Source: a bacterium (GTDB lineage: Bacteria; Oederibacteriota; CAKKQC01). Taken from it: 64,000 nucleotides of DNA. The notes beneath the pieces are model-generated. The model was not told the origin of the DNA and searched no databases. It was given only the letters and a program-made list of their open reading frames with translations. Position numbers and translations under genes: made by a program. Location of the stretch: the NCBI GenBank assembly GCA_919901855.1, contig CAKKQC010000041.1, positions 5,088 through 69,087 on the forward strand. The letters run 5' to 3'. This document shows, in pieces, positions 1 through 64,000 of the stretch (positions are counted from its first letter, which is position 1; every line of letters starts with the position of its first letter).

Positions 1-567
1 CGCACGGACCACGTGGACGTCTACCAGATGCACGCGCTCACGACGGAGGAGGACACGGGGACCGCATTCGGCCCCGGCGGCGCGCTCGAGGCGTTCATCG
101 AGGCGAAGGCGGCGGGCCTGACCCGGTTCCTCGGGTTCTCGGCGCACAGCGAGGAAGGGGCGATGCGCGCGATGGAGACCGGCTCGTTCGACACGATCCT
201 GTTCCCGTTCAGCCTCGGGTCGTGGCGCGACGGCCACTTCGGACCGCGCGTGCTCGAAGTGGCGAAGAAGCGGGGCATGGGCCTGCTGGCCCTGAAGGCC
301 CTCGGCAAGCGCGCGCTCAAGGACGGGGAGGCGCGGCCGTGGAAGAAGTGCTGGTACGGCCCAGTCGACACCTACGAGGAGGCGCTGGCCGGCATCCGGT
401 TCACGCTCTCGCTGGGGGTGACCGCCGCGGTCTCGCCGAGCCACATCGAGCTGTTCCGGTGGGCCGTCCGGGCCGCCCGCGAGTTCACGCCCCTGCCCCC
501 CGGCGAGATCCCTGAGTCGCTCCGCGCGGCCGCCGCCTTCTCCCCCATCTTCACCGCATCCCGCTGA
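1..567 (+). CDS. aldo/keto reductase, C-terminal part (5' end is upstream of the window)
   Basis: Frame 1 is open from base 1 (RTDHVDVYQMH, the AKR D-x-V-D-L-Y-Q-x-H region). It is the same frame as track ORF 13..567. The tail resembles the three complete AKR paralogs in this window. Confidence 0.8.
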   Translation, partial: RTDHVDVYQMHALTTEEDTGTAFGPGGALEAFIEAKAAGLTRFLGFSAHSEEGAMRAMETGSFDTILFPFSLGSWRDGHFGPRVLEVAKKRGMGLLALKALGKRALKDGEARPWKKCWYGPVDTYEEALAGIRFTLSLGVTAAVSPSHIELFRWAVRAAREFTPLPPGEIPESLRAAAAFSPIFTASR

Positions 568-578
568 GACCCGCAGCG

Positions 579-2372
579 CTACTTCGGCGCTGAGCCCTCC
601 AGCTTGGCGAGGTCCTCGCAGCCCTTGGCGTCGCCGGCCTCGCATCCCTTGGCCAGCATCTTCTTCCCGACGTCCACCCGGCCGGCCCTGACGTGGAGGG
701 CGCCCAGCCGGGAACAGCCGGCCGCGTAGCCGTCCGTGCACGCGCGCTGGAACAGTTCGGCGGCGAGCGACGGGTTCTTCTCCGCGCCGATGCCGAGCTC
801 GACCAGGAGCCCGAGGTCCGCGCACGACCGGGCCACGCCGCGGTCGCAGGCGCGGCGCAGGAGCGCGACCGCCCGCGCCGCGTCCGGGTTCACGCCCTCG
901 CCCTCGGCGTACCGGGCCCCGAGGAGGGCGCAGCTCACCATGTCGCCGCCCGTGCACGCGCGGTGGTACAGGGCGAGCGCCCGCCCCCAGTCCCGGAGAA
1001 CACCATTGCCCGTCTCGTAGAGCGCCGCCAGGTCGCGGCAGGCGCCCACGTCGCCGCCGTCGCAGGCCCTCGTGTAGAGCGCCGCGGCCTTCGCGGGGTC
1101 CCGGTCCACGCCCAGCCCCGCGTCGAAGACCTCGCCCAGGTTGGCGCATCCCGGAAGGTGGCCCCGGGCGCACGCCTCCTCGAACAGGGTCGCCGCCTGC
1201 GCGAGGTCCGCGGGCACGCCCACGCCGTCGAGGTAGAGGCGCCCCAGCCACGTGCACGCCGCGCCCTCCCCGCCCTCGCAGGCCTCGCGCAGGAGGTCGA
1301 CGGCCTTGCCGAGGTCGCCCGCGTCCGCCCCGTGGATCAGGATCGCGGCCCCGAGGTTCGTGCAGCCCATCGGATCGCCGTCCTCGCACGCCCGGCGGAA
1401 GCACTCGGTCGCGTACGCCGGGTCCGCCTTCACGCCCTCGCCCCGCTCGTACAGCATGCCGAGCCCGGTGCACCCGCTCGCGTCCCCGTCCTCGCACGCC
1501 CGGGTGAACAGCTCGAGAGCCCGGTGGTAATCCCGAGTGACGACCTTGCCCTCGTAGTAGAGGGAGGCCAGCCCCGTGCAGCCCCGCGCCCAGCCGCCCT
1601 CGCAGGCCAGCCGGAACGAGGGCATGGAGCCCTCGGGGTCCGCCGGGCCCCCCAGCCCGAGCAGTCGCATGCGGCCGAGCTCGGCGCACCCCCGCGGCTC
1701 GCCGTGGGCACAGGCCGTCTCATAGAGCGACCGGGCCCGGGCGAGGTCGGCCGGCGCGCCCGACCCGGTCTCACAGCACAGGGCGAGGCTCAGGCATCCC
1801 TCGCCGTAGCCGGTCGCGCAGGAGCGCGTGAAGAGCTTGACCGCCCGCTCCGGGTCCCGGTCCACGCCCTGGCCCGTGAGGTAGAGGTAGCCTAGCAGGG
1901 CCATCGCATGCCCGTTGCCGAGGGCGGCGCCCTTCTTGAGGAGGACGAGCGCCTTCGCGGGGTCCTTGGTCACGCCCTTCCCCTGCATGCGCAGCACCGC
2001 CAGGTTCGCGCACCCGCGCCCCTCGCCCCGGTTGCACGCGCGCCGGAACAGCGAGGCCGCCCGGCCCGTGCCGGTCCTCGTTCCCCGTCCCTCGAGGCAC
2101 AGGGCCGCGAGATCGCAGCACGCCTGCATGTCGCCCAAGTCGCACGCATGGGTGTAGAACGCGACGGCCTTCGCGGGATCCGCCCGCACGCCTTCCCCGT
2201 GGTCGTACTTCCAGCCGAGTTTGCGACAGGAGGACGCCATCCCGTCCGCGCACTCGGCCTCGCACGCGGGCAGGCTGAAACAGGCTCCGGGCGGCGCGGC
2301 ATCGGGGGCGGCGAGGGCGTGGCCGGGCAGGGCCGCCGCGCACAACACGGCGGCCGCGAGCCCGGGGTTCAC
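579..2372 (-). CDS. secreted Sel1-like repeat (SLR) protein, Cys-rich, Hcp-like
   Basis: This is the real part of track ORF 579..3155. The GTG at 2372 overlaps the upstream stop (GTGA). Signal peptide VNPGLAAAVLCAAALPGHALA is followed by roughly 15-16 tandem ~36-aa units of the form C..G....C..LG.LY..G.GV..D...A...F..AC. The ORF-track extension upstream of the GTG is Arg/Gly-rich and overlaps the next gene in another frame. Confidence 0.85.
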   Translation of the reverse strand: MNPGLAAAVLCAAALPGHALAAPDAAPPGACFSLPACEAECADGMASSCRKLGWKYDHGEGVRADPAKAVAFYTHACDLGDMQACCDLAALCLEGRGTRTGTGRAASLFRRACNRGEGRGCANLAVLRMQGKGVTKDPAKALVLLKKGAALGNGHAMALLGYLYLTGQGVDRDPERAVKLFTRSCATGYGEGCLSLALCCETGSGAPADLARARSLYETACAHGEPRGCAELGRMRLLGLGGPADPEGSMPSFRLACEGGWARGCTGLASLYYEGKVVTRDYHRALELFTRACEDGDASGCTGLGMLYERGEGVKADPAYATECFRRACEDGDPMGCTNLGAAILIHGADAGDLGKAVDLLREACEGGEGAACTWLGRLYLDGVGVPADLAQAATLFEEACARGHLPGCANLGEVFDAGLGVDRDPAKAAALYTRACDGGDVGACRDLAALYETGNGVLRDWGRALALYHRACTGGDMVSCALLGARYAEGEGVNPDAARAVALLRRACDRGVARSCADLGLLVELGIGAEKNPSLAAELFQRACTDGYAAGCSRLGALHVRAGRVDVGKKMLAKGCEAGDAKGCEDLAKLEGSAPK

Positions 2373-3184
2373 ATGAAGCCCCGGACGTGCTCCGCCGCCG
2401 CCGCGTATTCGGCTTCGGTCGTCAGATGCTCGAGCATGAGCGGCGTGTCCGGATCCAGCGTCGCGAGGGAGTCGAGGTACGCCCGGAAGTCCAGCCCCCC
2501 GCGGCCGGGTGCCACCTCGGTCAGGTGTACGATCGCCTCGTCGCTCATGGCGACGTCCTTGGCGTGACAGCTCTTGATCCGGTTCCCGAATTGCCCGACG
2601 AAGTCGCGGATGAACCCGCCGGTGTCGGCGAAACGCTCCGCCGAGTTGATCATGTTCACGGGGTCGAAGTGGACTCCGAACGCGGCGCGGTCCACGGCCC
2701 GCAGGAGCCGCGCCTGGCTGGCGGGCGAGTCCGGCGGGACCCAGTACATGCACTCGAGCGTGTAGGCCGCCCGCCGAGGGCGGACGGCATCGACGATCCG
2801 GCGCACGGTCTCGACGATGAGGTCGAAGGTCGCCGCCGAGTAGTTGTCGGGATGCGGTCCGTCCCACTTCGCCGGATGCCGCGACCCCGCGATGTTGACG
2901 CAGCACCGGGCCCCGATCCGCTCCGCGAGGTCGAGCCGGGCGATGCTCAGCTCGACCGCCTTCCGCGCGATCTCGGCGTCCAGGCTGATCGGGTTGCTCC
3001 ATGCCCCGACCTCGGCGATGACGAGACCGGCGGCCGCTGCCGCCTCCGCGTAGGCGCGGACGGTCGGCTCGTCCGCGGTCTCGTCCACGGGACAGTACGT
3101 GGCGGTGTAACCGGCGCGCACGTGGGCTTGCGCCCATTCGCCCGGGTCCTGCCAATCACCGAAGATCGGTCCGCCCAATCTCAT
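2369..3184 (-). CDS. sugar phosphate isomerase/epimerase (xylose isomerase-like TIM barrel)
   Basis: ATG at 3184 (MRLGGPIFG) lies 1 nt after the upstream stop and is preceded by GGTGGTGAG. The sequence resembles the AP-endonuclease-2/xylose-isomerase fold family throughout (CVNIAGS, ECMYW, HFDPVN, CHAKD). Confidence 0.8.
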   Translation of the reverse strand: MRLGGPIFGDWQDPGEWAQAHVRAGYTATYCPVDETADEPTVRAYAEAAAAAGLVIAEVGAWSNPISLDAEIARKAVELSIARLDLAERIGARCCVNIAGSRHPAKWDGPHPDNYSAATFDLIVETVRRIVDAVRPRRAAYTLECMYWVPPDSPASQARLLRAVDRAAFGVHFDPVNMINSAERFADTGGFIRDFVGQFGNRIKSCHAKDVAMSDEAIVHLTEVAPGRGGLDFRAYLDSLATLDPDTPLMLEHLTTEAEYAAAAEHVRGFM

Positions 3185-3185
3185 C

Positions 3186-6100
3186 TCACCACCGATAATA
3201 CCTGTAAGGGTCGTCGCCCAGCACGAAGTCCGTACGGAGGCCGGGCACGTAGAAATCCGGCGGCCCGCCCCCCCCCTCGTCGCCACCCCCGCTTTCCGCG
3301 TCCGGGGGGGCCTGCCGGACGGCGGATTCGGGCCTGGCCGGACGCCCGATCAGCGCCATCCAGGAGTCCTGCCGGGACGCCGGACGCCCGGCGGCCTTCC
3401 GGCCCCAATCGAGGCTCCGCCGGTCCACCTCGAACTCGCCGCCCAGGTTGGCCAGGAGCTGCGCCAGCGTCCGGGTCAGCCGCCACGACGAATAGCGCAG
3501 ATACGTGAGCCGGTCCGCCTCGAGCTGGTCGGGCGTCAACTGGATCAGGATCGCGCTCCCGAAGCGGGAGGTGACGCGGCCGAGGAGGCCGCCCGCCCCG
3601 ACCTCGGGGCCGTCGATGAGCACGGTCGCCGCGACGGGGGCGCGCAGGCGCAGGTCCGACGCCGACAGCCCGCGGCACTCGGGCCAGGCCGGCACGTCGA
3701 GGGACCCCGCGAACCCGGTGGTCCCGGCGGCCCGGAACGCGAACGGCAGGTCGCCGGCGGGACGCGGGAGCAGGAGCAGCCGCCAGCCCGCCGCGAGACG
3801 GCGGTCGAGGTCGACGCGGGTGAGCGGCGCGTCCGCCGCGACCACGAGCAGGCCCGGGGCCCGGTCCGTCCGGAATGTCCGCGTGAACCGCAACCCCACG
3901 TTCCGGAGCAGCGCTTCGCCCGGGGCTCCCCCCAGGTAGACCGTCTGCGCCGCGCGCGGCCGCGCCGGCACCGCCCTGGCATGCTCCAGGAGCCGGGAGG
4001 CCAGCAGGTCCGCCGCAGGCTCGGATCCGACGCGGCCCTCGAGATCGAGCGTGCACCAGATCGCGAGTCCCTCCCCGACGGCCAGCTCCATGAGCGGAGT
4101 GTAGGCGAGGTCGAACTCGGCCTCGAGGATCGGGGTCCAGCCGGACCGGTGGGGCTTCTCGATGGCGGCCGACGTGACACTGCCCCGGTTCCCCCAGTGC
4201 CATCCGTACGGAGGCGATCCTTCGTCTCCCCGATCCAGCGCGACGTCCGCCGTCGCGGGCACGAGGGTGCCCGCCCCCCGCCAGTCGCGCAGCGTCTCGC
4301 CGTCCACGTCCGCCGTGAGACCGGCGAACCCCGGGGACGGCACGGGGAAGGCGCGGCGCGAGACGTGCCGCGCCACCCGGAAGCCGGCGCGGCGTCTTAA
4401 CCATTCGGGGTCCTGCCCCATGAGGATCAGCCGGCCCCCGGTTTCCGCGAAGGCGGCCAGGGAGCCGGGCAGGCGCGTCCCGCGGTCGAGCGCGTGCCGG
4501 CCGACGACGAGGATCCGGCCGGGAGCGTTCCCTCCGTCCCATCGCCGCGTCTTCCATCCCAGCCGCTCGATCCAGTCCTTCGTCGCCCCTTCGGGATCGA
4601 AGAGCAGGACCTCGGGCCGGTCCGCCGGTCGACGGACCGGCGGGAAGACCCGCACCGGGAAGGCGTCCCGGGTGACCTCTCCGCCCGCGCTGATCTCGAG
4701 GAAGATGGTCCCCGAGACCATACCCGCAACCGCCGCCGGCATTTCGAAATCGATCGGGAGGAAGAGCGTCCGGGCCGCCGGAACCGATTCGCCCTTCTTC
4801 CCCCACGCGATCCGGCCGGGCCCGATGTCCACGATCCACGACACCTCGACGCCCGCGGCGGCGGGCCCGTCGTTCGCCATCGCGAGCGTCTTGTGCACGG
4901 TCTCGCCCGCGCCGAAGAGATGGTCCTTCGCCGGCCACGCGTCCTGCGGCCCCGCCAGCCACGCGAGCTGCGGCCGCGAGACCTCGAACAGCGCCCTGCC
5001 GGCCTCGGTCGGCTCCAGCCCGCCCGGCCGGAACCCGAGGCACCCGGCTTTCTTCACCGAGGGCGTCCAGGATCCGGTCCGGCCCGGCTCGGGCGGCGCC
5101 GCGGCGAACGTTCCGCCGGGCCACCGGAATCCGTGCCCCCACTCCCACGGGATCATGCCGCCGGCCATCCCCCAGCCGCGCCAGCTTCGCCACGTCTGGC
5201 GGTTGAACAGCGCCTGGAGCCTCTGGTGCGCGGGGTGGTAGTCGAACTCGTCCCGTCCGCCGCTGACCCAGTCGTACACCTGGTCGTGCCGGAACTTCGC
5301 CGCGATCATGGCCCGGTAGCTCGCGGGCTCCAGCCGGTACGCGTCGGTCCCGAAGTAGATGGCGCAGAACTCGGTCATGAGCGGCTCCGAGACGCGGTTC
5401 TCGCCGTACGCGCACCGGCCCCGCTGGAACGTGCACGAGAGCGGGGTCCCGAACTCGACCGCCATGACCGGCCTGTCCCCGTGCTGCTCCCACGCCGAGA
5501 GCCACTCCTCCCGCTCCTGGAGCGGAATCAGGTCGAGGTAGCAGTTCGCCGCCTGGAAATCCCCCACCGCCCCGCCCTCGTGCGAGGTCAGCGGCCGGGT
5601 GGAGTCGTGCCGCCGGATCGTCTCGATCAGCCGGCGTCCCACCTCGTCCCCGGCGCGCCGGGACGCCATCGCCAGCGTCCTCGAATTCCCGAGGCGAAGC
5701 GGGTTGAGATCGTCCGTGTACCCGAACCGGTTCGCGGTCGAGACCAGGATCACGACTGACGGGTGGTTCCGGATCGTCTTCCACTCCCGGACCATGGCGG
5801 CCTCCCACGCCCCCCACGCCCGGTCCGTCCCGCCGTCCCACCCGATGTACGAGTCGAGCGAGAGCGCCGGGTACATGAGCAGGAGGCCGCGCTCGTCGGC
5901 CGCGTCGGCCCAGAGCTCCCGGAAGTGCACCCGGCCGGGCGTCGCGTGATCGGTCGGCCACAACTCGAGCAGGTTGTACCCGGTCCCGAGCAGGCCCTCG
6001 CTCACCCGGCCGATGCAGTCGCGAGCCCCGGCCACCTCCGCTTCGTCGAGCCAGACGAACGGACGCAGGCGGATCGGATGCTCGTTCAGGAGAAAGTCGC

Positions 6101-7097
6101 GGCCCTCGATCCGGAACTCGCGGAACCCGAACCGGTCGTTGAGTTCGTCCGTGAAGCCCGGGCCCTCGGCCCTGAGCCGCAGCGTGTAGAGGAACGGCCG
6201 GCCCGCCTCCCAGAGGATGGGATCCCGCCACTCCCACTCGAGCCGCACGGTCTGGGCGCTCACGGCCGCCACCGCGGCGTCCCCGGTGAAGACCCGGGCT
6301 GGTTGGCCCGCCGAAGCCGCAGGCTTCGCCGAGGGGTCCGTCTTCGGACCCCGGATCTCGGCCGTGAACCGGACCGTCCCCGCCGCCGCCACGTCGGCCA
6401 GGTCCACCTCGAGGACGAGCGACCTCGCCCGGACCGAGGTCCGGATGAAGACGCCGTCCAGGCGAGCGCCGGCCGGCCGGGATTCCAGGATCACGTCGCC
6501 CGCCAGCCCGCGCGCCTCCACGTCCGCGGCAGTCGAGGACGCGGTCACGAGGAGGCCCAGGGCGGCGGTGCGGCCGGGAAGCACGCGGTCCGTGATGTCC
6601 AGCTCGCCCCCGGGCCACGCGATTCCGCCCGCCTCGACGCCGTCCACGTAGACCGTGGCCTGCGCGGACGGCCGCACGACGCGGAGCACGATCCGGCGGG
6701 ATTTCCACTCCCGGGGCACCGTCACCTCGCGCTCGTAGCGGCCCGCGGCGAGCCCCCGCCAGTCGGGTGCCTCCCACGGGGTGCCCGTCGCCGCCAGCGG
6801 GCCCTCGAGGTTCCACCGGGGCCAGTCCGCGAAGCCCCAGGTACCCGGCACGCGAAGCCAGCCGGATGTGGATGAGCCGGACCGGCCCGCCCGGAATCGC
6901 CACAACCCGTTGAGCACCTTCCGCGCGCGCGCGGGAGCCAGGATCTCGACGGGCGTCAGGGCCCAGGCCGCCTCGGTTGCTGTCCGGAACGCCGTCGCGG
7001 CATCCGGCACGGCGGATTTCGCTCCCAAGCCCTCCGCTGCCGCGCATTCTCCCGCCAGGGCGACGGAGAGCAGGATCAGCGGGACGGCCCGGGTCAT
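3186..7097 (-). CDS. large secreted glycoside-hydrolase-like protein (GH2-type sugar-binding N-terminal region)
   Basis: ATG at 7097 is preceded by GGGGGAGAG. Signal peptide MTRAVPLILLSVALAGECAAA. The N-terminus has the GH2-like jelly-roll pattern (LNGLWRFR..., IVLRVV..ATVYVDGVEAGG). The remaining ~900 aa are not confidently assigned. Confidence 0.75.
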   Translation of the reverse strand: MTRAVPLILLSVALAGECAAAEGLGAKSAVPDAATAFRTATEAAWALTPVEILAPARARKVLNGLWRFRAGRSGSSTSGWLRVPGTWGFADWPRWNLEGPLAATGTPWEAPDWRGLAAGRYEREVTVPREWKSRRIVLRVVRPSAQATVYVDGVEAGGIAWPGGELDITDRVLPGRTAALGLLVTASSTAADVEARGLAGDVILESRPAGARLDGVFIRTSVRARSLVLEVDLADVAAAGTVRFTAEIRGPKTDPSAKPAASAGQPARVFTGDAAVAAVSAQTVRLEWEWRDPILWEAGRPFLYTLRLRAEGPGFTDELNDRFGFREFRIEGRDFLLNEHPIRLRPFVWLDEAEVAGARDCIGRVSEGLLGTGYNLLELWPTDHATPGRVHFRELWADAADERGLLLMYPALSLDSYIGWDGGTDRAWGAWEAAMVREWKTIRNHPSVVILVSTANRFGYTDDLNPLRLGNSRTLAMASRRAGDEVGRRLIETIRRHDSTRPLTSHEGGAVGDFQAANCYLDLIPLQEREEWLSAWEQHGDRPVMAVEFGTPLSCTFQRGRCAYGENRVSEPLMTEFCAIYFGTDAYRLEPASYRAMIAAKFRHDQVYDWVSGGRDEFDYHPAHQRLQALFNRQTWRSWRGWGMAGGMIPWEWGHGFRWPGGTFAAAPPEPGRTGSWTPSVKKAGCLGFRPGGLEPTEAGRALFEVSRPQLAWLAGPQDAWPAKDHLFGAGETVHKTLAMANDGPAAAGVEVSWIVDIGPGRIAWGKKGESVPAARTLFLPIDFEMPAAVAGMVSGTIFLEISAGGEVTRDAFPVRVFPPVRRPADRPEVLLFDPEGATKDWIERLGWKTRRWDGGNAPGRILVVGRHALDRGTRLPGSLAAFAETGGRLILMGQDPEWLRRRAGFRVARHVSRRAFPVPSPGFAGLTADVDGETLRDWRGAGTLVPATADVALDRGDEGSPPYGWHWGNRGSVTSAAIEKPHRSGWTPILEAEFDLAYTPLMELAVGEGLAIWCTLDLEGRVGSEPAADLLASRLLEHARAVPARPRAAQTVYLGGAPGEALLRNVGLRFTRTFRTDRAPGLLVVAADAPLTRVDLDRRLAAGWRLLLLPRPAGDLPFAFRAAGTTGFAGSLDVPAWPECRGLSASDLRLRAPVAATVLIDGPEVGAGGLLGRVTSRFGSAILIQLTPDQLEADRLTYLRYSSWRLTRTLAQLLANLGGEFEVDRRSLDWGRKAAGRPASRQDSWMALIGRPARPESAVRQAPPDAESGGGDEGGGGPPDFYVPGLRTDFVLGDDPYRYYRW

Positions 7098-7110
7098 GGC
7101 TCTCCCCCGG

Positions 7111-9117
7111 TCAACCCCGGACGCGGATCGGCATGACGATGGCCTGGTAGCCGTTGAACAGGAGGGCCTTCTGGATGGAGAGCGCGGTCTGGCTGTGCAG
7201 GAGCGCGCTCGTCCAGGTCTCACGCTCGAAGACCAGCTTGCCGACGAAGAAGACCGTGTCCCGGAACTCGTTCGCGATCTCGGAACAGAGCTCCTCGAGC
7301 GCCTCCAGCCGGTCGACGTTCAGCGCGTACCGGTATTCGGTGTGGAACCCGAGCCGCCGGCCCAGGTCCGCGTACTTCTCGAGGTCGGTCTTCACCGTGT
7401 CCTCGAGATGGTGGAGCGCGTCCACGCCCTTGAACTGGCTCGAGTCGATCGTGCCGACCTCGACGAAGACGACGTTCTTGAAGCGCTCCGGGAACAGCTT
7501 CAGGATCGAGAAGAGCGTGTGGATGCCCAGCCCGTTGTACCCGGACACCATGAGGACCGCGGTCGGCGCGGAGGTGTTTTTGCGCGGCACCCGGTGCTTC
7601 GACGCGGAGAGATGGATCGTCGTGAGGAGGTCGTCGAGCTTCTTGAGCTGGGCCCGCACCCGCCGGTAATGGGTCTTCACGAGCAGGCAGGCGCCGATCA
7701 TGGCTCCCGTGAGCAGGAAGACGGCCCAGGCTCCCTCGCGAATCTTGATGTATGCGGTGAATACCAGGATCGTCAGCGTGATCACGAGGCCGCCGCCGTT
7801 GACGATGAAGGGCCGCAACCACCGCTGGCCGGACCCCCGGACCTGCAGCCAGTGGCGGCACATGCCGAGCTGGGAGAGGGTGAAGGTGATGAACACGTTG
7901 ATCGAGTAGATGATCACCATGACATCCACCCGGGCGTGCGTAACGAAGATCACGGCGGCCGACGTGGCCGCCATGACCACGATCCCGTCCTGGTTCACGA
8001 GCCGGTCCGAGAGGTTCGCGAACCGGCGGGGCGTCCAGGAGTCGGTGGCCATGCTCGCCAGCACCTGCGGGCCGCTGATGAACCCCGCCTGCGCCCCGAC
8101 GATGAGGAGCGCCGCCTCGGAGAGCAGCGCCAGGATCACGGCCGCGTGCCCCAGCGGCATGTTCCACGGGCGCCAGCCCTCCCACAGGTGCTGGAACAGC
8201 ACGGCGTTCATCGTGCGGCCGGGCTGGTGGTGGATCTCGTGCAGGAGGTAACAGATGAGGAGGCCGCCGGCCGTGAACGCGAGCGAGAAGGCCATGTACG
8301 TCATCGTGCCCTTGCCGGTCTCCGCGCGAGGCTCCCGGAGCACCGGAATCCCGTTGCTCACGGCCTCCAGTCCGGTGTAGGTTCCGCCGCCGACCGAGAA
8401 GGCCCGCATCAATATCATGAAGGTGCCGAACAGGCCGACGCCCTGGATCAGGACGTTCGTCTCGTGGGAGCTCTCGTACAGGATGCCACCCGTATCCGTA
8501 CCCCTCATGAGGATGCCCATGAGGATGACCGCCACGTGGGTGACGACGAAGATCAGGAAGATCGGGGTCAGCGTGAGGATGGACTCCTTGAGGCCCCGGA
8601 GGTTGAGGATGAAGAGCAGGAACAGGAGGACGAGGGCGGCCCACATCTTCCAGGGCTGCCAGGCCAGGGGCAGGAGGCTGAAGAACGCGTCCGCGCTGCT
8701 GGCCATCGACACCGAGATCGTGAGCACGTAGTCCACGACGAGCGCCGAGCCGGAGACGAGACCCGCCGAGGTCCCGAGGAACCGGGTGGCCACGAGGTAG
8801 CCGCCGCCCGCCCCCCCGCTCGCGAAGAGCTCGATGATCTGGACGTACGAGGCCGCGATCGCGAAGACCGCGAGCGCCACGAGGCCGACGAGCGGCAGGG
8901 TCAGGCACGTGTTCGGCCCCAGCGCGAGGTAGGCGGCCTCGGGGCCGTAGCACGAGGACGACAGCCCGTCGGCGCCCATCCCGATCCAGGCCAGCACGGC
9001 GACGAGGGAGGTGGTGTGGAAGATCCTGACGTCGAGCGGGTTCTTGGCCGCCCCGATCACGAATTCCTTGATCCGGGTGGCGACCGAACGCTCGGAATCG
9101 CCGCTATGAAGCCCCAT
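7111..9117 (-). CDS. APC-superfamily permease with C-terminal cytoplasmic domain
   Basis: About 12 hydrophobic helices with an APC-like N-terminus (GMGADGLSSSCYGPE), followed by a ~190-aa soluble tail. Coding G+C is lower than in neighbouring genes. Confidence 0.85.
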   Translation of the reverse strand: MGLHSGDSERSVATRIKEFVIGAAKNPLDVRIFHTTSLVAVLAWIGMGADGLSSSCYGPEAAYLALGPNTCLTLPLVGLVALAVFAIAASYVQIIELFASGGAGGGYLVATRFLGTSAGLVSGSALVVDYVLTISVSMASSADAFFSLLPLAWQPWKMWAALVLLFLLFILNLRGLKESILTLTPIFLIFVVTHVAVILMGILMRGTDTGGILYESSHETNVLIQGVGLFGTFMILMRAFSVGGGTYTGLEAVSNGIPVLREPRAETGKGTMTYMAFSLAFTAGGLLICYLLHEIHHQPGRTMNAVLFQHLWEGWRPWNMPLGHAAVILALLSEAALLIVGAQAGFISGPQVLASMATDSWTPRRFANLSDRLVNQDGIVVMAATSAAVIFVTHARVDVMVIIYSINVFITFTLSQLGMCRHWLQVRGSGQRWLRPFIVNGGGLVITLTILVFTAYIKIREGAWAVFLLTGAMIGACLLVKTHYRRVRAQLKKLDDLLTTIHLSASKHRVPRKNTSAPTAVLMVSGYNGLGIHTLFSILKLFPERFKNVVFVEVGTIDSSQFKGVDALHHLEDTVKTDLEKYADLGRRLGFHTEYRYALNVDRLEALEELCSEIANEFRDTVFFVGKLVFERETWTSALLHSQTALSIQKALLFNGYQAIVMPIRVRG

Positions 9118-9176
9118 ATTGATTGAGAACCCTATGCCTCCCGGGGGGGGCTGTCAAGGGGCCGTGGATAAAGCCT

Positions 9177-10169
9177 TCACCAGGCGTATGCCTCGGGAGC
9201 CCGCCCGCCCGGTCCCGGGAAGATCCCGTCGAGCGTCTTGACTGTCGCCGGCGTCAGCGTGATCTTCAGCGCCCGCTGGGCCCCCTCGAGCTGCTCCATC
9301 GTGCGCGGCCCGATGATCGGGGCGGTGACGGCCTTCTGGTGCAGGAGCCAGGCCAGCGCCACGTGCGCGGGCTGCTCCTTGAGCTTGCGGCACAGGGCCT
9401 CCCACGGCACGAGCTTTGCCCGCTCCTTCTTCACACGCTCCTTCGCCCAGCCCTCGGACCGGCGCCCCCCCTCCACCTTCCCCAGGATGCCACCGAGCAG
9501 TCCGCTGGCCAGCGGGCTCCAGGGAATCAGCCCCAGTCCGTAGGCCTCGCACGCGGGGATGACCTCGAGCTCGATCATGCGGGCGTTGAGGTTGTACAGG
9601 CTCTGCTCGCACACGAGGCCCATGAACCCACGCCGCGCCGCCGCCTCGTTCGCCTGGGCGATGTGCAGCCCGGCGAAGTTGCTCGACCCGACGTAGATGA
9701 CCTTGCCCTCGCGCCGGAGCTGGTCAAAAGCCTGCCAGATCTCCTCCCACGGCGTCTCGCGGTGGACGTGGTGCATCTGGTAGAGGTCGAGGTAGTCGGT
9801 CTTGAGGCGCCGGAGGCTCGCCTCGCAGGCCTTCCGGATGTGGAGGGCCGAGAGCCGGGATTCGTTCGGCCAGTCCCCCATGTCGCCGTAGACCTTCGTC
9901 GCCAGGACCACCTTGTCGCGGCGCCCGCCCCCCTGCGCGAGCCAGCGGCCCACGATCTGCTCCGTGATCCCCTCGCCCTTCTTCCAGCCGTATACGTCGG
10001 CCGTGTCGAAGAAGTTGATCCCGAGCTCGAGCGCGCGATCCATGATCGCGAAGCTGTCGGCTTCGGTCGTGAGCGGGCCGAAGTTCATCGTCCCGAGGCA
10101 CAGCCGGCTGACCTTGAGTCCCGTCCGCCCGAGCTTCGTGTATTGCATGGATGCCTTCTGGTCGGCCAT
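9177..10169 (-). CDS. aldo/keto reductase
   Basis: ATG at 10169 is preceded by GGGGAGG. MQYTKLGRTGLKVSRLCLGTMNFG, DTADVYG and DYLDLYQMH are AKR hallmarks. The long track ORF 9177..11096 is an artefactual extension. Confidence 0.9.
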   Translation of the reverse strand: MADQKASMQYTKLGRTGLKVSRLCLGTMNFGPLTTEADSFAIMDRALELGINFFDTADVYGWKKGEGITEQIVGRWLAQGGGRRDKVVLATKVYGDMGDWPNESRLSALHIRKACEASLRRLKTDYLDLYQMHHVHRETPWEEIWQAFDQLRREGKVIYVGSSNFAGLHIAQANEAAARRGFMGLVCEQSLYNLNARMIELEVIPACEAYGLGLIPWSPLASGLLGGILGKVEGGRRSEGWAKERVKKERAKLVPWEALCRKLKEQPAHVALAWLLHQKAVTAPIIGPRTMEQLEGAQRALKITLTPATVKTLDGIFPGPGGRAPEAYAW

Positions 10170-10224
10170 GGTGAATCCTCCCCTGCACCGAGTGTGATCG
10201 GCCTCCAGTCTACCACCCGGCCGG

Positions 10225-10254
10225 TTGACGGCGGAGGGACGCGGGGTGTACCGT
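10225..10254 (+). promoter_or_regulatory. promoter-like TTGACG-18-TACCGT, 8 nt before the aac(3)-type ATG (leaderless type)
   Basis: TTGACG at 10225-10230 and TACCGT at 10249-10254, with the ATG at 10263. No Shine-Dalgarno sequence in between. Confidence 0.4.
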
Positions 10255-10262
10255 TGCGGCAC

Positions 10263-11063
10263 ATGGATGCATACCCCACCCCGGAGGCCGCCGGAGCTGC
10301 CGGCGCGTCCGCTTCGGTCGCCCGGATCAGCCGGGACCTGGTCGCGCTGGGCGTCCGGCGCGGCGGGCTCCTTCTCGTGCATTCCTCGCTGAAGTCCCTG
10401 GGGCCGGTGCCCGGCGGGCCCGAGACCGTGATCCGGGGAATGCTCGACGCCCTCGGACCTGACTCCACGCTCCTGCTCCCGGCGCTGAGCTACAGCTTCG
10501 TCACCCCGCAGGACCCGGTCTTCGACGTCCGCGTGACGAAGTCCTGCGTCGGCGCGATTCCAGAGCACTTCCGGACGAGAACGGGCACGCTCCGCAGCGT
10601 CCACCCCACCCACTCGGTGGCCGCGACGGGGCCGCGGGCGCAGGCCCTTCTCGGAGACCATCTCGAGGACACGACGCCCGTGGGGCCGCACTCGGCGTTC
10701 CGCAAGATGCGCGACCTTGGCGGCCAGCTCCTCTTCCTCGGGTGCGGGATGGAGCCGAACACGTCCATGCACGGCGTCGAGGAGCTGGTCGAGCCGCCGT
10801 ACCTGTACGATCCCGCGATCGACTACCGGCTCACTCTCGCCGACGGGACCACGATCGCGAAACGCTACCGGCCGCACGGGTTCGCGAACGTCCATCAGCG
10901 CTACGACCGGATGGAGGAACTCCTGGAGCCCAAGGGCCTGCTCAAGGCGGGCCCGGTACTGGCGGCTAAGGCGCACCTCGTCGACGCGGGGCCGGTGTGG
11001 GAACTGGGCGAGGCCGCGCTCCGGCTCAACCCCTGGGCGTTCGTGGACCGGAAAGACCGGTAG
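10263..11063 (+). CDS. AAC(3)-family aminoglycoside N-acetyltransferase-like protein
   Basis: LLLVHSSLKSLGPVPGGPETVIRGMLDALGPDSTLLLPALSY is the typical AAC(3) N-terminal signature. This is the real part of track ORF 9123..11063. Confidence 0.85.
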   Translation: MDAYPTPEAAGAAGASASVARISRDLVALGVRRGGLLLVHSSLKSLGPVPGGPETVIRGMLDALGPDSTLLLPALSYSFVTPQDPVFDVRVTKSCVGAIPEHFRTRTGTLRSVHPTHSVAATGPRAQALLGDHLEDTTPVGPHSAFRKMRDLGGQLLFLGCGMEPNTSMHGVEELVEPPYLYDPAIDYRLTLADGTTIAKRYRPHGFANVHQRYDRMEELLEPKGLLKAGPVLAAKAHLVDAGPVWELGEAALRLNPWAFVDRKDR

Positions 11064-11076
11064 ACCGCGATCCGGC

Positions 11077-11307
11077 CTACTGCGCCTGGTAGACACTCCC
11101 CACGGGGGATGCCGAAATGGCCTTCCTTGCGAAATCGGACTTCATCTTCTCGAGCGACTTCATCGTTTCGGCGGAGAAATAGGCTTCTCCGCATTCGCCG
11201 CAAACCTCGGCTTCGACATCAACGAGAAGCCGGTCGGTTCCGACCTTCAGCTCCGCCACCGACCGGGATGGCCTGACTTCTCCCTGCTTGCAGATGACGC
11301 ATTTCAT
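11077..11307 (-). CDS. YgiT-type zinc-finger (MqsA-like) antitoxin candidate
   Basis: MKCVICKQGE...VCGECGEAYF forms two CxxC pairs. Its ATG overlaps the stop of the upstream gene (ATGA). Confidence 0.85.
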   Translation of the reverse strand: MKCVICKQGEVRPSRSVAELKVGTDRLLVDVEAEVCGECGEAYFSAETMKSLEKMKSDFARKAISASPVGSVYQAQ

Positions 11308-11636
11308 GACTGCTTCCTCCGTTTGAAGCCCGGTTCCCAGAGTGCCGGATCGGGCTCGTAGGTTGTGACGACCACGAGTTGGGCTTCGTCCATCACCGGT
11401 GCGCAGACGACGTGCAATGGCCTGCCCGCCGCCGTTCGTCCGAGCATCAGGCAACTGGCATACGGCCGGTCATCGGGATACTCCTCGATGATCTCGCCGA
11501 CGTCCAGTGCCTGAACTATCTCATCCACCTTGATGATACCTCGGCTCTCCCGCTCCATTTCCAGCCGCGAATGGTTCGAGAACTTCAGCTTGCCGAGACA
11601 TTGCTTTACCGCGAGGATATCCATGTCGCCCATCAT
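11304..11636 (-). CDS. DUF4258-family toxin candidate
   Basis: The family pattern is present: GEIIEEYPDDRPYASCLMLG, GRPLHVVCAP, VVVTTYEPDPALWEPGFKRRK. It is translationally coupled to the zinc-finger gene. Confidence 0.85.
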   Translation of the reverse strand: MMGDMDILAVKQCLGKLKFSNHSRLEMERESRGIIKVDEIVQALDVGEIIEEYPDDRPYASCLMLGRTAAGRPLHVVCAPVMDEAQLVVVTTYEPDPALWEPGFKRRKQS

Positions 11637-11637
11637 C

Positions 11638-11666
11638 AGTCTGACCGCCGTTCATTGGAGTGTCAA
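11638..11666 (-). promoter_or_regulatory. promoter-like TTGACA-17-CAGACT upstream of TA cassette 1
   Basis: On the minus strand, TTGACA is at 11666-11661 and CAGACT at 11643-11638, directly before the ATGATG start region. Confidence 0.4.
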
Positions 11667-11678
11667 CCGCCCGACACC

Positions 11679-11789
11679 GCCGGCCCGATACTCGCGGCGA
11701 CGGCGCACCTGGTCGATTCAGCGCCGGTCTGGGAGCTGGGCGTGGCCGCGCTCCGGCGCGACCCCTGGGCCTTCGTGGACCGGAAGTAG
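11679..11789 (+). pseudogene. orphan diverged copy of the aac(3)-type gene 3' end (last ~36 codons plus stop)
   Basis: It aligns colinearly with 10947-11063, about 80% identical by hand count with one 6-nt in-frame gap. It reads AGPILAATAHLVDSAPVWELGVAALRRDPWAFVDRK-stop. Nothing resembling the rest of the gene lies upstream of it. Confidence 0.7.
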
Positions 11790-11804
11790 GTCCGGGGGCC
11801 TCTT

Positions 11805-12974
11805 CTACTTCATCGCGGTGAAGACGGCGGCGACGAGCGCCGCGATCGTGATCCCGCCCAACACCGCCCACGACTTGTCGACCGCCACGGTGGTCCGCGA
11901 GATCTCGAGGCGGGCCTGCTTCCTCGGCGCGGACGCGTCCGCCGCCGAGAGGGGCGGAGCCGCCACCGCGGTGACGTCCGCACCGGAACCCACCGCGACC
12001 CGGCGGCCCTCGACGTTGACCTGCGTCGCCCCCCGCCAGAGCGTCAGGACCATCTTCGAGTCCGGCGCGCCCGTGAGCATCCGCCGGACCTCGAGCCAGG
12101 GACGGTTCCACGTCGCATCCCCCCCGATCCCGAGGATCATGTCGTAGTCCAGGATTCCGGTCTTCCACGCCTGCGAGTGGTCGTCGATCCTGACGACTCC
12201 GGGGTAGAAGCTGTGCCCGTCGTTCGTGAAGATCTCGAAATTCAGCCCCGGCAGGTCGCCCCCCTTGGTCGTGAGCTCCGCCATCGCCGTCTCCGGGAAC
12301 TGGTGGACGATCATCCAGGAAACGAGCTGGGAGGCGATCCGGACGTCGTTGGTCCGCGAAATCCCGGCGCCGGTCCCGACCCAGACCTCGGCCAGGGTCT
12401 TGCCGTCCAGGAGGCTCAGCGTGACCGTGGCCGTGAACCTGCCCGCCGCGGCCGGCGGCTTCGTCCTCCCACGGGGCGGATAGCCGGGGAGTTGCGCGAC
12501 CGCGTACGTGGGATCGGGCATGGTCCCCCAGCCCCACGTGTCCGCGGCGGCCAGGGCCGCCAGCGACGCGGGCGGCGTGGGCAGCGTCTTCCCGGGCTGC
12601 CACTCCGGCGCCTGGATCACGGTCGTGCGCTTGACCCCGCGCGTGAACTCGATCGACGCGTCAACGCCGACGACGAAGTCGGGGTTCTCGCCCATCTTCA
12701 CGAACCGGTACCCGTCGCGCTCGAAGAGGTTCCGCACCGAGAACAGGACCGCGCGCTGGTCGGCCTCGGTCTTGAGGGTGGCCGCCGGGTTCACGGCCGC
12801 CAGCGGGTAGACCGAGAAGGTCACGTACTTGAACGAGGAAAGCTCCGGGGACTTGTACTCGCGCACCGCCGGGCCGATGTCGATGGTCACGGGAGAGAGG
12901 CCGTGCAGGGAGGCGCAACCCGCGAGCAGGGCGCCGGGGAGCAGGAGGCGCGCCAGGCGTCCGCAGGTCGTCAC
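11805..12974 (-). CDS. lipoprotein with PDZ-like domain and C-terminal hydrophobic anchor
   Basis: The GTG at 12974 gives (M)TTCGRLARLLLPGALLAGC, with lipobox LAGC. TAGAAT lies 7 nt upstream, matching the leaderless pattern. A PDZ-like stretch GVVRIDDHSQAWKTGILDYDMILGIGG is present, and the C-terminus has SWAVLGGITIAALVAAVFTA. Confidence 0.7.
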   Translation of the reverse strand: MTTCGRLARLLLPGALLAGCASLHGLSPVTIDIGPAVREYKSPELSSFKYVTFSVYPLAAVNPAATLKTEADQRAVLFSVRNLFERDGYRFVKMGENPDFVVGVDASIEFTRGVKRTTVIQAPEWQPGKTLPTPPASLAALAAADTWGWGTMPDPTYAVAQLPGYPPRGRTKPPAAAGRFTATVTLSLLDGKTLAEVWVGTGAGISRTNDVRIASQLVSWMIVHQFPETAMAELTTKGGDLPGLNFEIFTNDGHSFYPGVVRIDDHSQAWKTGILDYDMILGIGGDATWNRPWLEVRRMLTGAPDSKMVLTLWRGATQVNVEGRRVAVGSGADVTAVAAPPLSAADASAPRKQARLEISRTTVAVDKSWAVLGGITIAALVAAVFTAMK

Positions 12975-12981
12975 GAAACCT

Positions 12982-12987
12982 ATTCTA
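12982..12987 (-). promoter_or_regulatory. -10-like TAGAAT, 7 nt upstream of GTG 12974
   Basis: Member of the recurrent TAnnnT-(6-9 nt)-start pattern. Confidence 0.4.
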
Positions 12988-13057
12988 CACTCCCGCCCGC
13001 GTCGAACCCGTCGACCCCTTGGGGCGGAGGGTTCGACGACGATTGCGTCCGCAATCG

Positions 13058-13927
13058 CTAACAACCTTCGAGGAACCGGCCGCCGGCCAGCAGGCCCGCC
13101 TGTTCGGTTTCGGTCCGGTCGTTGAAGTTCTCGTCCTCGAGCTCGATGGAGACCATGCCCCTATACCCGGCCCCCGCCAGGACCCCGAACGCCTCGGGCC
13201 AGTTCATGACCCCGTGACCCGGGATCGTGTACCGCCACACGCGATCCCCGAACCCGTGGCCCTTGCCGAACGTCGCGGGCTGTTCGTGGCCGAATTCGTA
13301 GAGGGCGTCGGCGTAGAGGGCCGTGTCCTTGCCGTGCACGTGCACGACCTGGGTCGCGAACTCGCGCAGGAACCGCATCGGATCGATCCCCATCCGGATC
13401 AGGTGCGAGGGATCGAAGTTGATCCCCATGGCCTTCGACGGCACCGCCTTGAAGAACGCCCGGAAGCCCTCGGGGGTGCAGACGAGCGCCCCGGGCCCCG
13501 GCCAGCCCTCGATGGCGAGCGAGGCCTTCGCCGCCTCGAGCACGGGCGCGAGCGCCGCGAAGCTCTCGACCATGTACCCGAAGTTCTCGCTCCGGGGTTT
13601 CGCAGCGTCCTCGGGGAGCATGACGAGGAAGTGGTTGACGGGCCCCAGCACGGCGCAGGCCTTGACGTAGGCCGTGTTCTTCTCGATCGCGGCCTTCCGC
13701 TTCCCGGCGTCGGGCGACAGCATGGCGTTCCACTCCGCCAGGTCCACGGAGCCGACCCGGAGCCCGGCGGCGGCCACCGTCTTGCCGGCGGCATCCCCGT
13801 CGCGGCCCACATCGATTCCCTCGAACCCGTTTGCCTTCGCGTACGCGATCACGCCCGGGAGGTCCTTGTTCCACCCCGACCAGCCCCGCCGGAACCCGAT
13901 GCCGAACCCGCCCGTCCGCGTCTGCAT
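13058..13927 (-). CDS. sugar phosphate isomerase/epimerase (xylose isomerase-like TIM barrel)
   Basis: ATG at 13927 is preceded by AAGGAGG. Family-like stretches include INFDPSHL, HVHGKD and SIELED. Confidence 0.85.
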   Translation of the reverse strand: MQTRTGGFGIGFRRGWSGWNKDLPGVIAYAKANGFEGIDVGRDGDAAGKTVAAAGLRVGSVDLAEWNAMLSPDAGKRKAAIEKNTAYVKACAVLGPVNHFLVMLPEDAAKPRSENFGYMVESFAALAPVLEAAKASLAIEGWPGPGALVCTPEGFRAFFKAVPSKAMGINFDPSHLIRMGIDPMRFLREFATQVVHVHGKDTALYADALYEFGHEQPATFGKGHGFGDRVWRYTIPGHGVMNWPEAFGVLAGAGYRGMVSIELEDENFNDRTETEQAGLLAGGRFLEGC

Positions 13928-14037
13928 ATCAAAGCCTCCTTGTCGGTCCGCGCCGTCTGGCGCCAAATCGTGACGATCATACACCGCCGGCCACCGCCGT
14001 GGGGAGCCGCATCGCGACGAACATGCCACCTTCACGG

Positions 14038-14043
14038 TACAGT
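14038..14043 (+). promoter_or_regulatory. -10-like TACAGT, 7 nt upstream of ATG 14051
   Basis: Member of the recurrent TAnnnT-(6-9 nt)-start pattern. Confidence 0.4.
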
Positions 14044-14050
14044 ACACGCC

Positions 14051-15958
14051 ATGACGCGACTGGGCATGGAAACGCTCGTCCTGCCGGCGGCGGACCTGGG
14101 GTCGCCGAATCCGCTCCCGGCCTTCCGGGAATCCGCGGACGACCGGGAAGTCCGGTGCGACGGGACCGTCCCAGCGGAGGACCGCGCCCGCCTCGGCCGC
14201 GCGTGCGGAACGCGCATCCTGCCCTGGCCGGTCCAGGACGGCTACGACGACCGGCCGGTCCCCCGCGGATTCCGGGCCCTGATCCTCGAGAACGAGCGCC
14301 TTCGGGCCGTCGTCCTTCCCGCGCTCGGCGGCCGGCTCTGGTCGCTCGTCGACCGGCGCGACGGCCGCGAACTTCTCGCCCGCAACCCCGTCGTCCGGTA
14401 CGCGAACGTCGCGCTCTGCAACGCCTGGGTCGCGGGCGGCATCGAATGGAACTGCGGACTGCTTGGCCACCACTGGCTCACGTCGTCCCCCGTCTTCGCC
14501 GGGCTCGTGCGGGGGCCCGCCGGAGATCCGGCCCTGCGGCTCTGGGAGTTCGACCGGCTGAACCGGACCGTCTGGCAGGTGGACCTGCACCTGCCGGAGG
14601 ACTCCCCGTTCCTCTTCGCGTGCGTGCGGATCGTCAATCTCAACGACGCCGAAATGCCCGCCTACTGGTGGACGAACATGGCGGTGGCGGAAAGCCCGGA
14701 CGTTCGGACGCTGGTGCCGGCGGATCGCGTGCTCCGGCACGACGCGCAGGGCGTCCTCGGGATGGCGCCTCTGCCCCGCCCGGACGGGTTCGACGCCACG
14801 CGGGTCACCGAACACGGCCACGCGTGGGAAGGGTTCTTCCATATTGAAGGCGCGCGGCCCTTCGTCGCCGCCCTCGCGGGCACGGGCCGCGGCATCGTCG
14901 AGACCTCGACGCGGGCGTTGCGCGGCCGGAAGATGTTCGCCTGGGGCATGAACGCCGCGGGCCGGTGGTGGCAGCGCCACCTCGGCGATGAGGCCTTCGC
15001 GTACTACGAGATCCAGGCCGGGCTGGCACGCACCCAGCTCGAGACGGTTCCCATGGGCCCCCGCGCCCGCTGGACCTGGACCGAGGCATTCGGCCCCCTC
15101 GACTCTGACCCGGCGGTCACGCACGGCCCGGACTGGAGCGCCGCGTGGCGGCACGCGGCGGCCCGGCTCGACGAGGCGATTCCCGAGCGCGAGCTCGAGG
15201 CCCGCCATGCCGCCTTCGAGACGGCGCTCGACCACCCCCCCGAGGCCCTCCTGAACGCCGGATCGGGCTGGGGATCGCTGGAATCCATGGAACCGGGCGG
15301 CACCCGGCTCCCTGCCGGTACCCCGTTCCCCGCCTCGACGCTGGGACCGGATCAGGCGCCGTGGATGGAGCTGCTCGAGACCGGCCGGCTGCCCACCCGC
15401 GAGCCCGTGGAGCCCCCCGTCGCGCCCATGGTCCGGCCCGAATGGGCGCCGCGGCTCGCCGCCCTGGGAGCCCGGTGGGATGTCCTCCTGCAGCTCGGGA
15501 TCCTGAAGATGGAAGGCGGCGACCGGGCCGGGGCGCGCGCGGCCTGGGACGCCTCCGTCGCCCTGGCCCCCTCGGCATGGGCGCTCCGAAACCTCGCCCA
15601 GCTCGAGCTGAAGGAAGGGCGGCCGGGGGACGCGGCCGGGCTCATCGTCCGCGCCTGGGAGCTGGCGCGTGAGTTCCTCCGCCCCCCGCTCGCGCGCGAG
15701 GTGCTCGAGGCGTTCCTCGCCGCCGGCCGGCCGGCGGACGCGGTCGCGTTCTCCGACGCCCTGCCGGCGGCCGTCCGGAATCGCGACCGGATCAGGCTCC
15801 TGACGGCCCGCGCCTCGCTGGCCGCCGGCGATACCGGCCGGGCGGAGGCGCTCGTGAGCGGCCTCGCCGCCATGGACCTGCGCGAGGGCGAGTCGGCACT
15901 CGACGACCTCCGGAAGGCGCTCGCCGGCCGGCCGGGCGGGCCCGGCCGGGCCGCATGA
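14051..15958 (+). CDS. DUF5107-type protein with C-terminal TPR-like region
   Basis: LENERLRAVVLPALGGRLWSLVDRRDGRELL...NAWVAGGIEWN matches the DUF5107 N-terminal pattern. The C-terminal third is made of helical repeats. Confidence 0.8.
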   Translation: MTRLGMETLVLPAADLGSPNPLPAFRESADDREVRCDGTVPAEDRARLGRACGTRILPWPVQDGYDDRPVPRGFRALILENERLRAVVLPALGGRLWSLVDRRDGRELLARNPVVRYANVALCNAWVAGGIEWNCGLLGHHWLTSSPVFAGLVRGPAGDPALRLWEFDRLNRTVWQVDLHLPEDSPFLFACVRIVNLNDAEMPAYWWTNMAVAESPDVRTLVPADRVLRHDAQGVLGMAPLPRPDGFDATRVTEHGHAWEGFFHIEGARPFVAALAGTGRGIVETSTRALRGRKMFAWGMNAAGRWWQRHLGDEAFAYYEIQAGLARTQLETVPMGPRARWTWTEAFGPLDSDPAVTHGPDWSAAWRHAAARLDEAIPERELEARHAAFETALDHPPEALLNAGSGWGSLESMEPGGTRLPAGTPFPASTLGPDQAPWMELLETGRLPTREPVEPPVAPMVRPEWAPRLAALGARWDVLLQLGILKMEGGDRAGARAAWDASVALAPSAWALRNLAQLELKEGRPGDAAGLIVRAWELAREFLRPPLAREVLEAFLAAGRPADAVAFSDALPAAVRNRDRIRLLTARASLAAGDTGRAEALVSGLAAMDLREGESALDDLRKALAGRPGGPGRAA

Positions 15959-17337
15959 GGATGCTCGCGCTGGGTCTCGTCCTCGTTTCCCTGACCGGCC
16001 CCGCGCGCGCCTTCGACCCCGCCATCGAGTTCCAGCACCTGCGGGCCTGCCAGTACCTGTCGGCCACCGACCCGGCGGACGGAGCGATCAACGACCTCTG
16101 GGGCGGCCCGACCTGGGTGGTCCCCGGGGAGATGGCGGTCGCGGGCTGGGTGCTCGCCCGCGGCGGGTTCGGCGCCGAGGCGGCGGCGGCCGCGAGCTAC
16201 CTGGCCCGGATCCAGAACGCGGACGGGTCGTGGTGCAACCAGTACAGCGGCACCGTCGCCGTCGACTCGGGCCGGTACGCCCGTCACACCGCGCAGGCCG
16301 TGTTCTTCCTGGCCGCCGCGGGGGGACACGCCGCCGCGATCGCGGCGGGGACGGCGTGGCTGGCCGCGCTTCAGGATCCTGCCGTCAAGCAGGGATCCGA
16401 CGACGGGCTCGTGTGCGGCGGGTACGACGGGACCGGAGCCGTGCTCACCGACCGGTGGACCTCGGACAACGCGTTCGCCGTGCTCGCGTTCGACGTGGCG
16501 GGCGACGGCGCGCGACGGGACCGGATCGTCGCGGCCCTCAACGCCCTCCTGCGCACGGGCGACCACTGGGTCCGGTCGATCGACAAGAACGGCGTCACCT
16601 CGGACGGCACGTTCGGCTGGATCAACTTCGCCCCCGCGTTCCTCGACCTGCGCTACCGCGGCGTCGCCTATCCGTCCGGCCTGGCGTCGGGGATCCGGGC
16701 CCGTATCCAGGAATCCGCGGGGGTGAATGCGGGCGCCGTCCGCGAGTTTGCGGACGGACCGAAGTACATGCCGGGCATCGGCTTCCAGGCCTCGCTCGCG
16801 TGGGCTTCCGCCGGAGATCCGGCCGCCGCCCAGGCCCACACCGCGTGGGCGGAAACGACCAGCGGCCTCTGGCAGTCCGCCGCCGACGCCAATGGCGACG
16901 CCGGAGGATGGATCGACTGGTCGTACACGGCCGGCGGGGGAACGGCGAATTGGTGGGAGCGGTTCGTGGACACGAGCGCGTACGCGATCATGGTGGCGAA
17001 GGGCTGGCGATTCGCCGACCCCGTGCCGGTCCCCCCGTCGCCGGCTCCCCCCTCGTTCCCCGACACCGTCGTCCTCTACCCCCAGCCGGCGGCCGGGGAC
17101 TCGGTCACCGTGGCCGTCCGCCTCGCACCCGGCGAGGACGCGCTCGAGGCACAGGCGTACAATGCGGCCATGGAGCGCGTGTACCGGGGACGCTGGAATG
17201 CCGTGGATGCCGCGGGCGTGACGATCAACGGCCTGCGGCGGTGGGCGCCGGGCGTGTATCTCCTCAGGCTCCGCACGTTCTCCGGCGGCCGGGTCGCCCG
17301 GCTCCTGCGCCCGGCCCGGCTCGTGGTGCGACGGTGA
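15955..17337 (+). CDS. secreted alpha/alpha-toroid-like protein (prenyltransferase/terpene-cyclase-type repeats) with C-terminal beta-sandwich sorting-like domain
   Basis: The start overlaps the upstream stop (ATGA). Signal peptide MRMLALGLVLVSLTGPARA. ADGSW-type repeats are present. The C-terminal ~90 aa (VLYPQPAAGDSVTV...GVYLLRLR) resemble T9SS/FlgD-type domains. Confidence 0.7.
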   Translation: MRMLALGLVLVSLTGPARAFDPAIEFQHLRACQYLSATDPADGAINDLWGGPTWVVPGEMAVAGWVLARGGFGAEAAAAASYLARIQNADGSWCNQYSGTVAVDSGRYARHTAQAVFFLAAAGGHAAAIAAGTAWLAALQDPAVKQGSDDGLVCGGYDGTGAVLTDRWTSDNAFAVLAFDVAGDGARRDRIVAALNALLRTGDHWVRSIDKNGVTSDGTFGWINFAPAFLDLRYRGVAYPSGLASGIRARIQESAGVNAGAVREFADGPKYMPGIGFQASLAWASAGDPAAAQAHTAWAETTSGLWQSAADANGDAGGWIDWSYTAGGGTANWWERFVDTSAYAIMVAKGWRFADPVPVPPSPAPPSFPDTVVLYPQPAAGDSVTVAVRLAPGEDALEAQAYNAAMERVYRGRWNAVDAAGVTINGLRRWAPGVYLLRLRTFSGGRVARLLRPARLVVRR

Positions 17338-20300
17338 TCCGCCGGTCTGTCGTGGCCGCGCTCATCTTCGCCGCGTCGACGGCGCGGGCCGGCATTACCG
17401 TGTCGAACTCGTCGTTCGAGGAGGGGCTCAAGACCCCGGCCGGGTGGACGCTCGAGGGGCGGGGCGGGGCCTGGCTCAGGGGCGACGCCGCGACGGGGCG
17501 CCGGGCCGTCGCGGTGTCGGGCACCGGGGTGACCGAGAGCGCCTGGCTGTCGGCGCCCGTGTCCATCGAGCCGTCGAAGCTCTACGAGGTCCGGTTCCGG
17601 GCCCGTAGAGTGGCCGGCGGCGGCGGCGGCACGCCGGTCACCGGTCCGGCGTTCTGCAACCGCGACGTCGCCATCGCCTCGACCGTATGGACCGGCTACG
17701 AGTCGGTTTTCGCGACCCCGCCGGCCATGACCCCCGCGGACCGGCGCCTGCACTTCGGCCAGTGGCGCATGAACGGCGCGGTCGCATACGACGACATCCG
17801 CGTGGTCCCCGCCGAGCCCGTCTACGTCCGCTCAGGCGCGTTCGTCCTCGGGGAGGGCGAGAGCCTCTCGGGCACCCGGTACGCGTTCACGGCGCCTTTC
17901 GACACCCCGGGCCGGAACTCGAGCCGTCCCCTCGCGGGCTGGCGCGCGCGGTTCAACACGAACCGCTGGGTGCTGGGGGCGGGCGACGAAGTCGTATACC
18001 GGCACGCGGTGGGCGACCGCCTCCAGACCGGCGCCGTCGCGGACGTCGCGGTCACGTACTACGAGGGCGGCGAGCTCGCCGTCGAAGCCTCCCGCGACGG
18101 CGCGACCTGGCAGGAGCTTGGGGTCATCGCCGGGAAGTCCCGCCACGCCTTCCCGGTGCCCGCTTCGCTCCTGCCCGCGGCCGAGATCTGGATCCGGCTC
18201 CGGGTCCGCACCGGGGCCGAGCGCGGCCCGGGCGCCGATCCCGGCTCCCTCCAGGTCGGCGCCTACGGCTACCGCTCCGTCCTCGCCGGCCCCCCCGTGA
18301 CCCTCACGGGCCGCACGGCGTTCGTGGCGGTCACGGGCACCGACCCCCGGCTCAGCGTCTCGTTCGACTCGCTCGGCGACCAAGTCCCGAACGGGAACGA
18401 CGTCATCAAGTGCACGGTCACGAACCTGACGGCGAAGCCCCTCGCGGTCCGGGCAGAGGCGCGCACCGTGCGGGACGGCCGCGCCCAGCCGGAGGCCACC
18501 TTCGGCAACACCCTCCAGCCCGGCCCCAACGTGCGGACGTACCCGTACCCGGTCCCGGGCCCGGGCGACTACACGATCACGCTCAAGTACGGCCCCGGGT
18601 ACACGTACGAGGCCGAGACCAGGTTCCGGGTCCCCGACCTCTACGAGGAGAGATTCGGCGAGCTCCTGCCCGACTCGATGCCCGGCGTCGGGCTCTGGTG
18701 GGCGTCGGCGGGCTGGAAGGTGAACGAGACCCGCGGCCTGCCCGGTGGGCAGGGCGGTGCGGTGCGGATTTCGGCGGCGCGCAACGAAACCGAAGCCGCC
18801 CAGATCGTGATCCGCCCCGAGCTGGCCGTGACGAACCTGCGGGTCGAGGCGGGTCCCCTGCGCCGCGCCCCCGGCGCCGACGGCCCCGGCATGATCCCGG
18901 CCGCCAACGTCGAGATCCTGCGCGTGGCCTACGTCCCTGTCGAGGAACCGACCGACGCCCGCGGGTTCCGCGGCCGCTGGCCCGACCCCCTCCCGCCGTT
19001 CACGGCCCCCGTGAACCTGGAAGCGGGCCGGAACTATCCGGTCTGGGTCCGCGTCCGCGTGCCGAAGGACGTGGTCCCCGGGGTCTTCACGGGCACGATC
19101 CGGTTCTCGTCGGACGCCTGGCACGCCTCGGCCACCCTCCTCGTCGAGGTCTACGACTTCGCCCTGCCCGACCGGATGACGCTGACGACGGCGTTCGGGT
19201 TCGACGCCCGGACCGTGTTCCGGTACCAGAAGCTCGAGCGCGAGGCCGACCGCAGGTCCGTACTCGACCGCTACTACGCCGACTTCGCCGCGCACCACGT
19301 CAGCCCGTATGCCTACGGCACCGCCCCGCTCGACCCCATCCGAACCGAGTGGCCGGGCGCGGGCGCCTGGACCGGCGGACGACGCGACCAGGAGGTAAAG
19401 TTCGCCGGGCGCAGTTCCCTCCTCGTCGAGGACGACAGCCCGACCAGCCAGCCCTCGGCCACCTACCGGACCTCGCTTCCGATTCCGAAGAAGGGCCTGC
19501 GGCTCGCCTTCCAATACCGGACGAAGACGCCCGGCCAGGCCTTCCTCGTATCGCTCTCGCACGACGACGCGTCGGGCGAGTGGATGCCGGGCCGGAACCT
19601 GGACATCTCCCTGACGGGGACCGGCGAGTGGCAGTCCTTCGACCGCACGATCACGGCATTCCCCGCGGGCGCGAAGTCGGTCCGGCTCGCGCTCTACGCG
19701 TCGCTGTGGCAGGACGACGGGTCGCCGCAGGGGGCCGTCTGGTACGACCAGCTCTCGTTCCGGGACGCGGGAAACGGGAAGGAACTGGCGCCCGGCGGCG
19801 ACTTCGAGCCGCTCGAGCCCGCCGCCCTCGCGCCCGTGATCGACTGGAGCGCCTGGGACCGCGAGATGGGACGCCAGTTCGCCGCGTACCACTGGAACTC
19901 GTTCTCGTTCGACGTGCCGGGACTGGGCGGCGGATCGTTCCAGAGCCGGACCGAACCCAGCCTGCTCGGGTACAGCGAGGGAACTACCGAGTACCAGACC
20001 GCGATGCGGAACTGGTGCGCGGCGGCAGAGGCCCACCTCCGGGAGAAAGGGTGGCTTAAGGATGCGTTCGTCTACTGGTTCGACGAGCCCGAGCCGAGGG
20101 ATTACGCCTTCGTCAGCAACGGGTTCCGCAAGCTCAGGGAGTACATGCCCGGCATCCGCCGGATGCTGACCGAGCAGCCCGAGCCCGCGCTCCTCGGCGG
20201 CCCGAACGTCTGGTGCCCGGTCCTCGACGCCTACGACCGCCCGGCCATGCACGCGCGGCAGACCCTGGGCGAGACGCTGTGGTGGTACATCTGCACCGGC

Positions 20301-20852
20301 CCCAAGGAGCCCTACGTCGGCGAGTTCATCGACCGCGGGTCCCCGGACCTCCGGATCTGGTGCTGGCAGACCTGGCAGGAGAACGTGTCGGGAATCCTGA
20401 TCTGGGCCACGGACTACTGGACCTCGCCGCTCGCGTACCCGGACGGTAACGCGCCCCAGAACCCGTACGTGGACGCCATGAGCTGGACCAACGGGGCCGG
20501 CTCCCCCGGCACCCGCGACCCGTGGGGCAACGGCGACGGCCGGTTCCTGTACCCGCCCGAGGCGGCGGCGGACGGGCATCCCGCAGGACCGGTCCTCGCC
20601 GGGCCCGTGGACTCGATCCGGTGGGAGCACCTGCGCGACGGCATCGAGGACTACGAATACCTGGCGATCCTCAAGCGGCTCATCGATGCCAAGGGATTCC
20701 AGCCGGGCCTGCGCAAGGGGTACGACGCGTACCTCGAGGTGCCCGCCGCCCTCTCGCGGAACCTGACCTCGTACGCGCACGACCCCACCCCGCTCGAGCG
20801 CCGCCGCGACGAGGTCGCGCGGATGATCGAACAGCTCGGCAAGCTGCCCTGA
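17334..20852 (+). CDS. secreted DUF4091-type glycoside-hydrolase-like protein with CBM-like inserts
   Basis: The GTG at 17334 overlaps the upstream stop (GTGA). Signal peptide IRRSVVAALIFAASTARA. The C-terminal GDGRFLYP...SIRWEHLRDGIEDYEYL is the DUF4091 signature. Track ORF 16230..20852 is over-extended. Confidence 0.8.
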   Translation: MIRRSVVAALIFAASTARAGITVSNSSFEEGLKTPAGWTLEGRGGAWLRGDAATGRRAVAVSGTGVTESAWLSAPVSIEPSKLYEVRFRARRVAGGGGGTPVTGPAFCNRDVAIASTVWTGYESVFATPPAMTPADRRLHFGQWRMNGAVAYDDIRVVPAEPVYVRSGAFVLGEGESLSGTRYAFTAPFDTPGRNSSRPLAGWRARFNTNRWVLGAGDEVVYRHAVGDRLQTGAVADVAVTYYEGGELAVEASRDGATWQELGVIAGKSRHAFPVPASLLPAAEIWIRLRVRTGAERGPGADPGSLQVGAYGYRSVLAGPPVTLTGRTAFVAVTGTDPRLSVSFDSLGDQVPNGNDVIKCTVTNLTAKPLAVRAEARTVRDGRAQPEATFGNTLQPGPNVRTYPYPVPGPGDYTITLKYGPGYTYEAETRFRVPDLYEERFGELLPDSMPGVGLWWASAGWKVNETRGLPGGQGGAVRISAARNETEAAQIVIRPELAVTNLRVEAGPLRRAPGADGPGMIPAANVEILRVAYVPVEEPTDARGFRGRWPDPLPPFTAPVNLEAGRNYPVWVRVRVPKDVVPGVFTGTIRFSSDAWHASATLLVEVYDFALPDRMTLTTAFGFDARTVFRYQKLEREADRRSVLDRYYADFAAHHVSPYAYGTAPLDPIRTEWPGAGAWTGGRRDQEVKFAGRSSLLVEDDSPTSQPSATYRTSLPIPKKGLRLAFQYRTKTPGQAFLVSLSHDDASGEWMPGRNLDISLTGTGEWQSFDRTITAFPAGAKSVRLALYASLWQDDGSPQGAVWYDQLSFRDAGNGKELAPGGDFEPLEPAALAPVIDWSAWDREMGRQFAAYHWNSFSFDVPGLGGGSFQSRTEPSLLGYSEGTTEYQTAMRNWCAAAEAHLREKGWLKDAFVYWFDEPEPRDYAFVSNGFRKLREYMPGIRRMLTEQPEPALLGGPNVWCPVLDAYDRPAMHARQTLGETLWWYICTGPKEPYVGEFIDRGSPDLRIWCWQTWQENVSGILIWATDYWTSPLAYPDGNAPQNPYVDAMSWTNGAGSPGTRDPWGNGDGRFLYPPEAAADGHPAGPVLAGPVDSIRWEHLRDGIEDYEYLAILKRLIDAKGFQPGLRKGYDAYLEVPAALSRNLTSYAHDPTPLERRRDEVARMIEQLGKLP

Positions 20853-20856
20853 CCCG

Positions 20857-21393
20857 ATGGCCCCGGAAGATAGGATCCACCCGGTCTCGCGGCGGGACGG
20901 GATCGATTACTGGCGCGAGACTACATGTCCCGAGTGCGACGCGCCGGTCTTCGTGCTCGTGGACGAGCCCGGCGCCGCACCCGTCGACGACCTCGACACC
21001 TTCAAGCGGCATGTCTGCATGCCCCTGTTCCCCGTGGACCTCGGGAAGATCCCGCCCGGGACCGCGGAGGCGTTCCGATCCGCCGTCGAAGCCGCGTTCG
21101 GCAAGAAGCTCGTCCGGTTCCCCGGGGTCTTCCGGCGCAAGGGGCTGCCGGTGTTCTTCACGCCCGAGTGGCAGCCCGCGCTCGGCCACGTGCCCCTGTT
21201 CTCGAAGTCCGACGTCCACCGGCCGTTGGACGCGGCCTCACCCGTCTTCGTGCTGGTCCTGCCCCATCTCCAGAAGCACTTCACGAAGGGCGCGACCTCG
21301 TCGTTGCGCAAGTACTTCTTCTCCGCGAAGGGGATCACGAAGCACGAGCGCCACGGCCGCCGCCACGTGATCCTCTGGAAATGGCCGAGGTAG
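20857..21393 (+). CDS. hypothetical protein (CPEC...HVC motif)
   Basis: It starts 4 nt after the previous stop. Third-position G+C is high like the neighbouring genes. No family recognised. The last ~22 codons are duplicated at 22094-22159. Confidence 0.6.
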   Translation: MAPEDRIHPVSRRDGIDYWRETTCPECDAPVFVLVDEPGAAPVDDLDTFKRHVCMPLFPVDLGKIPPGTAEAFRSAVEAAFGKKLVRFPGVFRRKGLPVFFTPEWQPALGHVPLFSKSDVHRPLDAASPVFVLVLPHLQKHFTKGATSSLRKYFFSAKGITKHERHGRRHVILWKWPR

Positions 21394-21411
21394 GAAGAAC
21401 GCCCGCCGACC

Positions 21412-21759
21412 CTACCCCGTGAGTTCCGGTGTGTCGTGAACCCGGATGCGGCCGGGCTCGACGATCCAGAGATTGCCGCCTGGCGAGTCGTTCCGTAACG
21501 CCCTGATGACCTGTTCGACCAGCAGGCGATACGCCTCAATCGACGGCTTGGGATGCCGGAGAACTATCAGGCCGGCATGCCGACCGGCCGGATGCTCGAG
21601 GATATGGCCGAATCCGCGGTCTCCGGTCAGGATGACTCTCCCCTCCCGCATGCAGGCTTCCACGATCTTCTCATCGGGAGACCCCTTCAAGCCTTCTTCG
21701 GCCACCGTGGTCACTTCGTGGCCCGCCTCAACCAAGAGGGAGATATACTCCGGGCTCAA
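21412..21759 (-). CDS. DUF5615-family PIN-like toxin candidate (true start possibly CTG at 21789)
   Basis: The family pattern is present: EAGHEVTTV, ILTGDRGFGHI. The track start is TTG 21759. The conserved LKLDEN motif is encoded in frame just upstream, with only a CTG available as a start (see finding). Confidence 0.75.
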   Translation of the reverse strand: MSPEYISLLVEAGHEVTTVAEEGLKGSPDEKIVEACMREGRVILTGDRGFGHILEHPAGRHAGLIVLRHPKPSIEAYRLLVEQVIRALRNDSPGGNLWIVEPGRIRVHDTPELTG

Positions 21760-21785
21760 GTTCTCGTCGAGCTTGAGGCGGAGGG

Positions 21786-22019
21786 TCAGGGAGCCGCCTC
21801 GACGGGGAGATCGTGCTCGCGCGCCAGTTCGGCCGCGTAGGCCAGGCAGGCCTGCACATCCTCACGCACGATCGACGGATAGGCGGCCAGCACGCGATCT
21901 ACGGAATCGCCGTTGGCGACAAACTGAATGATCATCCACGCAGGAATCCTCGTTCCCCTGATGCACGCCTGCCCATGACAGATGGCCGGGTCGACCGAAA
22001 TACGATCCAACGGCTTCAT
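21786..22019 (-). CDS. DUF433-family antitoxin candidate
   Basis: ISVDPAICHGQACIRGTRIPAWMI...AYPSIVREDVQACLAYA is the DUF433 pattern. ATG 22019 is preceded by GGAAGG. The longer GTG 22052 start would include the -10 box. Confidence 0.85.
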   Translation of the reverse strand: MKPLDRISVDPAICHGQACIRGTRIPAWMIIQFVANGDSVDRVLAAYPSIVREDVQACLAYAAELAREHDLPVEAAP

Positions 22020-22042
22020 GTTCTCATCGCCTTCCTGGTGCA

Positions 22043-22066
22043 ATTCTACCACGCGCCAATTGGCGC
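22043..22066 (-). promoter_or_regulatory. TAGAAT -10 box plus perfect 14-bp palindrome GCGCCAATTGGCGC upstream of the DUF433 gene
   Basis: On the minus strand TAGAAT is at 22048-22043. The palindrome at 22053-22066 occupies the -35 region, consistent with a TA autoregulation operator. Confidence 0.4.
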
Positions 22067-22093
22067 ACCTCGATGCGGAGCCACTTTCCCTCA

Positions 22094-22159
22094 GCGAAGG
22101 GGATCACGAAGCACGGGCACCACGATCGCCGTCACGTCATCCCCCGGAAGCGGCCGCGG
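22094..22159 (+). repeat. diverged direct copy of 21325-21390 (3' end of hypothetical gene 20857..21393)
   Basis: Gap-free 66-nt alignment with 55/66 identical by hand count, including a 22-nt perfect block GCGAAGGGGATCACGAAGCACG. It reads SAKGITKHGHHDRRHVIPRKRPR versus SAKGITKHERHGRRHVILWKWPR. Confidence 0.7.
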
Positions 22160-22177
22160 CAGGGTCCCTCGGCGGCG

Positions 22178-23029
22178 CTACCGAATCGCCTCCTGCAGAA
22201 CGTTCCACATGGGCTTGGATCTGGGGAGCATGTCCTCGGTGAAGAACCACCAGAAGTAGCCGCCCACATAGCGGGGGGCGTCGACCTTGAGCCCGTAGTA
22301 CGTGCGCAGGTGCGCGGGCTTGAGCTTCGCCTTCTCGTGGCCGACCTCGCCGAAGCCGACCTTGGCGCCCGGAAACTCGGCCCCCAGCCGCCGGAAGACG
22401 GGACTCCAGTCTGAAAGAGACGGGCAGTAGACGCTGAGCAGGACGTAGTCCACGTTGCGCCGGAGTTCCGGGGTCAGGTACTTCGCCACCCACTCCCAGA
22501 CCGCGCCGCGCGTCTCGTCCCCGCAGTCCCAGTACAGGGTCAACGCCGTCCGGCCGCCCCGGGCCTTAATGAACGAGTTCGCCCATACTACTTTGGCGGC
22601 CGTGTCCTCGTGCTTCCCCAGCCAGTCGCCGTTCACCTCGTTCCCGACCTCCCAGATGTTCACGAGGTCGCGCAGGCCGTGGTAGTAGTCGCGCGTGGCC
22701 GCCTGAAAGCTCGCGAGGTCGACCTTCTTCATGTAGTACGAGTCGCACAGCTCGCCCATGATCCACGCGTGCCTGGCGATCCGGACCATCGCCGGCCGGT
22801 ATTCCGCGGCGGTCGTCCCGGGATCGAAGACGATGCGCGCCGTCAGCCGGGACCGGAAGCCCTGGAGCGCGGCCTCGATCTCGTCGATCCGCCCGACGCT
22901 GTCGATCGTGATCCCCCAGACCGGGGCCGGCACGTCCGGGGGGCCGGACCGCCGGACCACGGCCAGCACGGCCAGCGCGAGCACGAGCACTCCCGCGAAT
23001 ACGGCGATCGCCAGTCGCGGTCCCGTCAC
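22178..23029 (-). CDS. membrane-anchored clan GH-A-like glycoside hydrolase (TIM barrel)
   Basis: The GTG at 23029 overlaps the upstream stop (GTGA). N-terminal TM helix LAIAVFAGVLVLALAVLAVV. WEVGNEVNG (acid/base-like NE) and GFGEVG (nucleophile-like E) are present. Confidence 0.7.
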   Translation of the reverse strand: MTGPRLAIAVFAGVLVLALAVLAVVRRSGPPDVPAPVWGITIDSVGRIDEIEAALQGFRSRLTARIVFDPGTTAAEYRPAMVRIARHAWIMGELCDSYYMKKVDLASFQAATRDYYHGLRDLVNIWEVGNEVNGDWLGKHEDTAAKVVWANSFIKARGGRTALTLYWDCGDETRGAVWEWVAKYLTPELRRNVDYVLLSVYCPSLSDWSPVFRRLGAEFPGAKVGFGEVGHEKAKLKPAHLRTYYGLKVDAPRYVGGYFWWFFTEDMLPRSKPMWNVLQEAIR

Positions 23030-23961
23030 GGCTCTCCCCCGAGCGGCATGAAGAGTCTGAGGCCGCCGCGCAGGACCCGGAGCTCGATCCGGATGACGCC
23101 GGAATACTGCTCGCCATCGACGGCGACCGTACGCGCGACGGGCAGGAGCACCGACATCCGGCGGGCGAGCTGGGGGGTGACGGCCGCGCGGGCGACGGGC
23201 AGGCGAAGGTACACGCGCGCGGCTGTCGCGACCGCGTGCAGGACGCGGCGAGCCGGCCCCGCGGACAGCTCCAGGACCTCCATCCGGCCGTCGCATGGGT
23301 CCGCGTCCGGGAACAGGGGAACGGTCATCACGTGCCGCGTGTTGCCGGCGAGCAGGCCCGTGAGCGTCTTCCGGGCCCAGCGGCCGCCGTCGACGCTCAC
23401 CGACACCTCGAACCGAGGCGGGCGCAGGCCCAGGACGGCGGCGGCTGCGGGGTACGCGGCGGCACCGAGGTCGGATGCCCACTTCGCCGCGAGCTCCGCA
23501 ATGCGGGCAGGCCATCCGACGGCTACGGAGGCCACGGCCCGGCACCGGCGCACGGTCCCGTCCCGGCGGCGCAGGATCACGGCGATGAGGTCCACTTTGC
23601 CCGTCCGCGCCGTCTCGATCCCGCCGCAGGCGTCGGCCAGGGTCGGCATTCCGAGGTCGCGTCCGAGCGAGATCGCGGTCCCCGTCGGAACGATCGAGAC
23701 CGACTGCGAGGTGATGTCCATTCCCGACACGACCTCGTGGAGGGTGCCGTCGCCGCCGAAGACAATGTAGCCCACCTCGTGGCGGAAGGTCCGGGCCCAC
23801 TCCTCGCCGTGGCCGCGGCGCAGGGTCAGGTAGGCGGAGCCGAACGGCTCGCTGTGCAGGGACTGGCGGATCTCCATGAACCGGGCCTTCGGGAGGCCGG
23901 GTCCGGCGGCGGCATTCACTATCGCGACGATGCGCCGGGGACGGGCCAAGCCGTCCATCAC
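23026..23961 (-). CDS. diacylglycerol/lipid kinase family protein (YegS/BmrU-like)
   Basis: IVAIVNAAAG and YIVFGGDGTLHEV (GGDGT motif) are present. GAAGGTG lies upstream of the start. Confidence 0.85.
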   Translation of the reverse strand: MMDGLARPRRIVAIVNAAAGPGLPKARFMEIRQSLHSEPFGSAYLTLRRGHGEEWARTFRHEVGYIVFGGDGTLHEVVSGMDITSQSVSIVPTGTAISLGRDLGMPTLADACGGIETARTGKVDLIAVILRRRDGTVRRCRAVASVAVGWPARIAELAAKWASDLGAAAYPAAAAVLGLRPPRFEVSVSVDGGRWARKTLTGLLAGNTRHVMTVPLFPDADPCDGRMEVLELSAGPARRVLHAVATAARVYLRLPVARAAVTPQLARRMSVLLPVARTVAVDGEQYSGVIRIELRVLRGGLRLFMPLGGEP

Positions 23962-24018
23962 TTCACCTTCTGCGGAAGCGCGTCGAAGACCCCATCATTC
24001 CCGCATCACCTTCGACGA

Positions 24019-24036
24019 CGGTGACGTCCGTCACCG
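24019..24036 (-). terminator. 7-bp stem / 4-nt loop hairpin at the end of the helicase gene (no U-tract)
   Basis: The minus strand reads CGGTGAC-GGAC-GTCACCG and overlaps the stop codon 24031-24033. It is a near twin of the hairpin at 39729-39746. Confidence 0.25.
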
Positions 24037-25278
24037 GCGCCGCATGCCACCGCCCCGGCCACGCTGGCCGGGACGCCTCGTCGGAATATAGAAGGGCCGC
24101 GGGTGGTACGAGCCCGCGACCGTCGACTTCTTGTACGTGAAGTCGGGCAGGAGGACGCGCGGGAGGCGGTGGTTCAGGATGCGCTCGACCGCCGTGATCC
24201 AGGGCTCCTCCTCGGGGGCCATGAGCGTGAACGCGTCGCCCTCGGCCTCCGCCCGGCCCGTCCGCCCGATCCGGTGGATGTAGTTCTCGGGCTCCTCGGG
24301 GATGTCGTAGTTGATGACATGCGAGATGTCCTCGATGTCGAGGCCCCGCGCCGCGATGTCCGTCGCGACCAGGACCTGGTGGGCGCCGCGACGGAAGCTC
24401 TCGAGCGCGGCGACACGCTCGGACTGGCTCCGGTCGCCGTGCATGACGGCGGCCCGGATGCCGGCCTTCCCCAGCGATTCCGCGATGCGGTCGGCCCGGT
24501 CCTTGGTCCGGGTGAAGAGCAGGACCGACTTGCCCGCCCCCATGTCGCGCATGAGCCGCAGGAGGAGCTCGAGCTTCTGCTCGTGGATGACGGGATAGAC
24601 GGCGTGCCGGATCCCGGCGGGCACGGAGGTCGTCCCGGCGCCGACCTGGACCCGGACCGGGTTCTTGCAGATCTGCTCGCTCATCCGCAGGGTCTCGGGC
24701 GGCAGGGTCGCGGAGAAGATGAGGTTCTGCCGCTGGATCGGGAGCAGGGACAGGATGCGGCGGACGTCCGGCAGGAAGCCCATGTCCATCATCCGGTCGG
24801 CCTCGTCGAGCACGAAGATCTCGATCTCGAGCAGCTTCAGCCGTCCGGACTGCGCGTGGTCGAGGAGCCGGCCCGGGGTGGCCGAGATCACGTCCACGCC
24901 CGCGGTCAAGGCCCGGATCTGGGGCGGGAACGCGACGCCGCCGTAGATGGCGACCCCCCGGACCTGGGTGTGCTTCGAGAGCATCTCGATGTGGTCAGCG
25001 GACTGCTGGGCCAGCTCCCGGGTCGGGGCCACGATCAGGGCCCGGGGGCCCCGCCGGCGCGTGCTCGCGAGCAGGCGGTTCAGGATGGGGAGCACGAAAG
25101 CCGCCGTCTTGCCGGTCCCCGTCTGCGCGCTTGCGATCACGTCCTTGCCTTCGAGGATCGGGGGAATCGCCTGCTCCTGCACGGGCGTAGGGCGCAGGTA
25201 TCCCATCTCACGGACGCCCTTGAGAACGCGCGGATCGAGGCCGAGTTCGTCGAATGTCACAGGATTCTGTTCTATCAC
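24031..25278 (-). CDS. DEAD-box ATP-dependent RNA helicase
   Basis: Q-motif TPVQEQAIP, Walker A AQTGTGKTA, DEAD as DEADRM, SAT and HRIGRTGRA are present, followed by a basic RGG-like tail. Confidence 0.95.
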   Translation of the reverse strand: MIEQNPVTFDELGLDPRVLKGVREMGYLRPTPVQEQAIPPILEGKDVIASAQTGTGKTAAFVLPILNRLLASTRRRGPRALIVAPTRELAQQSADHIEMLSKHTQVRGVAIYGGVAFPPQIRALTAGVDVISATPGRLLDHAQSGRLKLLEIEIFVLDEADRMMDMGFLPDVRRILSLLPIQRQNLIFSATLPPETLRMSEQICKNPVRVQVGAGTTSVPAGIRHAVYPVIHEQKLELLLRLMRDMGAGKSVLLFTRTKDRADRIAESLGKAGIRAAVMHGDRSQSERVAALESFRRGAHQVLVATDIAARGLDIEDISHVINYDIPEEPENYIHRIGRTGRAEAEGDAFTLMAPEEEPWITAVERILNHRLPRVLLPDFTYKKSTVAGSYHPRPFYIPTRRPGQRGRGGGMRRR

Positions 25279-25324
25279 ACTTTCCCCGGCCGCCGGGTCC
25301 CCGGGGCCCCGGGCCCCCGCGGTG

Positions 25325-25330
25325 TATACT
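25325..25330 (+). promoter_or_regulatory. -10-like TATACT, 7 nt upstream of ATG 25338
   Basis: Member of the recurrent TAnnnT-(6-9 nt)-start pattern. Confidence 0.4.
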
Positions 25331-25337
25331 TGGCGCC

Positions 25338-26270
25338 ATGGAACCGGAAACCGGCGGAGCGCTGGTCGAGGCCGGCCGCCTGCTCGAGGCCGGCGACCTC
25401 GACGGCGCCGTGCGCGCCTGCCAGCGGGCGCTGCGCATCATGCCCGGATCGTTTCCCGCGCACCTGCGGCTCACGCAGATCTACGGGCGGAAGTTCCTCC
25501 GCTCCCGGGACCCCGTGGTACGGCGGCTGGCGGAGCGGGAGTTCGCGGAAGCGATGCGGCTCGCGCCGGCGGACGAGACCGTGCATAACGCCCTCTTCGA
25601 CGTCGCCGTCGAGACCGGGCAGGCGGACGCCCTGCGGGCCCGGTACCTCGGGGAGTGGGCCGGCCTGCCGTTCGCGAAGCCGGCCGTCCGGCGGCTCGAG
25701 GAGTCCGGTCCCGTGCTCGAGCCCATCCAGGATCCCGAGACCGACCCCCTGCGCAAGATCGCCATCGGCACCGTCTTCGTCATCGTCGCCAGCCTCGCGT
25801 GGCAGTTCGGTCCCCCGCTCTGGCACATGCTCGAGAGGAGGATGGCGCCCCCGGGCGACCCGGCGCTCCAGTTCGCCCTCGACGACCTGTCGGGCCACCG
25901 GGTCGCGCTCGCGGACTTCCGCGGCAAGGCGGTCGTCGTCGTGGACTTCTGGGCGACCTGGTGCGGGCCGTGCCGCGCGAGCCTGCCCGCCCTGCACAAC
26001 CTCCGCAAGAAGTACCGGGGCCAGGGCGTCGAGGTCCTGAACCTCAGCCTGGACGACGACCCCTCGGTGGTGGCACCCTACCTCGCCCAGGAGCAGCTCG
26101 ACCTCTGGGTCCTCCTCGACCGGGGCCACGCCGTCGCCCGGGCGTGGGGGGTCTCGGGAATCCCGAGCATCTTCGTCATCGACAAGAACGGCATGAAGCG
26201 CGAGCAATTCGTGGGATACAGTCCGGACCTCGAGGCCCGGATCGAACAGCTCGTCAACGAGCTCCGGTGA
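25338..26270 (+). CDS. TlpA-like thiol:disulfide oxidoreductase with N-terminal TPR-like region and one TM helix
   Basis: VVVDFWATWCGPCRASLP carries the WCGPC motif. TM helix IAIGTVFVIVASLAW. The leaderless-type ATG was chosen over the longer track start 25254. Confidence 0.85.
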   Translation: MEPETGGALVEAGRLLEAGDLDGAVRACQRALRIMPGSFPAHLRLTQIYGRKFLRSRDPVVRRLAEREFAEAMRLAPADETVHNALFDVAVETGQADALRARYLGEWAGLPFAKPAVRRLEESGPVLEPIQDPETDPLRKIAIGTVFVIVASLAWQFGPPLWHMLERRMAPPGDPALQFALDDLSGHRVALADFRGKAVVVVDFWATWCGPCRASLPALHNLRKKYRGQGVEVLNLSLDDDPSVVAPYLAQEQLDLWVLLDRGHAVARAWGVSGIPSIFVIDKNGMKREQFVGYSPDLEARIEQLVNELR

Positions 26271-26273
26271 CTC

Positions 26274-26747
26274 CTATTTCATTCCCTTTCCCATCATCTC
26301 GCTGAACTCGATCGCGCGGTTCTCGGACCGGCGCGTGGCCACGGCCTTGCGCATCATGTCGCCGATGAACGGGTTAGACATGATCACCTTGCGGAACGTG
26401 GACCGGAGGAGGGTGAACACGAGGCCGTCCTCGAGGCAGATCACGGACGCGCTCCGCGGCTCGTCGCTGATCAGGGACATTTCGCCGAAGAACTCGCCCG
26501 GGCCGAGCGTGGCGACCTGCTGGTCGATGAGCTTGCGCTTCAGGAACACGCCGACCGCGCCCGTGGAGATGATATAGAAGATCTCGCCGGTCTTGCCCTC
26601 GGTGATCATGATCTCGTCCTTGACCATGTTCGCCTTGTCGAACCCCAGCAGGAGGGCGTTGAGCTCGCTCGGCTGGAGATGGGCGAACCAATCAAGTTTT
26701 TCGAGGACGGTCTTGATCGAATCCTTGTCGCTCTGGCTCAGGCTCAT
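26274..26747 (-). CDS. stand-alone cyclic-nucleotide-binding domain protein
   Basis: ATG at 26747 is preceded by GGGAGG. GEFFGEMSLISDEPRSASV is the cNMP phosphate-binding cassette. No fused output domain. Confidence 0.85.
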   Translation of the reverse strand: MSLSQSDKDSIKTVLEKLDWFAHLQPSELNALLLGFDKANMVKDEIMITEGKTGEIFYIISTGAVGVFLKRKLIDQQVATLGPGEFFGEMSLISDEPRSASVICLEDGLVFTLLRSTFRKVIMSNPFIGDMMRKAVATRRSENRAIEFSEMMGKGMK

Positions 26748-26806
26748 TTCATCGCCTCCCGAATATCCGGCTGGCGGTATTCTACCACCCGCCCGCGGCG
26801 CGCTTT

Positions 26807-27874
26807 CTAGGCGCTCGCCTTCACGAACTGCCGGTAGATCTCCTCGAGGGTCCGGACGTCCACGACTGCGTCCGCGGCCGGGGACCGGAACGGCGCGCCC
26901 GTGGTCAAGCACTCGGCGAAATGCTTCAACTCCTCCTTGAACGCCCAGGGCCAGCCCTGGACCGCGAAGTGCTCGGCGGCCACGGGCCCGTCCTTCCCCG
27001 CCACGTAGGTCTCGACGGTCGCCTGGCGGTTGGGCTGGAGGAGCGGCGGGGCGTGCGTCCGCACCCACCCCCGGTCGAAGTACACGGTCGTGTGCTCGTC
27101 CCAGGCGTGGTAGGCCACCGACCCCGACTCGACGATCGTCCTGACCCCCGCGACCTCGAGGATCACGACGCCGTGCATGCCGTCGGAATCGAGGTCCACG
27201 TGCTTGACGACCGCCCGGTCCCCGGCGCCGAGCAGGAACCGGACGAGGTTGACGTTGTGCGTGTACTGCTGGAGGTAGCCGACGTACCGGTCGAAGTAGC
27301 CTTCCGGCATCCACGCCGGCCGGATCTTGGGCGGCGCCGGCACCGGCTCGTCGGACCCCTCGAACGGCGTGTCCAGCCCCGCCACCCAGTCGCCGCAGAA
27401 CCCGTGCTGGCGCACGTACCGGATGGCCCCCAGCTCCCCGCTGGCCGCGTATCCGGCGATCAGGGCCTTCACCTTGAGGTTGCCGGAGTCGTAGCGCTTC
27501 ATGTACGCGACCATGAGCCGCTTGCCGCTCTTCCGTTCCGCCTCCAGGATCCGCTCCCCCTGCTCCACCGACACCGCCATCGGCTTCTCCATGAGGACGT
27601 CCTTGCCCGCGAGCAGGAGGTCGCGCGCGATCTCGCCCTGTCCGATGAAGTGCCCCGACACCATCACGGCCCGGATCGCGGGGTCCGCCGCCAGCGCCAG
27701 GTGGTCGGCGTAGAGCCTCGGAATCCGGAACTTCTCCTGAATCCGCTTCCCCAGCTTCGGCCGCACCTCCGCCAGCGCCGCCAGCTCGATCTGCGGCAGC
27801 GAGCACAGGTTGGGAAGGTGGACCCTCTGCGCGAGATACCCCGCGCCCACGTATCCGAGTTTCAACGTCTCCAT
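26807..27874 (-). CDS. Gfo/Idh/MocA family oxidoreductase
   Basis: LKLGYVGAGYLA is a Rossmann motif, and the EKP motif appears in LMEKPMA. ATG 27874 lies 8 nt after TAGCGT. The track start GTG 27880 is the alternative. Confidence 0.9.
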   Translation of the reverse strand: METLKLGYVGAGYLAQRVHLPNLCSLPQIELAALAEVRPKLGKRIQEKFRIPRLYADHLALAADPAIRAVMVSGHFIGQGEIARDLLLAGKDVLMEKPMAVSVEQGERILEAERKSGKRLMVAYMKRYDSGNLKVKALIAGYAASGELGAIRYVRQHGFCGDWVAGLDTPFEGSDEPVPAPPKIRPAWMPEGYFDRYVGYLQQYTHNVNLVRFLLGAGDRAVVKHVDLDSDGMHGVVILEVAGVRTIVESGSVAYHAWDEHTTVYFDRGWVRTHAPPLLQPNRQATVETYVAGKDGPVAAEHFAVQGWPWAFKEELKHFAECLTTGAPFRSPAADAVVDVRTLEEIYRQFVKASA

Positions 27875-27882
27875 GGTCACTT

Positions 27883-27892
27883 ACGCTAGACT
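27883..27892. promoter_or_regulatory. overlapping divergent -10-like boxes TAGCGT (minus) and TAGACT (plus)
   Basis: Minus-strand TAGCGT (27888-27883) lies 8 nt from ATG 27874. Plus-strand TAGACT (27887-27892) lies 9 nt from ATG 27902. Confidence 0.4.
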
Positions 27893-27901
27893 CTCCAGAG
27901 G

Positions 27902-29086
27902 ATGATTTCAAGGCGCTGGATCGCCCCGGGCTTCGCCGCCGCTCTCCTCGCCGGCTGTGCCGGCCCCGCCGCCGTCCCCGAGGCCCGCCCCCCGAGGAAA
28001 CTGCAGTCCGTGCTTCATATCGACGCGTTCACCCCCGACGGCTCGCTCGTCCGGTGCTGGACCTTCGGCGAGAACGTGCCGTGGGACGCCGCCGCCGTCG
28101 CGGTCAACCGCGTGGGCTGGATCACGACCGCGTTCTCCACCCGGCCCCGGACGCCGCAGGGACGCCCCTCCTCGCTGATCATGGCCACCGATTCCGACAA
28201 CGGGCTCGTGTGGTCCACGACCGTGGACGGCGACGCCGGATGCATCGAGGCCGTAACCGGGTTCGCCCTCGACCACCAGGGCGGCACCTGGGTCGCGTCG
28301 AAGGAGGTGCCGGGGTTCCCGGGCGCCGCCTCTCCCTCCTGGGTCCTCCGGCGGTTCGGTCCCCGGGGCCGGCTAGAGTGGAGCCGCAGCGCCTGCTTCG
28401 GCTCCTGCGCCGGGATCGTGACCGCGCTGGTCCCCGCCGGCAAGCGCGAGCTCGTGGTCGCGGGAATCGAGGAGAAGGTCTCGGTCGTGGCCCGGTTCCC
28501 CGAGGCCGGCTACCCCGTCTGGTCCTGGATCGACGAGGGCGCCCATCTCGTCTCGCTCGCCACCGACGGCTCGGGCTCCGTCTACGCGTGCGGCGTCCGT
28601 CCGATGAACGGCGGCGAGGCGTGGGAGATCGTCAAGCTCGGAGCCGCCGGGGAGGTCGTCTGGACGCGCACGTACTCGGGCCGCGCCCACCTGATCCACC
28701 CCGCCCGCGCCAACTCGATCGCCGTGGACGCGGCGGGCTGCGTCATCGTCGGCGGCTCCGAGACCGGCCCCTCGCTGCCCCCCGGCGAGGACTGGCTCCT
28801 GCGCAAGTACTCGCCCGGCGGCGACCTCCTGTGGGAACGCTCGTGGAACGGCCTCGACAACCGGCTGGACCTATCCGCCGACGCCATCCGCGCCGTCGCC
28901 GCCGACACGGCCGGGAACATCTACGCCCTCGGGGACACCCGGATCAACGACGGCGACCCGCTACCCCTGCTCCGCAAGTACTCGGCCGCGGGCGACATCC
29001 TCTGGACCCGCACCGCGCCCGGCACCGCCGCCCTCGCCCTCACCATCGACGGCCGCATCGTCGCCGCCGGCGTCACGAGGTTCTGA
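27902..29086 (+). CDS. lipoprotein with beta-propeller-type repeats
   Basis: Lipobox LLAGC. Repeated units of the form LLRKYSPGGDLLWERSW / VKLGAAGEVVWTRTY. Paralogous to 40778..42079. Confidence 0.75.
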   Translation: MISRRWIAPGFAAALLAGCAGPAAVPEARPPRKLQSVLHIDAFTPDGSLVRCWTFGENVPWDAAAVAVNRVGWITTAFSTRPRTPQGRPSSLIMATDSDNGLVWSTTVDGDAGCIEAVTGFALDHQGGTWVASKEVPGFPGAASPSWVLRRFGPRGRLEWSRSACFGSCAGIVTALVPAGKRELVVAGIEEKVSVVARFPEAGYPVWSWIDEGAHLVSLATDGSGSVYACGVRPMNGGEAWEIVKLGAAGEVVWTRTYSGRAHLIHPARANSIAVDAAGCVIVGGSETGPSLPPGEDWLLRKYSPGGDLLWERSWNGLDNRLDLSADAIRAVAADTAGNIYALGDTRINDGDPLPLLRKYSAAGDILWTRTAPGTAALALTIDGRIVAAGVTRF

Positions 29087-29103
29087 GGGGAAGGGACGGT
29101 CAG

Positions 29104-31602
29104 CTAGAGGAGCGCGCCGGACGAGGCGTCCGCCAGCTTCCGCCAGCGCGACACCCAGGGACCGGCCGGGTCGAGCCCGATTGCTTCGCGGAGGAGCCGC
29201 GCGCCCTCCGCGGGGCGGCCCAGCGCGATCCTGAGTTCCCCCAACATGCCCGTGAGATCCACCTGGACGTCCCGGCGCATCATCGCGTACTGCGGACCGG
29301 AACCCGGCGGAATCCCGCCGAGGAACGCGAGCCCCTGCTCCAGGAACCGCGAGGCAGCCGCCCAGTCCTTCCGGGGGAGGAAGGTCCTAGCCTTCAGCGC
29401 GCACCAGTTCGCCCGGATGATGCTCAGGAAGGTTCGATGGCTCGGACAGCGGCGGAACGCCTCCTCGAGCACCCGGTCCGCCTCGTCGAGCCGGCCCCCC
29501 GGCACGGTGATGGCCGACGCGTAGTCCACGAGGTTGAGCTCGTCGAGCATGCCGGCCTCCACGAACGGACGGAGCTGCCGGGCGGCTTCGGCGAGGTTGC
29601 CGAGCATCAGGTACGCGTGGCCGACGCGATTCGCCGGCCAGCCGACGCCCGGCAGGAGCGCGGCGGCAGCCTGTGCCTCTGATAGCGCCCGCGGCGCGTC
29701 GGGAGCCACATCCGTGAACCGGATGTTGTCGCCGAGCAGGGATTCGGTGCCGGGGGCGAAGAACACGGTCGCCGCAGGCACAGCGCCCGGCCGGTCACGC
29801 AGGCGGTAAAGATAGAATCCGCCGTTCTCGTAGTCGACCGACGGCGGAGTGGCCGCGAGCTCGAGGTACGGCCGGCAGAACCCGGCGTAGAGCGTCGCCA
29901 TCCGCCGATCCCACGCGAACCCGCGGTACCGGGTGGCGAGCCAATCCACGCTCACGCAGTTGAAGACGACGACCCGGACCCCGAGCTGCCGGAACCTCGC
30001 GCGCAGGTCGCGCTGGCTTCGTGACGCGCGGACGAGGTCCCAGACCAGCGGCGTCTCCCCCAGCGCGCCGCCCGCGACGACGCGGGCCGGGAACCGGTAG
30101 GACCGGAACTCCCCCACGTTCAGGACCTTGAACGGGACGCCGCCCGGAGGCCGGATCGCCGCGAGCTGGCCGAGGGCGGTCCCCCGCGTGGTGAGATGCC
30201 GCGCCCGGATGTCGGACAGGGGGCCGGCAAGGTCGCGCCAGTCCGCGATCGCGGCGCGCGCCGCCGGCACGATCCGGACCATCGCGGCGGCGGCGAGCAC
30301 CCACGCCAGCGCGCGGCGCCGGACCACGTTCCCCGTGGACTCCAGCGCCTCGGCCGCCAGCAGGGCCAGCAACCACAGCCCCGGGAGCATGTACCGGGGG
30401 AAGCGCCCCGCGGCCAGCGCGGCCATGGCCCCGGCGACGCAGACCCAGGCAGTCCGGCGCCGCCGGCCGAACAGGAGCACGCCGGGCAGCAGGAGGAGCA
30501 GCAGGAGATGATCCCGGCGCATGGCGTCCAGCCACGCCCCGGGGAAAGTCGCGAGCCGGCCGGCGCGCTGGTCGTAGAGCGTCGCCGCGTAGTCGAGGAA
30601 CGCCTCCTGGTTCGGGGCATTCCAGTCGAACGCCGGGAAGACCGTCCACGCCAGCGGGTAGAACGGGTTCCCGGTCAGGAGCCACGCCTTGCCCAGCCAG
30701 ACCGCGAGCGGCAGGCTCATGGCGACGGCGCACCGGACCCACACCGCGCGGGGCGGACGATGAACCACGCACCAGAGGACGATGAGCGGGACGGCCGAGT
30801 ATTTCGCCGCCGCGCCCAGTCCGAATAGCGCGGCGCCCAGTCCCCACGCGCCACCGAGCTGGCACAGGGCGCCGCAGACGATGAGCGCCGCCGCCGGGAC
30901 GTCGTTCTTGCACGTGCCCGCGAGCCAGACCATGGGAGCCGCGGAGAGCGCCAGCAGGATCCCGGTCCACGCGGCCCGGGGCGTGCCGGCGGTCAGGCAC
31001 CGTCCCGCCCAGACCGCGGACGCCGCTACGAAGGTCCCGGCCACGAGCCACTTGGCGATCCGGTCGTCGCCCAGGAGGAGCGCGATCGTGAAGCCCAGGT
31101 CCACGGGGAGCGGGAGATGGAACGCGTAGGCGACGTGGTCCGGCAGGCACCGGTGGGCCTGCAACCACTGCCACGGCAGGGCGAGGTGGTACAGCTCGCA
31201 GTCCACCTCGAACTCGGGGACCAGGAGGGATGGGACCAGCAGGAGGCCCCCAGCCGCGACCGCCGCGATCCCGCCGGCGCCCATGACGCCCGCGTGCCCC
31301 GCCGCGGCCGCGACGAGGCTCCGCCGGCTCCACCACGCCCGCGATCCCGCGAGCATGGCCAGCCCGGCCCCCGCGATCGCCGCGGGGAAGAAGAGGCCGG
31401 TCAGCGCCAGCCCCAGGCACGCGAACCCGAACCCGAGCAGGCCCAGCATCGCTCCCAGCCCGAACCGCTCGAGCGCAATGAGCCGGCGGGGACCCCAGAA
31501 CGGGAGCACGCCCGCCCCCGTGCGCGCCAGCGCCTCGAGGAGCACGACCGCCGTCGCGCCGAACCCGGCGATCCGTCCAGCCAGAAGCAGGGACGGGGCC
31601 AT
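29104..31602 (-). CDS. polytopic membrane protein, GT-C-type glycosyltransferase-like, with C-terminal TPR-like region (function tentative)
   Basis: There are more than 10 hydrophobic helices in the first ~430 aa, followed by a soluble helical-repeat tail. It is the last gene of the minus-strand glycan operon. Confidence 0.7.
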   Translation of the reverse strand: MAPSLLLAGRIAGFGATAVVLLEALARTGAGVLPFWGPRRLIALERFGLGAMLGLLGFGFACLGLALTGLFFPAAIAGAGLAMLAGSRAWWSRRSLVAAAAGHAGVMGAGGIAAVAAGGLLLVPSLLVPEFEVDCELYHLALPWQWLQAHRCLPDHVAYAFHLPLPVDLGFTIALLLGDDRIAKWLVAGTFVAASAVWAGRCLTAGTPRAAWTGILLALSAAPMVWLAGTCKNDVPAAALIVCGALCQLGGAWGLGAALFGLGAAAKYSAVPLIVLWCVVHRPPRAVWVRCAVAMSLPLAVWLGKAWLLTGNPFYPLAWTVFPAFDWNAPNQEAFLDYAATLYDQRAGRLATFPGAWLDAMRRDHLLLLLLLPGVLLFGRRRRTAWVCVAGAMAALAAGRFPRYMLPGLWLLALLAAEALESTGNVVRRRALAWVLAAAAMVRIVPAARAAIADWRDLAGPLSDIRARHLTTRGTALGQLAAIRPPGGVPFKVLNVGEFRSYRFPARVVAGGALGETPLVWDLVRASRSQRDLRARFRQLGVRVVVFNCVSVDWLATRYRGFAWDRRMATLYAGFCRPYLELAATPPSVDYENGGFYLYRLRDRPGAVPAATVFFAPGTESLLGDNIRFTDVAPDAPRALSEAQAAAALLPGVGWPANRVGHAYLMLGNLAEAARQLRPFVEAGMLDELNLVDYASAITVPGGRLDEADRVLEEAFRRCPSHRTFLSIIRANWCALKARTFLPRKDWAAASRFLEQGLAFLGGIPPGSGPQYAMMRRDVQVDLTGMLGELRIALGRPAEGARLLREAIGLDPAGPWVSRWRKLADASSGALL

Positions 31603-31614
31603 CCGGGGGGGGTG

Positions 31615-34515
31615 CTAGAGTCCCGCGCGGAGCGCGGAGCGGAGGGAGTCGAGCGCGGCGGGCGAGACGCCCGTGATGGACTCGGTCTGGGCGCCCTCGG
31701 AGTCGAGGAAGCCGAACGTGCGGTTGAACTTGAGCGCCTCGGAGAGCAGGGCGCGGATGCGGCGGCGGAAGGGATCGTCCTTCAGCCAGCCGCGCTTGCC
31801 GGCGTAAAGCCAGACATACTCGACGTCCTGCTCGGCGCGGCGGTAGGCCTTGAGCCGCAGCGACGCGCAGGGGCCGTCCACCCCGGCGGGCGCGCCGGGA
31901 TAGATCACGCTGGTCGAGGCGAATTCCGTCCAGTTCCGGTCCTCCCCGAGCACGAGCCAGGGCACGTAGCCGTCGATGCCGTCGGCCCAGAGGCTCATGG
32001 CCTGTGCGCTGAGGGCGAGGGCGGACATGGCCGCGGGCGGCGTGTCGCCGTAGGTCCAGATCCGCTGGCCGTGCAGCGCCCGCCAGCCCTCGAGGAGAGC
32101 CCGGTGCCCAGGCCAGCCGCCGGTCACGTTGACGTCCGTGACGCGATCCAGGATGTCGCGACCCCAATGCGGCTGGGAGACGTCGGTGCGGAAGACCACG
32201 CGGGTCCGGTCGCCGGGGGAGCCCTGCTCCCGCTGCGCACGCCGCAGGAGCCGGCCGAAGAACCCGAGCGCCAGGAAATCGTCGGCGTGGTTCGGCTCGT
32301 CCAGGAGCCAGAAGCTGACTCCGTTCCCCCAAGCCTTCCGCCTCTGATCGTACTGTTTGTAATAGTACTTGTCGTTGAGATAGACCTGGAACTGGGTCTT
32401 CCAGCCCTTCGCCTTGATGTGCGCGAGGTAGTCCTTCGCGACGGCGACCCAGGTCTCCTGCATCTCGCGGGAGAATCCTTCCTCGACGGGTCCCGCGATC
32501 CTCCAGTGGTCCTCCCACCGCACGTCGTTCCACTTGTACCCCTCGCGCATGGGTACGGGATAGTGCTCGCTGAGGGCGAGGTAGAAGTGGTCGAGCCCGA
32601 TCCCGGCGCGCGAGGTGCCGGCGAAGGCCGACCCGTCGAAGAGCGGCCCGAACCGCTCGTCCCACTCCGACCAGTCCGCGACCCTGGCCGAGGCGCCACG
32701 GCCCTTGACCGGCGGCACGCACCCGGGCTCGTAGTTCGCCGAGTGGCTGTAGTGCAGGATCGCGAGGTTCGTCCGGTGGTCGTGCGCGAGGGCATAGTAC
32801 GCGCGCTCGGCCCGCGGCCCCGGGCTCGAGTACGCGTTCATCGACCAGACGAAGTGCGCCTCGCGCGGCATGACCGCGGACGCGACCTCGAGGGTCAGCG
32901 AGATCGGGACGGACTTCCCGTGGTCGGGCTTCACCTCGAGGCGGCCCGTGTACCGCCCCGGCTTCGCGGCCTCGGGAACGCGCAGCTCGACGTACACGGT
33001 CTGGTTCGCCTGCTCCGGGAACGCGTGTGGTTCGGCCGGAATGCGGAACGAGTCCCCCGCCTTCAACGGCACCAGGGGATCGCCGTACCAGGCGGAGCCG
33101 ATGCGCAGGTACGCGAGCCGGCTGAGCCGGACCGCCGACGCCGGGATGGCCGCGCCACCCGGTCCCGAGGGGCCCCTTGGGCCCACGAGGTCGCCGGGGA
33201 CGATCCGCCACGACGCGGCGCCCTCGCCCCGGTGCTCGACGACGACCTGGAATGCGACCCACTCGCCCCGGATCCCGGCGAGCGCCACCGACCGGCGCGC
33301 GCCGTCCCACGCCGGGTTCGCGTCCCGCCAGGTTCCCCCCGCCGCGCCCGCGTACTCGACGTCCGGCTCCTCGAGCGCGTTGCCCGTGACCGGGTTCACC
33401 TTGGTCCCTTCGGGGATCACCCAGACGGAGCCCCGCGGGGGGAGGACCGCAGGCGGCGGCGCACGTCTCGGCAGGACGAGGGGGGCCGGCCACGTCATCG
33501 CCCGGGACGCGAACCCGCCGCCCTGTCCCCGCGCCACCGACCGGCCGGCGCGGCCCACGACCTCGACCTCGGCGATGATCGGGCCCCCGGCGGGCAGGTT
33601 CGGAATCAGGATCCGGGCGGCCTCGCCCGGCGGCGGGATCGGCGGGTACATCCAGCGGGGCAGGAGCGCGGCCTTGGCGTCGCCGACCGTGATCCAGACC
33701 CGGTACCCGAGGATGCTGGCCGCCTCCGCGTCCGACGCGGGCCCCGGCCACGCGACCTCGATGCCGCCCGTCCCGGGCGTCGCGCCCGCCGGCCACTCCG
33801 CCACGTTGATCTCGAGTCGCCCGGCGCCCGGAGGCGCCTCCGCCGGTTCGAGCTCGGCTTCGAGCACGGGTGCTGCGCCAGATTGCTCCCGCGAGAAGAA
33901 CCAGTTGTTGGACATGTTCGACTCCGGCACGACCTCCCGCCGGACGTTCATCGTCTGCCCGCAGTCGTCGCTGAGCGCGAGGCCTGCGGAGATATTGGCC
34001 GCGTGCGCCTCGAGGAGCCGGGGGTCCACGGGGATCGACCACCACCCGTCCGGCCCCCGCGTCGCGACCGCCTGTACCCAAAGCGTGCCGGCCCGGCCGA
34101 AGATCGTGTCGAGCAGGACCGACTCCGCCCCCGCCCACGCCGCGCCCTTGCCGGGGCCCCGGCGCATGAAGCAGGCCCCGTCGCCGGGCGCATACGTCCC
34201 GGAGGTGCCCTCGACCCACCCCGTGGCCAGCGTCGAGAGCCCGACGCGGCGGACCATGAGATTCGGCTCCGCCTCCTTGAGCCGCAGGACCGCGCTACCG
34301 ATCCGCCGGCCGCGCAGCGCCTCGACATCGAAGTCGATCAGGATCAGGTTCTCGTTCCCCTTGAGCTTGAGCCGGGGACAGCCGCCCGGGGCGAACTCGC
34401 GCTCGTCGGGGTACGCGCAGATGGAAGTGTCCGCGACAATCGGGACCCGGACCGTCTCGGCGGGAGCCGTCACGGACACGAGCAGGAAGACCGCAAGGCT
34501 AACGTTCCAGCACAT
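31615..34515 (-). CDS. secreted DUF4091-type glycoside-hydrolase-like protein
   Basis: Signal peptide MCWNVSLAVFLLVSVTAPA. The C-terminal VIYPGAP...SLRLKAYRRAEQDVEYVWL is similar to the DUF4091 signature seen in 17334..20852. Confidence 0.8.
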   Translation of the reverse strand: MCWNVSLAVFLLVSVTAPAETVRVPIVADTSICAYPDEREFAPGGCPRLKLKGNENLILIDFDVEALRGRRIGSAVLRLKEAEPNLMVRRVGLSTLATGWVEGTSGTYAPGDGACFMRRGPGKGAAWAGAESVLLDTIFGRAGTLWVQAVATRGPDGWWSIPVDPRLLEAHAANISAGLALSDDCGQTMNVRREVVPESNMSNNWFFSREQSGAAPVLEAELEPAEAPPGAGRLEINVAEWPAGATPGTGGIEVAWPGPASDAEAASILGYRVWITVGDAKAALLPRWMYPPIPPPGEAARILIPNLPAGGPIIAEVEVVGRAGRSVARGQGGGFASRAMTWPAPLVLPRRAPPPAVLPPRGSVWVIPEGTKVNPVTGNALEEPDVEYAGAAGGTWRDANPAWDGARRSVALAGIRGEWVAFQVVVEHRGEGAASWRIVPGDLVGPRGPSGPGGAAIPASAVRLSRLAYLRIGSAWYGDPLVPLKAGDSFRIPAEPHAFPEQANQTVYVELRVPEAAKPGRYTGRLEVKPDHGKSVPISLTLEVASAVMPREAHFVWSMNAYSSPGPRAERAYYALAHDHRTNLAILHYSHSANYEPGCVPPVKGRGASARVADWSEWDERFGPLFDGSAFAGTSRAGIGLDHFYLALSEHYPVPMREGYKWNDVRWEDHWRIAGPVEEGFSREMQETWVAVAKDYLAHIKAKGWKTQFQVYLNDKYYYKQYDQRRKAWGNGVSFWLLDEPNHADDFLALGFFGRLLRRAQREQGSPGDRTRVVFRTDVSQPHWGRDILDRVTDVNVTGGWPGHRALLEGWRALHGQRIWTYGDTPPAAMSALALSAQAMSLWADGIDGYVPWLVLGEDRNWTEFASTSVIYPGAPAGVDGPCASLRLKAYRRAEQDVEYVWLYAGKRGWLKDDPFRRRIRALLSEALKFNRTFGFLDSEGAQTESITGVSPAALDSLRSALRAGL

Positions 34516-37165
34516 GATAGACCGCCTTCGCGTCGAGCCGGAACGTCGCGGGAGCGCCGTCCAGCCCGCCCTGCACGGGCACCCCCTCGCGCCGGTAGCC
34601 GTGCTCGTCGAGCGCGGTGACGACGGGCACCCCGCCCCCCGTCAGCCGGAGCGTGACCGTCGCCCGGATCAGCTCGACGCCCATCGGATACCTCCCCACG
34701 TCGTCGATCCGGCCGTCGAGCCCGCCCGAGGCCTTGAACCCGAGCGGCCGCTCGACCGTCATCGCCTGCACGAGGATCCGCCGGGACTCCGCCAGCGGCC
34801 GGCCGTCCAGCGAGATCGCGCACACCGTCGCGTACTCGTGCTCGCACTCGATCGAGAGCGTCGAGAGATCGATGCGCGCGGACTGCGACAGGAACCCCGC
34901 GGCGCCCTGGATCCGGGGCGTGTCGAGCCGCACGATCCCCTTCCCCCAGTCCCAGGCCAGCTCGCCGGTCGCGCTCCGGACCATCCGGTTCGGCCGGTCC
35001 AGGAAGGGCCCCAGGTCCATCGCCGTCTCCGTCCGCGTGAGCCCGAACCCGCGCGTCACCCGGCCCACGTAGCAGGCCAGCGGATCGATCGTGGAGGGAG
35101 TCCCGGATGTTTTCGAAGGAACATCCTTCACGCGGGTCGGATCCTGAAGGACGGGCGCGAAACCGCCGTTGCCCGCGAGCGCGAAGAGGTCGTCCACCAC
35201 GACGGTCTGCGCCAGGACGGACGGCCCGGTCCGGATATCCCCCCGCCGGTACGCGAGCGCGTAGGCGGGGAAGTTGGCCATGATCACGGGGACCGTGAGC
35301 CCGAACTTGCCCATGGCGCCGTCCCACCCGGGACTCCCCGCCGCGAACGCGTCGAGCCCCGCGAGGCCCTGGAGGGACCCGTACGCGGAAGCCAGGAAGG
35401 CGAAGTCCGCGCGCCACCGGTTCGGGTTCGTCCACCCGATCTCGGATATCGTGTTCGGGAACCCGGCGGTCTGAACGAACGCCAGCGGCAGGTCGTCCGG
35501 CGATCTCACCGCCGCCTTGTTCGCGAACGTATGCCCGGCCTCGACGGAATAGCTCGCCCCCTCGCCCTCGTGGGACGCTTCGAAGTAGCCGTGGCGGTCG
35601 ATGAGGTCGCCGGGCGCGTACGTCCAGCGCTCGAGCGCGTCGAGCTGGGCGGGGTCCGAAACCGTCCAGTTCGAGGCCTCGATCAGGCACCTGACGCCCA
35701 GCTTGCCGCGCAGGCGCGCGATCGTGGACGCGTAGAACGCCCGCTGGGTCTCGGCCAGGAACCGCACCTGGTCGCTCACCCGCTTGCGCTTGCCCGGCCC
35801 GGCGGCCTTGATCCCGTCGGCGGTCATGTGCCAGGCGTCGTAGAGGTCGAGCCGTCCCTCGGCCAGGCTGTCGTCCGGCTCCCGCGCCTCGAGCCAGTTC
35901 GCCGTTCCCAGGGCCAGCGTCCGGTAGCGGGCCTCGACCCAGACCGCGAACGCCTTCTGCAGTTTCGTCCACTGGACCGGGGGGATGTTCGCGCGGCCGA
36001 AGGTCCAGAAGAAGAAGCTGTCCTCGTTAACGAGCTCGAGAATCGCGACGGCGGGCTCCTTCGCCAGCGGCAACCCCGTGTACGGGTTCCTCGGCTTGAG
36101 CATCCCGTCGATCCAGCCCCGGTGCAGGGCCTGCATCGCGGGATCGAAATAGATCAGCGCGAACGGCCTCTTGTTCTCCGTCGTTTCGTACCCAGGCAGT
36201 CCCAGCGCGGGCGTCGCCGTGAGCCAGAGCGGGAACCAGGTCGAGAGCGAGAGGTAGATGCCCTCCCGTTTGCATGCGGCCACGAGGTAGTGGAGGTCGT
36301 CCAGTTTCCGCGGATCGACGGCCGCAGGATCGTCGTCGCGCCACAGCGCCCCCTGGAACCGGACCATGTTGACGCCCGTCTTCGCCAGCCGCCGGGCGAG
36401 GTAGTCCACGAGGGGGTGCGGGAGGCCCGCGAGCTCGCCCCCGACGTTCACGCCCCAGAACCGCACGGGCTTTCCGTCGCCGAGCCGGAACCGCTCACCC
36501 TCCCGGCGCACGAAGCCCTTCGCGCCGGCCGTCGCCTCGTTCAGTCCCCGCAGGTCAAGGACCGCGTCCTTTCCGAACCGGTCCGCGTCCGGTTCCCACG
36601 GAAAGAACCCCGCGTCCGCCTCGCCGGACTTCTCCCCCAGCCGGAGCCTGCCCCGGGGAAAGAACGGCCCGGACACGAGCGCGAAGCAGTCGAACGCCGC
36701 CGTGAGCGGCTCCCCCGGCCCGGCGAGCAGCCGGAGCTCGAAGACGTGGTCACCGGCCCCGAGCTCGACCGGCCCCAGGGACACCCAGTTGGCGCACAGG
36801 AACCGCCGGATCGGCGTCGTGTCCGCGAGGGCGACGTCCTGGGAGCACGTCCGCCACGGCCCGGTGTCGATCCGCCACCGGAAGGGCCCGTGCTTCCAGA
36901 ACTTGCGGCACCATAACTCCAGGCGGCCGCCTTCCGCGATCCGGACCGGGTACCGGGCGAACGCCTCGCCTCCCGTCCTGGGCCCCTCGTTCGTCAGCCA
37001 GTCGCCGCCCGACAGCAGGGACCGGTGGTCCGGGAACGTGGACGACGAGAAAGAGGTCTGCGCCGGGAAGTTGGTCTCGGAGGGCGCCTCGCCCTCCCAC
37101 CACACCACCTCGGCCGCCGGCGCGCCGGGGCAGGCCAGAAGGAGCGCGGCCAGCAGGGGGATCAC
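34499..37165 (-). CDS. secreted clan GH-A (GH5-like) glycoside hydrolase with N-terminal CBM-like domain
   Basis: The GTG at 37165 lies 1 nt after the upstream stop. Signal peptide IPLLAALLLACPGAPAA. GVNMVRF and ILELVNEDSFFFW are TIM-barrel motifs. It overlaps the next gene by 17 nt. Confidence 0.7.
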   Translation of the reverse strand: MIPLLAALLLACPGAPAAEVVWWEGEAPSETNFPAQTSFSSSTFPDHRSLLSGGDWLTNEGPRTGGEAFARYPVRIAEGGRLELWCRKFWKHGPFRWRIDTGPWRTCSQDVALADTTPIRRFLCANWVSLGPVELGAGDHVFELRLLAGPGEPLTAAFDCFALVSGPFFPRGRLRLGEKSGEADAGFFPWEPDADRFGKDAVLDLRGLNEATAGAKGFVRREGERFRLGDGKPVRFWGVNVGGELAGLPHPLVDYLARRLAKTGVNMVRFQGALWRDDDPAAVDPRKLDDLHYLVAACKREGIYLSLSTWFPLWLTATPALGLPGYETTENKRPFALIYFDPAMQALHRGWIDGMLKPRNPYTGLPLAKEPAVAILELVNEDSFFFWTFGRANIPPVQWTKLQKAFAVWVEARYRTLALGTANWLEAREPDDSLAEGRLDLYDAWHMTADGIKAAGPGKRKRVSDQVRFLAETQRAFYASTIARLRGKLGVRCLIEASNWTVSDPAQLDALERWTYAPGDLIDRHGYFEASHEGEGASYSVEAGHTFANKAAVRSPDDLPLAFVQTAGFPNTISEIGWTNPNRWRADFAFLASAYGSLQGLAGLDAFAAGSPGWDGAMGKFGLTVPVIMANFPAYALAYRRGDIRTGPSVLAQTVVVDDLFALAGNGGFAPVLQDPTRVKDVPSKTSGTPSTIDPLACYVGRVTRGFGLTRTETAMDLGPFLDRPNRMVRSATGELAWDWGKGIVRLDTPRIQGAAGFLSQSARIDLSTLSIECEHEYATVCAISLDGRPLAESRRILVQAMTVERPLGFKASGGLDGRIDDVGRYPMGVELIRATVTLRLTGGGVPVVTALDEHGYRREGVPVQGGLDGAPATFRLDAKAVYHVLER

Positions 37166-37166
37166 G

Positions 37167-38369
37167 TCAGAGCCGGACCGTGAACCGCAGTCGGGTGGCC
37201 AGCGCGGCCAGGCTGACGACCGCGATGGACAGCCCGGCCGCCCAGGCGGCACCCACCGCTCCGCCCCGCCCCCAGAACGGGTTGTCGCCCACGTGCACGA
37301 GATCGCAGAGCGAGCCCACGAGGTCCGGGAGGATGTAGGCGAGCAGGGCGTTGCGACCGGCCAGGATCAGCCACTTCGGCAGGAACCCGGCCTTCGCCTC
37401 CGGCTTCCCGCGATCCAGGACGAGGTGAAAGAACAACAGGAGCAGTGCCGTGATCCCGGCCGTAACCAGCGACCACGACTCGGTTCCGTCATCCTTGTGG
37501 TAGCCGTGGAGCGGACGCAGGAACCACCCCGCCGCCCAGAGGCCGAGCCCGAACCAGAGCAGGAACCACCCCGCGCCGCGACGGCTCGACCGGAGCCGGC
37601 TTCCGGCCACCATGCCCGCGATCACGATGCCGGAGTTGGATCCGAGGAAGTTGCCCACCGACCACCAGCGGTCGACGTACCCGAGGAGCCCCAGCCGGTC
37701 GTGGCGGGATCCGATGTAGACGCACATGAAGAGGCCGAGGAGGCCCATGAGCGCGGTCTCATCCCCGCGCACGAGAAGGTACACGATGGCGCACGCGAGG
37801 TACGACCACCCGATGAGGCCCAGTATCCCCCACCACTGCGGCTCGAGGAACAGGGAGTCCGCGCCCGGCTTCGCCCGCCATATCACGAGCATCCACGCCA
37901 GCGCGACGGCGGATACGCCCTGCAAGATCGCGTGCGCGCGGCGCCACGCCGGCGCCTCCGGCCTGGACGACCAGAGCAGGATCGCGGCGCCGAGCGCGAT
38001 CAGGGACCAGACGTGGTAGGGCATCCCCGTCAGCTCCGCCGAGTACCTCTCCTCGTTCACGAAGATGATGCCGAGGAGCACGAGCCCGAACGTGCGGGGC
38101 AGGATCCGGGCCAGCGCGCCGCCCCACCCGGCGCCCGCCTCGACGCGGGGGCCGAGCGAGAACGGGATCGCGGTGCCGACCATGAAGAGGAAGGCCGGAA
38201 AGACGATGTCCACGAAGGTGTAGAGGTCCTGCGCGGGCTTCGCATGCTCGGCCCACCAGGGAATCCCCGGCATGCCGCCGATATAGTTCACGAAGATCAT
38301 CGTCAGGATGACAGAGCCCCGGAGGGCGTCCAGCGAAAGGAGGCGGCGTGATGGCACCGGCGTTGCCAC
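37167..38369 (-). CDS. HGSNAT-like (DUF1624/DUF5009-type) transmembrane acetyltransferase
   Basis: RLLSLDALRGSVILTMIFVNY is the family N-terminal signature. About 10-11 TM helices. GTG start lies 6 nt after TAGCAT. Confidence 0.85.
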   Translation of the reverse strand: MATPVPSRRLLSLDALRGSVILTMIFVNYIGGMPGIPWWAEHAKPAQDLYTFVDIVFPAFLFMVGTAIPFSLGPRVEAGAGWGGALARILPRTFGLVLLGIIFVNEERYSAELTGMPYHVWSLIALGAAILLWSSRPEAPAWRRAHAILQGVSAVALAWMLVIWRAKPGADSLFLEPQWWGILGLIGWSYLACAIVYLLVRGDETALMGLLGLFMCVYIGSRHDRLGLLGYVDRWWSVGNFLGSNSGIVIAGMVAGSRLRSSRRGAGWFLLWFGLGLWAAGWFLRPLHGYHKDDGTESWSLVTAGITALLLLFFHLVLDRGKPEAKAGFLPKWLILAGRNALLAYILPDLVGSLCDLVHVGDNPFWGRGGAVGAAWAAGLSIAVVSLAALATRLRFTVRL

Positions 38370-38375
38370 GTCCCG

Positions 38376-38381
38376 ATGCTA
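38376..38381 (-). promoter_or_regulatory. -10-like TAGCAT, 6 nt upstream of GTG 38369
   Basis: Member of the recurrent TAnnnT-(6-9 nt)-start pattern. Confidence 0.35.
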
Positions 38382-38418
38382 GCATGCCGCGCTCCGGACT
38401 CGCTTGAGGATATGAGGA

Positions 38419-38424
38419 TATACT
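38419..38424 (+). promoter_or_regulatory. -10-like TATACT, 8 nt upstream of ATG 38433
   Basis: Member of the recurrent TAnnnT-(6-9 nt)-start pattern. Confidence 0.4.
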
Positions 38425-38432
38425 GGGAAGGA

Positions 38433-39359
38433 ATGATCACCGCGATCCTGCTCCTGTCGAGCCTGCAGGCGATGGCGGCCGATGCGCCGGCCGCGGCCGC
38501 CGCCCCGACGGTGACGGCCCCGATCCGGCTCATCGTCATCGACGAGAAGACGACGCGGACCTGGGGGCCGCTGCCCTGGCCCAGGGACCGGCACGCGCAG
38601 CTCGTGTCCCTGCTCGACCGGGCGGGAGTCCGGGCCATCGCGCTGCGGTTCTACTACCGGGACGCCCGCGGGGACGCCGGGGACAACGCGCTCGTGGCGG
38701 CCGCGAAGAAGTGCGGGCGGGTCTTCACAGAGATCGGGAAGGCCCCGGGCGTGGAGGGGTGGAACCCGACCGACACGTGGCTCGACGCGGCCGCGCTCAA
38801 GACGACGGGCAAGGCGCCCGCCAAGCTTTTCGCCTCGGATGGCCTCCAGGTGCCCTTCGAGGACCTCGCCCGGGCGATCCGCGGGGTCGGCTCCATAGAC
38901 GTCATGGTCAACCGTCAGAAGAAGCTCCAGGGCCTCCCGCTCGTGATCACGTGCCGCGGCCGGCTGTTCCCGAGCCTCGCGCTCCGGCTCTTCCTGTACC
39001 TCTCCGACCTCGAGGGCCAGGCGCTCGCGTTCGAGCAGGGGCGGATCACGCGCTACGGCTTCCTCCCGGGCACCGAAGCCCGGGCCCTGCTGCTGGGCCG
39101 GACGCACGCGTCCCTCGACGCCTACGGCTGCGCGCTCGTCAACCTGACGGCCCCGGGTCGCGGCTATCCGGTCGATTCGTTCGTGGACGTCCTCACTGGC
39201 AAGATCAGGCCGTCGGTCTACCAGGGCGCGGTCGTGATCGTCGGAGCCCAGACGCCCGAGCTCGACGTCGAGACTTCGACCGGCCCCAAGAGCGGGCTCG
39301 AGCTGGTCGCGGACCAGCTCACCGCGCTCTTCCGGTTCGCCGAGGACCCCGGCAAGTGA
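38433..39359 (+). CDS. secreted CHASE2-domain-only protein
   Basis: Signal peptide MITAILLLSSLQAMA. IVIDEKTTRTWGPLPWPRDRHAQLVSLLDRAGVRAIAL is the CHASE2 core. No C-terminal TM helices or output domain. Alternative starts at 38376 and 38412. Confidence 0.75.
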   Translation: MITAILLLSSLQAMAADAPAAAAAPTVTAPIRLIVIDEKTTRTWGPLPWPRDRHAQLVSLLDRAGVRAIALRFYYRDARGDAGDNALVAAAKKCGRVFTEIGKAPGVEGWNPTDTWLDAAALKTTGKAPAKLFASDGLQVPFEDLARAIRGVGSIDVMVNRQKKLQGLPLVITCRGRLFPSLALRLFLYLSDLEGQALAFEQGRITRYGFLPGTEARALLLGRTHASLDAYGCALVNLTAPGRGYPVDSFVDVLTGKIRPSVYQGAVVIVGAQTPELDVETSTGPKSGLELVADQLTALFRFAEDPGK

Positions 39360-39706
39360 GACTCTTTGCGGCCGCCCTGCTGACGGGCTCCGTCCTCGCC
39401 GGCACCCTCCTGGGTGGGTGCGCCACGATCGGCAGGGACTTCGACTCCACGTCGCTCGCGTGGGTGAAGCCGGGCGAGACCGCCAAGCCCGAGATCCTCG
39501 AGAAGCTGGGCAACCCGTTCCGCGTCGGCGTGGACAGCGGCGATCCGACGTGGACCTACGGCTACTACAAGTACCGGCTGCTCGGCACCAGCGCGGCCAA
39601 GGACCTCGTGATCCGGTTCGGCCCCGACGGCAAGGTCAAGACCTTCACGCTGAACACGAGTTTTCCAGAGGAACAGGGGATCCTGGACCCTGCACTGAAA
39701 CGGTAG
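39356..39706 (+). CDS. BamE/SmpA-OmlA-like lipoprotein
   Basis: The GTG at 39356 overlaps the upstream stop (GTGA). Lipobox LLGGC. VKPGETAKPEILEKLGNP is the SmpA/OmlA pattern. Confidence 0.75.
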   Translation: MRLFAAALLTGSVLAGTLLGGCATIGRDFDSTSLAWVKPGETAKPEILEKLGNPFRVGVDSGDPTWTYGYYKYRLLGTSAAKDLVIRFGPDGKVKTFTLNTSFPEEQGILDPALKR

Positions 39707-39728
39707 TTGGCGTCCAGGACCCTCGCGT

Positions 39729-39746
39729 CGGTGGCGGACGCCACCG
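39729..39746. terminator. 7-bp stem / 4-nt loop hairpin between convergent genes (no U-tract)
   Basis: CGGTGGC-GGAC-GCCACCG, located 23 nt after the BamE-like stop and 53 nt from the convergent redoxin stop. Confidence 0.25.
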
Positions 39747-39798
39747 TCACGCGGCGCTGGACCCGGCCCTGAACAAGTAGAGGCCGGCGAGACCTTGG

Positions 39799-40416
39799 CT
39801 ACTTCCGCTTCGTGTACTTGACCGAACAGCCGTAGGGCTGCGTCTCCGGCACGCTCACGGTCTTCCCGGCCAGCATTTCGTCCAGCGCCTGACGCACGTA
39901 GTTCACGCCCCCCGAGCCGCCCTTTGACGTCCGAAGACGGACGTCTTGCCCGCCGGCGGGATCGTCGTCGATCGCCCCCGCGTACGCGAGCCGCCCCTTG
40001 GGGTCGATGACGAACAGGTGCGGGGTCGTCTTCGCGCCGTAGACGCGCCCGACCCGGCCCAGCCGGTCGTTCAGCACCGGGTACGGTAGGGAGAACGCCT
40101 CCCGCGCCCAGGCATCCCGCTCCAGCGGCAGGTGCGCGGTCGAGTCGACCCCGAGCCACGCGACGCCCTGGGGAGCGTACGCCGCCGCGAGCGTGCGCAT
40201 CGTGCCCGCTATCGCATGCCGCGTCCAGAACGGGCAGTCCGGGTTCATCCACTCGAGCACGACGATTCGGCCCCGGAGCGACGCGAGGGTGACCGTCTTC
40301 CCGTCCTGATCCTTGAGCGTGAACGCGGGCGCGGGCCGTCCGATCTTCGCCACCGGAACCGCCGCCGGGACCGGCGCCGCCGCCAGCACGGCCAGGAAAC
40401 CCGCGAGCGCGATCAC
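39799..40416 (-). CDS. secreted thioredoxin-fold redoxin family protein
   Basis: APAFTLKDQDGKTVTLASLRGRIVVLEWMNPDCPFW is present. The GTG start overlaps the upstream stop (GTGA). Confidence 0.85.
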   Translation of the reverse strand: MIALAGFLAVLAAAPVPAAVPVAKIGRPAPAFTLKDQDGKTVTLASLRGRIVVLEWMNPDCPFWTRHAIAGTMRTLAAAYAPQGVAWLGVDSTAHLPLERDAWAREAFSLPYPVLNDRLGRVGRVYGAKTTPHLFVIDPKGRLAYAGAIDDDPAGGQDVRLRTSKGGSGGVNYVRQALDEMLAGKTVSVPETQPYGCSVKYTKRK

Positions 40417-40781
40417 GCGTAGCCCAGCTCGTCCATCTGGCGCTCGTCGAGTCCGAAGTAGTGGCCGAGCTCGTGCAGGATCGTGGTCCGGATCTCGGCG
40501 GCGAGTTCCGCGGGGTCCGGGAAGGCCCGTTCGAGCGGACGCTGGTAGATGACGATCCGGTCCGGCACCCGGGGCAGGTCGGCCAGCGACTGCTCCGTCA
40601 CCGCCTCCCCCTGGAAGAGCCCGAACAGGTCGTCGTCCCGGCCCACCCCCGCCTCGCGCAGTTCGGCCTTCGACGGCTCGTCCCGGACGATGACGGCCAG
40701 GTCGCCGAGCCTGGAGCGGAAATCCTCCGGCAGGCCCTCGACCGTCTTCCGGACCAGGGCCTCGAACGCCTCCCGGGTCAC
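40413..40781 (-). CDS. Zincin_1 (DUF1025) metallopeptidase family protein
   Basis: HELGHYFGLDERQMDELG contains the HExxH motif. The GTG at 40781 overlaps the upstream stop (GTGA). Confidence 0.85.
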   Translation of the reverse strand: MTREAFEALVRKTVEGLPEDFRSRLGDLAVIVRDEPSKAELREAGVGRDDDLFGLFQGEAVTEQSLADLPRVPDRIVIYQRPLERAFPDPAELAAEIRTTILHELGHYFGLDERQMDELGYA

Positions 40782-42079
40782 GGGGCCTTCGGTTTGCCGG
40801 GACACGGCGGGGCGTCGAGCAGCCTCACGCTCCACGCCGTCTTCCCCACCTCGGGAGTCTGTTCGAACCCGGCGACCGCGACCCGGCCGTCCTTGAGGAA
40901 CGCGAGCCCGTACGGCCCGCCCGGCCTGGTTCCCAGCGCCTGGTCGTGCAGTTCCCGGAGCACGGTGCCCGCGGCGTCGTACGTCCGGATCATCCAGCGC
41001 CCCGCGTCCCACGGGCTCTTCTGCGCCGTGTCGCCGTCCTCGTACCCGGCCACGACCACGCGGCCGCACCGGTCGAAACCGGCCGCGTAGGCCTTGTCGT
41101 CGAATGCGAGCGGCCCGTTGTGGAACTTCTCCCACCGTACGTCCCCGCCGGAGTCGAGCACGCGCACGCCCCAATCCACCCTCCGGTCGGCGCCCCCGAA
41201 GACCTTGCCCGCGACCGCGATCCGGCCGGCCCCGTCCAGCGCGACCGCGTAGGCCTCGTCCATCCACCCTCCCGCGCTCGCGTACGTGCGGGCCCAACGC
41301 AGGTTCCCGTCACGCTCCCAGACCCGGACGGCCCAGGAGCCCCGGCCCGCCCCCTCACTGACGCCCCCGGCGACATAGGCCGCGCCGTCGCGCCCGATCG
41401 CGACCGCGCGCGCCATGTTCTGCCCCGGTCCCGGCGCGAAGGTCCGCGTCCACTCCAGCTTCCCTCCTGCCGCGTACCGGCGCACCAGCCACCGGGTGTC
41501 CACGGCAGAGGGCTGGGACTCCCAGCCGGCCACGACCACGGAGCCGTCGGCGTCGGTAGCCACGGCCTCGGCCCGGATCGGGGCCGTGCTCGCGAGTGCG
41601 TCGTGCCACAGCCGGGTGCCGTCGGGGCCGTAGCAGGCCACGAGCCAGTGCGCGGGCACGGGACTCCCGCGCGCGAACTCGGAGAATCCCGCGGCCACCA
41701 CCCGGCCCTTCGGATCGACGGCCACGCCCTTGGCGACCTGGTAGAACGCGTTGACCCAGATGAAGGTCCGGGACCAGGCCACCGCGCCCGCGGTGTCCTG
41801 CACGCGGACGACCCAGCCCGACCCGAGGTTCGGCCGATCCCGGGGCTCGCACCCGGCGACCGCGAGGCGGCCGTCCGGGAGCGCGGCGACGCCGTAAGCG
41901 ACGTTCGAGAGGCTGGCCGGATGATCGGGCCGGATCGAGGGCATGATGCAGAAGCACCACTCGTTCTTGAAGACCTGGACGCCGCCCGCCGCGGTGATGA
42001 CCTCGGCTCCGGCGGGACGTTGCGACGTAATCACGCCCAGAACCAGCAGGGCGATCGACACCGGGACGCGCGACGTCAT
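40778..42079 (-). CDS. secreted beta-propeller-repeat protein
   Basis: Signal peptide MTSRVPVSIALLVLGVITS. Repeated units LVRRYAAGGKLEWTRTF / VRVWERDGNLRWARTY. Paralog of 27902..29086. Confidence 0.75.
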   Translation of the reverse strand: MTSRVPVSIALLVLGVITSQRPAGAEVITAAGGVQVFKNEWCFCIMPSIRPDHPASLSNVAYGVAALPDGRLAVAGCEPRDRPNLGSGWVVRVQDTAGAVAWSRTFIWVNAFYQVAKGVAVDPKGRVVAAGFSEFARGSPVPAHWLVACYGPDGTRLWHDALASTAPIRAEAVATDADGSVVVAGWESQPSAVDTRWLVRRYAAGGKLEWTRTFAPGPGQNMARAVAIGRDGAAYVAGGVSEGAGRGSWAVRVWERDGNLRWARTYASAGGWMDEAYAVALDGAGRIAVAGKVFGGADRRVDWGVRVLDSGGDVRWEKFHNGPLAFDDKAYAAGFDRCGRVVVAGYEDGDTAQKSPWDAGRWMIRTYDAAGTVLRELHDQALGTRPGGPYGLAFLKDGRVAVAGFEQTPEVGKTAWSVRLLDAPPCPGKPKAP

Positions 42080-42086
42080 GCTTCCG

Positions 42087-42092
42087 ATGATA
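42087..42092 (-). promoter_or_regulatory. -10-like TATCAT, 7 nt upstream of ATG 42079
   Basis: Member of the recurrent pattern. It sits directly after the stop of the CE4 gene. Confidence 0.35.
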
Positions 42093-42104
42093 CTCCCCGG
42101 CCCG

Positions 42105-42818
42105 TCAGAAGGGGTTCGAGGCCGCCTCGGCAGCGGCGAGCGCGGCCGAGGCGGTCACGATGGCGACACCCGGGACCTTGAGCAGCCGGTCGTAGAGGCG
42201 GCGGACGTAGTCCGCCGAGACGGGCCCCCAGCCCTCCTCGTCGAGCCCGTGGGTGTTGTAGATGAGCCAGCCCGGCGGCGCGGACAGCCACTGCGCGATG
42301 CACCCGTCGAGATGCGCCTCGCAGTTCCCGGGGCCGTGCGCCGTGCACGTCAGACGCCGCAGGTCGCGGGCCGGCAGCGGGTTGAACCCGCTCCCGCCGG
42401 TCCGGAGCGCGCGGACGCGCGAGAGCAGGTACTTCTCGACCTCGGGCGTCGAGGCGTTGTACGGCATCGCGTAGACCGACCGTTCGGGGCGGAATCCCTT
42501 CATGGACCGCCCGAATGCGTCAAGGCATAGATCGATCTCGCGCTTCACTTCGTCCCACGGCGCCCGCGCGTGGTTGAGGTGCGTGTGGCTGTGCGGGTTG
42601 ATCTCGTGGCCCCGCGCGGCGAGCTCGTTCCAGAGGTCCCAGCCCGCCGTCGGGGCGTTGTGCCACTCGTCCGCGGGCACGTGGCCGGGCTCGGAAGCCC
42701 GGCTGATGATGTTCAGGGCGGCCTTCACGCCGAACTCGTCGTGGATCGCGGCGATCGTCCGGAACGATTTCTCGAACCCGTCGTCCCAGCTCAGCGTCAG
42801 GAGCCTGGTCGCGGTCAC
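42105..42818 (-). CDS. polysaccharide deacetylase (CE4/NodB-homology) family protein
   Basis: LTLSWDDGF carries the DD motif and NPHSHTH the His motif. The GTG at 42818 overlaps the upstream stop (GTGA). Confidence 0.85.
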   Translation of the reverse strand: MTATRLLTLSWDDGFEKSFRTIAAIHDEFGVKAALNIISRASEPGHVPADEWHNAPTAGWDLWNELAARGHEINPHSHTHLNHARAPWDEVKREIDLCLDAFGRSMKGFRPERSVYAMPYNASTPEVEKYLLSRVRALRTGGSGFNPLPARDLRRLTCTAHGPGNCEAHLDGCIAQWLSAPPGWLIYNTHGLDEEGWGPVSADYVRRLYDRLLKVPGVAIVTASAALAAAEAASNPF

Positions 42819-44548
42819 TTCGACGTCACGCCCAGGCGTAGCACGGGCAGGAGATCCCGCACGACCTGTTCCTCCAGTTCGAACAGGACGAACCCCGCCG
42901 CCCCCAGCTCCCGCGCGGAGACGATCTGGGCGACGGCCATGTCCGGCGCCTGGTTGCGGTCGGCGCCGTAAGTCGCGTAGAGCCCGACGTAGACGGGAAC
43001 CTTCCCCGCGGCCGCTTCCAGCTCGGACTTGAGTCGGGCGCGCATCTCGGGGAGGCTGTCGGTGTAGTTCATGGGGCACACGAAATCCACGAGCCCGTCC
43101 TTGATCCAGCGTCCCCAGTCCTGGAACACGGACTTCCGGCACGAAGCGGGATCGGAGAACACGGCGGCCGAAAGCTTCGCTTCCGGGCGGACGTCCTTCA
43201 TCATCTGCCGCACCGTCAGGACGAAACTCGTGATGACATTGCGGCGCCAATCCGCGTACTGAGCCGCGTACTTCCCGCCCTCGAGTACGGGCTTCGGCCA
43301 GCCGTCGAGCCGCACCCCCAGCCCCTCCTCGAAGTTCGCGCGACAGGCCGGGCAGAAGCACCACTCGTCGCCCGGGTACCGGATGTAGTCGAGCTGGAAC
43401 CCGTCGATCGGGTACTTCGCCACGAGCTCGCGGATCGCGTCGAGCTCGTACTTCCGGTTCGCCGCGTTCGACGGGCAGAGCCACTCGCCCTGCTTCCCGT
43501 CCTTGTCCACCATCATCCGCCCCGCGAACCGGTACGGGACCGCGACGGCGGGGTCCGCCATCCACCCCATCTGGAAGCAGACCTTCCAGACGTGGACCTG
43601 GATCCCCTTCGCGTGCGCGGCGTCGAGCAGGATCTTCAACTGGTCGCCCTGCTGGCCGACGACCTTCGCGACCGGGACCACGTTCGACGGGTAGTAGGCG
43701 CACCCGCTCCAGAGCATGTTCGGGAACACGGCGTTGAAGCCGTTCTGTGCGAGCGCGTCGACGACCTTCGGCCAGCCCATCCCGTACGCGTCCCCGCTGT
43801 GGCACCAGCCCGCGCGGAACTCGCCCGGCTTCGGCGCCTGGGCGCGCGCATAGGCGTCCACGAGTATGCCGCGGGCCCGGGCCAGGAGATCCTGCGGCTC
43901 CTTCGCCTCGAGGTTGCGGGCCCGGGCCGCGCTGCGCAGGAGGACCTCCGCCGCGCCCCACGCCGGCGCGAGCGCTCGATCGGCCTTGAACGCCGCCCCG
44001 ACCTCCGCCACGCCCTGCCACGGACCGATCGTGACGACATCGTCCACGGCGAGCGCGGAAGTGCCCGCGAGCGCGGCGAGGGTGACCGTCACGTCCCGCT
44101 TGGCGGCCGGCGTCACCGCGATCCGGACGCGGCGGATGGAGTTCCACCCGGCCGGGGTGCCCTCCGTCCCGAAGGCGGCGCGCGGAAGCTTGAGCGTCCG
44201 CCACGTCTTGCCCACGCCGCCGGCGCCGCTCCGGTACCAGCCGGCCCCCGACTCGAAGTACAGGACGATCTCGGCCACCGCCTCGGGGTCGTCGGCCTTC
44301 ACCCGCACCGTGATCCACTTGTCCCCGGTGAGGTCGGGCGTCATCTCGACGTCCCAGCCCGCGCGCCAGCCCTCGAGCGTCGAGAACGGGCACCGGAGCA
44401 GGACCGCCGGCTTGCCCGAATCGGTCGCCGGTTCCACGGCCGGGGAGCCCTCGAGCGCCTCCCAGCGCTTGGCATCGCGGAAGTCCGCGGGGGTGAGGAG
44501 GTCAGCCGCACGGGCGAGGGTGGCGAGGAGGAGGCAGGCGGTGATCAC
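42815..44548 (-). CDS. secreted glycosyl-hydrolase-like 10 (GHL10, YngK-like) family protein
   Basis: Signal peptide ITACLLLATLARA. IDGFQLDYIRYP and the surrounding TIM-barrel pattern are typical of GHL10. Confidence 0.85.
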   Translation of the reverse strand: MITACLLLATLARAADLLTPADFRDAKRWEALEGSPAVEPATDSGKPAVLLRCPFSTLEGWRAGWDVEMTPDLTGDKWITVRVKADDPEAVAEIVLYFESGAGWYRSGAGGVGKTWRTLKLPRAAFGTEGTPAGWNSIRRVRIAVTPAAKRDVTVTLAALAGTSALAVDDVVTIGPWQGVAEVGAAFKADRALAPAWGAAEVLLRSAARARNLEAKEPQDLLARARGILVDAYARAQAPKPGEFRAGWCHSGDAYGMGWPKVVDALAQNGFNAVFPNMLWSGCAYYPSNVVPVAKVVGQQGDQLKILLDAAHAKGIQVHVWKVCFQMGWMADPAVAVPYRFAGRMMVDKDGKQGEWLCPSNAANRKYELDAIRELVAKYPIDGFQLDYIRYPGDEWCFCPACRANFEEGLGVRLDGWPKPVLEGGKYAAQYADWRRNVITSFVLTVRQMMKDVRPEAKLSAAVFSDPASCRKSVFQDWGRWIKDGLVDFVCPMNYTDSLPEMRARLKSELEAAAGKVPVYVGLYATYGADRNQAPDMAVAQIVSARELGAAGFVLFELEEQVVRDLLPVLRLGVTSK

Positions 44549-44554
44549 GGCATC

Positions 44555-44560
44555 AGCTTA
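44555..44560 (-). promoter_or_regulatory. -10-like TAAGCT, 6 nt upstream of GTG 44548
   Basis: Member of the recurrent TAnnnT-(6-9 nt)-start pattern. Confidence 0.35.
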
Positions 44561-44616
44561 GAGGCCTTGGGGTCCCCCTGTCCATCCATGGAGTTGCAGG
44601 CGGGCGGCCGGACGGC

Positions 44617-44622
44617 TAGACT
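44617..44622 (+). promoter_or_regulatory. -10-like TAGACT, 8 nt upstream of ATG 44631
   Basis: Member of the recurrent TAnnnT-(6-9 nt)-start pattern. Confidence 0.4.
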
Positions 44623-44630
44623 GGCCGCAT

Positions 44631-45581
44631 ATGGAATACCGGCCGCTGGGCGGGACGGGGCTGCGGGTCTCGGGTTTGTGCCTCGGGACCATGAACTGGC
44701 GGTGGACGACCTCGGAGGCGATGTCGTACCGGGTCATGGACGCCTTCATCGCGGGCGGCGGCAACTTCCTCGACTCCGCGGACATCTACTCGTTCTGGGC
44801 CAAGGGGTGCGAGGGCGGCTCGTCCGAGGCCATCATCGGCCAGTGGATGCACCGCCGGCGCAACCGGCGGGACATCGTCCTCGCGACCAAGGTCCGCGGC
44901 AGGATGTGGCCCGGCGCCACTGGCGAGGGGCTCTCGCGCGCGCACATCATCAAGGCCTGCGAGGATTCGCTCCGGCGGCTGCGGACCGACTGGATCGACC
45001 TCTACCAGACGCACTTCGCCGATGACTCCGTCCCGGTCGATGAGACCATGGCCGCGCTCGGCGACCTCGTCCGCTCCGGCAAGGTCCGGTACGTCGGGTG
45101 CTCGAACTACACCCCGGGCCAGCTCGCGGAGGCGCTCGTCTGCGCGCGCCAGCTCGGACTCCCCCAGTACATCTCGATCCAGCCTTTCTATAATCTCTTT
45201 GCCCGCGACTTCGAGAAGGACCACGTCTGGCTCGTGAAGAAATACGGCGTCGGCGTCATCCCCTACTCTCCGCTCATGGGCGGCTTCCTGACCGGCAAGT
45301 ACCGGCGGGACAAGCCCGCGCCGAAGAGCCTGCGGGCGGTGGGGCTCAAGTGGCTCATGAACGATCGCGGGTACAAGGTCATCGAGGCGCTCGAGCGCAT
45401 GGGCCGGCCGCGCGGCAAGACCGTCCTCCAGATGGCGCTCGGCTGGCACCTGACGCACGACTGGATGACGGCCCCGATCATCGGCGCCAACACGCCCGAG
45501 CAGTTGCACGAGGCGCTCGGCGGTGCGGGGCTCCGGCTCTCCGACGACGAGATGAAGGAACTGGAAGGGCTGACGTCATGA
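44631..45581 (+). CDS. aldo/keto reductase
   Basis: MEYRPLGGTGLRVSGLCLGTMNW, DSADIYS and WIDLYQTH are present. Confidence 0.9.
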   Translation: MEYRPLGGTGLRVSGLCLGTMNWRWTTSEAMSYRVMDAFIAGGGNFLDSADIYSFWAKGCEGGSSEAIIGQWMHRRRNRRDIVLATKVRGRMWPGATGEGLSRAHIIKACEDSLRRLRTDWIDLYQTHFADDSVPVDETMAALGDLVRSGKVRYVGCSNYTPGQLAEALVCARQLGLPQYISIQPFYNLFARDFEKDHVWLVKKYGVGVIPYSPLMGGFLTGKYRRDKPAPKSLRAVGLKWLMNDRGYKVIEALERMGRPRGKTVLQMALGWHLTHDWMTAPIIGANTPEQLHEALGGAGLRLSDDEMKELEGLTS

Positions 45582-46543
45582 CGAAGAAGCCGATCCCGAC
45601 GCGACCGCTCGGCACGACCGGAATCCAGGTGTCGGAGCTGGCCCTGGGCACCATGCAGTTCACGTGGACGTGCTCGGCCGCCATGGGCCGCCGGGTCCTC
45701 GACGCCTACTGGGCCGCCGGCGGGTATTTCATCGACACCGCGGACTCGTACACGACCTGGCAGGAGGGCAACTCCGGGGGCGAGGCCGAGACGATCATCG
45801 GGAACTGGATGAAGGAGCGGAAGAACCGCCGCCAGGTCGTGCTCGCGACCAAGTGCCAGATGCGCGTCTGGCCGGGCACGACCGGCGAGGGCCTCTCGCG
45901 CGTGCACGTCTTCTCCGCCATCGACGCCTCACTCCAGCGGCTCCGGACGGATTACGTCGACCTCCTCCAGTGCCACTGGCCCGACGGGATCACGCCCGTC
46001 GAGGAGACCCTGCGCGCGTTCGACGACCTCATCGCCGCCGGGAAAGTGCGGTACGTGGGCTGCTCGAACTTCTCGAGCGGGCTCTTCGGCGAGGCGCTCG
46101 CCCTCGCCCGGTGGGGGCGCTACCCGAAGCTGGTCTCGGTCCAGCCCCGGTACCACCTCCTCGAGCGCGACTTCGAGAAGGACCACGCCTGGCTCGCGAA
46201 GAAGTACGGCGTGGCCGTGATCCCGTACTCCCCGCTCGCGGGCGGATTCCTGACCGGCAAGTACCGGAAGGGCAAGCCCCTGCCCGACTCCAAGCGGATC
46301 GAGTGGCAGAAGCACATGCTCGGCGACAAGCTCTGGAACGTCGTGGCCACGCTCGAGCGGTTGGGCAGGAAGCGCGGCAAGACCGTGGCGCAGATGGCGC
46401 TCGGCTGGCACCTCTCGCACGACTGGATGACGGCCCCGATCGTGGGCGCAAACTCGCCGGAGCAGTTGAAGGAGACGCTGGGCGCCGCCGGGCTGAAACT
46501 CACCCCCGACGAGATGAAGGCCCTGGACGAGGTGTCGAAGTAG
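45578..46543 (+). CDS. aldo/keto reductase (tandem paralog)
   Basis: The ATG at 45578 overlaps the upstream stop (ATGA). RPLGTTGIQVSELALGTMQF and DTADSY are present. It is colinear with the preceding AKR. Confidence 0.9.
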   Translation: MTKKPIPTRPLGTTGIQVSELALGTMQFTWTCSAAMGRRVLDAYWAAGGYFIDTADSYTTWQEGNSGGEAETIIGNWMKERKNRRQVVLATKCQMRVWPGTTGEGLSRVHVFSAIDASLQRLRTDYVDLLQCHWPDGITPVEETLRAFDDLIAAGKVRYVGCSNFSSGLFGEALALARWGRYPKLVSVQPRYHLLERDFEKDHAWLAKKYGVAVIPYSPLAGGFLTGKYRKGKPLPDSKRIEWQKHMLGDKLWNVVATLERLGRKRGKTVAQMALGWHLSHDWMTAPIVGANSPEQLKETLGAAGLKLTPDEMKALDEVSK

Positions 46544-46552
46544 CCAGGCCCC

Positions 46553-47584
46553 CTACCGGCGGACGAGGTCCCTAACCGATTGCCAATGCGCGGTAGAGGC
46601 GTGCGCCAGGTGCCAGACGTAGATGCCGGACGCGCCGGCCTTCCGGACCTCGGCCACCATCCATGCGAACTTGCGCGAGTCCGGCATCCAGACCTCGTGC
46701 CGCCGGCCGTCCCGCGTATAGGAGAACGTCAGCTCCCCCTCCGGTTCGCGCCATTCGGGGGCGACCCCGTACTGCTCCATGAGCTCCGCCGGCCCCGCCA
46801 GCCCAGTCTCCTTCTCCCGCTGCGTCCAGACCAGGTCCTCGTGGGCTCCCGTCGCCGGCACCCAGTCCCGGCCGTACCAGGGGAGGGCGGCGACGAACTT
46901 CTCCGCCGGGATCCTCGACCGCGCGTAGGCCAGCTCCTCGGCGAAGTAGCCGCGCGGCATCAGCGGTCCGGGCTTGTCGTAGGAGTAGTCGTAGTACATG
47001 ACCCGGACGTGGTCCGCGAGCCGGCCCAGCGCCGCATAGTCGAACGCCGTCGACGCCTCGTCCCTGGCGCTCGGCACGTCCATGACCGTGACCGAGAGCC
47101 GGCGCGGGCGCTTCATGACCGAGAGGGCCGAGGCGAGCTTGGCGACGAAGAGCGTGTACGGATCGCGCCCGCCCGGGCCCATCGCCTCGAAGTCGACGTC
47201 CACGCCGTCGTACCCGAACCGCTCGCAGAGCGCCACGAGCTCCTTCACGCATCGCTCGCCCGCCTTCCCGGCGATGGCCGCGGGCAGGAGCGGCGGCGTG
47301 CCGCCGATGGTGGCATAGACCAGGATGCCGCGCTTCCGCGCCCACGCGATCGTCCCGGCATCCTCCGCCTTGACGACCCGCCGGACGCCGCCGCCCGTGT
47401 CGATACCGTAGTAGAAGAGCGAGACCGAGTCGAGGAGCCCGGCGTTCGACTTGAGCTGGACGGTGCTGTCCGGGTCCTCCGTGACCCAGCCCCCGAACGT
47501 CATGGCGCCGGGCGCCCGACCGCACCCCGCCAGCGTGGCGGCCATCAGGACGACAGCCCGCCACCACCGAACGCCGCTGGTCAA
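46553..47584 (-). CDS. GH18 (chitinase-like) lipoprotein
   Basis: YDGVDVDFE is the DxxDxDxE catalytic motif. The TTG at 47584 gives (M)TSGVRWWRAVVLMAATLAGC with a lipobox. Start is uncertain; an in-frame CTG at 47599 overlaps the upstream stop. Confidence 0.8.
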   Translation of the reverse strand: MTSGVRWWRAVVLMAATLAGCGRAPGAMTFGGWVTEDPDSTVQLKSNAGLLDSVSLFYYGIDTGGGVRRVVKAEDAGTIAWARKRGILVYATIGGTPPLLPAAIAGKAGERCVKELVALCERFGYDGVDVDFEAMGPGGRDPYTLFVAKLASALSVMKRPRRLSVTVMDVPSARDEASTAFDYAALGRLADHVRVMYYDYSYDKPGPLMPRGYFAEELAYARSRIPAEKFVAALPWYGRDWVPATGAHEDLVWTQREKETGLAGPAELMEQYGVAPEWREPEGELTFSYTRDGRRHEVWMPDSRKFAWMVAEVRKAGASGIYVWHLAHASTAHWQSVRDLVRR

Positions 47585-47595
47585 GCGCGCACTAG

Positions 47596-49947
47596 TCAGG
47601 CCTGCCACTCCACCACCCACCGGCGAGTGCCGGTCACGGTCGCCGGGCTGACTCCCGGCAGGAGGACGCGCGCCTTCACGCCCCTGGGGAGCGAGAGCGA
47701 GACGTGGACCCGGCTCCCCCGGCGCGCCCACGCGCTCGTCACGAGTCCCTGCGGCGTCGGGATCGTCGCGCCGCCGCGAGTGCCGATGAACCGGGGGACG
47801 AAGGCGATCTCCTTCCAGGCGGGCGCGGTCTGCCAGATCCCGCCGATGATCCGCGCGAGATGGAAGATCGGGTGCGCGGACCAGGCGTGGGAGAGGCTGG
47901 TCTGGCCGGGCGTGTGCTCGCGCTCGAAGCCCTCGAAGGTCGTGCCGTGCGCGACCATGGGGGCCCAGCGCTCGCGGATGCAGGCCGCGACCTCGGCGCC
48001 GTACCCGCGGTCGGCGAGGACCTCGAAGACGTACGTGATCCAGTAGGCCGAGGGACGGACCGCCGGCGTCTCCCGGCCGCGCACGAAGGGCAGGAGGACC
48101 TTGTCGATCATGGCCTTCTCGGACTTTGGGTTCAGCCCCGCGATGATCGCGAGCGTCTGCGCGTGGATCGAGGTCGTGTCCACGATCGTGCCATCCCACC
48201 GGATTCCGTCGCGGACGAGCCCCTGCGCGTCCAGCAGGCCGGCGAGCGAGACGCGCAGGTCGCGCGCCCAGGCCTCCAGCGCCCCGGCCCACTCCCGGTG
48301 GCCGGCGATCCCGGCCAGCGCCGCCATGCGGTCGAGCGTGATCAGGAGCCAGAGGTTGTAGACCGCCGAGTAGCCGTCCTTGAACAGGCCCGTCCAGTCG
48401 AGGAAGAGCCACGTCCGCGGGTCGTAGGGCACCAGCCGGGTCTTGCGGTCGATCCGGTCAAGGAAGTACTCGAGCGCGCCCAGCACGGTCTCACCGTGCG
48501 TCCGGAATGCCTCGGGACTCCCGGTCTGCCAGTAGTGGTCCCAGAGCGTGAGCATCCAGATGAGCGTGAAGTCCGGCAGGACGCAGTGGTGGGCCATCGT
48601 CGGCGCGTGTCCGTAGGTCAGCCCGTCCGGCGTCGTCTGGCCCGCGATCTGGGCGATGCCGCGCCGCAGGAGGCGGGTGTCCGCGGACAGGTGGAACGTG
48701 TTCCACGCCTGCACCCGCGCGTCGCCCCACCACTGCGCCTGCTCCCGCCACGGCGTGTCGACGTAGGCGTCGAGCATGCAGCACTGCTGGGTCCAGGCCG
48801 AGGTTTCCCAGATCGCCTCGAGGACGGGGTCCGAGGAGGCAAACGAGCCCTTCCGTTCCAGCGGGTACCCGACCCAGTTGAGGTGGAACCGGACCCGGAC
48901 GGGACGGACCGTGTCGCGGACGGTGATCACCAGGTACCGGAATCCGAACGGGTGGTAGAACTCGTGGCCGGTCGTCCCCTTGCGGCACACGAGCCGGTTC
49001 CCGAACGCCATCCGGCACCCGGCCGGGTACGGGAGGTGGGGCGATAGCGATGCACGGTCGATCGACTCGACGTGCGCGAAGTCCACGATCTCCCCCCCGG
49101 CGGCACCATCGACGCGGACGGTCAGGTTCCCGACGTGGAGCTTTCCGAAGTCGACGAGATAGCTGCGGAACTTCCCCCGGCCGCCTGCGGGCACCCGAAG
49201 GTCGTCCGGCCGGCCCGTCGTGGGCGTGTGCGTGAGCGGTTCGCGCACCCGGACCTCGATCACGTCCCGGGCCGTCGCGTACCCCGTCGCGCTCCGGCCG
49301 GCGGCAACGCCGATCAGGGCCCGCGGAGCGACGATGCGCTCGGCGAGCATCGGAGTCCCGCGCGGTTCGAGCCCCGACCACGGCATCGCGTTCCACGCCC
49401 GGGCATCGGACCCCGGCCCCCACGCCGAGTCGTCGAACTTGAGGCTGCGCCAGTCCACAGGCTCGAGCCGGGCGTCGAAGTGCTCCTGGCCGAAGAGCTG
49501 GAAGCTCACGGGCGGCGCGCCCCGGTTGATCCCGCGCTCGCGCCGCGTCTTCCACGTCGCATCGCTCAGGACCTCGACCGTCCCCCACTTGCCCGCGACG
49601 AGGAGCCCCGCCACGCCCTGGGAGCGGTACTGGTAGGTGCTGAACCCGGGGTTGTGGGCGCGGATCGCGATCACGTTCGCCCCGCGTCGCAGGTACTTCG
49701 CCACGTCGACCTCGTCGTACGGCCAGTGCGACTGGTACCCGCGGGCGGGGCCGCGGCAGACGAACGTCCCGTTGATCCAGAGCCGGTACGACTGGTCGGC
49801 GGTGATGAAGAGCGGCGCGCTCCTGGGCACGCGCTCGAGGGTCACGGTCTTGCGGACGTCGATGTAGCAGTTGAGCAGGTCCCAGGCGTAGTGCTCGGCC
49901 CAGATCCACGCAGCCCGCTTCAGGACGGAAGGGATGCTGTCCATCAT
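47596..49947 (-). CDS. GH78 alpha-L-rhamnosidase family protein
   Basis: LFITADQSYRLWINGTFVCRGPARG is the N-terminal domain. DTPWREQAQWWGDARVQ and DFTLIWMLTLWDHYWQTG are six-hairpin core motifs. Confidence 0.85.
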   Translation of the reverse strand: MMDSIPSVLKRAAWIWAEHYAWDLLNCYIDVRKTVTLERVPRSAPLFITADQSYRLWINGTFVCRGPARGYQSHWPYDEVDVAKYLRRGANVIAIRAHNPGFSTYQYRSQGVAGLLVAGKWGTVEVLSDATWKTRRERGINRGAPPVSFQLFGQEHFDARLEPVDWRSLKFDDSAWGPGSDARAWNAMPWSGLEPRGTPMLAERIVAPRALIGVAAGRSATGYATARDVIEVRVREPLTHTPTTGRPDDLRVPAGGRGKFRSYLVDFGKLHVGNLTVRVDGAAGGEIVDFAHVESIDRASLSPHLPYPAGCRMAFGNRLVCRKGTTGHEFYHPFGFRYLVITVRDTVRPVRVRFHLNWVGYPLERKGSFASSDPVLEAIWETSAWTQQCCMLDAYVDTPWREQAQWWGDARVQAWNTFHLSADTRLLRRGIAQIAGQTTPDGLTYGHAPTMAHHCVLPDFTLIWMLTLWDHYWQTGSPEAFRTHGETVLGALEYFLDRIDRKTRLVPYDPRTWLFLDWTGLFKDGYSAVYNLWLLITLDRMAALAGIAGHREWAGALEAWARDLRVSLAGLLDAQGLVRDGIRWDGTIVDTTSIHAQTLAIIAGLNPKSEKAMIDKVLLPFVRGRETPAVRPSAYWITYVFEVLADRGYGAEVAACIRERWAPMVAHGTTFEGFEREHTPGQTSLSHAWSAHPIFHLARIIGGIWQTAPAWKEIAFVPRFIGTRGGATIPTPQGLVTSAWARRGSRVHVSLSLPRGVKARVLLPGVSPATVTGTRRWVVEWQA

Positions 49948-49953
49948 GCCATC

Positions 49954-51573
49954 CTACCCGAGTTTCCCTTCACGGAAGTCCTGGATGATCGATGCGTACG
50001 CTTCATTGGGCAACTCGTAGAAGTCGAACAGCATGAACAGTGGCTCTCCGAAACGTCTGACCATATCCGGAAGACTTGGCTCTATCTCTTCCAGTCGACA
50101 TGAAATCGCGACAGCATCCATTTCGTCAGAGGCGATCCGAGACTGAATTCGCGGACGGGCTCCAGGGCCCTCAAGAGCCCGACCCTGAACCCCAGCATGT
50201 GTGATTGAGATCCCGACAACACTGGTCCCTGGAAGTTGCAGCCGGGAGTACAGACGTACGCAGTAGAGCAGCGTCTCAGCCAAGCGGTACACTCGCAGAC
50301 GACAGGAGAGCTTGCTGGCATCCCTCTCGTTTTCGAAGAAGCTCTGAAGAAGATAGAACTCCCCGGTCTGGCGCAAAGCCCAGTAGTCGTAGGAGGCCTT
50401 CCCCCCGCCACTGATCTCCGCCAAGATCCCGTCTCGCCGAGGTTTGGGCCTGAAATCTGGTTCATCGAGCACGATGCCGACGGGCCACCCGAAGTTCATG
50501 ATCTGTGCGGCTCGCGCCGCCCCAAGCAGCTCCTTCTGAGTCCTACGAATCTCCGTTCCGACTAGCGTGAAGCGCACTTCCATATAGCCCCTGAGCTTCG
50601 CCTTCTGGATACCGATCTCCGCATCATGGCGATGGGCAGTGAACCATGCCTCATTCCACCGCACAGGTGCATTTCCGACACTCCGGGTGTTCGACCTCCT
50701 AGCTTGGGCTGCCAAGCCGAGAATCTCGTTTACCGCCATGTAGGACGCTGTCAGGACAGCCTCGCGCTCCTGAGGCGACGCAGACTGGAGGAAGTCCGCC
50801 ACATTGCCCGGCCCCCTGGCATCGCGCGAGCTGAAGGCCTCTCGTATTCTTTCGATCGCTTTCTGCACCAACGGTTCACCCAGCCACGGGCGGATCGCAT
50901 CCGCCACCGTACTGGCACCGTCTCCGTATTGACTGGCGATCGCGTAGATGTCGTAGGCATCCTTCTCCTTGAACCGCTCCCCGAGAACGATCCCCTTCAT
51001 CGTGAGGCATCCCGTCACATCCGCGATCTGCATCTGCACCTTCCCCTTCGATCCATTCGGCAGCAAGCCCTCGAACTCGATCTGTTCCTTGTGCTCGAAC
51101 GCTGCCTGGCAACCTTCGCACTTCCTCACGTGAAGACCGTCCTGTAACTCAAGATGCCGGTGCTGTCCGGCACGCGCATCTTCCTCGTGTGTCAGGAAAT
51201 CGATGTGGATCTTGTACTCCTTTTCATCAAGCCCGGAAACGATGGAGCGCGCGAAGGAATTCGGGATCGGCGTTCCATTCCTGTCCAGAACAGGTTGATA
51301 CCCTCGCCCTTCAAGCAGCGTTAGGATGGTCGCGTAGTGCTCCGCGCTGATCTTGGCAGGATCTACAGCGACGTCTATGTCGATTGAGCCGACGTGCGCG
51401 AATGGGGCACCCGGCCGAGGATTGCGTTCAAGGAGCAGGTACGGAACCCAACCTCCGACAAGAACCAAGGCTTCACGATACGAAGCCAGCATCGTCATCA
51501 ACTCGAGAAGGACGCTCTTCGAGGCTTCGATCAGGGGCTTCTCGAATGCTGAACGTGTGCGCATCTCGCTCAC
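49954..51573 (-). CDS. AbiEii/DUF1814-type nucleotidyltransferase (toxin candidate) with ~245-aa unassigned C-terminal domain
   Basis: NTase motifs LVLVGGW, HVGSIDIDVAV, KIHIDFL and MKGIVLGERFKEKDAYDIY lie in the first ~240 aa. Residues ~295-539 match nothing I recognise. Confidence 0.75.
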   Translation of the reverse strand: MSEMRTRSAFEKPLIEASKSVLLELMTMLASYREALVLVGGWVPYLLLERNPRPGAPFAHVGSIDIDVAVDPAKISAEHYATILTLLEGRGYQPVLDRNGTPIPNSFARSIVSGLDEKEYKIHIDFLTHEEDARAGQHRHLELQDGLHVRKCEGCQAAFEHKEQIEFEGLLPNGSKGKVQMQIADVTGCLTMKGIVLGERFKEKDAYDIYAIASQYGDGASTVADAIRPWLGEPLVQKAIERIREAFSSRDARGPGNVADFLQSASPQEREAVLTASYMAVNEILGLAAQARRSNTRSVGNAPVRWNEAWFTAHRHDAEIGIQKAKLRGYMEVRFTLVGTEIRRTQKELLGAARAAQIMNFGWPVGIVLDEPDFRPKPRRDGILAEISGGGKASYDYWALRQTGEFYLLQSFFENERDASKLSCRLRVYRLAETLLYCVRLYSRLQLPGTSVVGISITHAGVQGRALEGPGARPRIQSRIASDEMDAVAISCRLEEIEPSLPDMVRRFGEPLFMLFDFYELPNEAYASIIQDFREGKLG

Positions 51574-51575
51574 GC

Positions 51576-52661
51576 TCAGAACCTGAGCTTCTCTTTGCGC
51601 AGGAAGTCCGCCTGTTCCCGGCCGCGACCAGGATTCGCCGAAAGGTCCAGGTAGAGCTGTATGTTTCCGACAAGTGACTTGCCCTCAACATTCTGTGCGC
51701 CATAGAAGACGCCCATGTCGTACGGCAGGAGGAGAACGATGTTCCCTCCGGACTCCACCGGCCTCAAGTCCATCGCTTTGACCCACTCGTCTACCGCTCC
51801 AGCGTCAGGAACATACACCTCAACCGAGCCCACGCCGCGGACGAAAGGCGCAACCAAGCTGGCAGCGGCGAACGAGGTGATCGCATACTGCCACTTGCGA
51901 TCGGCACCAATAGCTGCGAGGGCAGTCATGCTGCGATCGGGATCACGCTCAAAAGAGAAGTAGGTGAATCTGCCCGTGCGAGACGGATCGTACGCATCCC
52001 TCCAGGCGTCGAGAAGTAAAGCGGGCTGAGCAAGGCGAAGAAGGCGGCCGTCCCGGCCGAGGAAACCATCTTCGATGAGCCGCGAGCACACCTTGGAGGC
52101 CAATCCAACGCTGACTCCAACCTCTCCGGCGAGCTCTGTGAGTTTCCATGCTCGCTTCGGTGCCTCCAACAGAGCCCTGATGAGTCGGCTTGAGACTGGG
52201 GTGAAGAGGGATCGCGGCCTTCCGCGCACAGGAAATGGATTGCTCTCGACCAGACGCTCGATGTAGATCCCGTCGAACTGGATGAAGCAGTTCCCAGCAA
52301 GGTCAAGGTAGCCGGTGTTCTCTTGCCGACAGATCTCCTGGACCTGAGGGCTTATGTAGGCCGAAGCGAGCATCGGGTACGCGCCAGGGATTGACTGCGC
52401 ACATGCCCTCAATTGACGGAGACTCTCCCGCACTCGTCCCGGCGGCAGGCTCGCCTTCACCTCAATGACAAGACGCCGTGGCTGCCGCAGAGAGGTGATG
52501 ACGTCGGCGATGATGTCGACCCCAACATCCCCAATCCGGACTTCCCGCTGGACCTTTGAAATCTTGAGTCCAGGGGCCAGATTCGGCAATTTGTTCGCGA
52601 TTGCTGCCTCAAGAGCCTGCGGGCTGATTCGAGGAGATATCACTATATTAGGCATGTTCAC
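51576..52661 (-). CDS. AbiEi-like antitoxin/regulator candidate with N-terminal PD-(D/E)xK-like module
   Basis: It lies 2 nt upstream of the NTase gene. GVDIIADV...RRLVIEVK is a D...ExK pattern. A wHTH-like stretch WKLTELAGEVGVSVGLASKVCSRLIEDGFL follows. The C-terminal part resembles AbiEi C-domains (VEVYVPD..., NIVLLLP, QLYLDL). GTG 52661 or ATG 52655 could be the start. Confidence 0.7.
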   Translation of the reverse strand: MNMPNIVISPRISPQALEAAIANKLPNLAPGLKISKVQREVRIGDVGVDIIADVITSLRQPRRLVIEVKASLPPGRVRESLRQLRACAQSIPGAYPMLASAYISPQVQEICRQENTGYLDLAGNCFIQFDGIYIERLVESNPFPVRGRPRSLFTPVSSRLIRALLEAPKRAWKLTELAGEVGVSVGLASKVCSRLIEDGFLGRDGRLLRLAQPALLLDAWRDAYDPSRTGRFTYFSFERDPDRSMTALAAIGADRKWQYAITSFAAASLVAPFVRGVGSVEVYVPDAGAVDEWVKAMDLRPVESGGNIVLLLPYDMGVFYGAQNVEGKSLVGNIQLYLDLSANPGRGREQADFLRKEKLRF

Positions 52662-52672
52662 TCGCCAGTGAA

Positions 52673-52702
52673 AGTATATCTAATAGGATAGCATCCTGTC
52701 AA
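52673..52702 (-). promoter_or_regulatory. near-consensus promoter TTGACA-18-TATACT with inverted repeat AGGAT-N3-ATCCT in the spacer
   Basis: On the minus strand TTGACA is at 52702-52697 and TATACT at 52678-52673. The inverted repeat is at 52685-52697. The promoter lies 11 nt before GTG 52661. Confidence 0.5.
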
Positions 52703-52714
52703 CCACCAGCCTAG

Positions 52715-53836
52715 TCACGGCCGGGCCTCCCCTCGAACGGCGAGCATCCCGGCGCGCACCATCCAGCCGACGAGGGCGAGCCCCAGGATGACGAGAACGA
52801 GAAAGACCGCGAGGGGGCCGGACTGTACCTTCAGCGGGAGCGAGGCGGGGTCGAACACGGACGCGATCTCGCGCGACTGGACCCACTGCCGGGAGGCTAC
52901 GTTGGCGGCGAGCGCCGCGAGCTGCACCGCCACGACCAGGTCGGCTCCCCCGGCCCGGCGCGAGGCTTTCCACGCCAGCCCCCACGCGACGACGGGCAGG
53001 AGCGCCGAGAGCATGGCCAGCCCGTGCGGCAGGGGCATGGCGAAGACCGCACCGCGGACATCGGCGGAGAGCGCGCCGAAGATGTACCAGAGGCCCATGG
53101 CCCCGAAAAGCGCGAGCCCGAGCGTGTGGATCCGGAATGCCCAGCGCCGCGCCCAGACCCGATAGCCTTCACTCTCGCGCGCCGCGAGGACCTGGGCGTC
53201 GAAGAGCAGGTACGCGGCCGTAGTGGTGACCCCGAGCCCGAGCATCATGAGCCAGCGCGGGACCAGCGTGGGATCCCCGAGGTTGAGCGCCAGGCCGCCC
53301 ACAGCCCCAAAGCGGGCCGTGCCGTCGAAGATCGCGAGCATGCGCCCCCCGTTCGCCATGAGCGAGAAGCCGTTGGCGAAGATGAACCCGACGGCCAGCA
53401 CGAGCCCGGCGGCGGCCGCGCCCGCCACGAGCCGCAGCCGCCCCGGCCACCCCGCGGACGGGAGCATGGCAAAGGCGTACACGCCCGCGTAGGCCACGAG
53501 GAGGAGCGGGACGATGGAGAACCACGGCCACGCGACCAGGATCGTGGCCGGGTACGCGACCGGCGCGAAGACGACCTGGAGGAAGAGGAGGGGCACGATG
53601 CCGAGGTTGACGGCCACCGCGACCGCGACCGGCAGGGCGCCGCCCAGCCGGGCCGCCAGCCGCCGGCCGTGCTCCCCCCCCAGGAGGGCCGCCGCGATCG
53701 CGACCGGAATCCCGGCATACACGAGGTGCATGGCCGCGACGTGGAGGAAGAACCCGACGCCCTTGAGCACGAGCAGGAGCCCGAGGGGCGCCGGAAGACC
53801 CGCCACGGGCGGAGCGAGCGGGAACTCAGGTCCCAT
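52715..53836 (-). CDS. polytopic membrane protein, partner of the CydA-like/cytochrome c protein
   Basis: About 9-10 hydrophobic helices. It overlaps the upstream gene by 11 nt. The N-terminal helix with LHVAAMHLVYAGIP is faintly CydA-like. Otherwise unassigned. Confidence 0.7.
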   Translation of the reverse strand: MGPEFPLAPPVAGLPAPLGLLLVLKGVGFFLHVAAMHLVYAGIPVAIAAALLGGEHGRRLAARLGGALPVAVAVAVNLGIVPLLFLQVVFAPVAYPATILVAWPWFSIVPLLLVAYAGVYAFAMLPSAGWPGRLRLVAGAAAAGLVLAVGFIFANGFSLMANGGRMLAIFDGTARFGAVGGLALNLGDPTLVPRWLMMLGLGVTTTAAYLLFDAQVLAARESEGYRVWARRWAFRIHTLGLALFGAMGLWYIFGALSADVRGAVFAMPLPHGLAMLSALLPVVAWGLAWKASRRAGGADLVVAVQLAALAANVASRQWVQSREIASVFDPASLPLKVQSGPLAVFLVLVILGLALVGWMVRAGMLAVRGEARP

Positions 53837-55187
53837 CGTGCGTCTTCCCCGGCATGGAGCCCGCCAGCCCCTCGAGGTACGCGGCGAGGGCGGCCGCCTC
53901 GGCCTCCGTACCCGACCACGGCGGCATCACGAACCTGACCCGTTCCGGATGACGGACGAGGGTCCCGATCAGCTCCGGCGTCCAGCCGTGCAGGAACTGC
54001 CGGAACCCCATGTAGCCGTCCGTCGCATGACACGACCCGCAGTGGTGCATGGCGATCGCCTCGCCGAGGTCCCGGCGCGAACCGGCGGGCAGGCGCGCGA
54101 TCGCGTCACGCCGGATCGCGCCGGTCCGGTTGGCGAGCTGCGGGAAGCGCCGCAGGGCCCACCGGCGGACCCAGAGGCCGCCGTTCACCCAGCCGTTCCG
54201 CCGCAGCCCCGGCAGCTCGCCGGGCAGGACGCCGTGGCTGTAGACCTCGCCGTAGATCACGAAGGGCTTCCGCACCGCCTCGCGGATGAACTCGCCCGCG
54301 CCCACGGCCACCAGCCCCATCCCCCAGAGCAGGATGGCGAACCCGGGCGAGAGCCACGCCGGGAATCTCCGGAGCCCGGCCAGCATCATGGCCAGGACGC
54401 CGGCGACCGATCCGGCCAGCGCGGCGGCGAAGATGTTGAGCACCGGCGCGCCGATCGCGGCCGCCCGCGCGCTGGCGGGCAGCGCCGCGAACCACCAGCC
54501 CGCGCCGGCCACGAACAGCGCCGTTCCGGCGTAGACCGGCCGCGCGGCCCGGCTCACGACGAGGTCCCGGACCGGCGCGCCCGCCCGGAAGGCCGCGTGC
54601 AGGTGGACGTAGAGCGTCGCGAGCAGGAGCGCGGCGCCGGTCCGGCCGATGATCTGGGGGAGGGCCTGCGGGTTGGCGAGTCCCCGCCACACGTCCCCGC
54701 CCCAGTCTCCCGGGTTGAGCATGAACGACGTGATCGGCGTGATGATCACCAGGCTGATCCAGGCCGCGGCGGCGTAGATCCGGAGGATCGCCAGGTGGAC
54801 GCGGGGCGCGAGCGTTCCCCATCCGTACCAGAAGACGAAGGCCGAAACGATCTCGATCAGGAAGAAGACGTACTCCGCGCCCCAGGCGAAGACGAACGTC
54901 CGGATCAGGAACTCGGTGGCCAGCGGCGAGGCCAGCCCGATCGTCCACCAGATCCCGACCCCCGTGATCGAACCCCAGACCATGGTGACGAGGATGAAGA
55001 ACTTCGCGTGACCCCGGAGGTATTCGAGATAGGCCCGGTCGTTCGTCCGGTATGCATGCCCAACCTCAACGGCGAGAAAGAGGCCGCCGCCGACGGCATA
55101 TAGCGATACGAAGATGTGGAGGGTGGCCACCACGGCGATCAGCATCGGCGCCGTCAGTCCGGGCACGTCCCAGAACGGATAATGCAT
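53826..55187 (-). CDS. cytochrome bd subunit I (CydA)-like membrane protein fused to a C-terminal mono-haem cytochrome c domain
   Basis: The N-terminus (ATLHIFVSLYAVGGG, GSITGVGIWWTIG, WGAEYVFFLIEIVSAF) follows the CydA helix 1-3 pattern. The C-terminus has CGSCH (54027-54041) and FVMPPW. Confidence 0.8.
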   Translation of the reverse strand: MHYPFWDVPGLTAPMLIAVVATLHIFVSLYAVGGGLFLAVEVGHAYRTNDRAYLEYLRGHAKFFILVTMVWGSITGVGIWWTIGLASPLATEFLIRTFVFAWGAEYVFFLIEIVSAFVFWYGWGTLAPRVHLAILRIYAAAAWISLVIITPITSFMLNPGDWGGDVWRGLANPQALPQIIGRTGAALLLATLYVHLHAAFRAGAPVRDLVVSRAARPVYAGTALFVAGAGWWFAALPASARAAAIGAPVLNIFAAALAGSVAGVLAMMLAGLRRFPAWLSPGFAILLWGMGLVAVGAGEFIREAVRKPFVIYGEVYSHGVLPGELPGLRRNGWVNGGLWVRRWALRRFPQLANRTGAIRRDAIARLPAGSRRDLGEAIAMHHCGSCHATDGYMGFRQFLHGWTPELIGTLVRHPERVRFVMPPWSGTEAEAAALAAYLEGLAGSMPGKTHDGT

Positions 55188-55194
55188 TGGCGCT

Positions 55195-55200
55195 ACTGTA
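55195..55200 (-). promoter_or_regulatory. -10-like TACAGT, 7 nt upstream of ATG 55187
   Basis: Member of the recurrent pattern. It lies in the 21-nt gap after the hemY stop. Confidence 0.35.
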
Positions 55201-55208
55201 GCACCCGG

Positions 55209-56585
55209 TCAGGCCAGCGTGTCGGCGGCCGCCTCCCCGCTCCGGATGCACTCCGGGAGCCCGATCCCCTCGTACGCGTTTCCCGCCAGCTTGAGGCCCG
55301 CCAGGGCCTTCTCGCGCTCGCGGATCGCGCGGACCCGGTCGAGATGACCCACGCCGTACTGGGCCATGGCCACCCGGGTGCGCCACACCCACGAGAACTC
55401 GGGCTCGCCGCGGATGCCCAGCAGGGCGGCGGTCTCCACGTGCGCGAGCGCGGCCAGCTCCGGGGAAGGCAGGTCGGCCTCCTTCGACGTCAGGGTGCCG
55501 CCGAAGAACGCGCGCAGCAGGACCTGGCCCCTGGGCGCGCGGCCCGCGTACTTGACGCTCGAGAACGTGCACGCGAGGAGGCGGCTCCGCTCGGCCGCGG
55601 GCACCACGAGGCCGAACCCGTCCAGCCGGTGCCGGATCTGGTCGCGCGTGTACCCGAGGTTCACGGTCGCCGTTGACGCGTACGGAATGCCGCCGAGCAG
55701 CTCCGCGAGGGAGGCGTCGAACGGCCGCACGAGCGCGGCCACGCCCGGGGCGGGCAGCGCCAGGATCACGGCGTCCGCCTCGATCGTCTCGCCCCCCGTG
55801 CGCACCCGCCACCCCGCCCCCGCGCGCTCGACCGCATCCACGCGAGCCGAGCACCGGACCGTCCCCGCCGGCAACCGCGCCACCACCGCGTCGACGATCG
55901 CCCCCAGCCCGCCCGTCATCGACGCGAAGACCCCGTACCGGGCCCCCGAAGCCTGTCCCTCGGATTGCCCCGCCTTCCGCCGGGCCCGCATGGCCAGGAT
56001 GAGGCTCCGGTGCTTCTTCTCCAGCTCGAGGAACATGGGGAAGGTGGCGCGGAGCGAGAGCTGGGCGGGGTCCGCCGTGTAGATCCCGGCCACGAGCGGC
56101 TGGGCGAGCCAGTCGAGGACCTCGCGGCCGAACCGGCGGCGCACGAACGACGCGAGGCTCTCGTCCGTTTGGCCCCCCCCCGCCGGCAGGATGAGGTCCA
56201 GCGCCGCCCGGATCTTGCCCGGCCACGAGAGCAGGCGCGTCGTCATGAACGGCCGCAGCCGGGTCGGCGCGAGGAGGTAGAACCCCTCGGGGATCGGGTA
56301 GAGCCGGCCGCGGCGGACGATGAACGCGCGCCGGTGCTCGGGATTCGTGCCGATGACCTCGCCCTCGAGCCCGAGCCGCTTCACGAGGTCGATCGCGCCG
56401 GGCTTGTAGGTGATGAACGCGTCCGGCCCGCCCTCGAGCAGCCACTGGTCCCGCCGGATCGTCTTGATCGCGCCGCCGGGCTCCGACGCCGCCTCGAGGA
56501 CGGTGACCGCAGCCTCGCGCTCGACGAGCCGGAGCGCGGCCGCGAGCCCCGTGATGCCGCCGCCCACGACGACGACGCGCTTCAT
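55209..56585 (-). CDS. protoporphyrinogen/coproporphyrinogen III oxidase (HemY type, FAD-dependent)
   Basis: MKRVVVVGGGITGLAAALRL is an FAD dinucleotide fold, and the protein is HemY-like throughout. The ATG at 56585 overlaps the hemH stop (ATGA). Confidence 0.9.
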   Translation of the reverse strand: MKRVVVVGGGITGLAAALRLVEREAAVTVLEAASEPGGAIKTIRRDQWLLEGGPDAFITYKPGAIDLVKRLGLEGEVIGTNPEHRRAFIVRRGRLYPIPEGFYLLAPTRLRPFMTTRLLSWPGKIRAALDLILPAGGGQTDESLASFVRRRFGREVLDWLAQPLVAGIYTADPAQLSLRATFPMFLELEKKHRSLILAMRARRKAGQSEGQASGARYGVFASMTGGLGAIVDAVVARLPAGTVRCSARVDAVERAGAGWRVRTGGETIEADAVILALPAPGVAALVRPFDASLAELLGGIPYASTATVNLGYTRDQIRHRLDGFGLVVPAAERSRLLACTFSSVKYAGRAPRGQVLLRAFFGGTLTSKEADLPSPELAALAHVETAALLGIRGEPEFSWVWRTRVAMAQYGVGHLDRVRAIREREKALAGLKLAGNAYEGIGLPECIRSGEAAADTLA

Positions 56586-57508
56586 GCGGACTCCTCCAGC
56601 CCCGGCAGGGCCGCGTCGGCGAGGGCGCGCAGAAATCCCGGGTGCGTGCCCACCGTGCCCGCGCGGGCGAACGCCAAGCCGGCTTCCGCCACGACCCGGG
56701 CCGCTTCCATATCGAGATCCCAGCGCACCTCGAGATTGTCCGCCACGAAGCCCGCGGGCACAGCCAGCACCGCGGGCGCGCGCGCCGCAGCGGCGTCCCG
56801 GATCGCGGTCGAGATGTCCGGGCCGAGCCAGGGCTCGTCCCCCTTGGCAGACCGGCTCTGGTACGCGGCGCGCCACGCATGGTCGCCGAACCGCGCGGCC
56901 AGCGAGCATGCAGTCGCCCGCAGATCCCCCGCGTAGGTCGCGACGCCCGGCGCGGCGGCCGGCAGGCTGTGCGCGGTCAGGAGCCAGGCCGCGCCCGCAT
57001 CGCCGGCAGCCGGCTCCCGCTGGACCGCCTCGCGCACCCGGTCCGCGAGCGCGCTGATGAATCCCTCGTGGTCGAACCACGACGCCGCCCAGCGAACCGC
57101 GGGGCCGCTGGCGGGAGCATCCCGCCGCGCCTGCTCGACGGCCTCCTGGTAGGCCTCGCGGGAGGCATGGGAGCGGTGCGGGGCGAGGACGAGCGCCGAC
57201 AGCCGGTCGATCCCCTGCGCGTGCGCGGCAGCCAGGGCCTCGGCGATCGACGGCCGCCCGAACCGCATCCCGACGAAGACGGGGACGGCCCGGCCGCGGG
57301 ACGCGAGCTCGAGCGCGAGTCCCTGAGCCTGCGCCGCGGTCGCGGCCGGCAGGGGCGAGATGCCGCCGATGGCCTCGTACCGGCGCGCGATCTCATCGAT
57401 GCGCGCGGCGATCCCGGGGCGGCCCCGGAGGACGGCTTCCACGAACGGACGGACGTCCCCCGGCGCCGCCGGTCCGCCGTACGCGAGGAGCAGGACGCCG
57501 GGCGTCAT
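56582..57508 (-). CDS. hemH: ferrochelatase
   Basis: VLLLAYGGP and LLTAHSLP (catalytic His region) are present. The ATG at 57508 overlaps the hemE stop (ATGA). Confidence 0.9.
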   Translation of the reverse strand: MTPGVLLLAYGGPAAPGDVRPFVEAVLRGRPGIAARIDEIARRYEAIGGISPLPAATAAQAQGLALELASRGRAVPVFVGMRFGRPSIAEALAAAHAQGIDRLSALVLAPHRSHASREAYQEAVEQARRDAPASGPAVRWAASWFDHEGFISALADRVREAVQREPAAGDAGAAWLLTAHSLPAAAPGVATYAGDLRATACSLAARFGDHAWRAAYQSRSAKGDEPWLGPDISTAIRDAAAARAPAVLAVPAGFVADNLEVRWDLDMEAARVVAEAGLAFARAGTVGTHPGFLRALADAALPGLEESA

Positions 57509-58995
57509 CGCACCGATAGCTCGTGAACGATGTTCACGAGCGCTTTGGCGTTCCCGGCCGGCGTGGGTGGGAGGACGCCGTGCCCGAGGTTGAATATGTG
57601 GCCCGGGCGGCGGCCCGCCGCGGCGAGGACGCGCTTCGCCCCCGCCCTGATCCCGGCCAGGGACCCCAGCAGGATGTCCGGATCGAGGTTGCCTTGAACC
57701 GCCACCCGGGTCCCGAGCCGCCGGCGCGCCTCGTCGAGCGGCGTCCGGTGGTCCACCCCGATGACGGTCCCGCCCGCGTCCCGGATCAGCTCGAGCAGGG
57801 GCCCGGTCCGCGTGCCGAAGTGGATTACGGGCGACCCCCGGCGGATGCCCCGGAGGAGCGCGCGCGTGTGCGGGAAGACGTACCGCCGGTACTCGTCCGG
57901 CGACAGGCAGCCGACCCACGAGTCGAAGACCTGGACCGCCTGCGCGCCTGCGGCGAGCTGGCCGTTCAGGTGCCCCGCGAGGACGGGCGCCAGCTTCCCG
58001 AGCAGGGCGTGCCACGCCCCCTCGTCGTCGCGCATGAACGCCCGGGTCCGCTCGAAGGTCCGCGAAGAGCCGCCCTCGATCAGGTACGCGGCGATCGTGA
58101 ACGGGGCGCCCGCGAACCCGATGAGCGGCAGGCCGGGGCGCAAGGCCGCCCGCGTCCGGCGGATCGCCTCGTACACCCACGGGAGCTCGCGCGCGGGGGC
58201 GAATGGCCGGACGCGGTCCACGTCGGCCGCCCGGCGGACGGGCCGCCGGATCGACGGCCCCTCGCCCTTCTCGAACTTCACGGGGAACCCGAGCGGCCCC
58301 GTCACGACGAGGAGATCCGAGAAGATGATCGCCGCGTCCACGCCCAGCCGCTCAGCCGCGCTCACGGTGACGTCGGCCGCGAGCCCGGGGTCGCGGCAGA
58401 GCTCGAGGAACCCGACCTGCTCGCGCAGGAGCCGGTACTCCTTCATGTAGCGGCCGGCCTGCCGCATGAGCCAGACAGGCGTGAACGGAACCCGCTGGCG
58501 GCGGCAGGCGCGCAGGAACGGACTCTCGTTCAGCGCCCGCGCGCGCGCCGGCGCCCCCGCGCGCTTCGCCGCCAGCCGGGGGCCGGCCGACGCGGCGGCG
58601 CGCCGGATGAGCGGCGCCAGCCCGGAAGCCGTCACGTCCGGCTCGAGGCCGAACTCGCCCAGCTCGCGCGCCGTCGCCCGGCCGGCCGCCCCCAGGAGGG
58701 TCCGGCCGAAGGAGCGCCGGAATCCGCTCCAGAGCTCCTCGCGGACGGCCATCCGGACCGCGTGGGTCACCTGGAGGGGCGAGGTGAACAGCGCCGCGTC
58801 CGCGCGCCCCGCGGCCAGCTCGCGCACCGCGGCCCGGAGCGGCAGGGGGTCCTCCGGGAAGCGCCCGCCGGGGTCGGCCGGCACGACGAGCGCCTGCCCG
58901 CCCCGAGCGCGGATCAGGGCATGCGCGGCCCCCGGGTGGCGCGACTCGAACGCCACGACCTTGAGGCCCGAGAAGCCGGCGGAGGGTCCGGACAT
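57505..58995 (-). CDS. hemE: uroporphyrinogen decarboxylase with ~150-aa HemD-like N-terminal extension
   Basis: FTPVWLMRQAGRYMKEYR and the remainder is canonical HemE. The N-terminus resembles one half of uroporphyrinogen-III synthase. ATG 58995 lies 8 nt after TACAGT. The track start GTG 59013 is the alternative. Confidence 0.9.
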   Translation of the reverse strand: MSGPSAGFSGLKVVAFESRHPGAAHALIRARGGQALVVPADPGGRFPEDPLPLRAAVRELAAGRADAALFTSPLQVTHAVRMAVREELWSGFRRSFGRTLLGAAGRATARELGEFGLEPDVTASGLAPLIRRAAASAGPRLAAKRAGAPARARALNESPFLRACRRQRVPFTPVWLMRQAGRYMKEYRLLREQVGFLELCRDPGLAADVTVSAAERLGVDAAIIFSDLLVVTGPLGFPVKFEKGEGPSIRRPVRRAADVDRVRPFAPARELPWVYEAIRRTRAALRPGLPLIGFAGAPFTIAAYLIEGGSSRTFERTRAFMRDDEGAWHALLGKLAPVLAGHLNGQLAAGAQAVQVFDSWVGCLSPDEYRRYVFPHTRALLRGIRRGSPVIHFGTRTGPLLELIRDAGGTVIGVDHRTPLDEARRRLGTRVAVQGNLDPDILLGSLAGIRAGAKRVLAAAGRRPGHIFNLGHGVLPPTPAGNAKALVNIVHELSVR

Positions 58996-59003
58996 ACGTT
59001 CCG

Positions 59004-59034
59004 ACTGTATCACGCCGCCCGGCGGGGCTATACT
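59004..59034. promoter_or_regulatory. divergent leaderless-type -10 boxes: TACAGT (minus, hemE) and TATACT (plus, sigma factor)
   Basis: Minus-strand TACAGT (59009-59004) lies 8 nt from ATG 58995. Plus-strand TATACT (59029-59034) lies 7 nt from GTG 59042. Confidence 0.45.
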
Positions 59035-59041
59035 CGGGGGC

Positions 59042-59518
59042 GTGACGGGTAACGAGGAAACATTCGCGCTCGCCCGCGAGGGCGATGCCGAGGCCTACCG
59101 CGAGGTCGTGCTCGCCCACCACGCGCCCCTGTACCGCTGGGTGGCCGCCGAGCTGCTCGATCCCGAGGCGGCCCGGGCAATCGTCGAGGACCTCTTCGTC
59201 CGGGGCTGGGAACGCCTGCGGTCCTTCCCGCGCGAGGACGCCTTCGTGGCCTGGGTGTTCCGGACGGCCCGGACCCTGGCCGCCGAACGGACCCGGGCGC
59301 GGCGCCGCGGCGCCGCGCGGCATTCGGCGAGCCAGTGGCGCGAGGAGCCGTTCAATGTCGCCCTCGCGGTCCTGCCCGAGGGCCAGCGCGCCGCACTCGT
59401 CCTGCGCGAGTGGGGCGGTCTCCCGTACGAGGAGATCGCCGTCCGCCTCGGCGCCAGCGAGGCTGCGGTCCGGTCCCGGCTCTCGCTCGCCCGCGAAGCC
59501 ATCCTGAGGCGGCTCTGA
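59042..59518 (+). CDS. ECF-type sigma-70 family RNA polymerase sigma factor
   Basis: Region-2-like EAYREVVLAHHAPLYRWV and region-4 HTH LPEGQRAALVLREWGGLPYEEIAVRLGASEAAVRSRLSLAR. Confidence 0.85.
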   Translation: MTGNEETFALAREGDAEAYREVVLAHHAPLYRWVAAELLDPEAARAIVEDLFVRGWERLRSFPREDAFVAWVFRTARTLAAERTRARRRGAARHSASQWREEPFNVALAVLPEGQRAALVLREWGGLPYEEIAVRLGASEAAVRSRLSLAREAILRRL

Positions 59519-59519
59519 G

Positions 59520-60779
59520 ATGAAGCGGCACCTGACCCTCGAGGAGATCTCGGCCTGGTTCGACGGCGAGATCGAGCTCGGCGACCCCGAGCACAAGCAC
59601 CTGCGGGAGTGCCCGGAGTGCGGCTCGGTCCTCGACGGACACGCGCGGCTGCGCCGGCTCGCGCGCCAGGCGATCCCGCCCGTCCACGCTGAGGCGATCT
59701 GGAAGGCCGTCTCGGCCCGGCTCACGCCCGCCCCGTCCCCGGTCGTCGACCGCGGCGTCCCCGCCTCCCGGGCCCTCGTCGTCCGCCGCGGCGCGGAGCC
59801 GGCCGCGGGAGGGCGGCGCGCGACGGGCCGGCGTGTCCGCGTGTGGGTCGCGCGCGCGACCCCGTTTCTCGCGGCGGTCGGCGCGGTAGCCGCGATCCTC
59901 CTCGTGGTCCCGCGTACGCCGCGTCACGCCCCCCCGGCGGCCCCGGCCCCCGCGCCCCGGCCTCCGGCCCCTGTAACCCGGCAGTCGCCGGTGACCGCGC
60001 CGGGCCCCACCGGCTCCGCTTCGCCCCGGGAAGTCGCCGCGAGCCTCCGCACCGCCCAGGCCCGCCTCGGCCGCATCACGTTCGAGCTTGGCAAAGTCAC
60101 GCTCGACGGCGCGTCGGAGCCCGCGCTCCGCGAGGTCGCCGCGATCCTCGGCCGCGCCCCGGACGCGCGCGTGGTAGTCGAGGGGCACACGGACGACACC
60201 GGGAGCGCGGCCTGGAACATGAAGATGTCGCAGGCGCGGGCCGAAGCCGTCGTCCGGTGGCTCGTGGATCGCGGCGGAATCGCCTCCCGCCGGCTGACCG
60301 CGAAAGGCCGGGGCGGGACCCGGCCGGTCGCGGACAATGCCACCGAGGCCGGCCAGGCCGCCAACCGCCGGGTCGAGTTTTCTGTCGTCGGTATTCCCGA
60401 AACTGGCGGTACCGAATCATCGAAGCCGGTCATCCGAAGGAAGCCTGCCGTCGCGGCGGCGGAGCCAGTGCACCCGCAGGCCCAACGCCGGTCGGAGCCC
60501 GCCGTCGCGGCTGTTGCGCCACGGCAGACGTATACGGGCACTCGGTTCGTGCTGTCGGCCGACCGGTTCACGACGTCTGGTCCCGAACTCATCAGCGCTG
60601 CGGGACATGTCCGGATCGAGCCCGTGACCCCCGGCGAGCCGTATGTCGCCGTCGTCGACGGATTCAGCCGGACGCTCACGGGCCCGGCCACGGGTGTCGT
60701 CGGCGAAGTCGTGAATCCCGGCGAGCACCTGATCCTGCACACGGGAGCAAAGGGCACTCCCGTCCACCCGGTGCCGTAG
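59520..60779 (+). CDS. anti-sigma factor (zf-HC2) with TM helix, periplasmic OmpA-like domain and extra C-terminal region
   Basis: It starts 1 nt after the sigma gene stop. HLRECPECG is the HxxxCxxC motif. TM helix FLAAVGAVAAILLVV. VVVEGHTDDTGSAAWNMKMSQARAEAV...ANRRVEF is the OmpA C-like motif. Confidence 0.8.
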   Translation: MKRHLTLEEISAWFDGEIELGDPEHKHLRECPECGSVLDGHARLRRLARQAIPPVHAEAIWKAVSARLTPAPSPVVDRGVPASRALVVRRGAEPAAGGRRATGRRVRVWVARATPFLAAVGAVAAILLVVPRTPRHAPPAAPAPAPRPPAPVTRQSPVTAPGPTGSASPREVAASLRTAQARLGRITFELGKVTLDGASEPALREVAAILGRAPDARVVVEGHTDDTGSAAWNMKMSQARAEAVVRWLVDRGGIASRRLTAKGRGGTRPVADNATEAGQAANRRVEFSVVGIPETGGTESSKPVIRRKPAVAAAEPVHPQAQRRSEPAVAAVAPRQTYTGTRFVLSADRFTTSGPELISAAGHVRIEPVTPGEPYVAVVDGFSRTLTGPATGVVGEVVNPGEHLILHTGAKGTPVHPVP

Positions 60780-60837
60780 GGCCGTATACGTGCCACTCCG
60801 CCTGCGGCCGCCCCGCCGGACCGCCCCGCTCCGGCTG

Positions 60838-61371
60838 ATGAAGAAGTTCCGGTTCCAGCTCCTCTCCGAGTGGATCGCGGGACACCTGGCTCCATGCCGG
60901 GTCGCCGACATCGGGGGGGGCAAGGGCCTGCTCGCCTACCTGCTCGACGCCCGCGGGTTCGCCGCAACCGTGGTCGACCCGCTCGACCAGCCGCTGCCGC
61001 CGAAGTACAAGGACCTCGCGGGCGTACGGCACGCCCTGCCGGCCGGAGCCGCCGTCCGGCGGATCTCGAAGGCCTTCGATCCCGCGATGGCCGCGGATTA
61101 CGACCTCCTGGTCGGACTGCATGCCCATGGATCGAACATGAAAATCCTCGAGGCGGCGGCCCGGTATGGGGCCGGGTTCATCCTCCTGCCCTGCTGCGTC
61201 ATCGACGAGCCGATCGAGATCCGTCCGAACGTGGACTGGTTCGAGTCCCTGATAGAGCGCGCCCGCGCGCTCGGGTTCGATATCGGTAGATTCGAACTGA
61301 ACTTCCGCGGCCAGTGCCGGGGCTTCTTCGCCACCGGTACGCGGGCCCGGATCCGGGAAGCAGCCGACTGA
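60838..61371 (+). CDS. SAM-dependent methyltransferase-like protein
   Basis: VADIGGGKGLLAYLLDARGFAATVVDP resembles motif I. ATG 60838 was chosen over GTG 60790. Start uncertain. Confidence 0.65.
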   Translation: MKKFRFQLLSEWIAGHLAPCRVADIGGGKGLLAYLLDARGFAATVVDPLDQPLPPKYKDLAGVRHALPAGAAVRRISKAFDPAMAADYDLLVGLHAHGSNMKILEAAARYGAGFILLPCCVIDEPIEIRPNVDWFESLIERARALGFDIGRFELNFRGQCRGFFATGTRARIREAAD

Positions 61372-63089
61372 TGCGCGTCTCTATGGCACTCGGCGGACGC
61401 TGGCGGTTCATGCCGGATCTCCGGGACTTGGGGATCGCCGCGGGCTGGCACCGGCCGCGGACCGCGGACGGGGACTGGCTCGCCGTGCCCGTCGGCCGGC
61501 CGTGGGACACCTACGGCGAGGCCTTCCGCGGCTACGAGGATGTCGCGTGGTTCCGGCGCGCGTTCGCCTGGAACCGCGCGCGCCCGGCGATAGCCCGGCT
61601 CGAGTTCGCGGGCGCCGGTCATCACGCCGACGTCTGGTTGAACGGCCGGCGGATCGGCTCCCACGACGGCGGCTACGTCCCGTTCGCCCTCGACGTGGCG
61701 CCGGCCCTGCGGCGCGGCCGCAACGTCCTCGCCATCCGGATCCGGCACGTCTTCGGCGGGGAGACGACCCCGATCCGGAACACGGACTGGTGGAAGTACG
61801 GCGGCATCACGCGGCCCGTGACCCTCGTTGCGAACGACGGTCCCCTGATCGCGCGCTCTACCGTCACGACACAGGGGGTCGCTTCGACCCCGCTGATCGT
61901 GGCGCGGGGCCGGATCGCCTCCCCCGCGCCCGGTCTCACCATGGTCGCCACGGTTCGCGCGGCGAACGGACGCACCGTAGAGTCGGCACCCGAACCGGTC
62001 GACCCGTCCGGCGCTTTCCGGATCGCCCTGCCGGGCCGCGGCTTCCCCCTCTGGTCCCCGGAAAGCCCCCGGCTGGTCCATATGACCCTCACGCTCCGGG
62101 ACCGGCGGGGGCGAGTCGTGGACCGCGTCGGCCGGCGGTTCGGGATCCGGGTGCTGTCGTGGGCGGGCGGCGTCCTGCGGCTCAACGGCCGGCGGCTGGT
62201 CCTGCGCGGCGTCAACCAGGTCGAGGAGTACCCGGCGTGGACCTGCTCCCCGGGCCGCTCCGCGATGCGGGCCCGGATCCGGGACCTCACGCGGAACCTG
62301 CACGCGAACTTCTTCCGCACCGCCCACTACCCGCACCAACCGGACTTCCTCGACCTCTGCGACGAGGAGGGGCTCCTCACGTGCGGCGAGATCCCGTTCT
62401 GCTACCAGCCCGAGGCTCCCGGGACGACCGCGGCCGGGCGGGTGGCCCTCGACGAGCTGGTCTGGCGGGACGCCCACCACCCGAGCGTGATCTGGTGGTC
62501 AACGGGCAACGAGCGTCCGGTCGAGGACCCCAAGGTCGCCGCCGGCGTCGTGGCCCTGATCCGGCACGCGAAGACGCTCGACGACAGCCGGCCCGTGACC
62601 TGCGTCTCGAACCGCGGACTCGGCGACCGGTCCCTGCCCGCCCACGACCTCCTCGCCCTCAACATGTACGTCGGCGTCTGGGGCGGCACGACGCCCCTGG
62701 CCGCGCAGGGCCTCCGGCGGCACGCGGCGCACGAGCTCGCAGCGGCACTGGTTGCCGTACGCCGGCGGTTCCCGGACAAGCCGCTCGTCATCAGCGAGTT
62801 CGGTGCCCCCGCGTTCCCGCTCCCGGGCGGCGTTTTCGGGGGACTGCGCTGGCAGGCCGAGTACCTCCGGATCCACCTCGAGGTCTTCGCCCGGACGCGC
62901 TGGCTATCGGGCTGCGTCGCGTGGTGCTACGCCGACCAGCGCGTGGGCTCCTACGGCCGCTACCCGGTCGGGTACCTCGGAACCCCCCAGCTCGAGGTAT
63001 TCGGGCTCAAGACGATCCACGGCGCCCCCAAGCCCGCGTGGCGGGTGGTGGCCCGGGCCTACCGGCGCCTCGCCCGCCGTCGGGCCTGA
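61371..63089 (+). CDS. GH2 family glycoside hydrolase (beta-glucuronidase/beta-galactosidase-like)
   Basis: WRFMPD, LEFAGAGHHADVWLNGRRIGSHDGGYVPF, FFRTAHYPHQPDFLDLCDEEGLL, WSTGNE (acid/base) and ISEFG (nucleophile) are present. The ATG overlaps the upstream TGA by 1 nt. Confidence 0.9.
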   Translation: MRVSMALGGRWRFMPDLRDLGIAAGWHRPRTADGDWLAVPVGRPWDTYGEAFRGYEDVAWFRRAFAWNRARPAIARLEFAGAGHHADVWLNGRRIGSHDGGYVPFALDVAPALRRGRNVLAIRIRHVFGGETTPIRNTDWWKYGGITRPVTLVANDGPLIARSTVTTQGVASTPLIVARGRIASPAPGLTMVATVRAANGRTVESAPEPVDPSGAFRIALPGRGFPLWSPESPRLVHMTLTLRDRRGRVVDRVGRRFGIRVLSWAGGVLRLNGRRLVLRGVNQVEEYPAWTCSPGRSAMRARIRDLTRNLHANFFRTAHYPHQPDFLDLCDEEGLLTCGEIPFCYQPEAPGTTAAGRVALDELVWRDAHHPSVIWWSTGNERPVEDPKVAAGVVALIRHAKTLDDSRPVTCVSNRGLGDRSLPAHDLLALNMYVGVWGGTTPLAAQGLRRHAAHELAAALVAVRRRFPDKPLVISEFGAPAFPLPGGVFGGLRWQAEYLRIHLEVFARTRWLSGCVAWCYADQRVGSYGRYPVGYLGTPQLEVFGLKTIHGAPKPAWRVVARAYRRLARRRA

Positions 63090-63127
63090 CGGACTCCGGG
63101 AGCCGCGCAGACCGGCCATCCATCCCG

Positions 63128-63133
63128 TATACT
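63128..63133 (+). promoter_or_regulatory. -10-like TATACT, 14 nt upstream of ATG 63148, with GGAG in between (short leader)
   Basis: Same hexamer as the leaderless cases, but here it is followed by a Shine-Dalgarno-like GGAG. Confidence 0.3.
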
Positions 63134-63147
63134 GGCGGCAGGAGCTC

Positions 63148-63912
63148 ATGGACACGATCACGTGCCCGTTCTGTCAGTATAAGTGCAAGCCGACGGCCGT
63201 TCTCTGTCCGTCCTGCGGGCTGACGTTCCAGCGCTGGATCGAGGCCAATCCCGGGAAGAGCATCGAGGGATTCAACCCGCCCGCCGACGTCCCGGCACCT
63301 CCTCCCGCCGCGGTTGAGCCTGCCGCCTCGACTGGACCGGCTGCGTCAGAACCCGCCGTTCCGACCGCGACGGAACCTGCCGTCGCGGCGGCGGATCAGG
63401 TGCCGCCACAAGCCCAAAGCCGGTCGGAACCCGCCGTCGCAACTGCCTCACCTCTCCCGGGGTCGGTGGCGGCCCAACGGCGGCCGCCGCCCGGGATGAA
63501 ACCCGAGCTCGATCCCAAGGCCAAGGCCCTGATCGAGCTCTACAAGACCGAAGCCACCTTCCGCACGAACCGCGGCGACGCCGAAAAGGCCCCGGGACGG
63601 GCCGGACTCCTCCTCATCGCCATGGCGGTCGTGAACATCGTCTTCGGCCTCATCCTCGCGACCCAGCGGTTCCCAGGCGACTCCCTCGCGTTCGTGAGCG
63701 CCTTCTTCGGCGCCATCGCCTTCTTCTTCAGTGCCATCGGGGCATTCCAGGCGCGGCGGCAGTTCGTGGTGGCCGGCATCGTGATGGCGGTGGTCGACAT
63801 TGCGATCTGCGGTTCGGTCTACGGCAAGCTCGGCGGAAGCCTGCATAACGCTATCGGACTCAAGTTCATCATGCTCGCCTTTCTCGCCAAACTCATGCTC
63901 GACATCGGCTAA
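63148..63912 (+). CDS. zinc-ribbon / Pro-Ala-rich linker / 3-4 TM membrane protein, function unknown
   Basis: CPFCQYKCKPTAVLCPSCG forms two CxxC pairs. A long P/A/E linker follows, then hydrophobic helices LLLIAMAVVNIVFGLIL etc. Confidence 0.7.
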   Translation: MDTITCPFCQYKCKPTAVLCPSCGLTFQRWIEANPGKSIEGFNPPADVPAPPPAAVEPAASTGPAASEPAVPTATEPAVAAADQVPPQAQSRSEPAVATASPLPGSVAAQRRPPPGMKPELDPKAKALIELYKTEATFRTNRGDAEKAPGRAGLLLIAMAVVNIVFGLILATQRFPGDSLAFVSAFFGAIAFFFSAIGAFQARRQFVVAGIVMAVVDIAICGSVYGKLGGSLHNAIGLKFIMLAFLAKLMLDIG

Positions 63913-63943
63913 CCCCGGCACCGCGCCGGCAGGAGGGCTTTCC

Positions 63944-64000
63944 ATTGCTCAAGATCGGACTCTACAGCATCACGTACATGGGCGTCTGGTACCGGGGCCC
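63944..64000 (+). CDS. start of a sugar phosphate isomerase/epimerase-like gene (runs off the window)
   Basis: AGGAGG at 63930-63935, then 8 nt, then TTG. LLKIGLYSITYMGVWYRG resembles the N-terminus of xylose-isomerase-fold proteins. Only 19 codons are visible. Confidence 0.4.
   Translation, partial: MAQDRTLQHHVHGRLVPGP

Follow-up and report, generated by a model that had tools for sequence, protein, structure and literature searches.

The window, by which we mean the whole 64,000-nucleotide stretch analysed here, contains a junction between two convergent host genes at which a short insert, cassette 2, lies between two direct copies of the end of the upstream gene. The features of this junction are the following.

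20857–21393, plus strand: host gene, conserved hypothetical, 178 amino acids (intact open reading frame; no Pfam family)
21301–21394, plus strand: R1, gene-side repeat copy (94-nt repeat family D1/D10), including the stop codon TAG at 21391–21393
21325–21346, plus strand: 22-nt block in R1, candidate crossover or heteroduplex interval
21412–21759, minus strand: DUF5615 / PIN_10-like gene, putative toxin, 115 amino acids (PF18480, E = 1.3e-16, 60.9 bits, cut-off 23.8)
21786–22052, minus strand: DUF433 gene, putative antitoxin (PF04255, E = 9.3e-24, 83.5 bits, cut-off 23.6)
22043–22066, minus strand: putative control region of the toxin-antitoxin (TA) operon (-10-like TAGAAT and palindrome, read by eye)
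22070–22163, plus strand: R2, orphan, decaying copy of the gene 3' end (repeat search and residue comparison)
22178–22984, minus strand: convergent downstream host gene, 268 amino acids (gene calls on Hainich contigs)

R1 corresponds to the last ~31 codons of the 178-aa gene, whose orthologs in other metagenomes (92, 85, 79, 78 and 76% amino-acid identity) conserve the C-terminal motif LRKYFFSAKG..KHER..V..WKWP. R2 is in frame with, and homologous to, this C-terminal coding sequence; its stop codon is gone (TAG to CAG), and other residues stand in place of the conserved Trp, Trp and Leu. The gapless alignment of 21325–21390 with 22094–22159 gives 55/66 identical positions, and the perfect 22-mer GCGAAGGGGATCACGAAGCACG opens both 66-nt copies (21325–21346 on the plus strand, equal to 22094–22115), exactly as given in the original prediction. 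A repeat search lengthened the pair to 21301–21394 and 22070–22163 (94 nt, 78% identity) and returned the predicted spacings of 769 bp for cassette 2 and 732 bp for a second insert, cassette 1. The 94-nt repeat occurs in the genome solely as this pair. Homology of R1 with R2, and with the empty-site alleles described below, stops 1 nt past the stop codon. When six alleles were compared, 14 of the 22 differences between R1 and R2 were unique to R2.

The frequency of such similarity was determined by comparing each 66-nt segment of the 64-kb window at all offsets between 300 and 3000 (168 million comparisons). This exhaustive scan reached at least 55/66 identities at only four offsets, namely 732 (cassette 1), 769 (cassette 2), 962 (tandem paralogs at 44.9–46.5 kb) and 2932. 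The pair at the last offset (60444/63376) was considered as a third cassette scar and rejected, being instead a peptide motif common to two proteins. A chance origin of the cassette 2 repeat is excluded. With 22 mismatches in 95 nt, an identity run as long as these 22 nt has a probability of 0.028, a mild departure from randomness.

Between the repeats, the insert of ~675 bp (21395–22069) carries the two TA genes co-oriented on the minus strand, 26 nt apart, with the stop codon of the DUF5615 gene 18 nt from that of the host gene. The DUF433 reading frame opens with a GTG at 22052; its likely start is the ATG at 22019, which gives a 77-aa protein that is also called on an independent contig. 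As both families score above their Pfam cut-offs, the insert is identified as a predicted type II toxin-antitoxin pair DUF433 / DUF5615 (PIN-like), and the matches to PF18480 and PF04255 confirm the earlier description of the interior as two minus-strand TA genes. The lower G+C content noted for the interior was confirmed as well (0.62–0.65 in cassette 2 versus 0.69–0.75 in the flanks). Of the promoter and palindrome originally placed here, the palindrome stands as a perfect 14-nt element (GCGCCAATTGGCGC, 22053–22066), whereas a strict sigma-70 consensus scan of the cassette 2 interior detected no promoter, and only the -10-like TAGAAT, the antisense of 22043–22048, was seen by eye. The segment 22043–22066 may act as the control region of the TA operon. 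The sequence CAATTCTACC also adjoins the orphan of the unrelated cassette in lineage L016. Two further origins were considered for the insert and rejected. A multiplying, transposon-like family does not agree with a cassette that is unmatched at the nucleotide level in the rest of the genome and whose protein paralogs are at most 49% identical; the nearest paralog of the DUF5615 protein reaches only 35%, and each of ten further DUF433 genes at most 49%. A diversity-generating retroelement does not agree with the 22 differences, which involve all four bases in both copies instead of being adenine-specific, and no reverse transcriptase was found among the open reading frames and Pfam matches of the interior.

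Empty sites in relatives, named beforehand as a test of the prediction, were found on related metagenome contigs in lineages L027 and L035, whose 178-aa orthologs share 78% and 85% amino-acid identity, respectively, and have a single copy of the repeat; for cassette 1, they were found in three sister lineages (L024, L025 and L032). In L027, the orthologs of the 178-aa and 268-aa genes are separated by a 59-nt spacer, and in L035 their stop codons overlap (CTAG). R2 and the sequence downstream of it are colinear with both empty sites. GTDB relatives, at ~60% amino-acid identity, are too distant for the recognition of empty sites at the nucleotide level. From the adjoining orthologs at the empty sites, the 268-aa gene is evidently the original neighbour of the 178-aa gene. 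These arrangements mark cassette 2 as a horizontally acquired insert between two convergent host genes that are tightly packed, and R2 as the displaced second gene end, decaying and still next to the original downstream DNA. Every long-enough contig from the source site carries cassette 2, and no polymorphism was seen in other source-site assemblies.

The same gene end was found to carry other cassettes. In a six-lineage clade (support 99/97), MNT, HicAB, DUF433a and DUF433b cassettes occupy this position, and in two lineages the site is empty. This end of the 178-aa gene is a hotspot, and its four different TA cassettes are unrelated in sequence. Further orphans were found in L018, L019 and L028, and in L016 at a contig end; sister-lineage orthologs carry other TA cassettes at the same place, with orphans here too. 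The L016 orphan begins exactly at the 22-nt block, and that of L018 starts 6 nt inside it. In one of the GTDB relatives, G003, a VapBC cassette lies at the same gene end, with no detectable orphan.

Cassette 1 shows the footprint described for it earlier, with a DUF4258 and MqsA-like pair between direct repeats.

10947–11785: cassette 1, with R1 at 10947–11053 and R2 at 11679–11785 (107 nt, 85% identity, spacing 732)
10947–11053: R1 of cassette 1, end of an AAC(3)-like gene
11077–11307, minus strand: MqsA-like gene
11304–11636, minus strand: DUF4258 gene
11679–11785: R2 of cassette 1, stop codon retained

The claim that two unrelated TA families share one footprint was borne out far beyond these two cases. 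A scan of the 4.7-Mb genome for short operons between gene-3'-end repeats yielded at least 12 gene-3'-end duplications that bracket small cassettes, and in each of them the orphan stop falls within a few codons of the stop of the gene. All of these cassettes carry TA, Abi, AAA_14/DUF4143 or Uma2 cargo: MNT/HEPN, HepT, PIN/Phd, UPF0175/DUF3368, HigB and HicA, as well as AbiEii, DUF4258, three AAA_14/DUF4143 genes and Uma2. In the cassettes other than cassette 2, only Uma2 is nuclease-like. The repeats range from 47 to 218 nt and the cassettes from 0.7 to 2.3 kb; cassette orientation varies, and no two targets are the same gene. In 11/11 scored pairs, the duplication has its outer boundary at most ~10 nt from the stop codon or ahead of it, and in none of these 11 does it reach into the neighbouring convergent gene. 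Four pairs (C10, C30, C21 and C18) are 98–99% identical. At spacings of 300–4000 nt, 42 isolated direct pairs compare with 2 inverted pairs, which makes the latter ~20 times rarer. One candidate scar, C60 74712/75545, was rejected because it consists of two tRNA genes.

The original prediction saw no recombinase, and this agrees with the genome: none lies in or beside cassette 2, none is carried by any of the at least 12 cassettes, and the seven tyrosine recombinases encoded in the genome are all located off this contig. In addition, no motif or k-mer beyond the G+C-rich background is common to the 12 repeat units or to the cassette ends. Together with the range of repeat lengths and the varied orientation, the missing common motif and the lack of a linked recombinase speak against a recombinase dedicated to capture at a core site. 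The proposal that the 22-mer is a crossover core holds in part: the block is mildly non-random and is placed where a crossover would need to fall, but there is no core common to the cassettes.

Next, we examined the divergence between the gene-side and orphan copies. Summed over the pairs, mismatches at the three codon positions amount to 31/30/68. The distribution resembles that of coding divergence in the pairs C60 15103/16570 (3/0/12) and C9 1462/2482 (3/0/6) and in cassette 1 (3/4/10). In cassette 1, 6/7 of the amino-acid states differing in R2 occur in functional homologs, R2 reads DSAP where the host clade has DAGP, and derived changes in R1 are at least as many as in R2. These allelic, non-random states support a donor-allele origin of the cassette 1 orphan and argue against both of its copies deriving from the target. 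A predicted chimera (R1-left joined to R2-right) matches the closest empty-site allele at 14/17 sites, compared with 9 or 8 for the single copies (permutation p = 0.029). When the cassette 1 gene is compared with the empty-site alleles, no sharp step appears in its divergence, and the identity around the best breakpoint extends over no more than 6 nt, a short stretch for RecA.

In cassette 2, most of the differences reflect decay, and the few informative sites point to a mosaic. The left part of its R2 has, in common with L027, ATG-CGG (Met-Arg), whereas Leu is found in the host clade; the Met codon also occurs in L018 and L020. In the right part, R2 equals the sister allele at 3/3 sites where R1 departs from it. 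Between the window and L016, divergence is 14% before the left edge of R1 and 3% after it, with a 64-nt identity run from 21305, upstream of which the genes differ by 14%; the low divergence within R1 is partly ordinary gene-end conservation (corrected p ~0.02). For C22, the orphan has the family-typical tail and the gene-side copy a novel one. A mosaic in cassette 2 has no statistical support: 14 of its 22 differences are plain decay of R2, and the polarity comparisons (Mann-Whitney p = 0.21, permutation p = 1.0) lacked power. The a priori test for reciprocal-mosaic polarity, combining three cassettes, was not significant (p = 0.11).

To account for this footprint, we propose that the cassette arrived joined to part of the end of a related gene and entered by a single homologous crossover, and that addiction then guards the duplication, an explanation to which we give an even chance of being correct. 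In the donor lineage, the orthologous gene would be followed, immediately past its stop codon, by the cassette. A circle comprising the last 50–220 bp of this gene and the cassette would form, either when an existing R1 and R2 recombine or through an illegitimate joint, and enter a related cell, where one RecA-type crossover between the gene-end fragment and the resident gene end would integrate it (Campbell-type insertion-duplication). In the product, R1 would consist of host-left and donor-right sequence, and R2 of donor-left and host-right sequence; the host gene would stay whole because the donor fragment includes the stop codon. Deletion between R1 and R2 would cost the cell the antitoxin gene, and addiction would therefore keep an otherwise unstable structure while the orphan decays. 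The scar may sit at gene ends because abutting or overlapping convergent genes leave no neutral place for an insertion, and selection against gene disruption combined with TA addiction could be why only gene-end-duplicating insertions are seen. Host homologous recombination fits better than a dedicated recombinase, and a dedicated site-specific recombinase is unlikely. Among the assemblies, in which all long-enough source-site contigs carry cassette 2, we found neither a circle nor a deletion allele, nor any donor that carries this cassette. Against the crossover model, the pairs with 98–99% identity fit a duplication in situ, or a donor from the same population, equally well, and the model leaves the formation of the first circle without explanation.

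Such an in-situ event would be a strict insertion with long target duplication, in which breaks ~50–220 bp apart capture the cassette as filler. The breaks could be staggered nicks, or the joining could be an unequal one of sister strands as in short tandem duplication; both copies would be host-derived and identical at first, and the orphan would decay later. The 14 of 22 differences unique to R2 in cassette 2, among them the lost stop codon and non-conservative substitutions of conserved residues, are what this sequence of events predicts, and the four nearly identical pairs are consistent with it. The footprint also matches that of restriction-modification genes, where repeats often extend across a start or stop codon (PMC2853133). 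However, none of the 11 scored outer boundaries passes the stop codon by more than ~10 nt or enters the convergent gene, although an extension there would be harmless. The cassette 1 orphan has allelic and not random states, with derived changes in R1 equalling or exceeding those in R2, and in both cassettes of the window the left part of R2 has states foreign to the host clade. We consider strict duplication unlikely. An R1...R2 pair older than the cassette would instead serve as a standing landing pad, kept alike by occasional gene conversion, in which TA cassettes are replaced by homologous exchange among related lineages. The orphan left edges of three lineages with different cassettes fall within ~32 nt, R2 retains the ancestral Met codon, which is older than the Leu common to the window and L016, and R1 is unusually alike between these two. 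A G at position 44 is present in both L018 copies and absent from the window and L016 alleles, and it is also found in the empty-site allele of L027. This reading is nevertheless improbable: third-position divergence between lineages is 28–30% and near saturation, yet the orphans are 78–86% identical to their own gene copies; the orphans of the window and L018 differ at 18/64 sites and have one common derived state only; two empty-site lineages lie inside the same clade; and the first entry of a new cassette between the copies is left without explanation.

A tyrosine or serine recombinase encoded elsewhere could also move integrase-less mini-cassettes with the 22-mer as core, the attachment site mimicking a gene 3' end and supplying a replacement end, as in phage 21 and e14 at icd. 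The non-random 22-mer (p = 0.028), the seven tyrosine recombinases in the genome, the hotspot with four cassette types, and a replacement 3' end closing at the stop codon, which resembles integrative elements aimed at gene ends, all lend themselves to such a system. We regard it as very improbable, since the repeat units and cassette ends have no motif beyond background, the repeats vary from 47 to 218 nt with a different gene at each target, the cassettes on this contig have no recombinase within or near them, and the four unrelated hotspot cassettes leave no common attachment-site arm. Hardly any weight remains for the reading that there is no insertion footprint at all and that the repeat is a regulatory or terminator element, a remnant of a tandem paralog, or chance. 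While the window does contain two unrelated pairs of similar strength (the tandem paralogs and the peptide motif), the cassette 2 repeat is in frame and homologous to the C-terminal coding sequence of the gene, a sequence scan found no terminator-like site, and chance is excluded by the offset scan; the single copy in empty-site relatives refutes this reading.

The closest known kind of event is the insertion with long target duplication of restriction-modification genes described by Nobusato et al. 2000 (Gene 259:99) and by Furuta, Abe and Kobayashi 2010 (PMC2853133) for restriction-modification complexes. It is defined by direct repeats longer than 30 bp, one copy at the empty site of a relative and an intact target gene (PMC2853133), and the authors proposed a life cycle of the restriction-modification unit with insertion, use of the repeats and release (Nobusato 2000; PMC2853133). 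As a common property, Furuta et al. suggested DNA breakage by the restriction enzyme; toxins are not mentioned (PMC2853133). The case presented here resembles this type in the 94-nt direct repeats (>30 bp) around a 675-bp insert (<20 kb), in the single copy at the empty sites of both cassettes (L027 and L035 for cassette 2; L024, L025 and L032 for cassette 1), and in the addiction-type cargo, the absence of a mobility gene and a repeat that is not multi-copy. It differs in its cargo, which is TA, Abi, AAA_14/DUF4143 or Uma2 and not restriction-modification, and RNA-targeting TA toxins, unlike restriction enzymes, act without DNA breakage. Furthermore, one boundary here always lies at a stop codon, one gene end is a hotspot for several cassettes, and at least one orphan appears to carry a different allele and not a copy of the target.

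The proposed product, consisting of an intact gene, an insert and an orphan 3' fragment, is that of Campbell-type insertion-duplication. In this standard laboratory method, a non-replicating circle with a cloned 3' gene fragment integrates by means of host RecA and no enzyme of the element, and the duplication is unstable unless selected. A natural route of this kind for chromosomal TA cassettes is what we infer here. Elements that replace gene ends, such as e14 and phage 21 at icd and genomic islands at tRNA 3' ends, are 10–40 kb in size, with their own integrase and one fixed core site. They are similar in that a diverged duplicate of a gene 3' end flanks the insert, many of the differences are synonymous and the copy of the element restores the gene. 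The cassettes described here differ from them in size (0.7–2.3 kb), in the absence of an integrase and in having at least 12 targets with no common core. Cassettes of integrons are recognised by an adjacent integron integrase and by attC-type imperfect inverted repeats at their ends. TA cassettes in chromosomal integrons are small and promoter-bearing and stabilise a recombination-prone structure (10.1101/2022.08.03.502626; PMC11023631). Different cassettes at one site are a feature common to both, whereas there is no integrase on this contig, and the repeats at the flanks are direct ones made up of host coding sequence instead of cassette-borne sites.

Altogether, these comparisons raise the possibility, which we put forward tentatively and as somewhat less than even in probability, that small addiction and defence cassettes, with TA, Abi, AAA_14/DUF4143 or Uma2 genes or with the restriction-modification genes for which this is already known, form a general class of enzyme-less mobile units. 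Such units would use a short part of a conserved host gene end as a portable homology arm, be integrated by the recombination machinery of the recipient and be kept because their deletion kills the cell, and scarred gene ends would act as integron-like hotspots of cassette turnover without an integrase. Chromosomal TA modules are patchy in distribution and clearly mobile, mostly outside recognisable mobile elements, and how they spread is an old open question. A recombinase-free route, if true, would explain this patchy distribution outside mobile elements. It would also extend the largely overlooked restriction-modification observation of Kobayashi to the far larger world of TA and defence cassettes, and would account for the diverged pseudo-3'-ends that annotators meet in compact genomes. 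This genome is well suited to testing such a route: its dozen examples differ in age, and at one gene end four cassette types occur alongside two empty sites. The route, if it exists, would tie addiction directly to the persistence of otherwise unstable duplications.

The direct repeat reported around the DUF433/DUF5615 toxin–antitoxin (TA) cassette was recovered exactly as described: positions 21325-21390 and 22094-22159 of the window are identical at 55 of 66 nucleotides without gaps, both copies opening with the perfect 22-mer GCGAAGGGGATCACGAAGCACG (at 21325 and 22094). A repeat search extended the pair to 94 nt at 78% identity (R1, the gene-side copy, 21301-21394; R2, the orphan copy, 22070-22163; spacing 769). 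Similarly, the sister pair around cassette 1, a DUF4258 and MqsA-like pair behind an AAC(3)-like gene, comprises 107 nt at 85% identity (10947-11053 and 11679-11785, spacing 732). We compared each 66-nt window with all windows 300-3000 nt downstream (168 million comparisons), and 55/66 was reached at four offsets only, namely the two cassettes, a tandem pair of paralogous genes (44.9-46.5 kb) and, at 60.4/63.4 kb, a peptide motif common to two proteins. A chance origin of the repeat similarity is excluded. An identical run of 22 nt exceeds expectation (p = 0.028), and it lies where a crossover would have to be.

The tandem paralogous gene pair (44907-46537) contains three repeat blocks of 70-81% identity with a spacing of 962. 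The pair at 60444-60513 and 63376-63445 (70 nt, 84% identity) was rejected as a cassette scar, as its two copies code for a Pro/Ala-rich peptide, EPAVAA..PPQAQ.RSEPAVA, that an OmpA-like protein and a zinc-ribbon membrane protein share. Besides that, an 858-aa ORF at 579-3155 (minus strand) consists of 108-nt (36-aa) repeats in at least nine copies of 61-74% identity and looks like a Sel1/TPR-type repeat protein.

Features of the flagged cassette and its surroundings
20857-21393, plus strand: host gene encoding a 178-aa protein
21412-21759, minus strand: DUF5615/PIN-like gene, Pfam match well above cut-off
21786-22019/22052, minus strand: DUF433 gene, Pfam match well above cut-off
22053-22066: perfect palindrome GCGCCAATTGGCGC, read from the sequence
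adjoining R2: -10-like TAGAAT, read from the sequence
22178-22984, minus strand: convergent neighbour

The toxin and antitoxin roles of the DUF5615 and DUF433 genes are putative and follow from family membership only. The lower G+C content noted originally holds, with 0.62-0.65 inside the cassette versus 0.69-0.75 in its flanks. Of the predicted promoter and palindrome, the palindrome stands, whereas a strict scan of the cassette interior found neither promoter nor terminator, leaving the TAGAAT motif as a reading by eye. The best paralogs of the pair in the genome reach at most 49% identity; with no close paralog, the cassette is not a multiplying element.

R1 represents the final 31 codons of the intact 178-aa gene, up to its stop codon. 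R2 keeps the same frame but is damaged: the stop has turned into CAG, and the family-conserved motif LRKYFFSAKG..KHER..V..WKWP reads MRSHFPSAKG..KHGH..V..RKRP. Comparing six alleles of the gene end, 14 of the 22 differences between the copies are unique to R2. Other metagenomes contained close homologs of the 178-aa protein, and the contigs encoding them were fetched.

State of the gene end in related lineages (amino-acid identity to the window; content after the stop)
P0001 (contig L016), 92%: a different DUF5615/DUF433 pair
P0002 (contig L035), 85%: empty
P0003 (contig L018), 79%: HicA/HicB
contig L027, 78%: empty
P0004, 76%: MNT-type cassette

Empty sites, proposed as a check, were thus found in relatives. 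In L027, a 59-nt spacer separates the 178-aa gene ortholog from its convergent neighbour, and in L035 the stop codons of the convergent genes overlap as CTAG. Both are colinear with R2 plus its downstream DNA; therefore, the cassette and one extra gene-end copy were inserted at a junction with little or no neutral space. For cassette 1, the AAC(3)-like gene is directly followed by a convergent DUF4136/PDZ gene in three sister lineages, and R2 in the window runs on into the same downstream sequence. All source-site contigs of sufficient length carry the flagged cassette, with no cassette-free allele among them; a circle, a deletion allele or a donor with the same cassette was not seen.

As the differing cassette and empty states sit within one clade of the protein tree (six lineages including the window, support 99/97), several gains, swaps or losses must have occurred. 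The P0001 pair shares 29% and 40% identity with that of the window and no nucleotide similarity. The HicAB lineage has its own orphan (L018 3846-3900, 56 nt), which matches the gene end of that lineage at 86% and retains the stop. The P0001 contig ends just where an orphan begins, and this orphan starts exactly with the 22-mer; with that of the window counted, the three orphans have left edges spread over about 32 nt. An extra Rce1-like/CPBP (PF02517) gene at L018 3919-4734, between orphan and conserved convergent gene, is absent from the window and the empty-site contigs. A more distant genome of another genus (G003) carries VapBC at the same gene end: at L009 (G003:C549) 953-1668, a convergent VapBC-like pair follows the ortholog, its PIN ORF overlapping the ortholog's end by 34 nt, and no orphan gene-end copy is detectable at this locus.

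The source assembly, from Hainich groundwater well H43, comprises 4.68 Mb in 91 contigs (69% G+C; the window is C41:5088-69087). Genome self-BLAST yielded 42 isolated direct-repeat pairs (45-260 nt, spacing 300-4000 nt); inverted pairs numbered only two, counted before the isolation filter. By frame tracing, the duplicated unit in at least 12 direct pairs is a long ORF's 3' end (the two window cassettes, C2 35110, C6 291014, C9 1462, C10 212151, C41 72313, C60 15103, C22 87749, C30 64828, C62 2136 and C69 2209), so that the common footprint suggested for unrelated TA families is real. In each of these pairs the second copy comes without the body of the gene, and in most cases it still has a stop no more than a few codons away from that of the gene. 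All cassettes carry addiction/defence-type cargo: MNT/HEPN, HepT/MNT, PIN/Phd, UPF0175/DUF3368, HigB and HicA, AbiEii, DUF4258, DUF5674, three single AAA_14/DUF4143 ATPase genes and Uma2. The cassettes do not share one orientation relative to their host genes, and copy-to-copy identities of 73-99% indicate insertions of different ages. The scar is not confined to protein-gene 3' ends, because a pair flanking an MNT-type cassette on C18 (64459-64621 and 65584-65747, 164 nt, 98% identical) is made up of the 5' half of a tRNA-Met gene and about 130 nt upstream of it.

A direct-repeat array (40-170 nt, 82-97% identical) lies on C73 (20.8 kb, G+C 0.63) at about 6000-13500 and 18400-20800, its repeats separating small cassettes, of the MNT type and of other kinds, at intervals of 1-3 kb; C64 and C71 contain related repeats. 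Either gene-end duplications stacked on one another or an integron-like, integrase-free array may account for it.

The flagged feature is very probably an insertion that lacks a recombinase and comes with a duplicated gene end. For the complete route of host-mediated insertion-duplication, including the crossover, we see even chances: a cassette with a gene-end fragment would integrate through a single homologous crossover, addiction would then penalise deletion between the two repeats, and the orphan copy would decay afterwards. True target duplication through staggered breaks is a possible but distinctly less likely origin; the outer boundary of the duplication falls at or before the stop codon in each of the 11 pairs scored and never reaches into the neighbouring gene, which random breaks would not lead one to expect. 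A cassette that began in a tiny post-stop spacer and later moved with the adjacent gene end would be expected to give such a boundary. The exchange of cassettes at this gene end could also reflect turnover at an old landing pad, which we consider improbable. Capture by a common, dedicated recombinase is unlikely, and one acting in trans is very improbable: none of the seven tyrosine recombinases of the genome is on C41, and beyond background no k-mer is common to the 12 repeat units or to the cassette ends. Two of the seven genes lie 0.1-1.3 kb from TA homologs (C12 105678-106494, DUF433; C22 21903-23768, MqsA-like), so some TA genes in this genome may travel with an integrase.

Several observations bear on whether the second copy truly duplicates the target or stems from an allele of another lineage. 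Mismatches sum to 31/30/68 on codon positions 1/2/3 over 11 pairs; C60 15103/16570 (3/0/12), C9 1462/2482 (3/0/6) and cassette 1 (3/4/10) resemble coding sequences diverging under constraint, and the flagged cassette (8/6/9) resembles a decaying one. Six of the seven amino-acid states that set R2 apart in cassette 1 also occur in functional homologs (DSAP versus DAGP in the host clade, P0015/16/17), and the odd states sit in R1 (RLNPW versus family RRDPW). When the nearest allele from an empty site (L032, 88%) stands in for the host's original gene end, a chimera of R1-left and R2-right matches 14 of 17 informative sites, R1 alone 9 and R2 alone 8 (permutation p = 0.029, breakpoint search included). 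A single crossover that joins the gene end of the host to a homologous fragment carried by a putative circular donor would be expected to produce just such a reciprocal mosaic. For the flagged cassette, R2-left shares ATG-CGG (Met-Arg) with L027, whereas the host clade has Leu (the Met codon also occurs in loci L018 and L020, with CGC next), and R2-right agrees with the sister allele at 3/3 sites where R1 differs from it. Window and L016 diverge at 63 of 448 nt and then at 3 of 89 nt, with a 64-nt identical run from 21305, the left edge of R1; this is partly ordinary conservation of the gene end. These few informative sites point to a mosaic as in cassette 1, in tests of low power (Mann-Whitney p = 0.21; 0.11 combined over three cassettes).

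Kobayashi's group described an 'insertion with long target duplication' of restriction-modification genes, with repeats above 30 bp, no mobility genes and empty sites in relatives; many of the repeats cover a start or stop codon, which leaves the target gene intact, and the authors put forward a life cycle that runs from insertion through use of the repeats to release (PMC2853133). Toxins go unmentioned in that study (PMC2853133), and our literature search found no paper describing such a scar for TA cassettes. In contrast to those insertions, the cargo here consists of TA and defence genes, and the multi-cassette hotspot and the evidence for a travelling homology arm are new. The finding extends a known but little-cited kind of insertion to TA and defence cargo.

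Follow-up and report, generated by a model that had tools for sequence, protein, structure and literature searches.

The locus and its two genes

The window, by which we mean the whole 64,000-nucleotide stretch of DNA analysed, carries two adjacent genes on its minus strand. The upstream partner gene (51576..52661) encodes a 361-aa protein with an AbiEi_2 antitoxin domain at aa 209-357 (PF09952, E 7.9e-11), a winged helix-turn-helix at about aa 159-205 and an otherwise unannotated N-terminal region of ~150 aa that contains a conserved D..ExK motif. It is followed, with only 2 nt between its stop codon and the next GTG, by an uninterrupted ORF for a toxin-like nucleotidyltransferase (NTase) fused to an additional C-terminal domain (49954..51573, stop included), which starts at GTG 51573, stops at 49954-49956 and specifies 539 aa, or 536 aa should the ATG at 51564 serve as the start. 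AbiEi_2 orthologues of 53-59% identity immediately precede each of the full-length homologues examined, and an AbiEi-family gene holds the same position at the P0002, P0003, P0005, P0013 and P0083 loci. This order, with the PF09952 antitoxin gene first, is shared with the AbiE and MenA/MenT (TakA/TglT) systems, AbiE being bicistronic with an AbiEi-family winged helix-turn-helix antitoxin gene directly upstream of a Pol-beta-type NTase gene (PMC13064643); unlike those systems, the window operon has an antitoxin of the AbiEi_2 type with the extra N-terminal D..ExK region.

A consensus scan places a sigma-70-like promoter, TTGACA-18 nt-TATACT, ahead of the two-gene operon (52673..52702, minus strand; 11/12 matches), with the short inverted repeat AGGAT-GCT-ATCCT in its spacer; this candidate is suggestive only, one such site being present in the region against 0.8 expected. 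The composition profile delimits a low-GC islet of ~2.7 kb (49950..52710) that holds just the AbiEi_2 gene and the fusion gene, with a GC content of ~58-62% compared with 70-75% in the flanks. The islet showed neither a tRNA nor an integrase, and no direct repeats at its flanks.

Integrity of the fusion gene

The initial annotation placed the tail in the same ORF as the NTase, while allowing that a sequencing frameshift, recognizable by an internal start with a ribosome-binding site (RBS), might have merged two genes, or that the tail might merely form part of the AbiEii/DUF1814 family model. Such an artefact would sit well with the majority of NTase homologues, which are ~300 aa long and lack the tail, but we regard it as practically discounted. 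A 2,851-bp stretch with the fusion gene shows no substitutions and no indels across four independently assembled contigs, derived from four metagenome runs on two groundwater samples at ~25x depth, and the architecture of NTase plus tail is retained in P0002-P0005, which share 44-49% identity and come from contigs of other samples. At the junction, the sequence AGGAGG simply encodes two Arg codons and is followed by an out-of-frame ATG 22 nt on and by the nearest in-frame GTG 33 nt on; with this spacing there is no plausible internal start, so no usable pair of RBS and start codon supports a merger. The Pfam AbiEii match, moreover, covers only aa 63-263, leaving the tail outside the DUF1814/AbiEii model.

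The tail had also been taken to begin where the NTase-like region ends, at about residue 295. A separate tail is borne out, but the boundary shifts, as homology to the stand-alone NTases of ~300 aa stops at ~285. NTase-only homologues align up to aa ~285 and homologues of the C-terminal domain from aa ~298-310, and the AlphaFold2 (AF2) models have low pLDDT on either side of the junction, where the NTase model ends and where the C-terminal one begins; we assign the interval in between (aa ~286-303; 50665..50718, minus strand) to a linker.

The N-terminal nucleotidyltransferase

The first domain (aa 1-285; 50719..51573, minus strand) belongs to the AbiEii/MenT-like NTases of the Pol-beta superfamily. 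Its residues G40-G41, D65-x-D67, D125 and K204-D205-x-x-D208 are invariant in 42 homologues, so that both the Pol-beta catalytic signature and the AbiEii K..D..D motif are present, as also seen in the AbiE and MenA/MenT toxins. These motifs were reportedly defined by Dy et al. in 2014 as hG[GS], [DE]x[DE], a third carboxylate and the AbiEii K..D..D. The AF2 model (pLDDT 91.4) finds its best PDB folds in TglT/MenT3 (6j7q/6j7r/6j7o; full-length matches, probability 0.96-0.98, E ~2e-3, TM 0.35-0.40), followed by Pol beta/lambda. In contrast to the characterized toxins, the Pfam AbiEii (PF08843) match reaches only 16.4 bits (E 0.009), under the gathering cut-off of 22.5, and the family profile matches no PDB sequence; among the homologues, precomputed annotation assigns PF08843 to a few and PF12281 to others. 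On its sequence, the window NTase is therefore only a distant relative of AbiEii, a divergent AbiEii/MenT-like enzyme, because its Pfam score falls below the threshold. By analogy with MenT/AbiEii toxins, it may modify tRNA as they do.

A further difference from characterized AbiEii/MenT toxins is the extra C-terminal domain of ~235 aa. Operons that pair AbiEi_2 with an NTase occur without a tail (P0013), with the present tail, or with at least two unrelated tails of ~240-280 aa; from these variants it follows that the C-terminal slot of the NTase toxin is an exchangeable accessory position. The other tails (types B and C) were also considered as remote homologues of the present domain and rejected, with hhalign probabilities of 0.3-3.8%.

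The C-terminal domain

The additional domain that the initial annotation left unassigned on the AbiEii-like NTase is indeed unannotated, and it proves to be autonomous and mobile. It is a real, separate unit (aa ~304-539, ~235 residues; 49957..50664, minus strand), since the stretch from residue ~300 to 538 by itself aligns to the C-terminal ends of proteins whose N-terminal domains are unrelated, and the domain folded alone gives an AF2 model with a mean pLDDT of 93.5 and a pTM of 0.91. The predicted fold is alpha+beta, with a long N-terminal helix, a beta-alpha-beta4/5-alpha arrangement (a TBP-like unit), three further strands and two C-terminal helices.

Six signature motifs run through the family, namely FGWP(I/V)G, RP.P..DGI.AE, SYDYWAL...G.FYLL.S.FE(D/N), R..R..E, H.G(L/V).GR.L and PLF.LFDF. 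About 24 positions are conserved in at least 90% of 145 sequences in which phyla and partner types are mixed, among them W310, E332, G362, W363, P364, P376, G382, D396, W398, G404, E414, R427, E433, Y442, G461, R465, F513 and F516. The window protein has all 24, its sole notable deviation being N415, where 87% of members carry D. The near-invariant set includes four acidic residues, two Arg and several Trp/Tyr, and E332, D396, E414, E433, R427 and R465 are at least 92% conserved over the 145 sequences and many phyla.

Neither the window tail, which has no match at E<=1 in Pfam-A, NCBIfam or PADLOC, nor ~30 further members compared with the same three collections yielded a match within the C-terminal domain, and searches of PDB sequences (phmmer and profiles) found matches only in the SEFIR/TIR partner parts. 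Foldseek of the modelled tail, a check proposed earlier, gave no convincing PDB neighbour and none at E<=0.001; what it returned from the PDB and BFVD were weak TBP-like, AdoMetDC-like or giant-virus matches with TM 0.2-0.3. The best TBP matches in the PDB have E 2e-3 to 0.1, probability 0.1-0.4 and TM 0.18-0.31, the viral TBP-like ones are similar, and the highest-probability match, to the N-terminal domain of spermine synthase, reaches 0.97 over 121 columns. TBP, the RnlA NRD and the spermine synthase N-domain share the beta-alpha-beta4-alpha order with the present domain; all these matches nevertheless lie at E >= 1e-3 and TM 0.2-0.3, where a significant structural alignment to a TBP-like domain would call for TM >= 0.5, and so amount to a topological resemblance at most and no evidence of homology. 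Two other candidates were rejected: the tail as a second AbiEi_2 antitoxin domain, copied onto the NTase (hhalign probability 0.5%), and the PUA-like sensor of Metis as its counterpart, which is unrelated.

A widespread family with many partners

At E<=1e-3, the family comprises at least 735 clusters (50% identity) from many bacterial phyla and some archaea, and 50,697 phage genome records contain no match. The domain forms the very C-terminus of nearly all the 191 proteins compared, with a median residual tail of 0 aa, and at least 10 types of effector or output domain precede it. Among 125 extended members, the N-terminal partner is TIR-like in 53, SEFIR/TIR_2 in 39, RelA_SpoT in 12, an AbiEii-like NTase in 6 and a ParA-like ATPase in 5, with PIN_4, SLFN_AlbA_2, Pkinase, GGDEF and HTH_3 also represented; the spectrum is alike in 49 species-representative genomes, and the PADLOC models for CBASS TIR effectors and CARF_PIN match partner domains.

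Asked whether it occurs alone or fused to other effectors, the domain does both. In Bdellovibrio bacteriovorus Bd5 and two relatives, a TIR-like gene is immediately followed by a gene for the domain alone, and the same split form is seen with a gene for a TIR-like domain plus helical extension (L065) and with a Schlafen AlbA_2 gene (L068), so the domain also partners its effector in trans. Around 49 loci no conserved neighbour gene (cyclase, signal synthase or hydrolase) was found beyond the effector genes of the split forms, and the fusions are therefore self-contained. One TIR-like fusion gene is overlapped by a gene for an HAD hydrolase, an arrangement that is not general.

Judged on a handful of loci, the family often lies beside restriction-modification genes, in a defence-island-like setting. 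Type I restriction-modification genes adjoin P0002, P0116 and the NTase-only homologue P0013, P0005 has AbiEi_4 and PDDEXK+DEAD helicase genes in its vicinity, and a Deinococcus plasmid that carries a member has an Eco57I-type methylase and a helicase.

From partners to function

We infer from domain architecture that the C-terminal domain acts as a sensor or regulatory input that controls the effector fused to it, a reading to which we give an even chance. Of the three options left by the initial annotation, sensing, target recognition or a second effector activity, the architecture favours the first, because the domain follows at least 10 effector or output types, GGDEF and HTH included, and can also be encoded by its own gene downstream of an effector gene. 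Partners such as GGDEF, HTH and kinase domains match the way in which one-component signalling classically couples an input to an output.

The same partner list can be read in other ways. The domain might recruit a substrate or target, for instance as a nucleic acid or tRNA binder that guides the fused enzyme, and not sense infection at all. The AbiEii/MenT NTase, RelA_SpoT toxSAS, PIN and Schlafen partners come from families whose characterized members attack tRNA or RNA, and the sole fold resemblances, all of them weak, are to TBP, the RnlA NRD and AdoMetDC-like alpha+beta sandwiches. As TBP-like folds often bind nucleic acids, the modelled resemblance would fit such binding, which counts against the sensor reading. 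However, 92 of the 125 partners are TIR-like or SEFIR, with NAD+ as the known substrate, no common RNA target is evident for the GGDEF, HTH, kinase and ParA-like partners, the TBP matches have a Foldseek probability of just 0.1-0.4 at TM ~0.2, and the conserved residues are mainly acidic or aromatic where nucleic-acid binding would lead one to expect a basic surface. A recruiting role is thus unlikely.

A constitutive oligomerization domain or scaffold, which would assemble the N-terminal enzymes without sensing anything, is more doubtful. TIR and SEFIR NADases require self-association, and assembly activates the known systems; most partners are of these two kinds, and the top-probability fold match, the spermine synthase N-terminal domain, is itself a dimerization domain. 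Yet a scaffold leaves unexplained the ~24 near-invariant positions, which include charged residues unlikely to be buried, it fits poorly with the HTH and GGDEF fusions that resemble one-component systems and with the split gene pairs of toxin and partner, and an always-on toxin assembly would be lethal without some other control.

The conserved residues raise one more alternative, already among the options first listed, that the domain is a second enzyme, either another effector or a maker or destroyer of a signal. The four near-invariant acidic residues could equally form a catalytic metal site, again a point against the sensor reading, and with R427 and R465 their conservation would suit an active site. 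Against this, comparison with Pfam, NCBIfam, PADLOC, PDB sequences and PDB folds linked the domain to no enzyme family, and its partner is always a known effector or output and, among the members scanned, never a recognized sensor domain. In three of four classes the domain has also diverged faster than the effector to which it is joined, with identities for domain versus effector of 44.5 versus 57.4% (NTase), 45.8 versus 65.1% (TIR-like) and 53.8 versus 61.9% (SEFIR), the RelA_SpoT class showing no such excess. We hold a second enzyme to be improbable, the least credible of these roles for the domain.

For the sensor reading, the domain's faster divergence combined with ~24 retained positions fits a conserved, putative binding site, and the acidic, Arg and aromatic residues among them suggest a conserved ligand. 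The locus is best read as an AbiE-type two-gene toxin-antitoxin or abortive-infection module, in which an AbiEi_2 regulator-antitoxin gene precedes the gene for a distant AbiEii/MenT-like NTase toxin that has probably gained a C-terminal domain of ~235 aa from a large, hitherto unnamed family. At rest, the C-terminal domain would contact and restrain the N-terminal enzyme, and binding of a conserved trigger, probably a small molecule or other invariant cue and not a fast-evolving phage protein, would release or activate it. The direction of control, whether inhibition is relieved or activity switched on, is part of the model, and the window operon, which keeps a separate AbiEi_2 antitoxin, has no obvious need of a domain that inhibits in cis.

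A stronger version, that the domain is the receptor for one conserved signal of infection or stress, such as a nucleotide derivative or another small metabolite, which triggers at least 10 effector chemistries across bacteria and archaea, we treat as possible, though well short of even. Under it, the outputs would be NAD+ depletion (TIR/SEFIR), tRNA modification (AbiEii-like, RelA/SpoT), RNA cleavage (PIN/Schlafen), and c-di-GMP or transcriptional responses.

Comparison with known systems

CapRel is a single-protein defence system that joins a toxSAS to a C-terminal antitoxin/sensor domain, and related split pairs of toxin and partner exist. The present family has the same order, an N-terminal toxin and then a putative regulatory domain, and contains a RelA_SpoT-fused subclass. 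It differs in that its domain is ~235 aa, alpha+beta and rich in conserved polar motifs, in contrast to the small zinc-finger-like antitoxin of CapRel, and is common to at least 10 effector types.

SAVED, CARF, STING and cNMP-binding receptors likewise combine one domain with many effectors (TIR, PIN and others). The present domain shows no similarity to them in sequence (Pfam, NCBIfam, PADLOC) or fold (Foldseek PDB), the same searches gave no match to SLOG, and, unlike in systems of the SAVED/CARF/STING type, no cyclase or signal-synthase gene is conserved near the loci. Vesta VstA has an uncharacterized C-terminal domain and the same receptor-plus-effector logic (10.64898/2026.09.04.749371).

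The single-gene system bSEFIR (Millman et al. 2022, 10.1101/2022.05.11.491447; PADLOC PDLC03957) defends against phage, and the 39 SEFIR/TIR_2 members, with ~420 aa and a single-gene layout, match its model at E ~1e-72. This match spans only profile positions 35-203 of 412, and the C-terminal half of the model does not align to the domain; compared through the PADLOC model, the SEFIR-fused members are therefore SEFIR proteins with an apparently different or much diverged C-terminal domain. The window protein has no match in PADLOC, bSEFIR included.

Implications and naming

Were the domain a sensor or regulator, the window operon would represent an AbiE-type toxin-antitoxin system with a built-in trigger-sensing domain, and would bear directly on the release of AbiE/MenT-like toxins in the course of infection, a poorly understood step. 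Hundreds of proteins encoded as single genes, of the TIR, SEFIR, toxSAS, PIN and Schlafen types, would become one defence or signalling family with a shared trigger, such that a trigger found in any one member would explain all. Should the one-signal receptor reading be true, the domain would define a new class of sensor of the same rank as SAVED/CARF, but one that has no signal synthase dedicated to it.

The domain is widespread and so far unnamed, and we found no description of it in the literature on bSEFIR, SEFIR and NADase, RelA, Schlafen or AbiEii. Members are named after their N-terminal halves only ('ATP-binding protein', 'RNA-binding domain-containing protein', 'TIR domain'), and for that reason the domain family deserves a Pfam/InterPro entry. 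Members occur in culturable strains, namely Bradyrhizobium sp. C9, Variovorax sp. tm, Bdellovibrio bacteriovorus Bd5, Deinococcus wulumuqiensis (plasmid pDrdVI) and Haloarcula marismortui (pHMA155).

A candidate AbiE-type toxin with a fused putative sensor

The window gene is a candidate AbiE-type toxin with a putative sensor fused to its C-terminus. It spans 49954-51573 on the minus strand, encoding 539 aa from a GTG start or 536 aa from an ATG three codons later, and begins 2 nt downstream of an ORF for a 361-aa AbiEi_2 protein (51576-52661, minus strand). The two genes alone occupy a low-GC islet (49950-52710), a 2.7-kb trough of 58-62% GC against a background of 70-75%, in which tRNA, integrase and flanking direct repeats were looked for and none found. 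A near-consensus sigma-70-type promoter-like site (TTGACA-18-TATACT) lies at 52673-52702 on the minus strand. Its spacer holds a short inverted repeat (AGGAT-GCT-ATCCT) that might serve the AbiEi_2 protein as an operator for autoregulation, although so short a repeat could have arisen by chance. The islet is flanked by a glycoside-hydrolase-like gene (47596-49947, minus strand) and a membrane-protein gene (52715-53836, minus strand), and the sole tRNA gene of the window, a tRNA-Tyr (GTA; 63482-63579, minus strand), is distant from it and has no apparent link.

The fusion of the nucleotidyltransferase (NTase) half with the C-terminal domain is real. The initial annotation had raised the prospect of a frameshift merging two genes, an artefact now excluded: the 2,851 bases spanning both genes show no substitutions and no indels between independent assemblies (four runs, two groundwater-metagenome samples, up to ~25x), the two-domain architecture is kept in four full-length homologues from other samples (P0002-P0005, 44-49% identity), and there is no plausible internal start, since the AGGAGG at the junction encodes a pair of arginines and no start codon that could be used follows it.

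The NTase half and its AbiEi_2 partner

The description of the N-terminal half as an AbiEii-like NTase holds for its catalytic motifs and upstream AbiEi_2 gene, but only as a distant relative, as the Pfam AbiEii match (residues 63-263) is sub-threshold (E 0.009; 16.4 bits against a cut-off of 22.5). Its 111 homologues are mostly ~300-aa stand-alone proteins aligning with residues 1-285, and G40-G41, D65/D67, D125 and K204-D205..D208, invariant in an alignment of 42 NTase homologues, correspond to the signature of Pol-beta nucleotidyltransferases and to the K..D..D motif of AbiEii. The NTase-family profile found no match among PDB sequences. The top three PDB fold matches of an AF2 model (pLDDT 91.4) are all to TglT/MenT3, an AbiEii-family toxin of M. 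tuberculosis (prob 0.96-0.98, TM 0.35-0.40), with DNA polymerases beta and lambda next in rank.

The upstream protein carries its AbiEi_2 domain (E 7.9e-11) C-terminal to a winged HTH, and an orthologue precedes each full-length homologue examined as well as NTase-only and other-tailed relatives. With NTase motifs, TglT/MenT3 as the best fold match and an upstream AbiEi_2 gene, the locus is predicted to work like an AbiE/MenAT-type toxin-antitoxin pair with a toxin distant from the curated family, resembling AbiE in its operon and departing from it in the added candidate sensor. The first 150 residues of the AbiEi_2 protein (52212-52661, minus strand) have no family match; here, each of the five orthologues compared keeps a D48 ... 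E67-x-K69 pattern, which recalls a PD-(D/E)xK nuclease-like core before the winged HTH.

AbiEi_2-NTase operons occur tail-less, with the present C-terminal domain family or with other, unrelated tails. There are at least three of the latter, mutually unrelated and without Pfam matches, two of ~240-280 aa and one of ~100 aa, carried by the homologues P0012/P0017/P0057, by P0076, P0080 and P0083-P0088, and by P0008-P0010. P0083 (loci L069-L071) has an AbiEi_2 gene before it and a conserved 230-aa gene of no known family after it.

A previously unnamed C-terminal domain family

The tail had been reported as an unassigned extra domain, which is borne out: residues ~300-538 align alone with the C-terminal ends of proteins that have N-terminal parts with no relation to the NTase, scans of the window protein and of ~30 other members gave no Pfam, NCBIfam or PADLOC match within the domain, and the Pfam AbiEii match confined to residues 63-263 leaves it outside the AbiEii/DUF1814 model. 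It is a real domain family, previously unnamed, of which no description was found in the searchable literature. A phmmer search of 1.84 billion representatives returned 735 clusters at E<=1e-3, 121 of them at E<=1e-30, and in 191 collected members the domain sits at the extreme C-terminus (median residual tail 0 aa; six exceptions).

A pattern scan of species-representative genomes yielded 49 loci, from Nitrospirota, Chloroflexota, Actinomycetota, Acidobacteriota, Omnitrophota, CPR lineages, Bdellovibrionota, Gemmatimonadota, Alpha-, Gamma- and 'Delta'-proteobacteria and one Methanosarcinales archaeon; no member was found among 50,697 phage records. More divergent members, fused to Schlafen AlbA_2, lie on plasmids of Deinococcus wulumuqiensis (pDrdVI, L074 3341-4738) and Haloarcula marismortui (pHMA155, L075 3392-4729), with profile E-values of 6e-29 and 5e-22. 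Their RefSeq labels, 'RNA-binding domain-containing protein' and 'ATP-binding protein', describe the N-terminal half only, the C-terminal 235 aa being without annotation. In an Aminicenantales protein (L046 1446-2708), the domain is matched in two overlapping pieces (profile positions 8-127 and 114-243), which suggests an insertion or local duplication mid-domain.

The confident AF2 model of the domain (pLDDT 93.5, pTM 0.91) opens with an N-terminal helix, continues with a beta-alpha-beta4/5-alpha unit and another three strands, and closes with a pair of C-terminal helices. Foldseek, the fold check envisaged in the initial annotation, found nothing in the PDB at E<=1e-3; ranked highest were TBP, the spermine-synthase N-domain / AdoMetDC and the RnlA NRD (TM 0.2-0.3), with the same picture against BFVD. 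The modelled fold is at most TBP-like in topology, which is not evidence of homology.

Exchangeable effectors and a possible regulatory role

Beyond the NTase, the domain is found with other effectors and as stand-alone genes. When the N-terminal parts of 125 members were clustered and scanned against family models, 53 proved to have a short TIR-like partner matching a PADLOC CBASS 'TIR effector' model, with weak Pfam CAP12/Pycsar-TIR and nucleoside 2-deoxyribosyltransferase matches, and 39 a SEFIR/TIR_2 partner matching PADLOC bSEFIR (E ~1e-72) over the SEFIR half of the model only. The remainder include RelA_SpoT (12), AbiEii-like NTase (6, the window protein's family), ParA-like ATPase (5), and PIN_4, Schlafen AlbA_2, protein kinase, GGDEF and HTH_3 (one or two each); proportions are similar across the 49 loci. 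Members with a SEFIR partner amount to variant bSEFIR proteins (Millman et al., 10.1101/2022.05.11.491447) whose C-terminal half differs. Recruitment of nucleic acid or a target for the fused enzyme would fit both a TBP-like topology and the partners that act on tRNA, but is unlikely given that NAD+-cleaving partners dominate and that the conserved residues are mostly acidic or aromatic.

Each stand-alone gene (~230-250 aa) has an effector gene immediately upstream: TIR-like in Bdellovibrio bacteriovorus Bd5 (L059 5444-6663) and two relatives (L055, L060), TIR-like with a helical extension at L065 (3101-4741) and Schlafen AlbA_2 at L068 (1045-2418). Because one domain sits C-terminal to many alternative toxins, NADases and signalling outputs, and also occurs split off, encoded second in a toxin|partner pair, the simplest reading is that it may well be an input or regulatory module that restrains the effector and responds to a trigger. 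A pure oligomerisation scaffold is quite improbable, as it would account neither for the conserved polar sites nor for these pairs or the fusions that resemble one-component systems.

The domain is less conserved than its effector in the NTase (44.5% versus 57.4% identity), TIR-like (45.8% versus 65.1%) and SEFIR (53.8% versus 61.9%) classes, and the two diverge equally in the RelA class. Across 145 sequences of all classes and phyla, 24 positions are >=90% identical: W310, A318, E332, L349, G362-W363-P364, P376, G382-I383, D396, W398, G404, E414, R427, E433, L441-Y442, G461, R465, L467, V505, F513 and F516. The conserved carboxylates would suit a second enzyme, a very doubtful reading for a domain that resembles no enzyme and is never found paired with a recognised sensor. 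For a regulatory module, since these positions hold across classes and phyla, the cue would itself be conserved, e.g. a small molecule or a feature of the host or of infection that does not vary, as opposed to a phage protein that does.

By analogy with MenT toxins, which nucleotidylate tRNA, the freed NTase would block translation by modifying tRNA in this way. AbiEi_2 would repress the operon and neutralise the toxin, as AbiEi does in the AbiE system (PMC13064643), and the C-terminal domain would bring the NTase under a second control that depends on a trigger. An uncharacterised, possibly ligand-binding C-terminal domain is noted in Vesta VstA (2026 preprint, 10.64898/2026.09.04.749371).

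Parallels exist in CapRel, a defence system fusing toxin to C-terminal regulatory domain, as here, where split relatives also occur, and in the receptor-effector fusion logic of TIR-SAVED, although the present domain is unrelated to the sensor domains of either.

Genomic neighbourhoods

No neighbouring gene is conserved across the 49 loci, and defence genes often lie nearby: type I R-M genes adjoin P0002, P0116 (a TIR-like fusion) and P0013 (an NTase-only homologue), P0005 has AbiEi_4 and nuclease-helicase genes in its vicinity, and the Deinococcus plasmid also carries an Eco57I-type methylase and a helicase. The P0116 gene ends a co-directional block of HsdR/M/S type I R-M, Peptidase_M78 and DUF4411 genes (L064 1-6215), a compact defence island. 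At one locus only (L010 5001-6955), the end of the TIR-like fusion gene P0117 shares 4 nt with a gene for a HAD-family hydrolase, an arrangement reminiscent of Metis and Vesta, systems with phosphatase partners.
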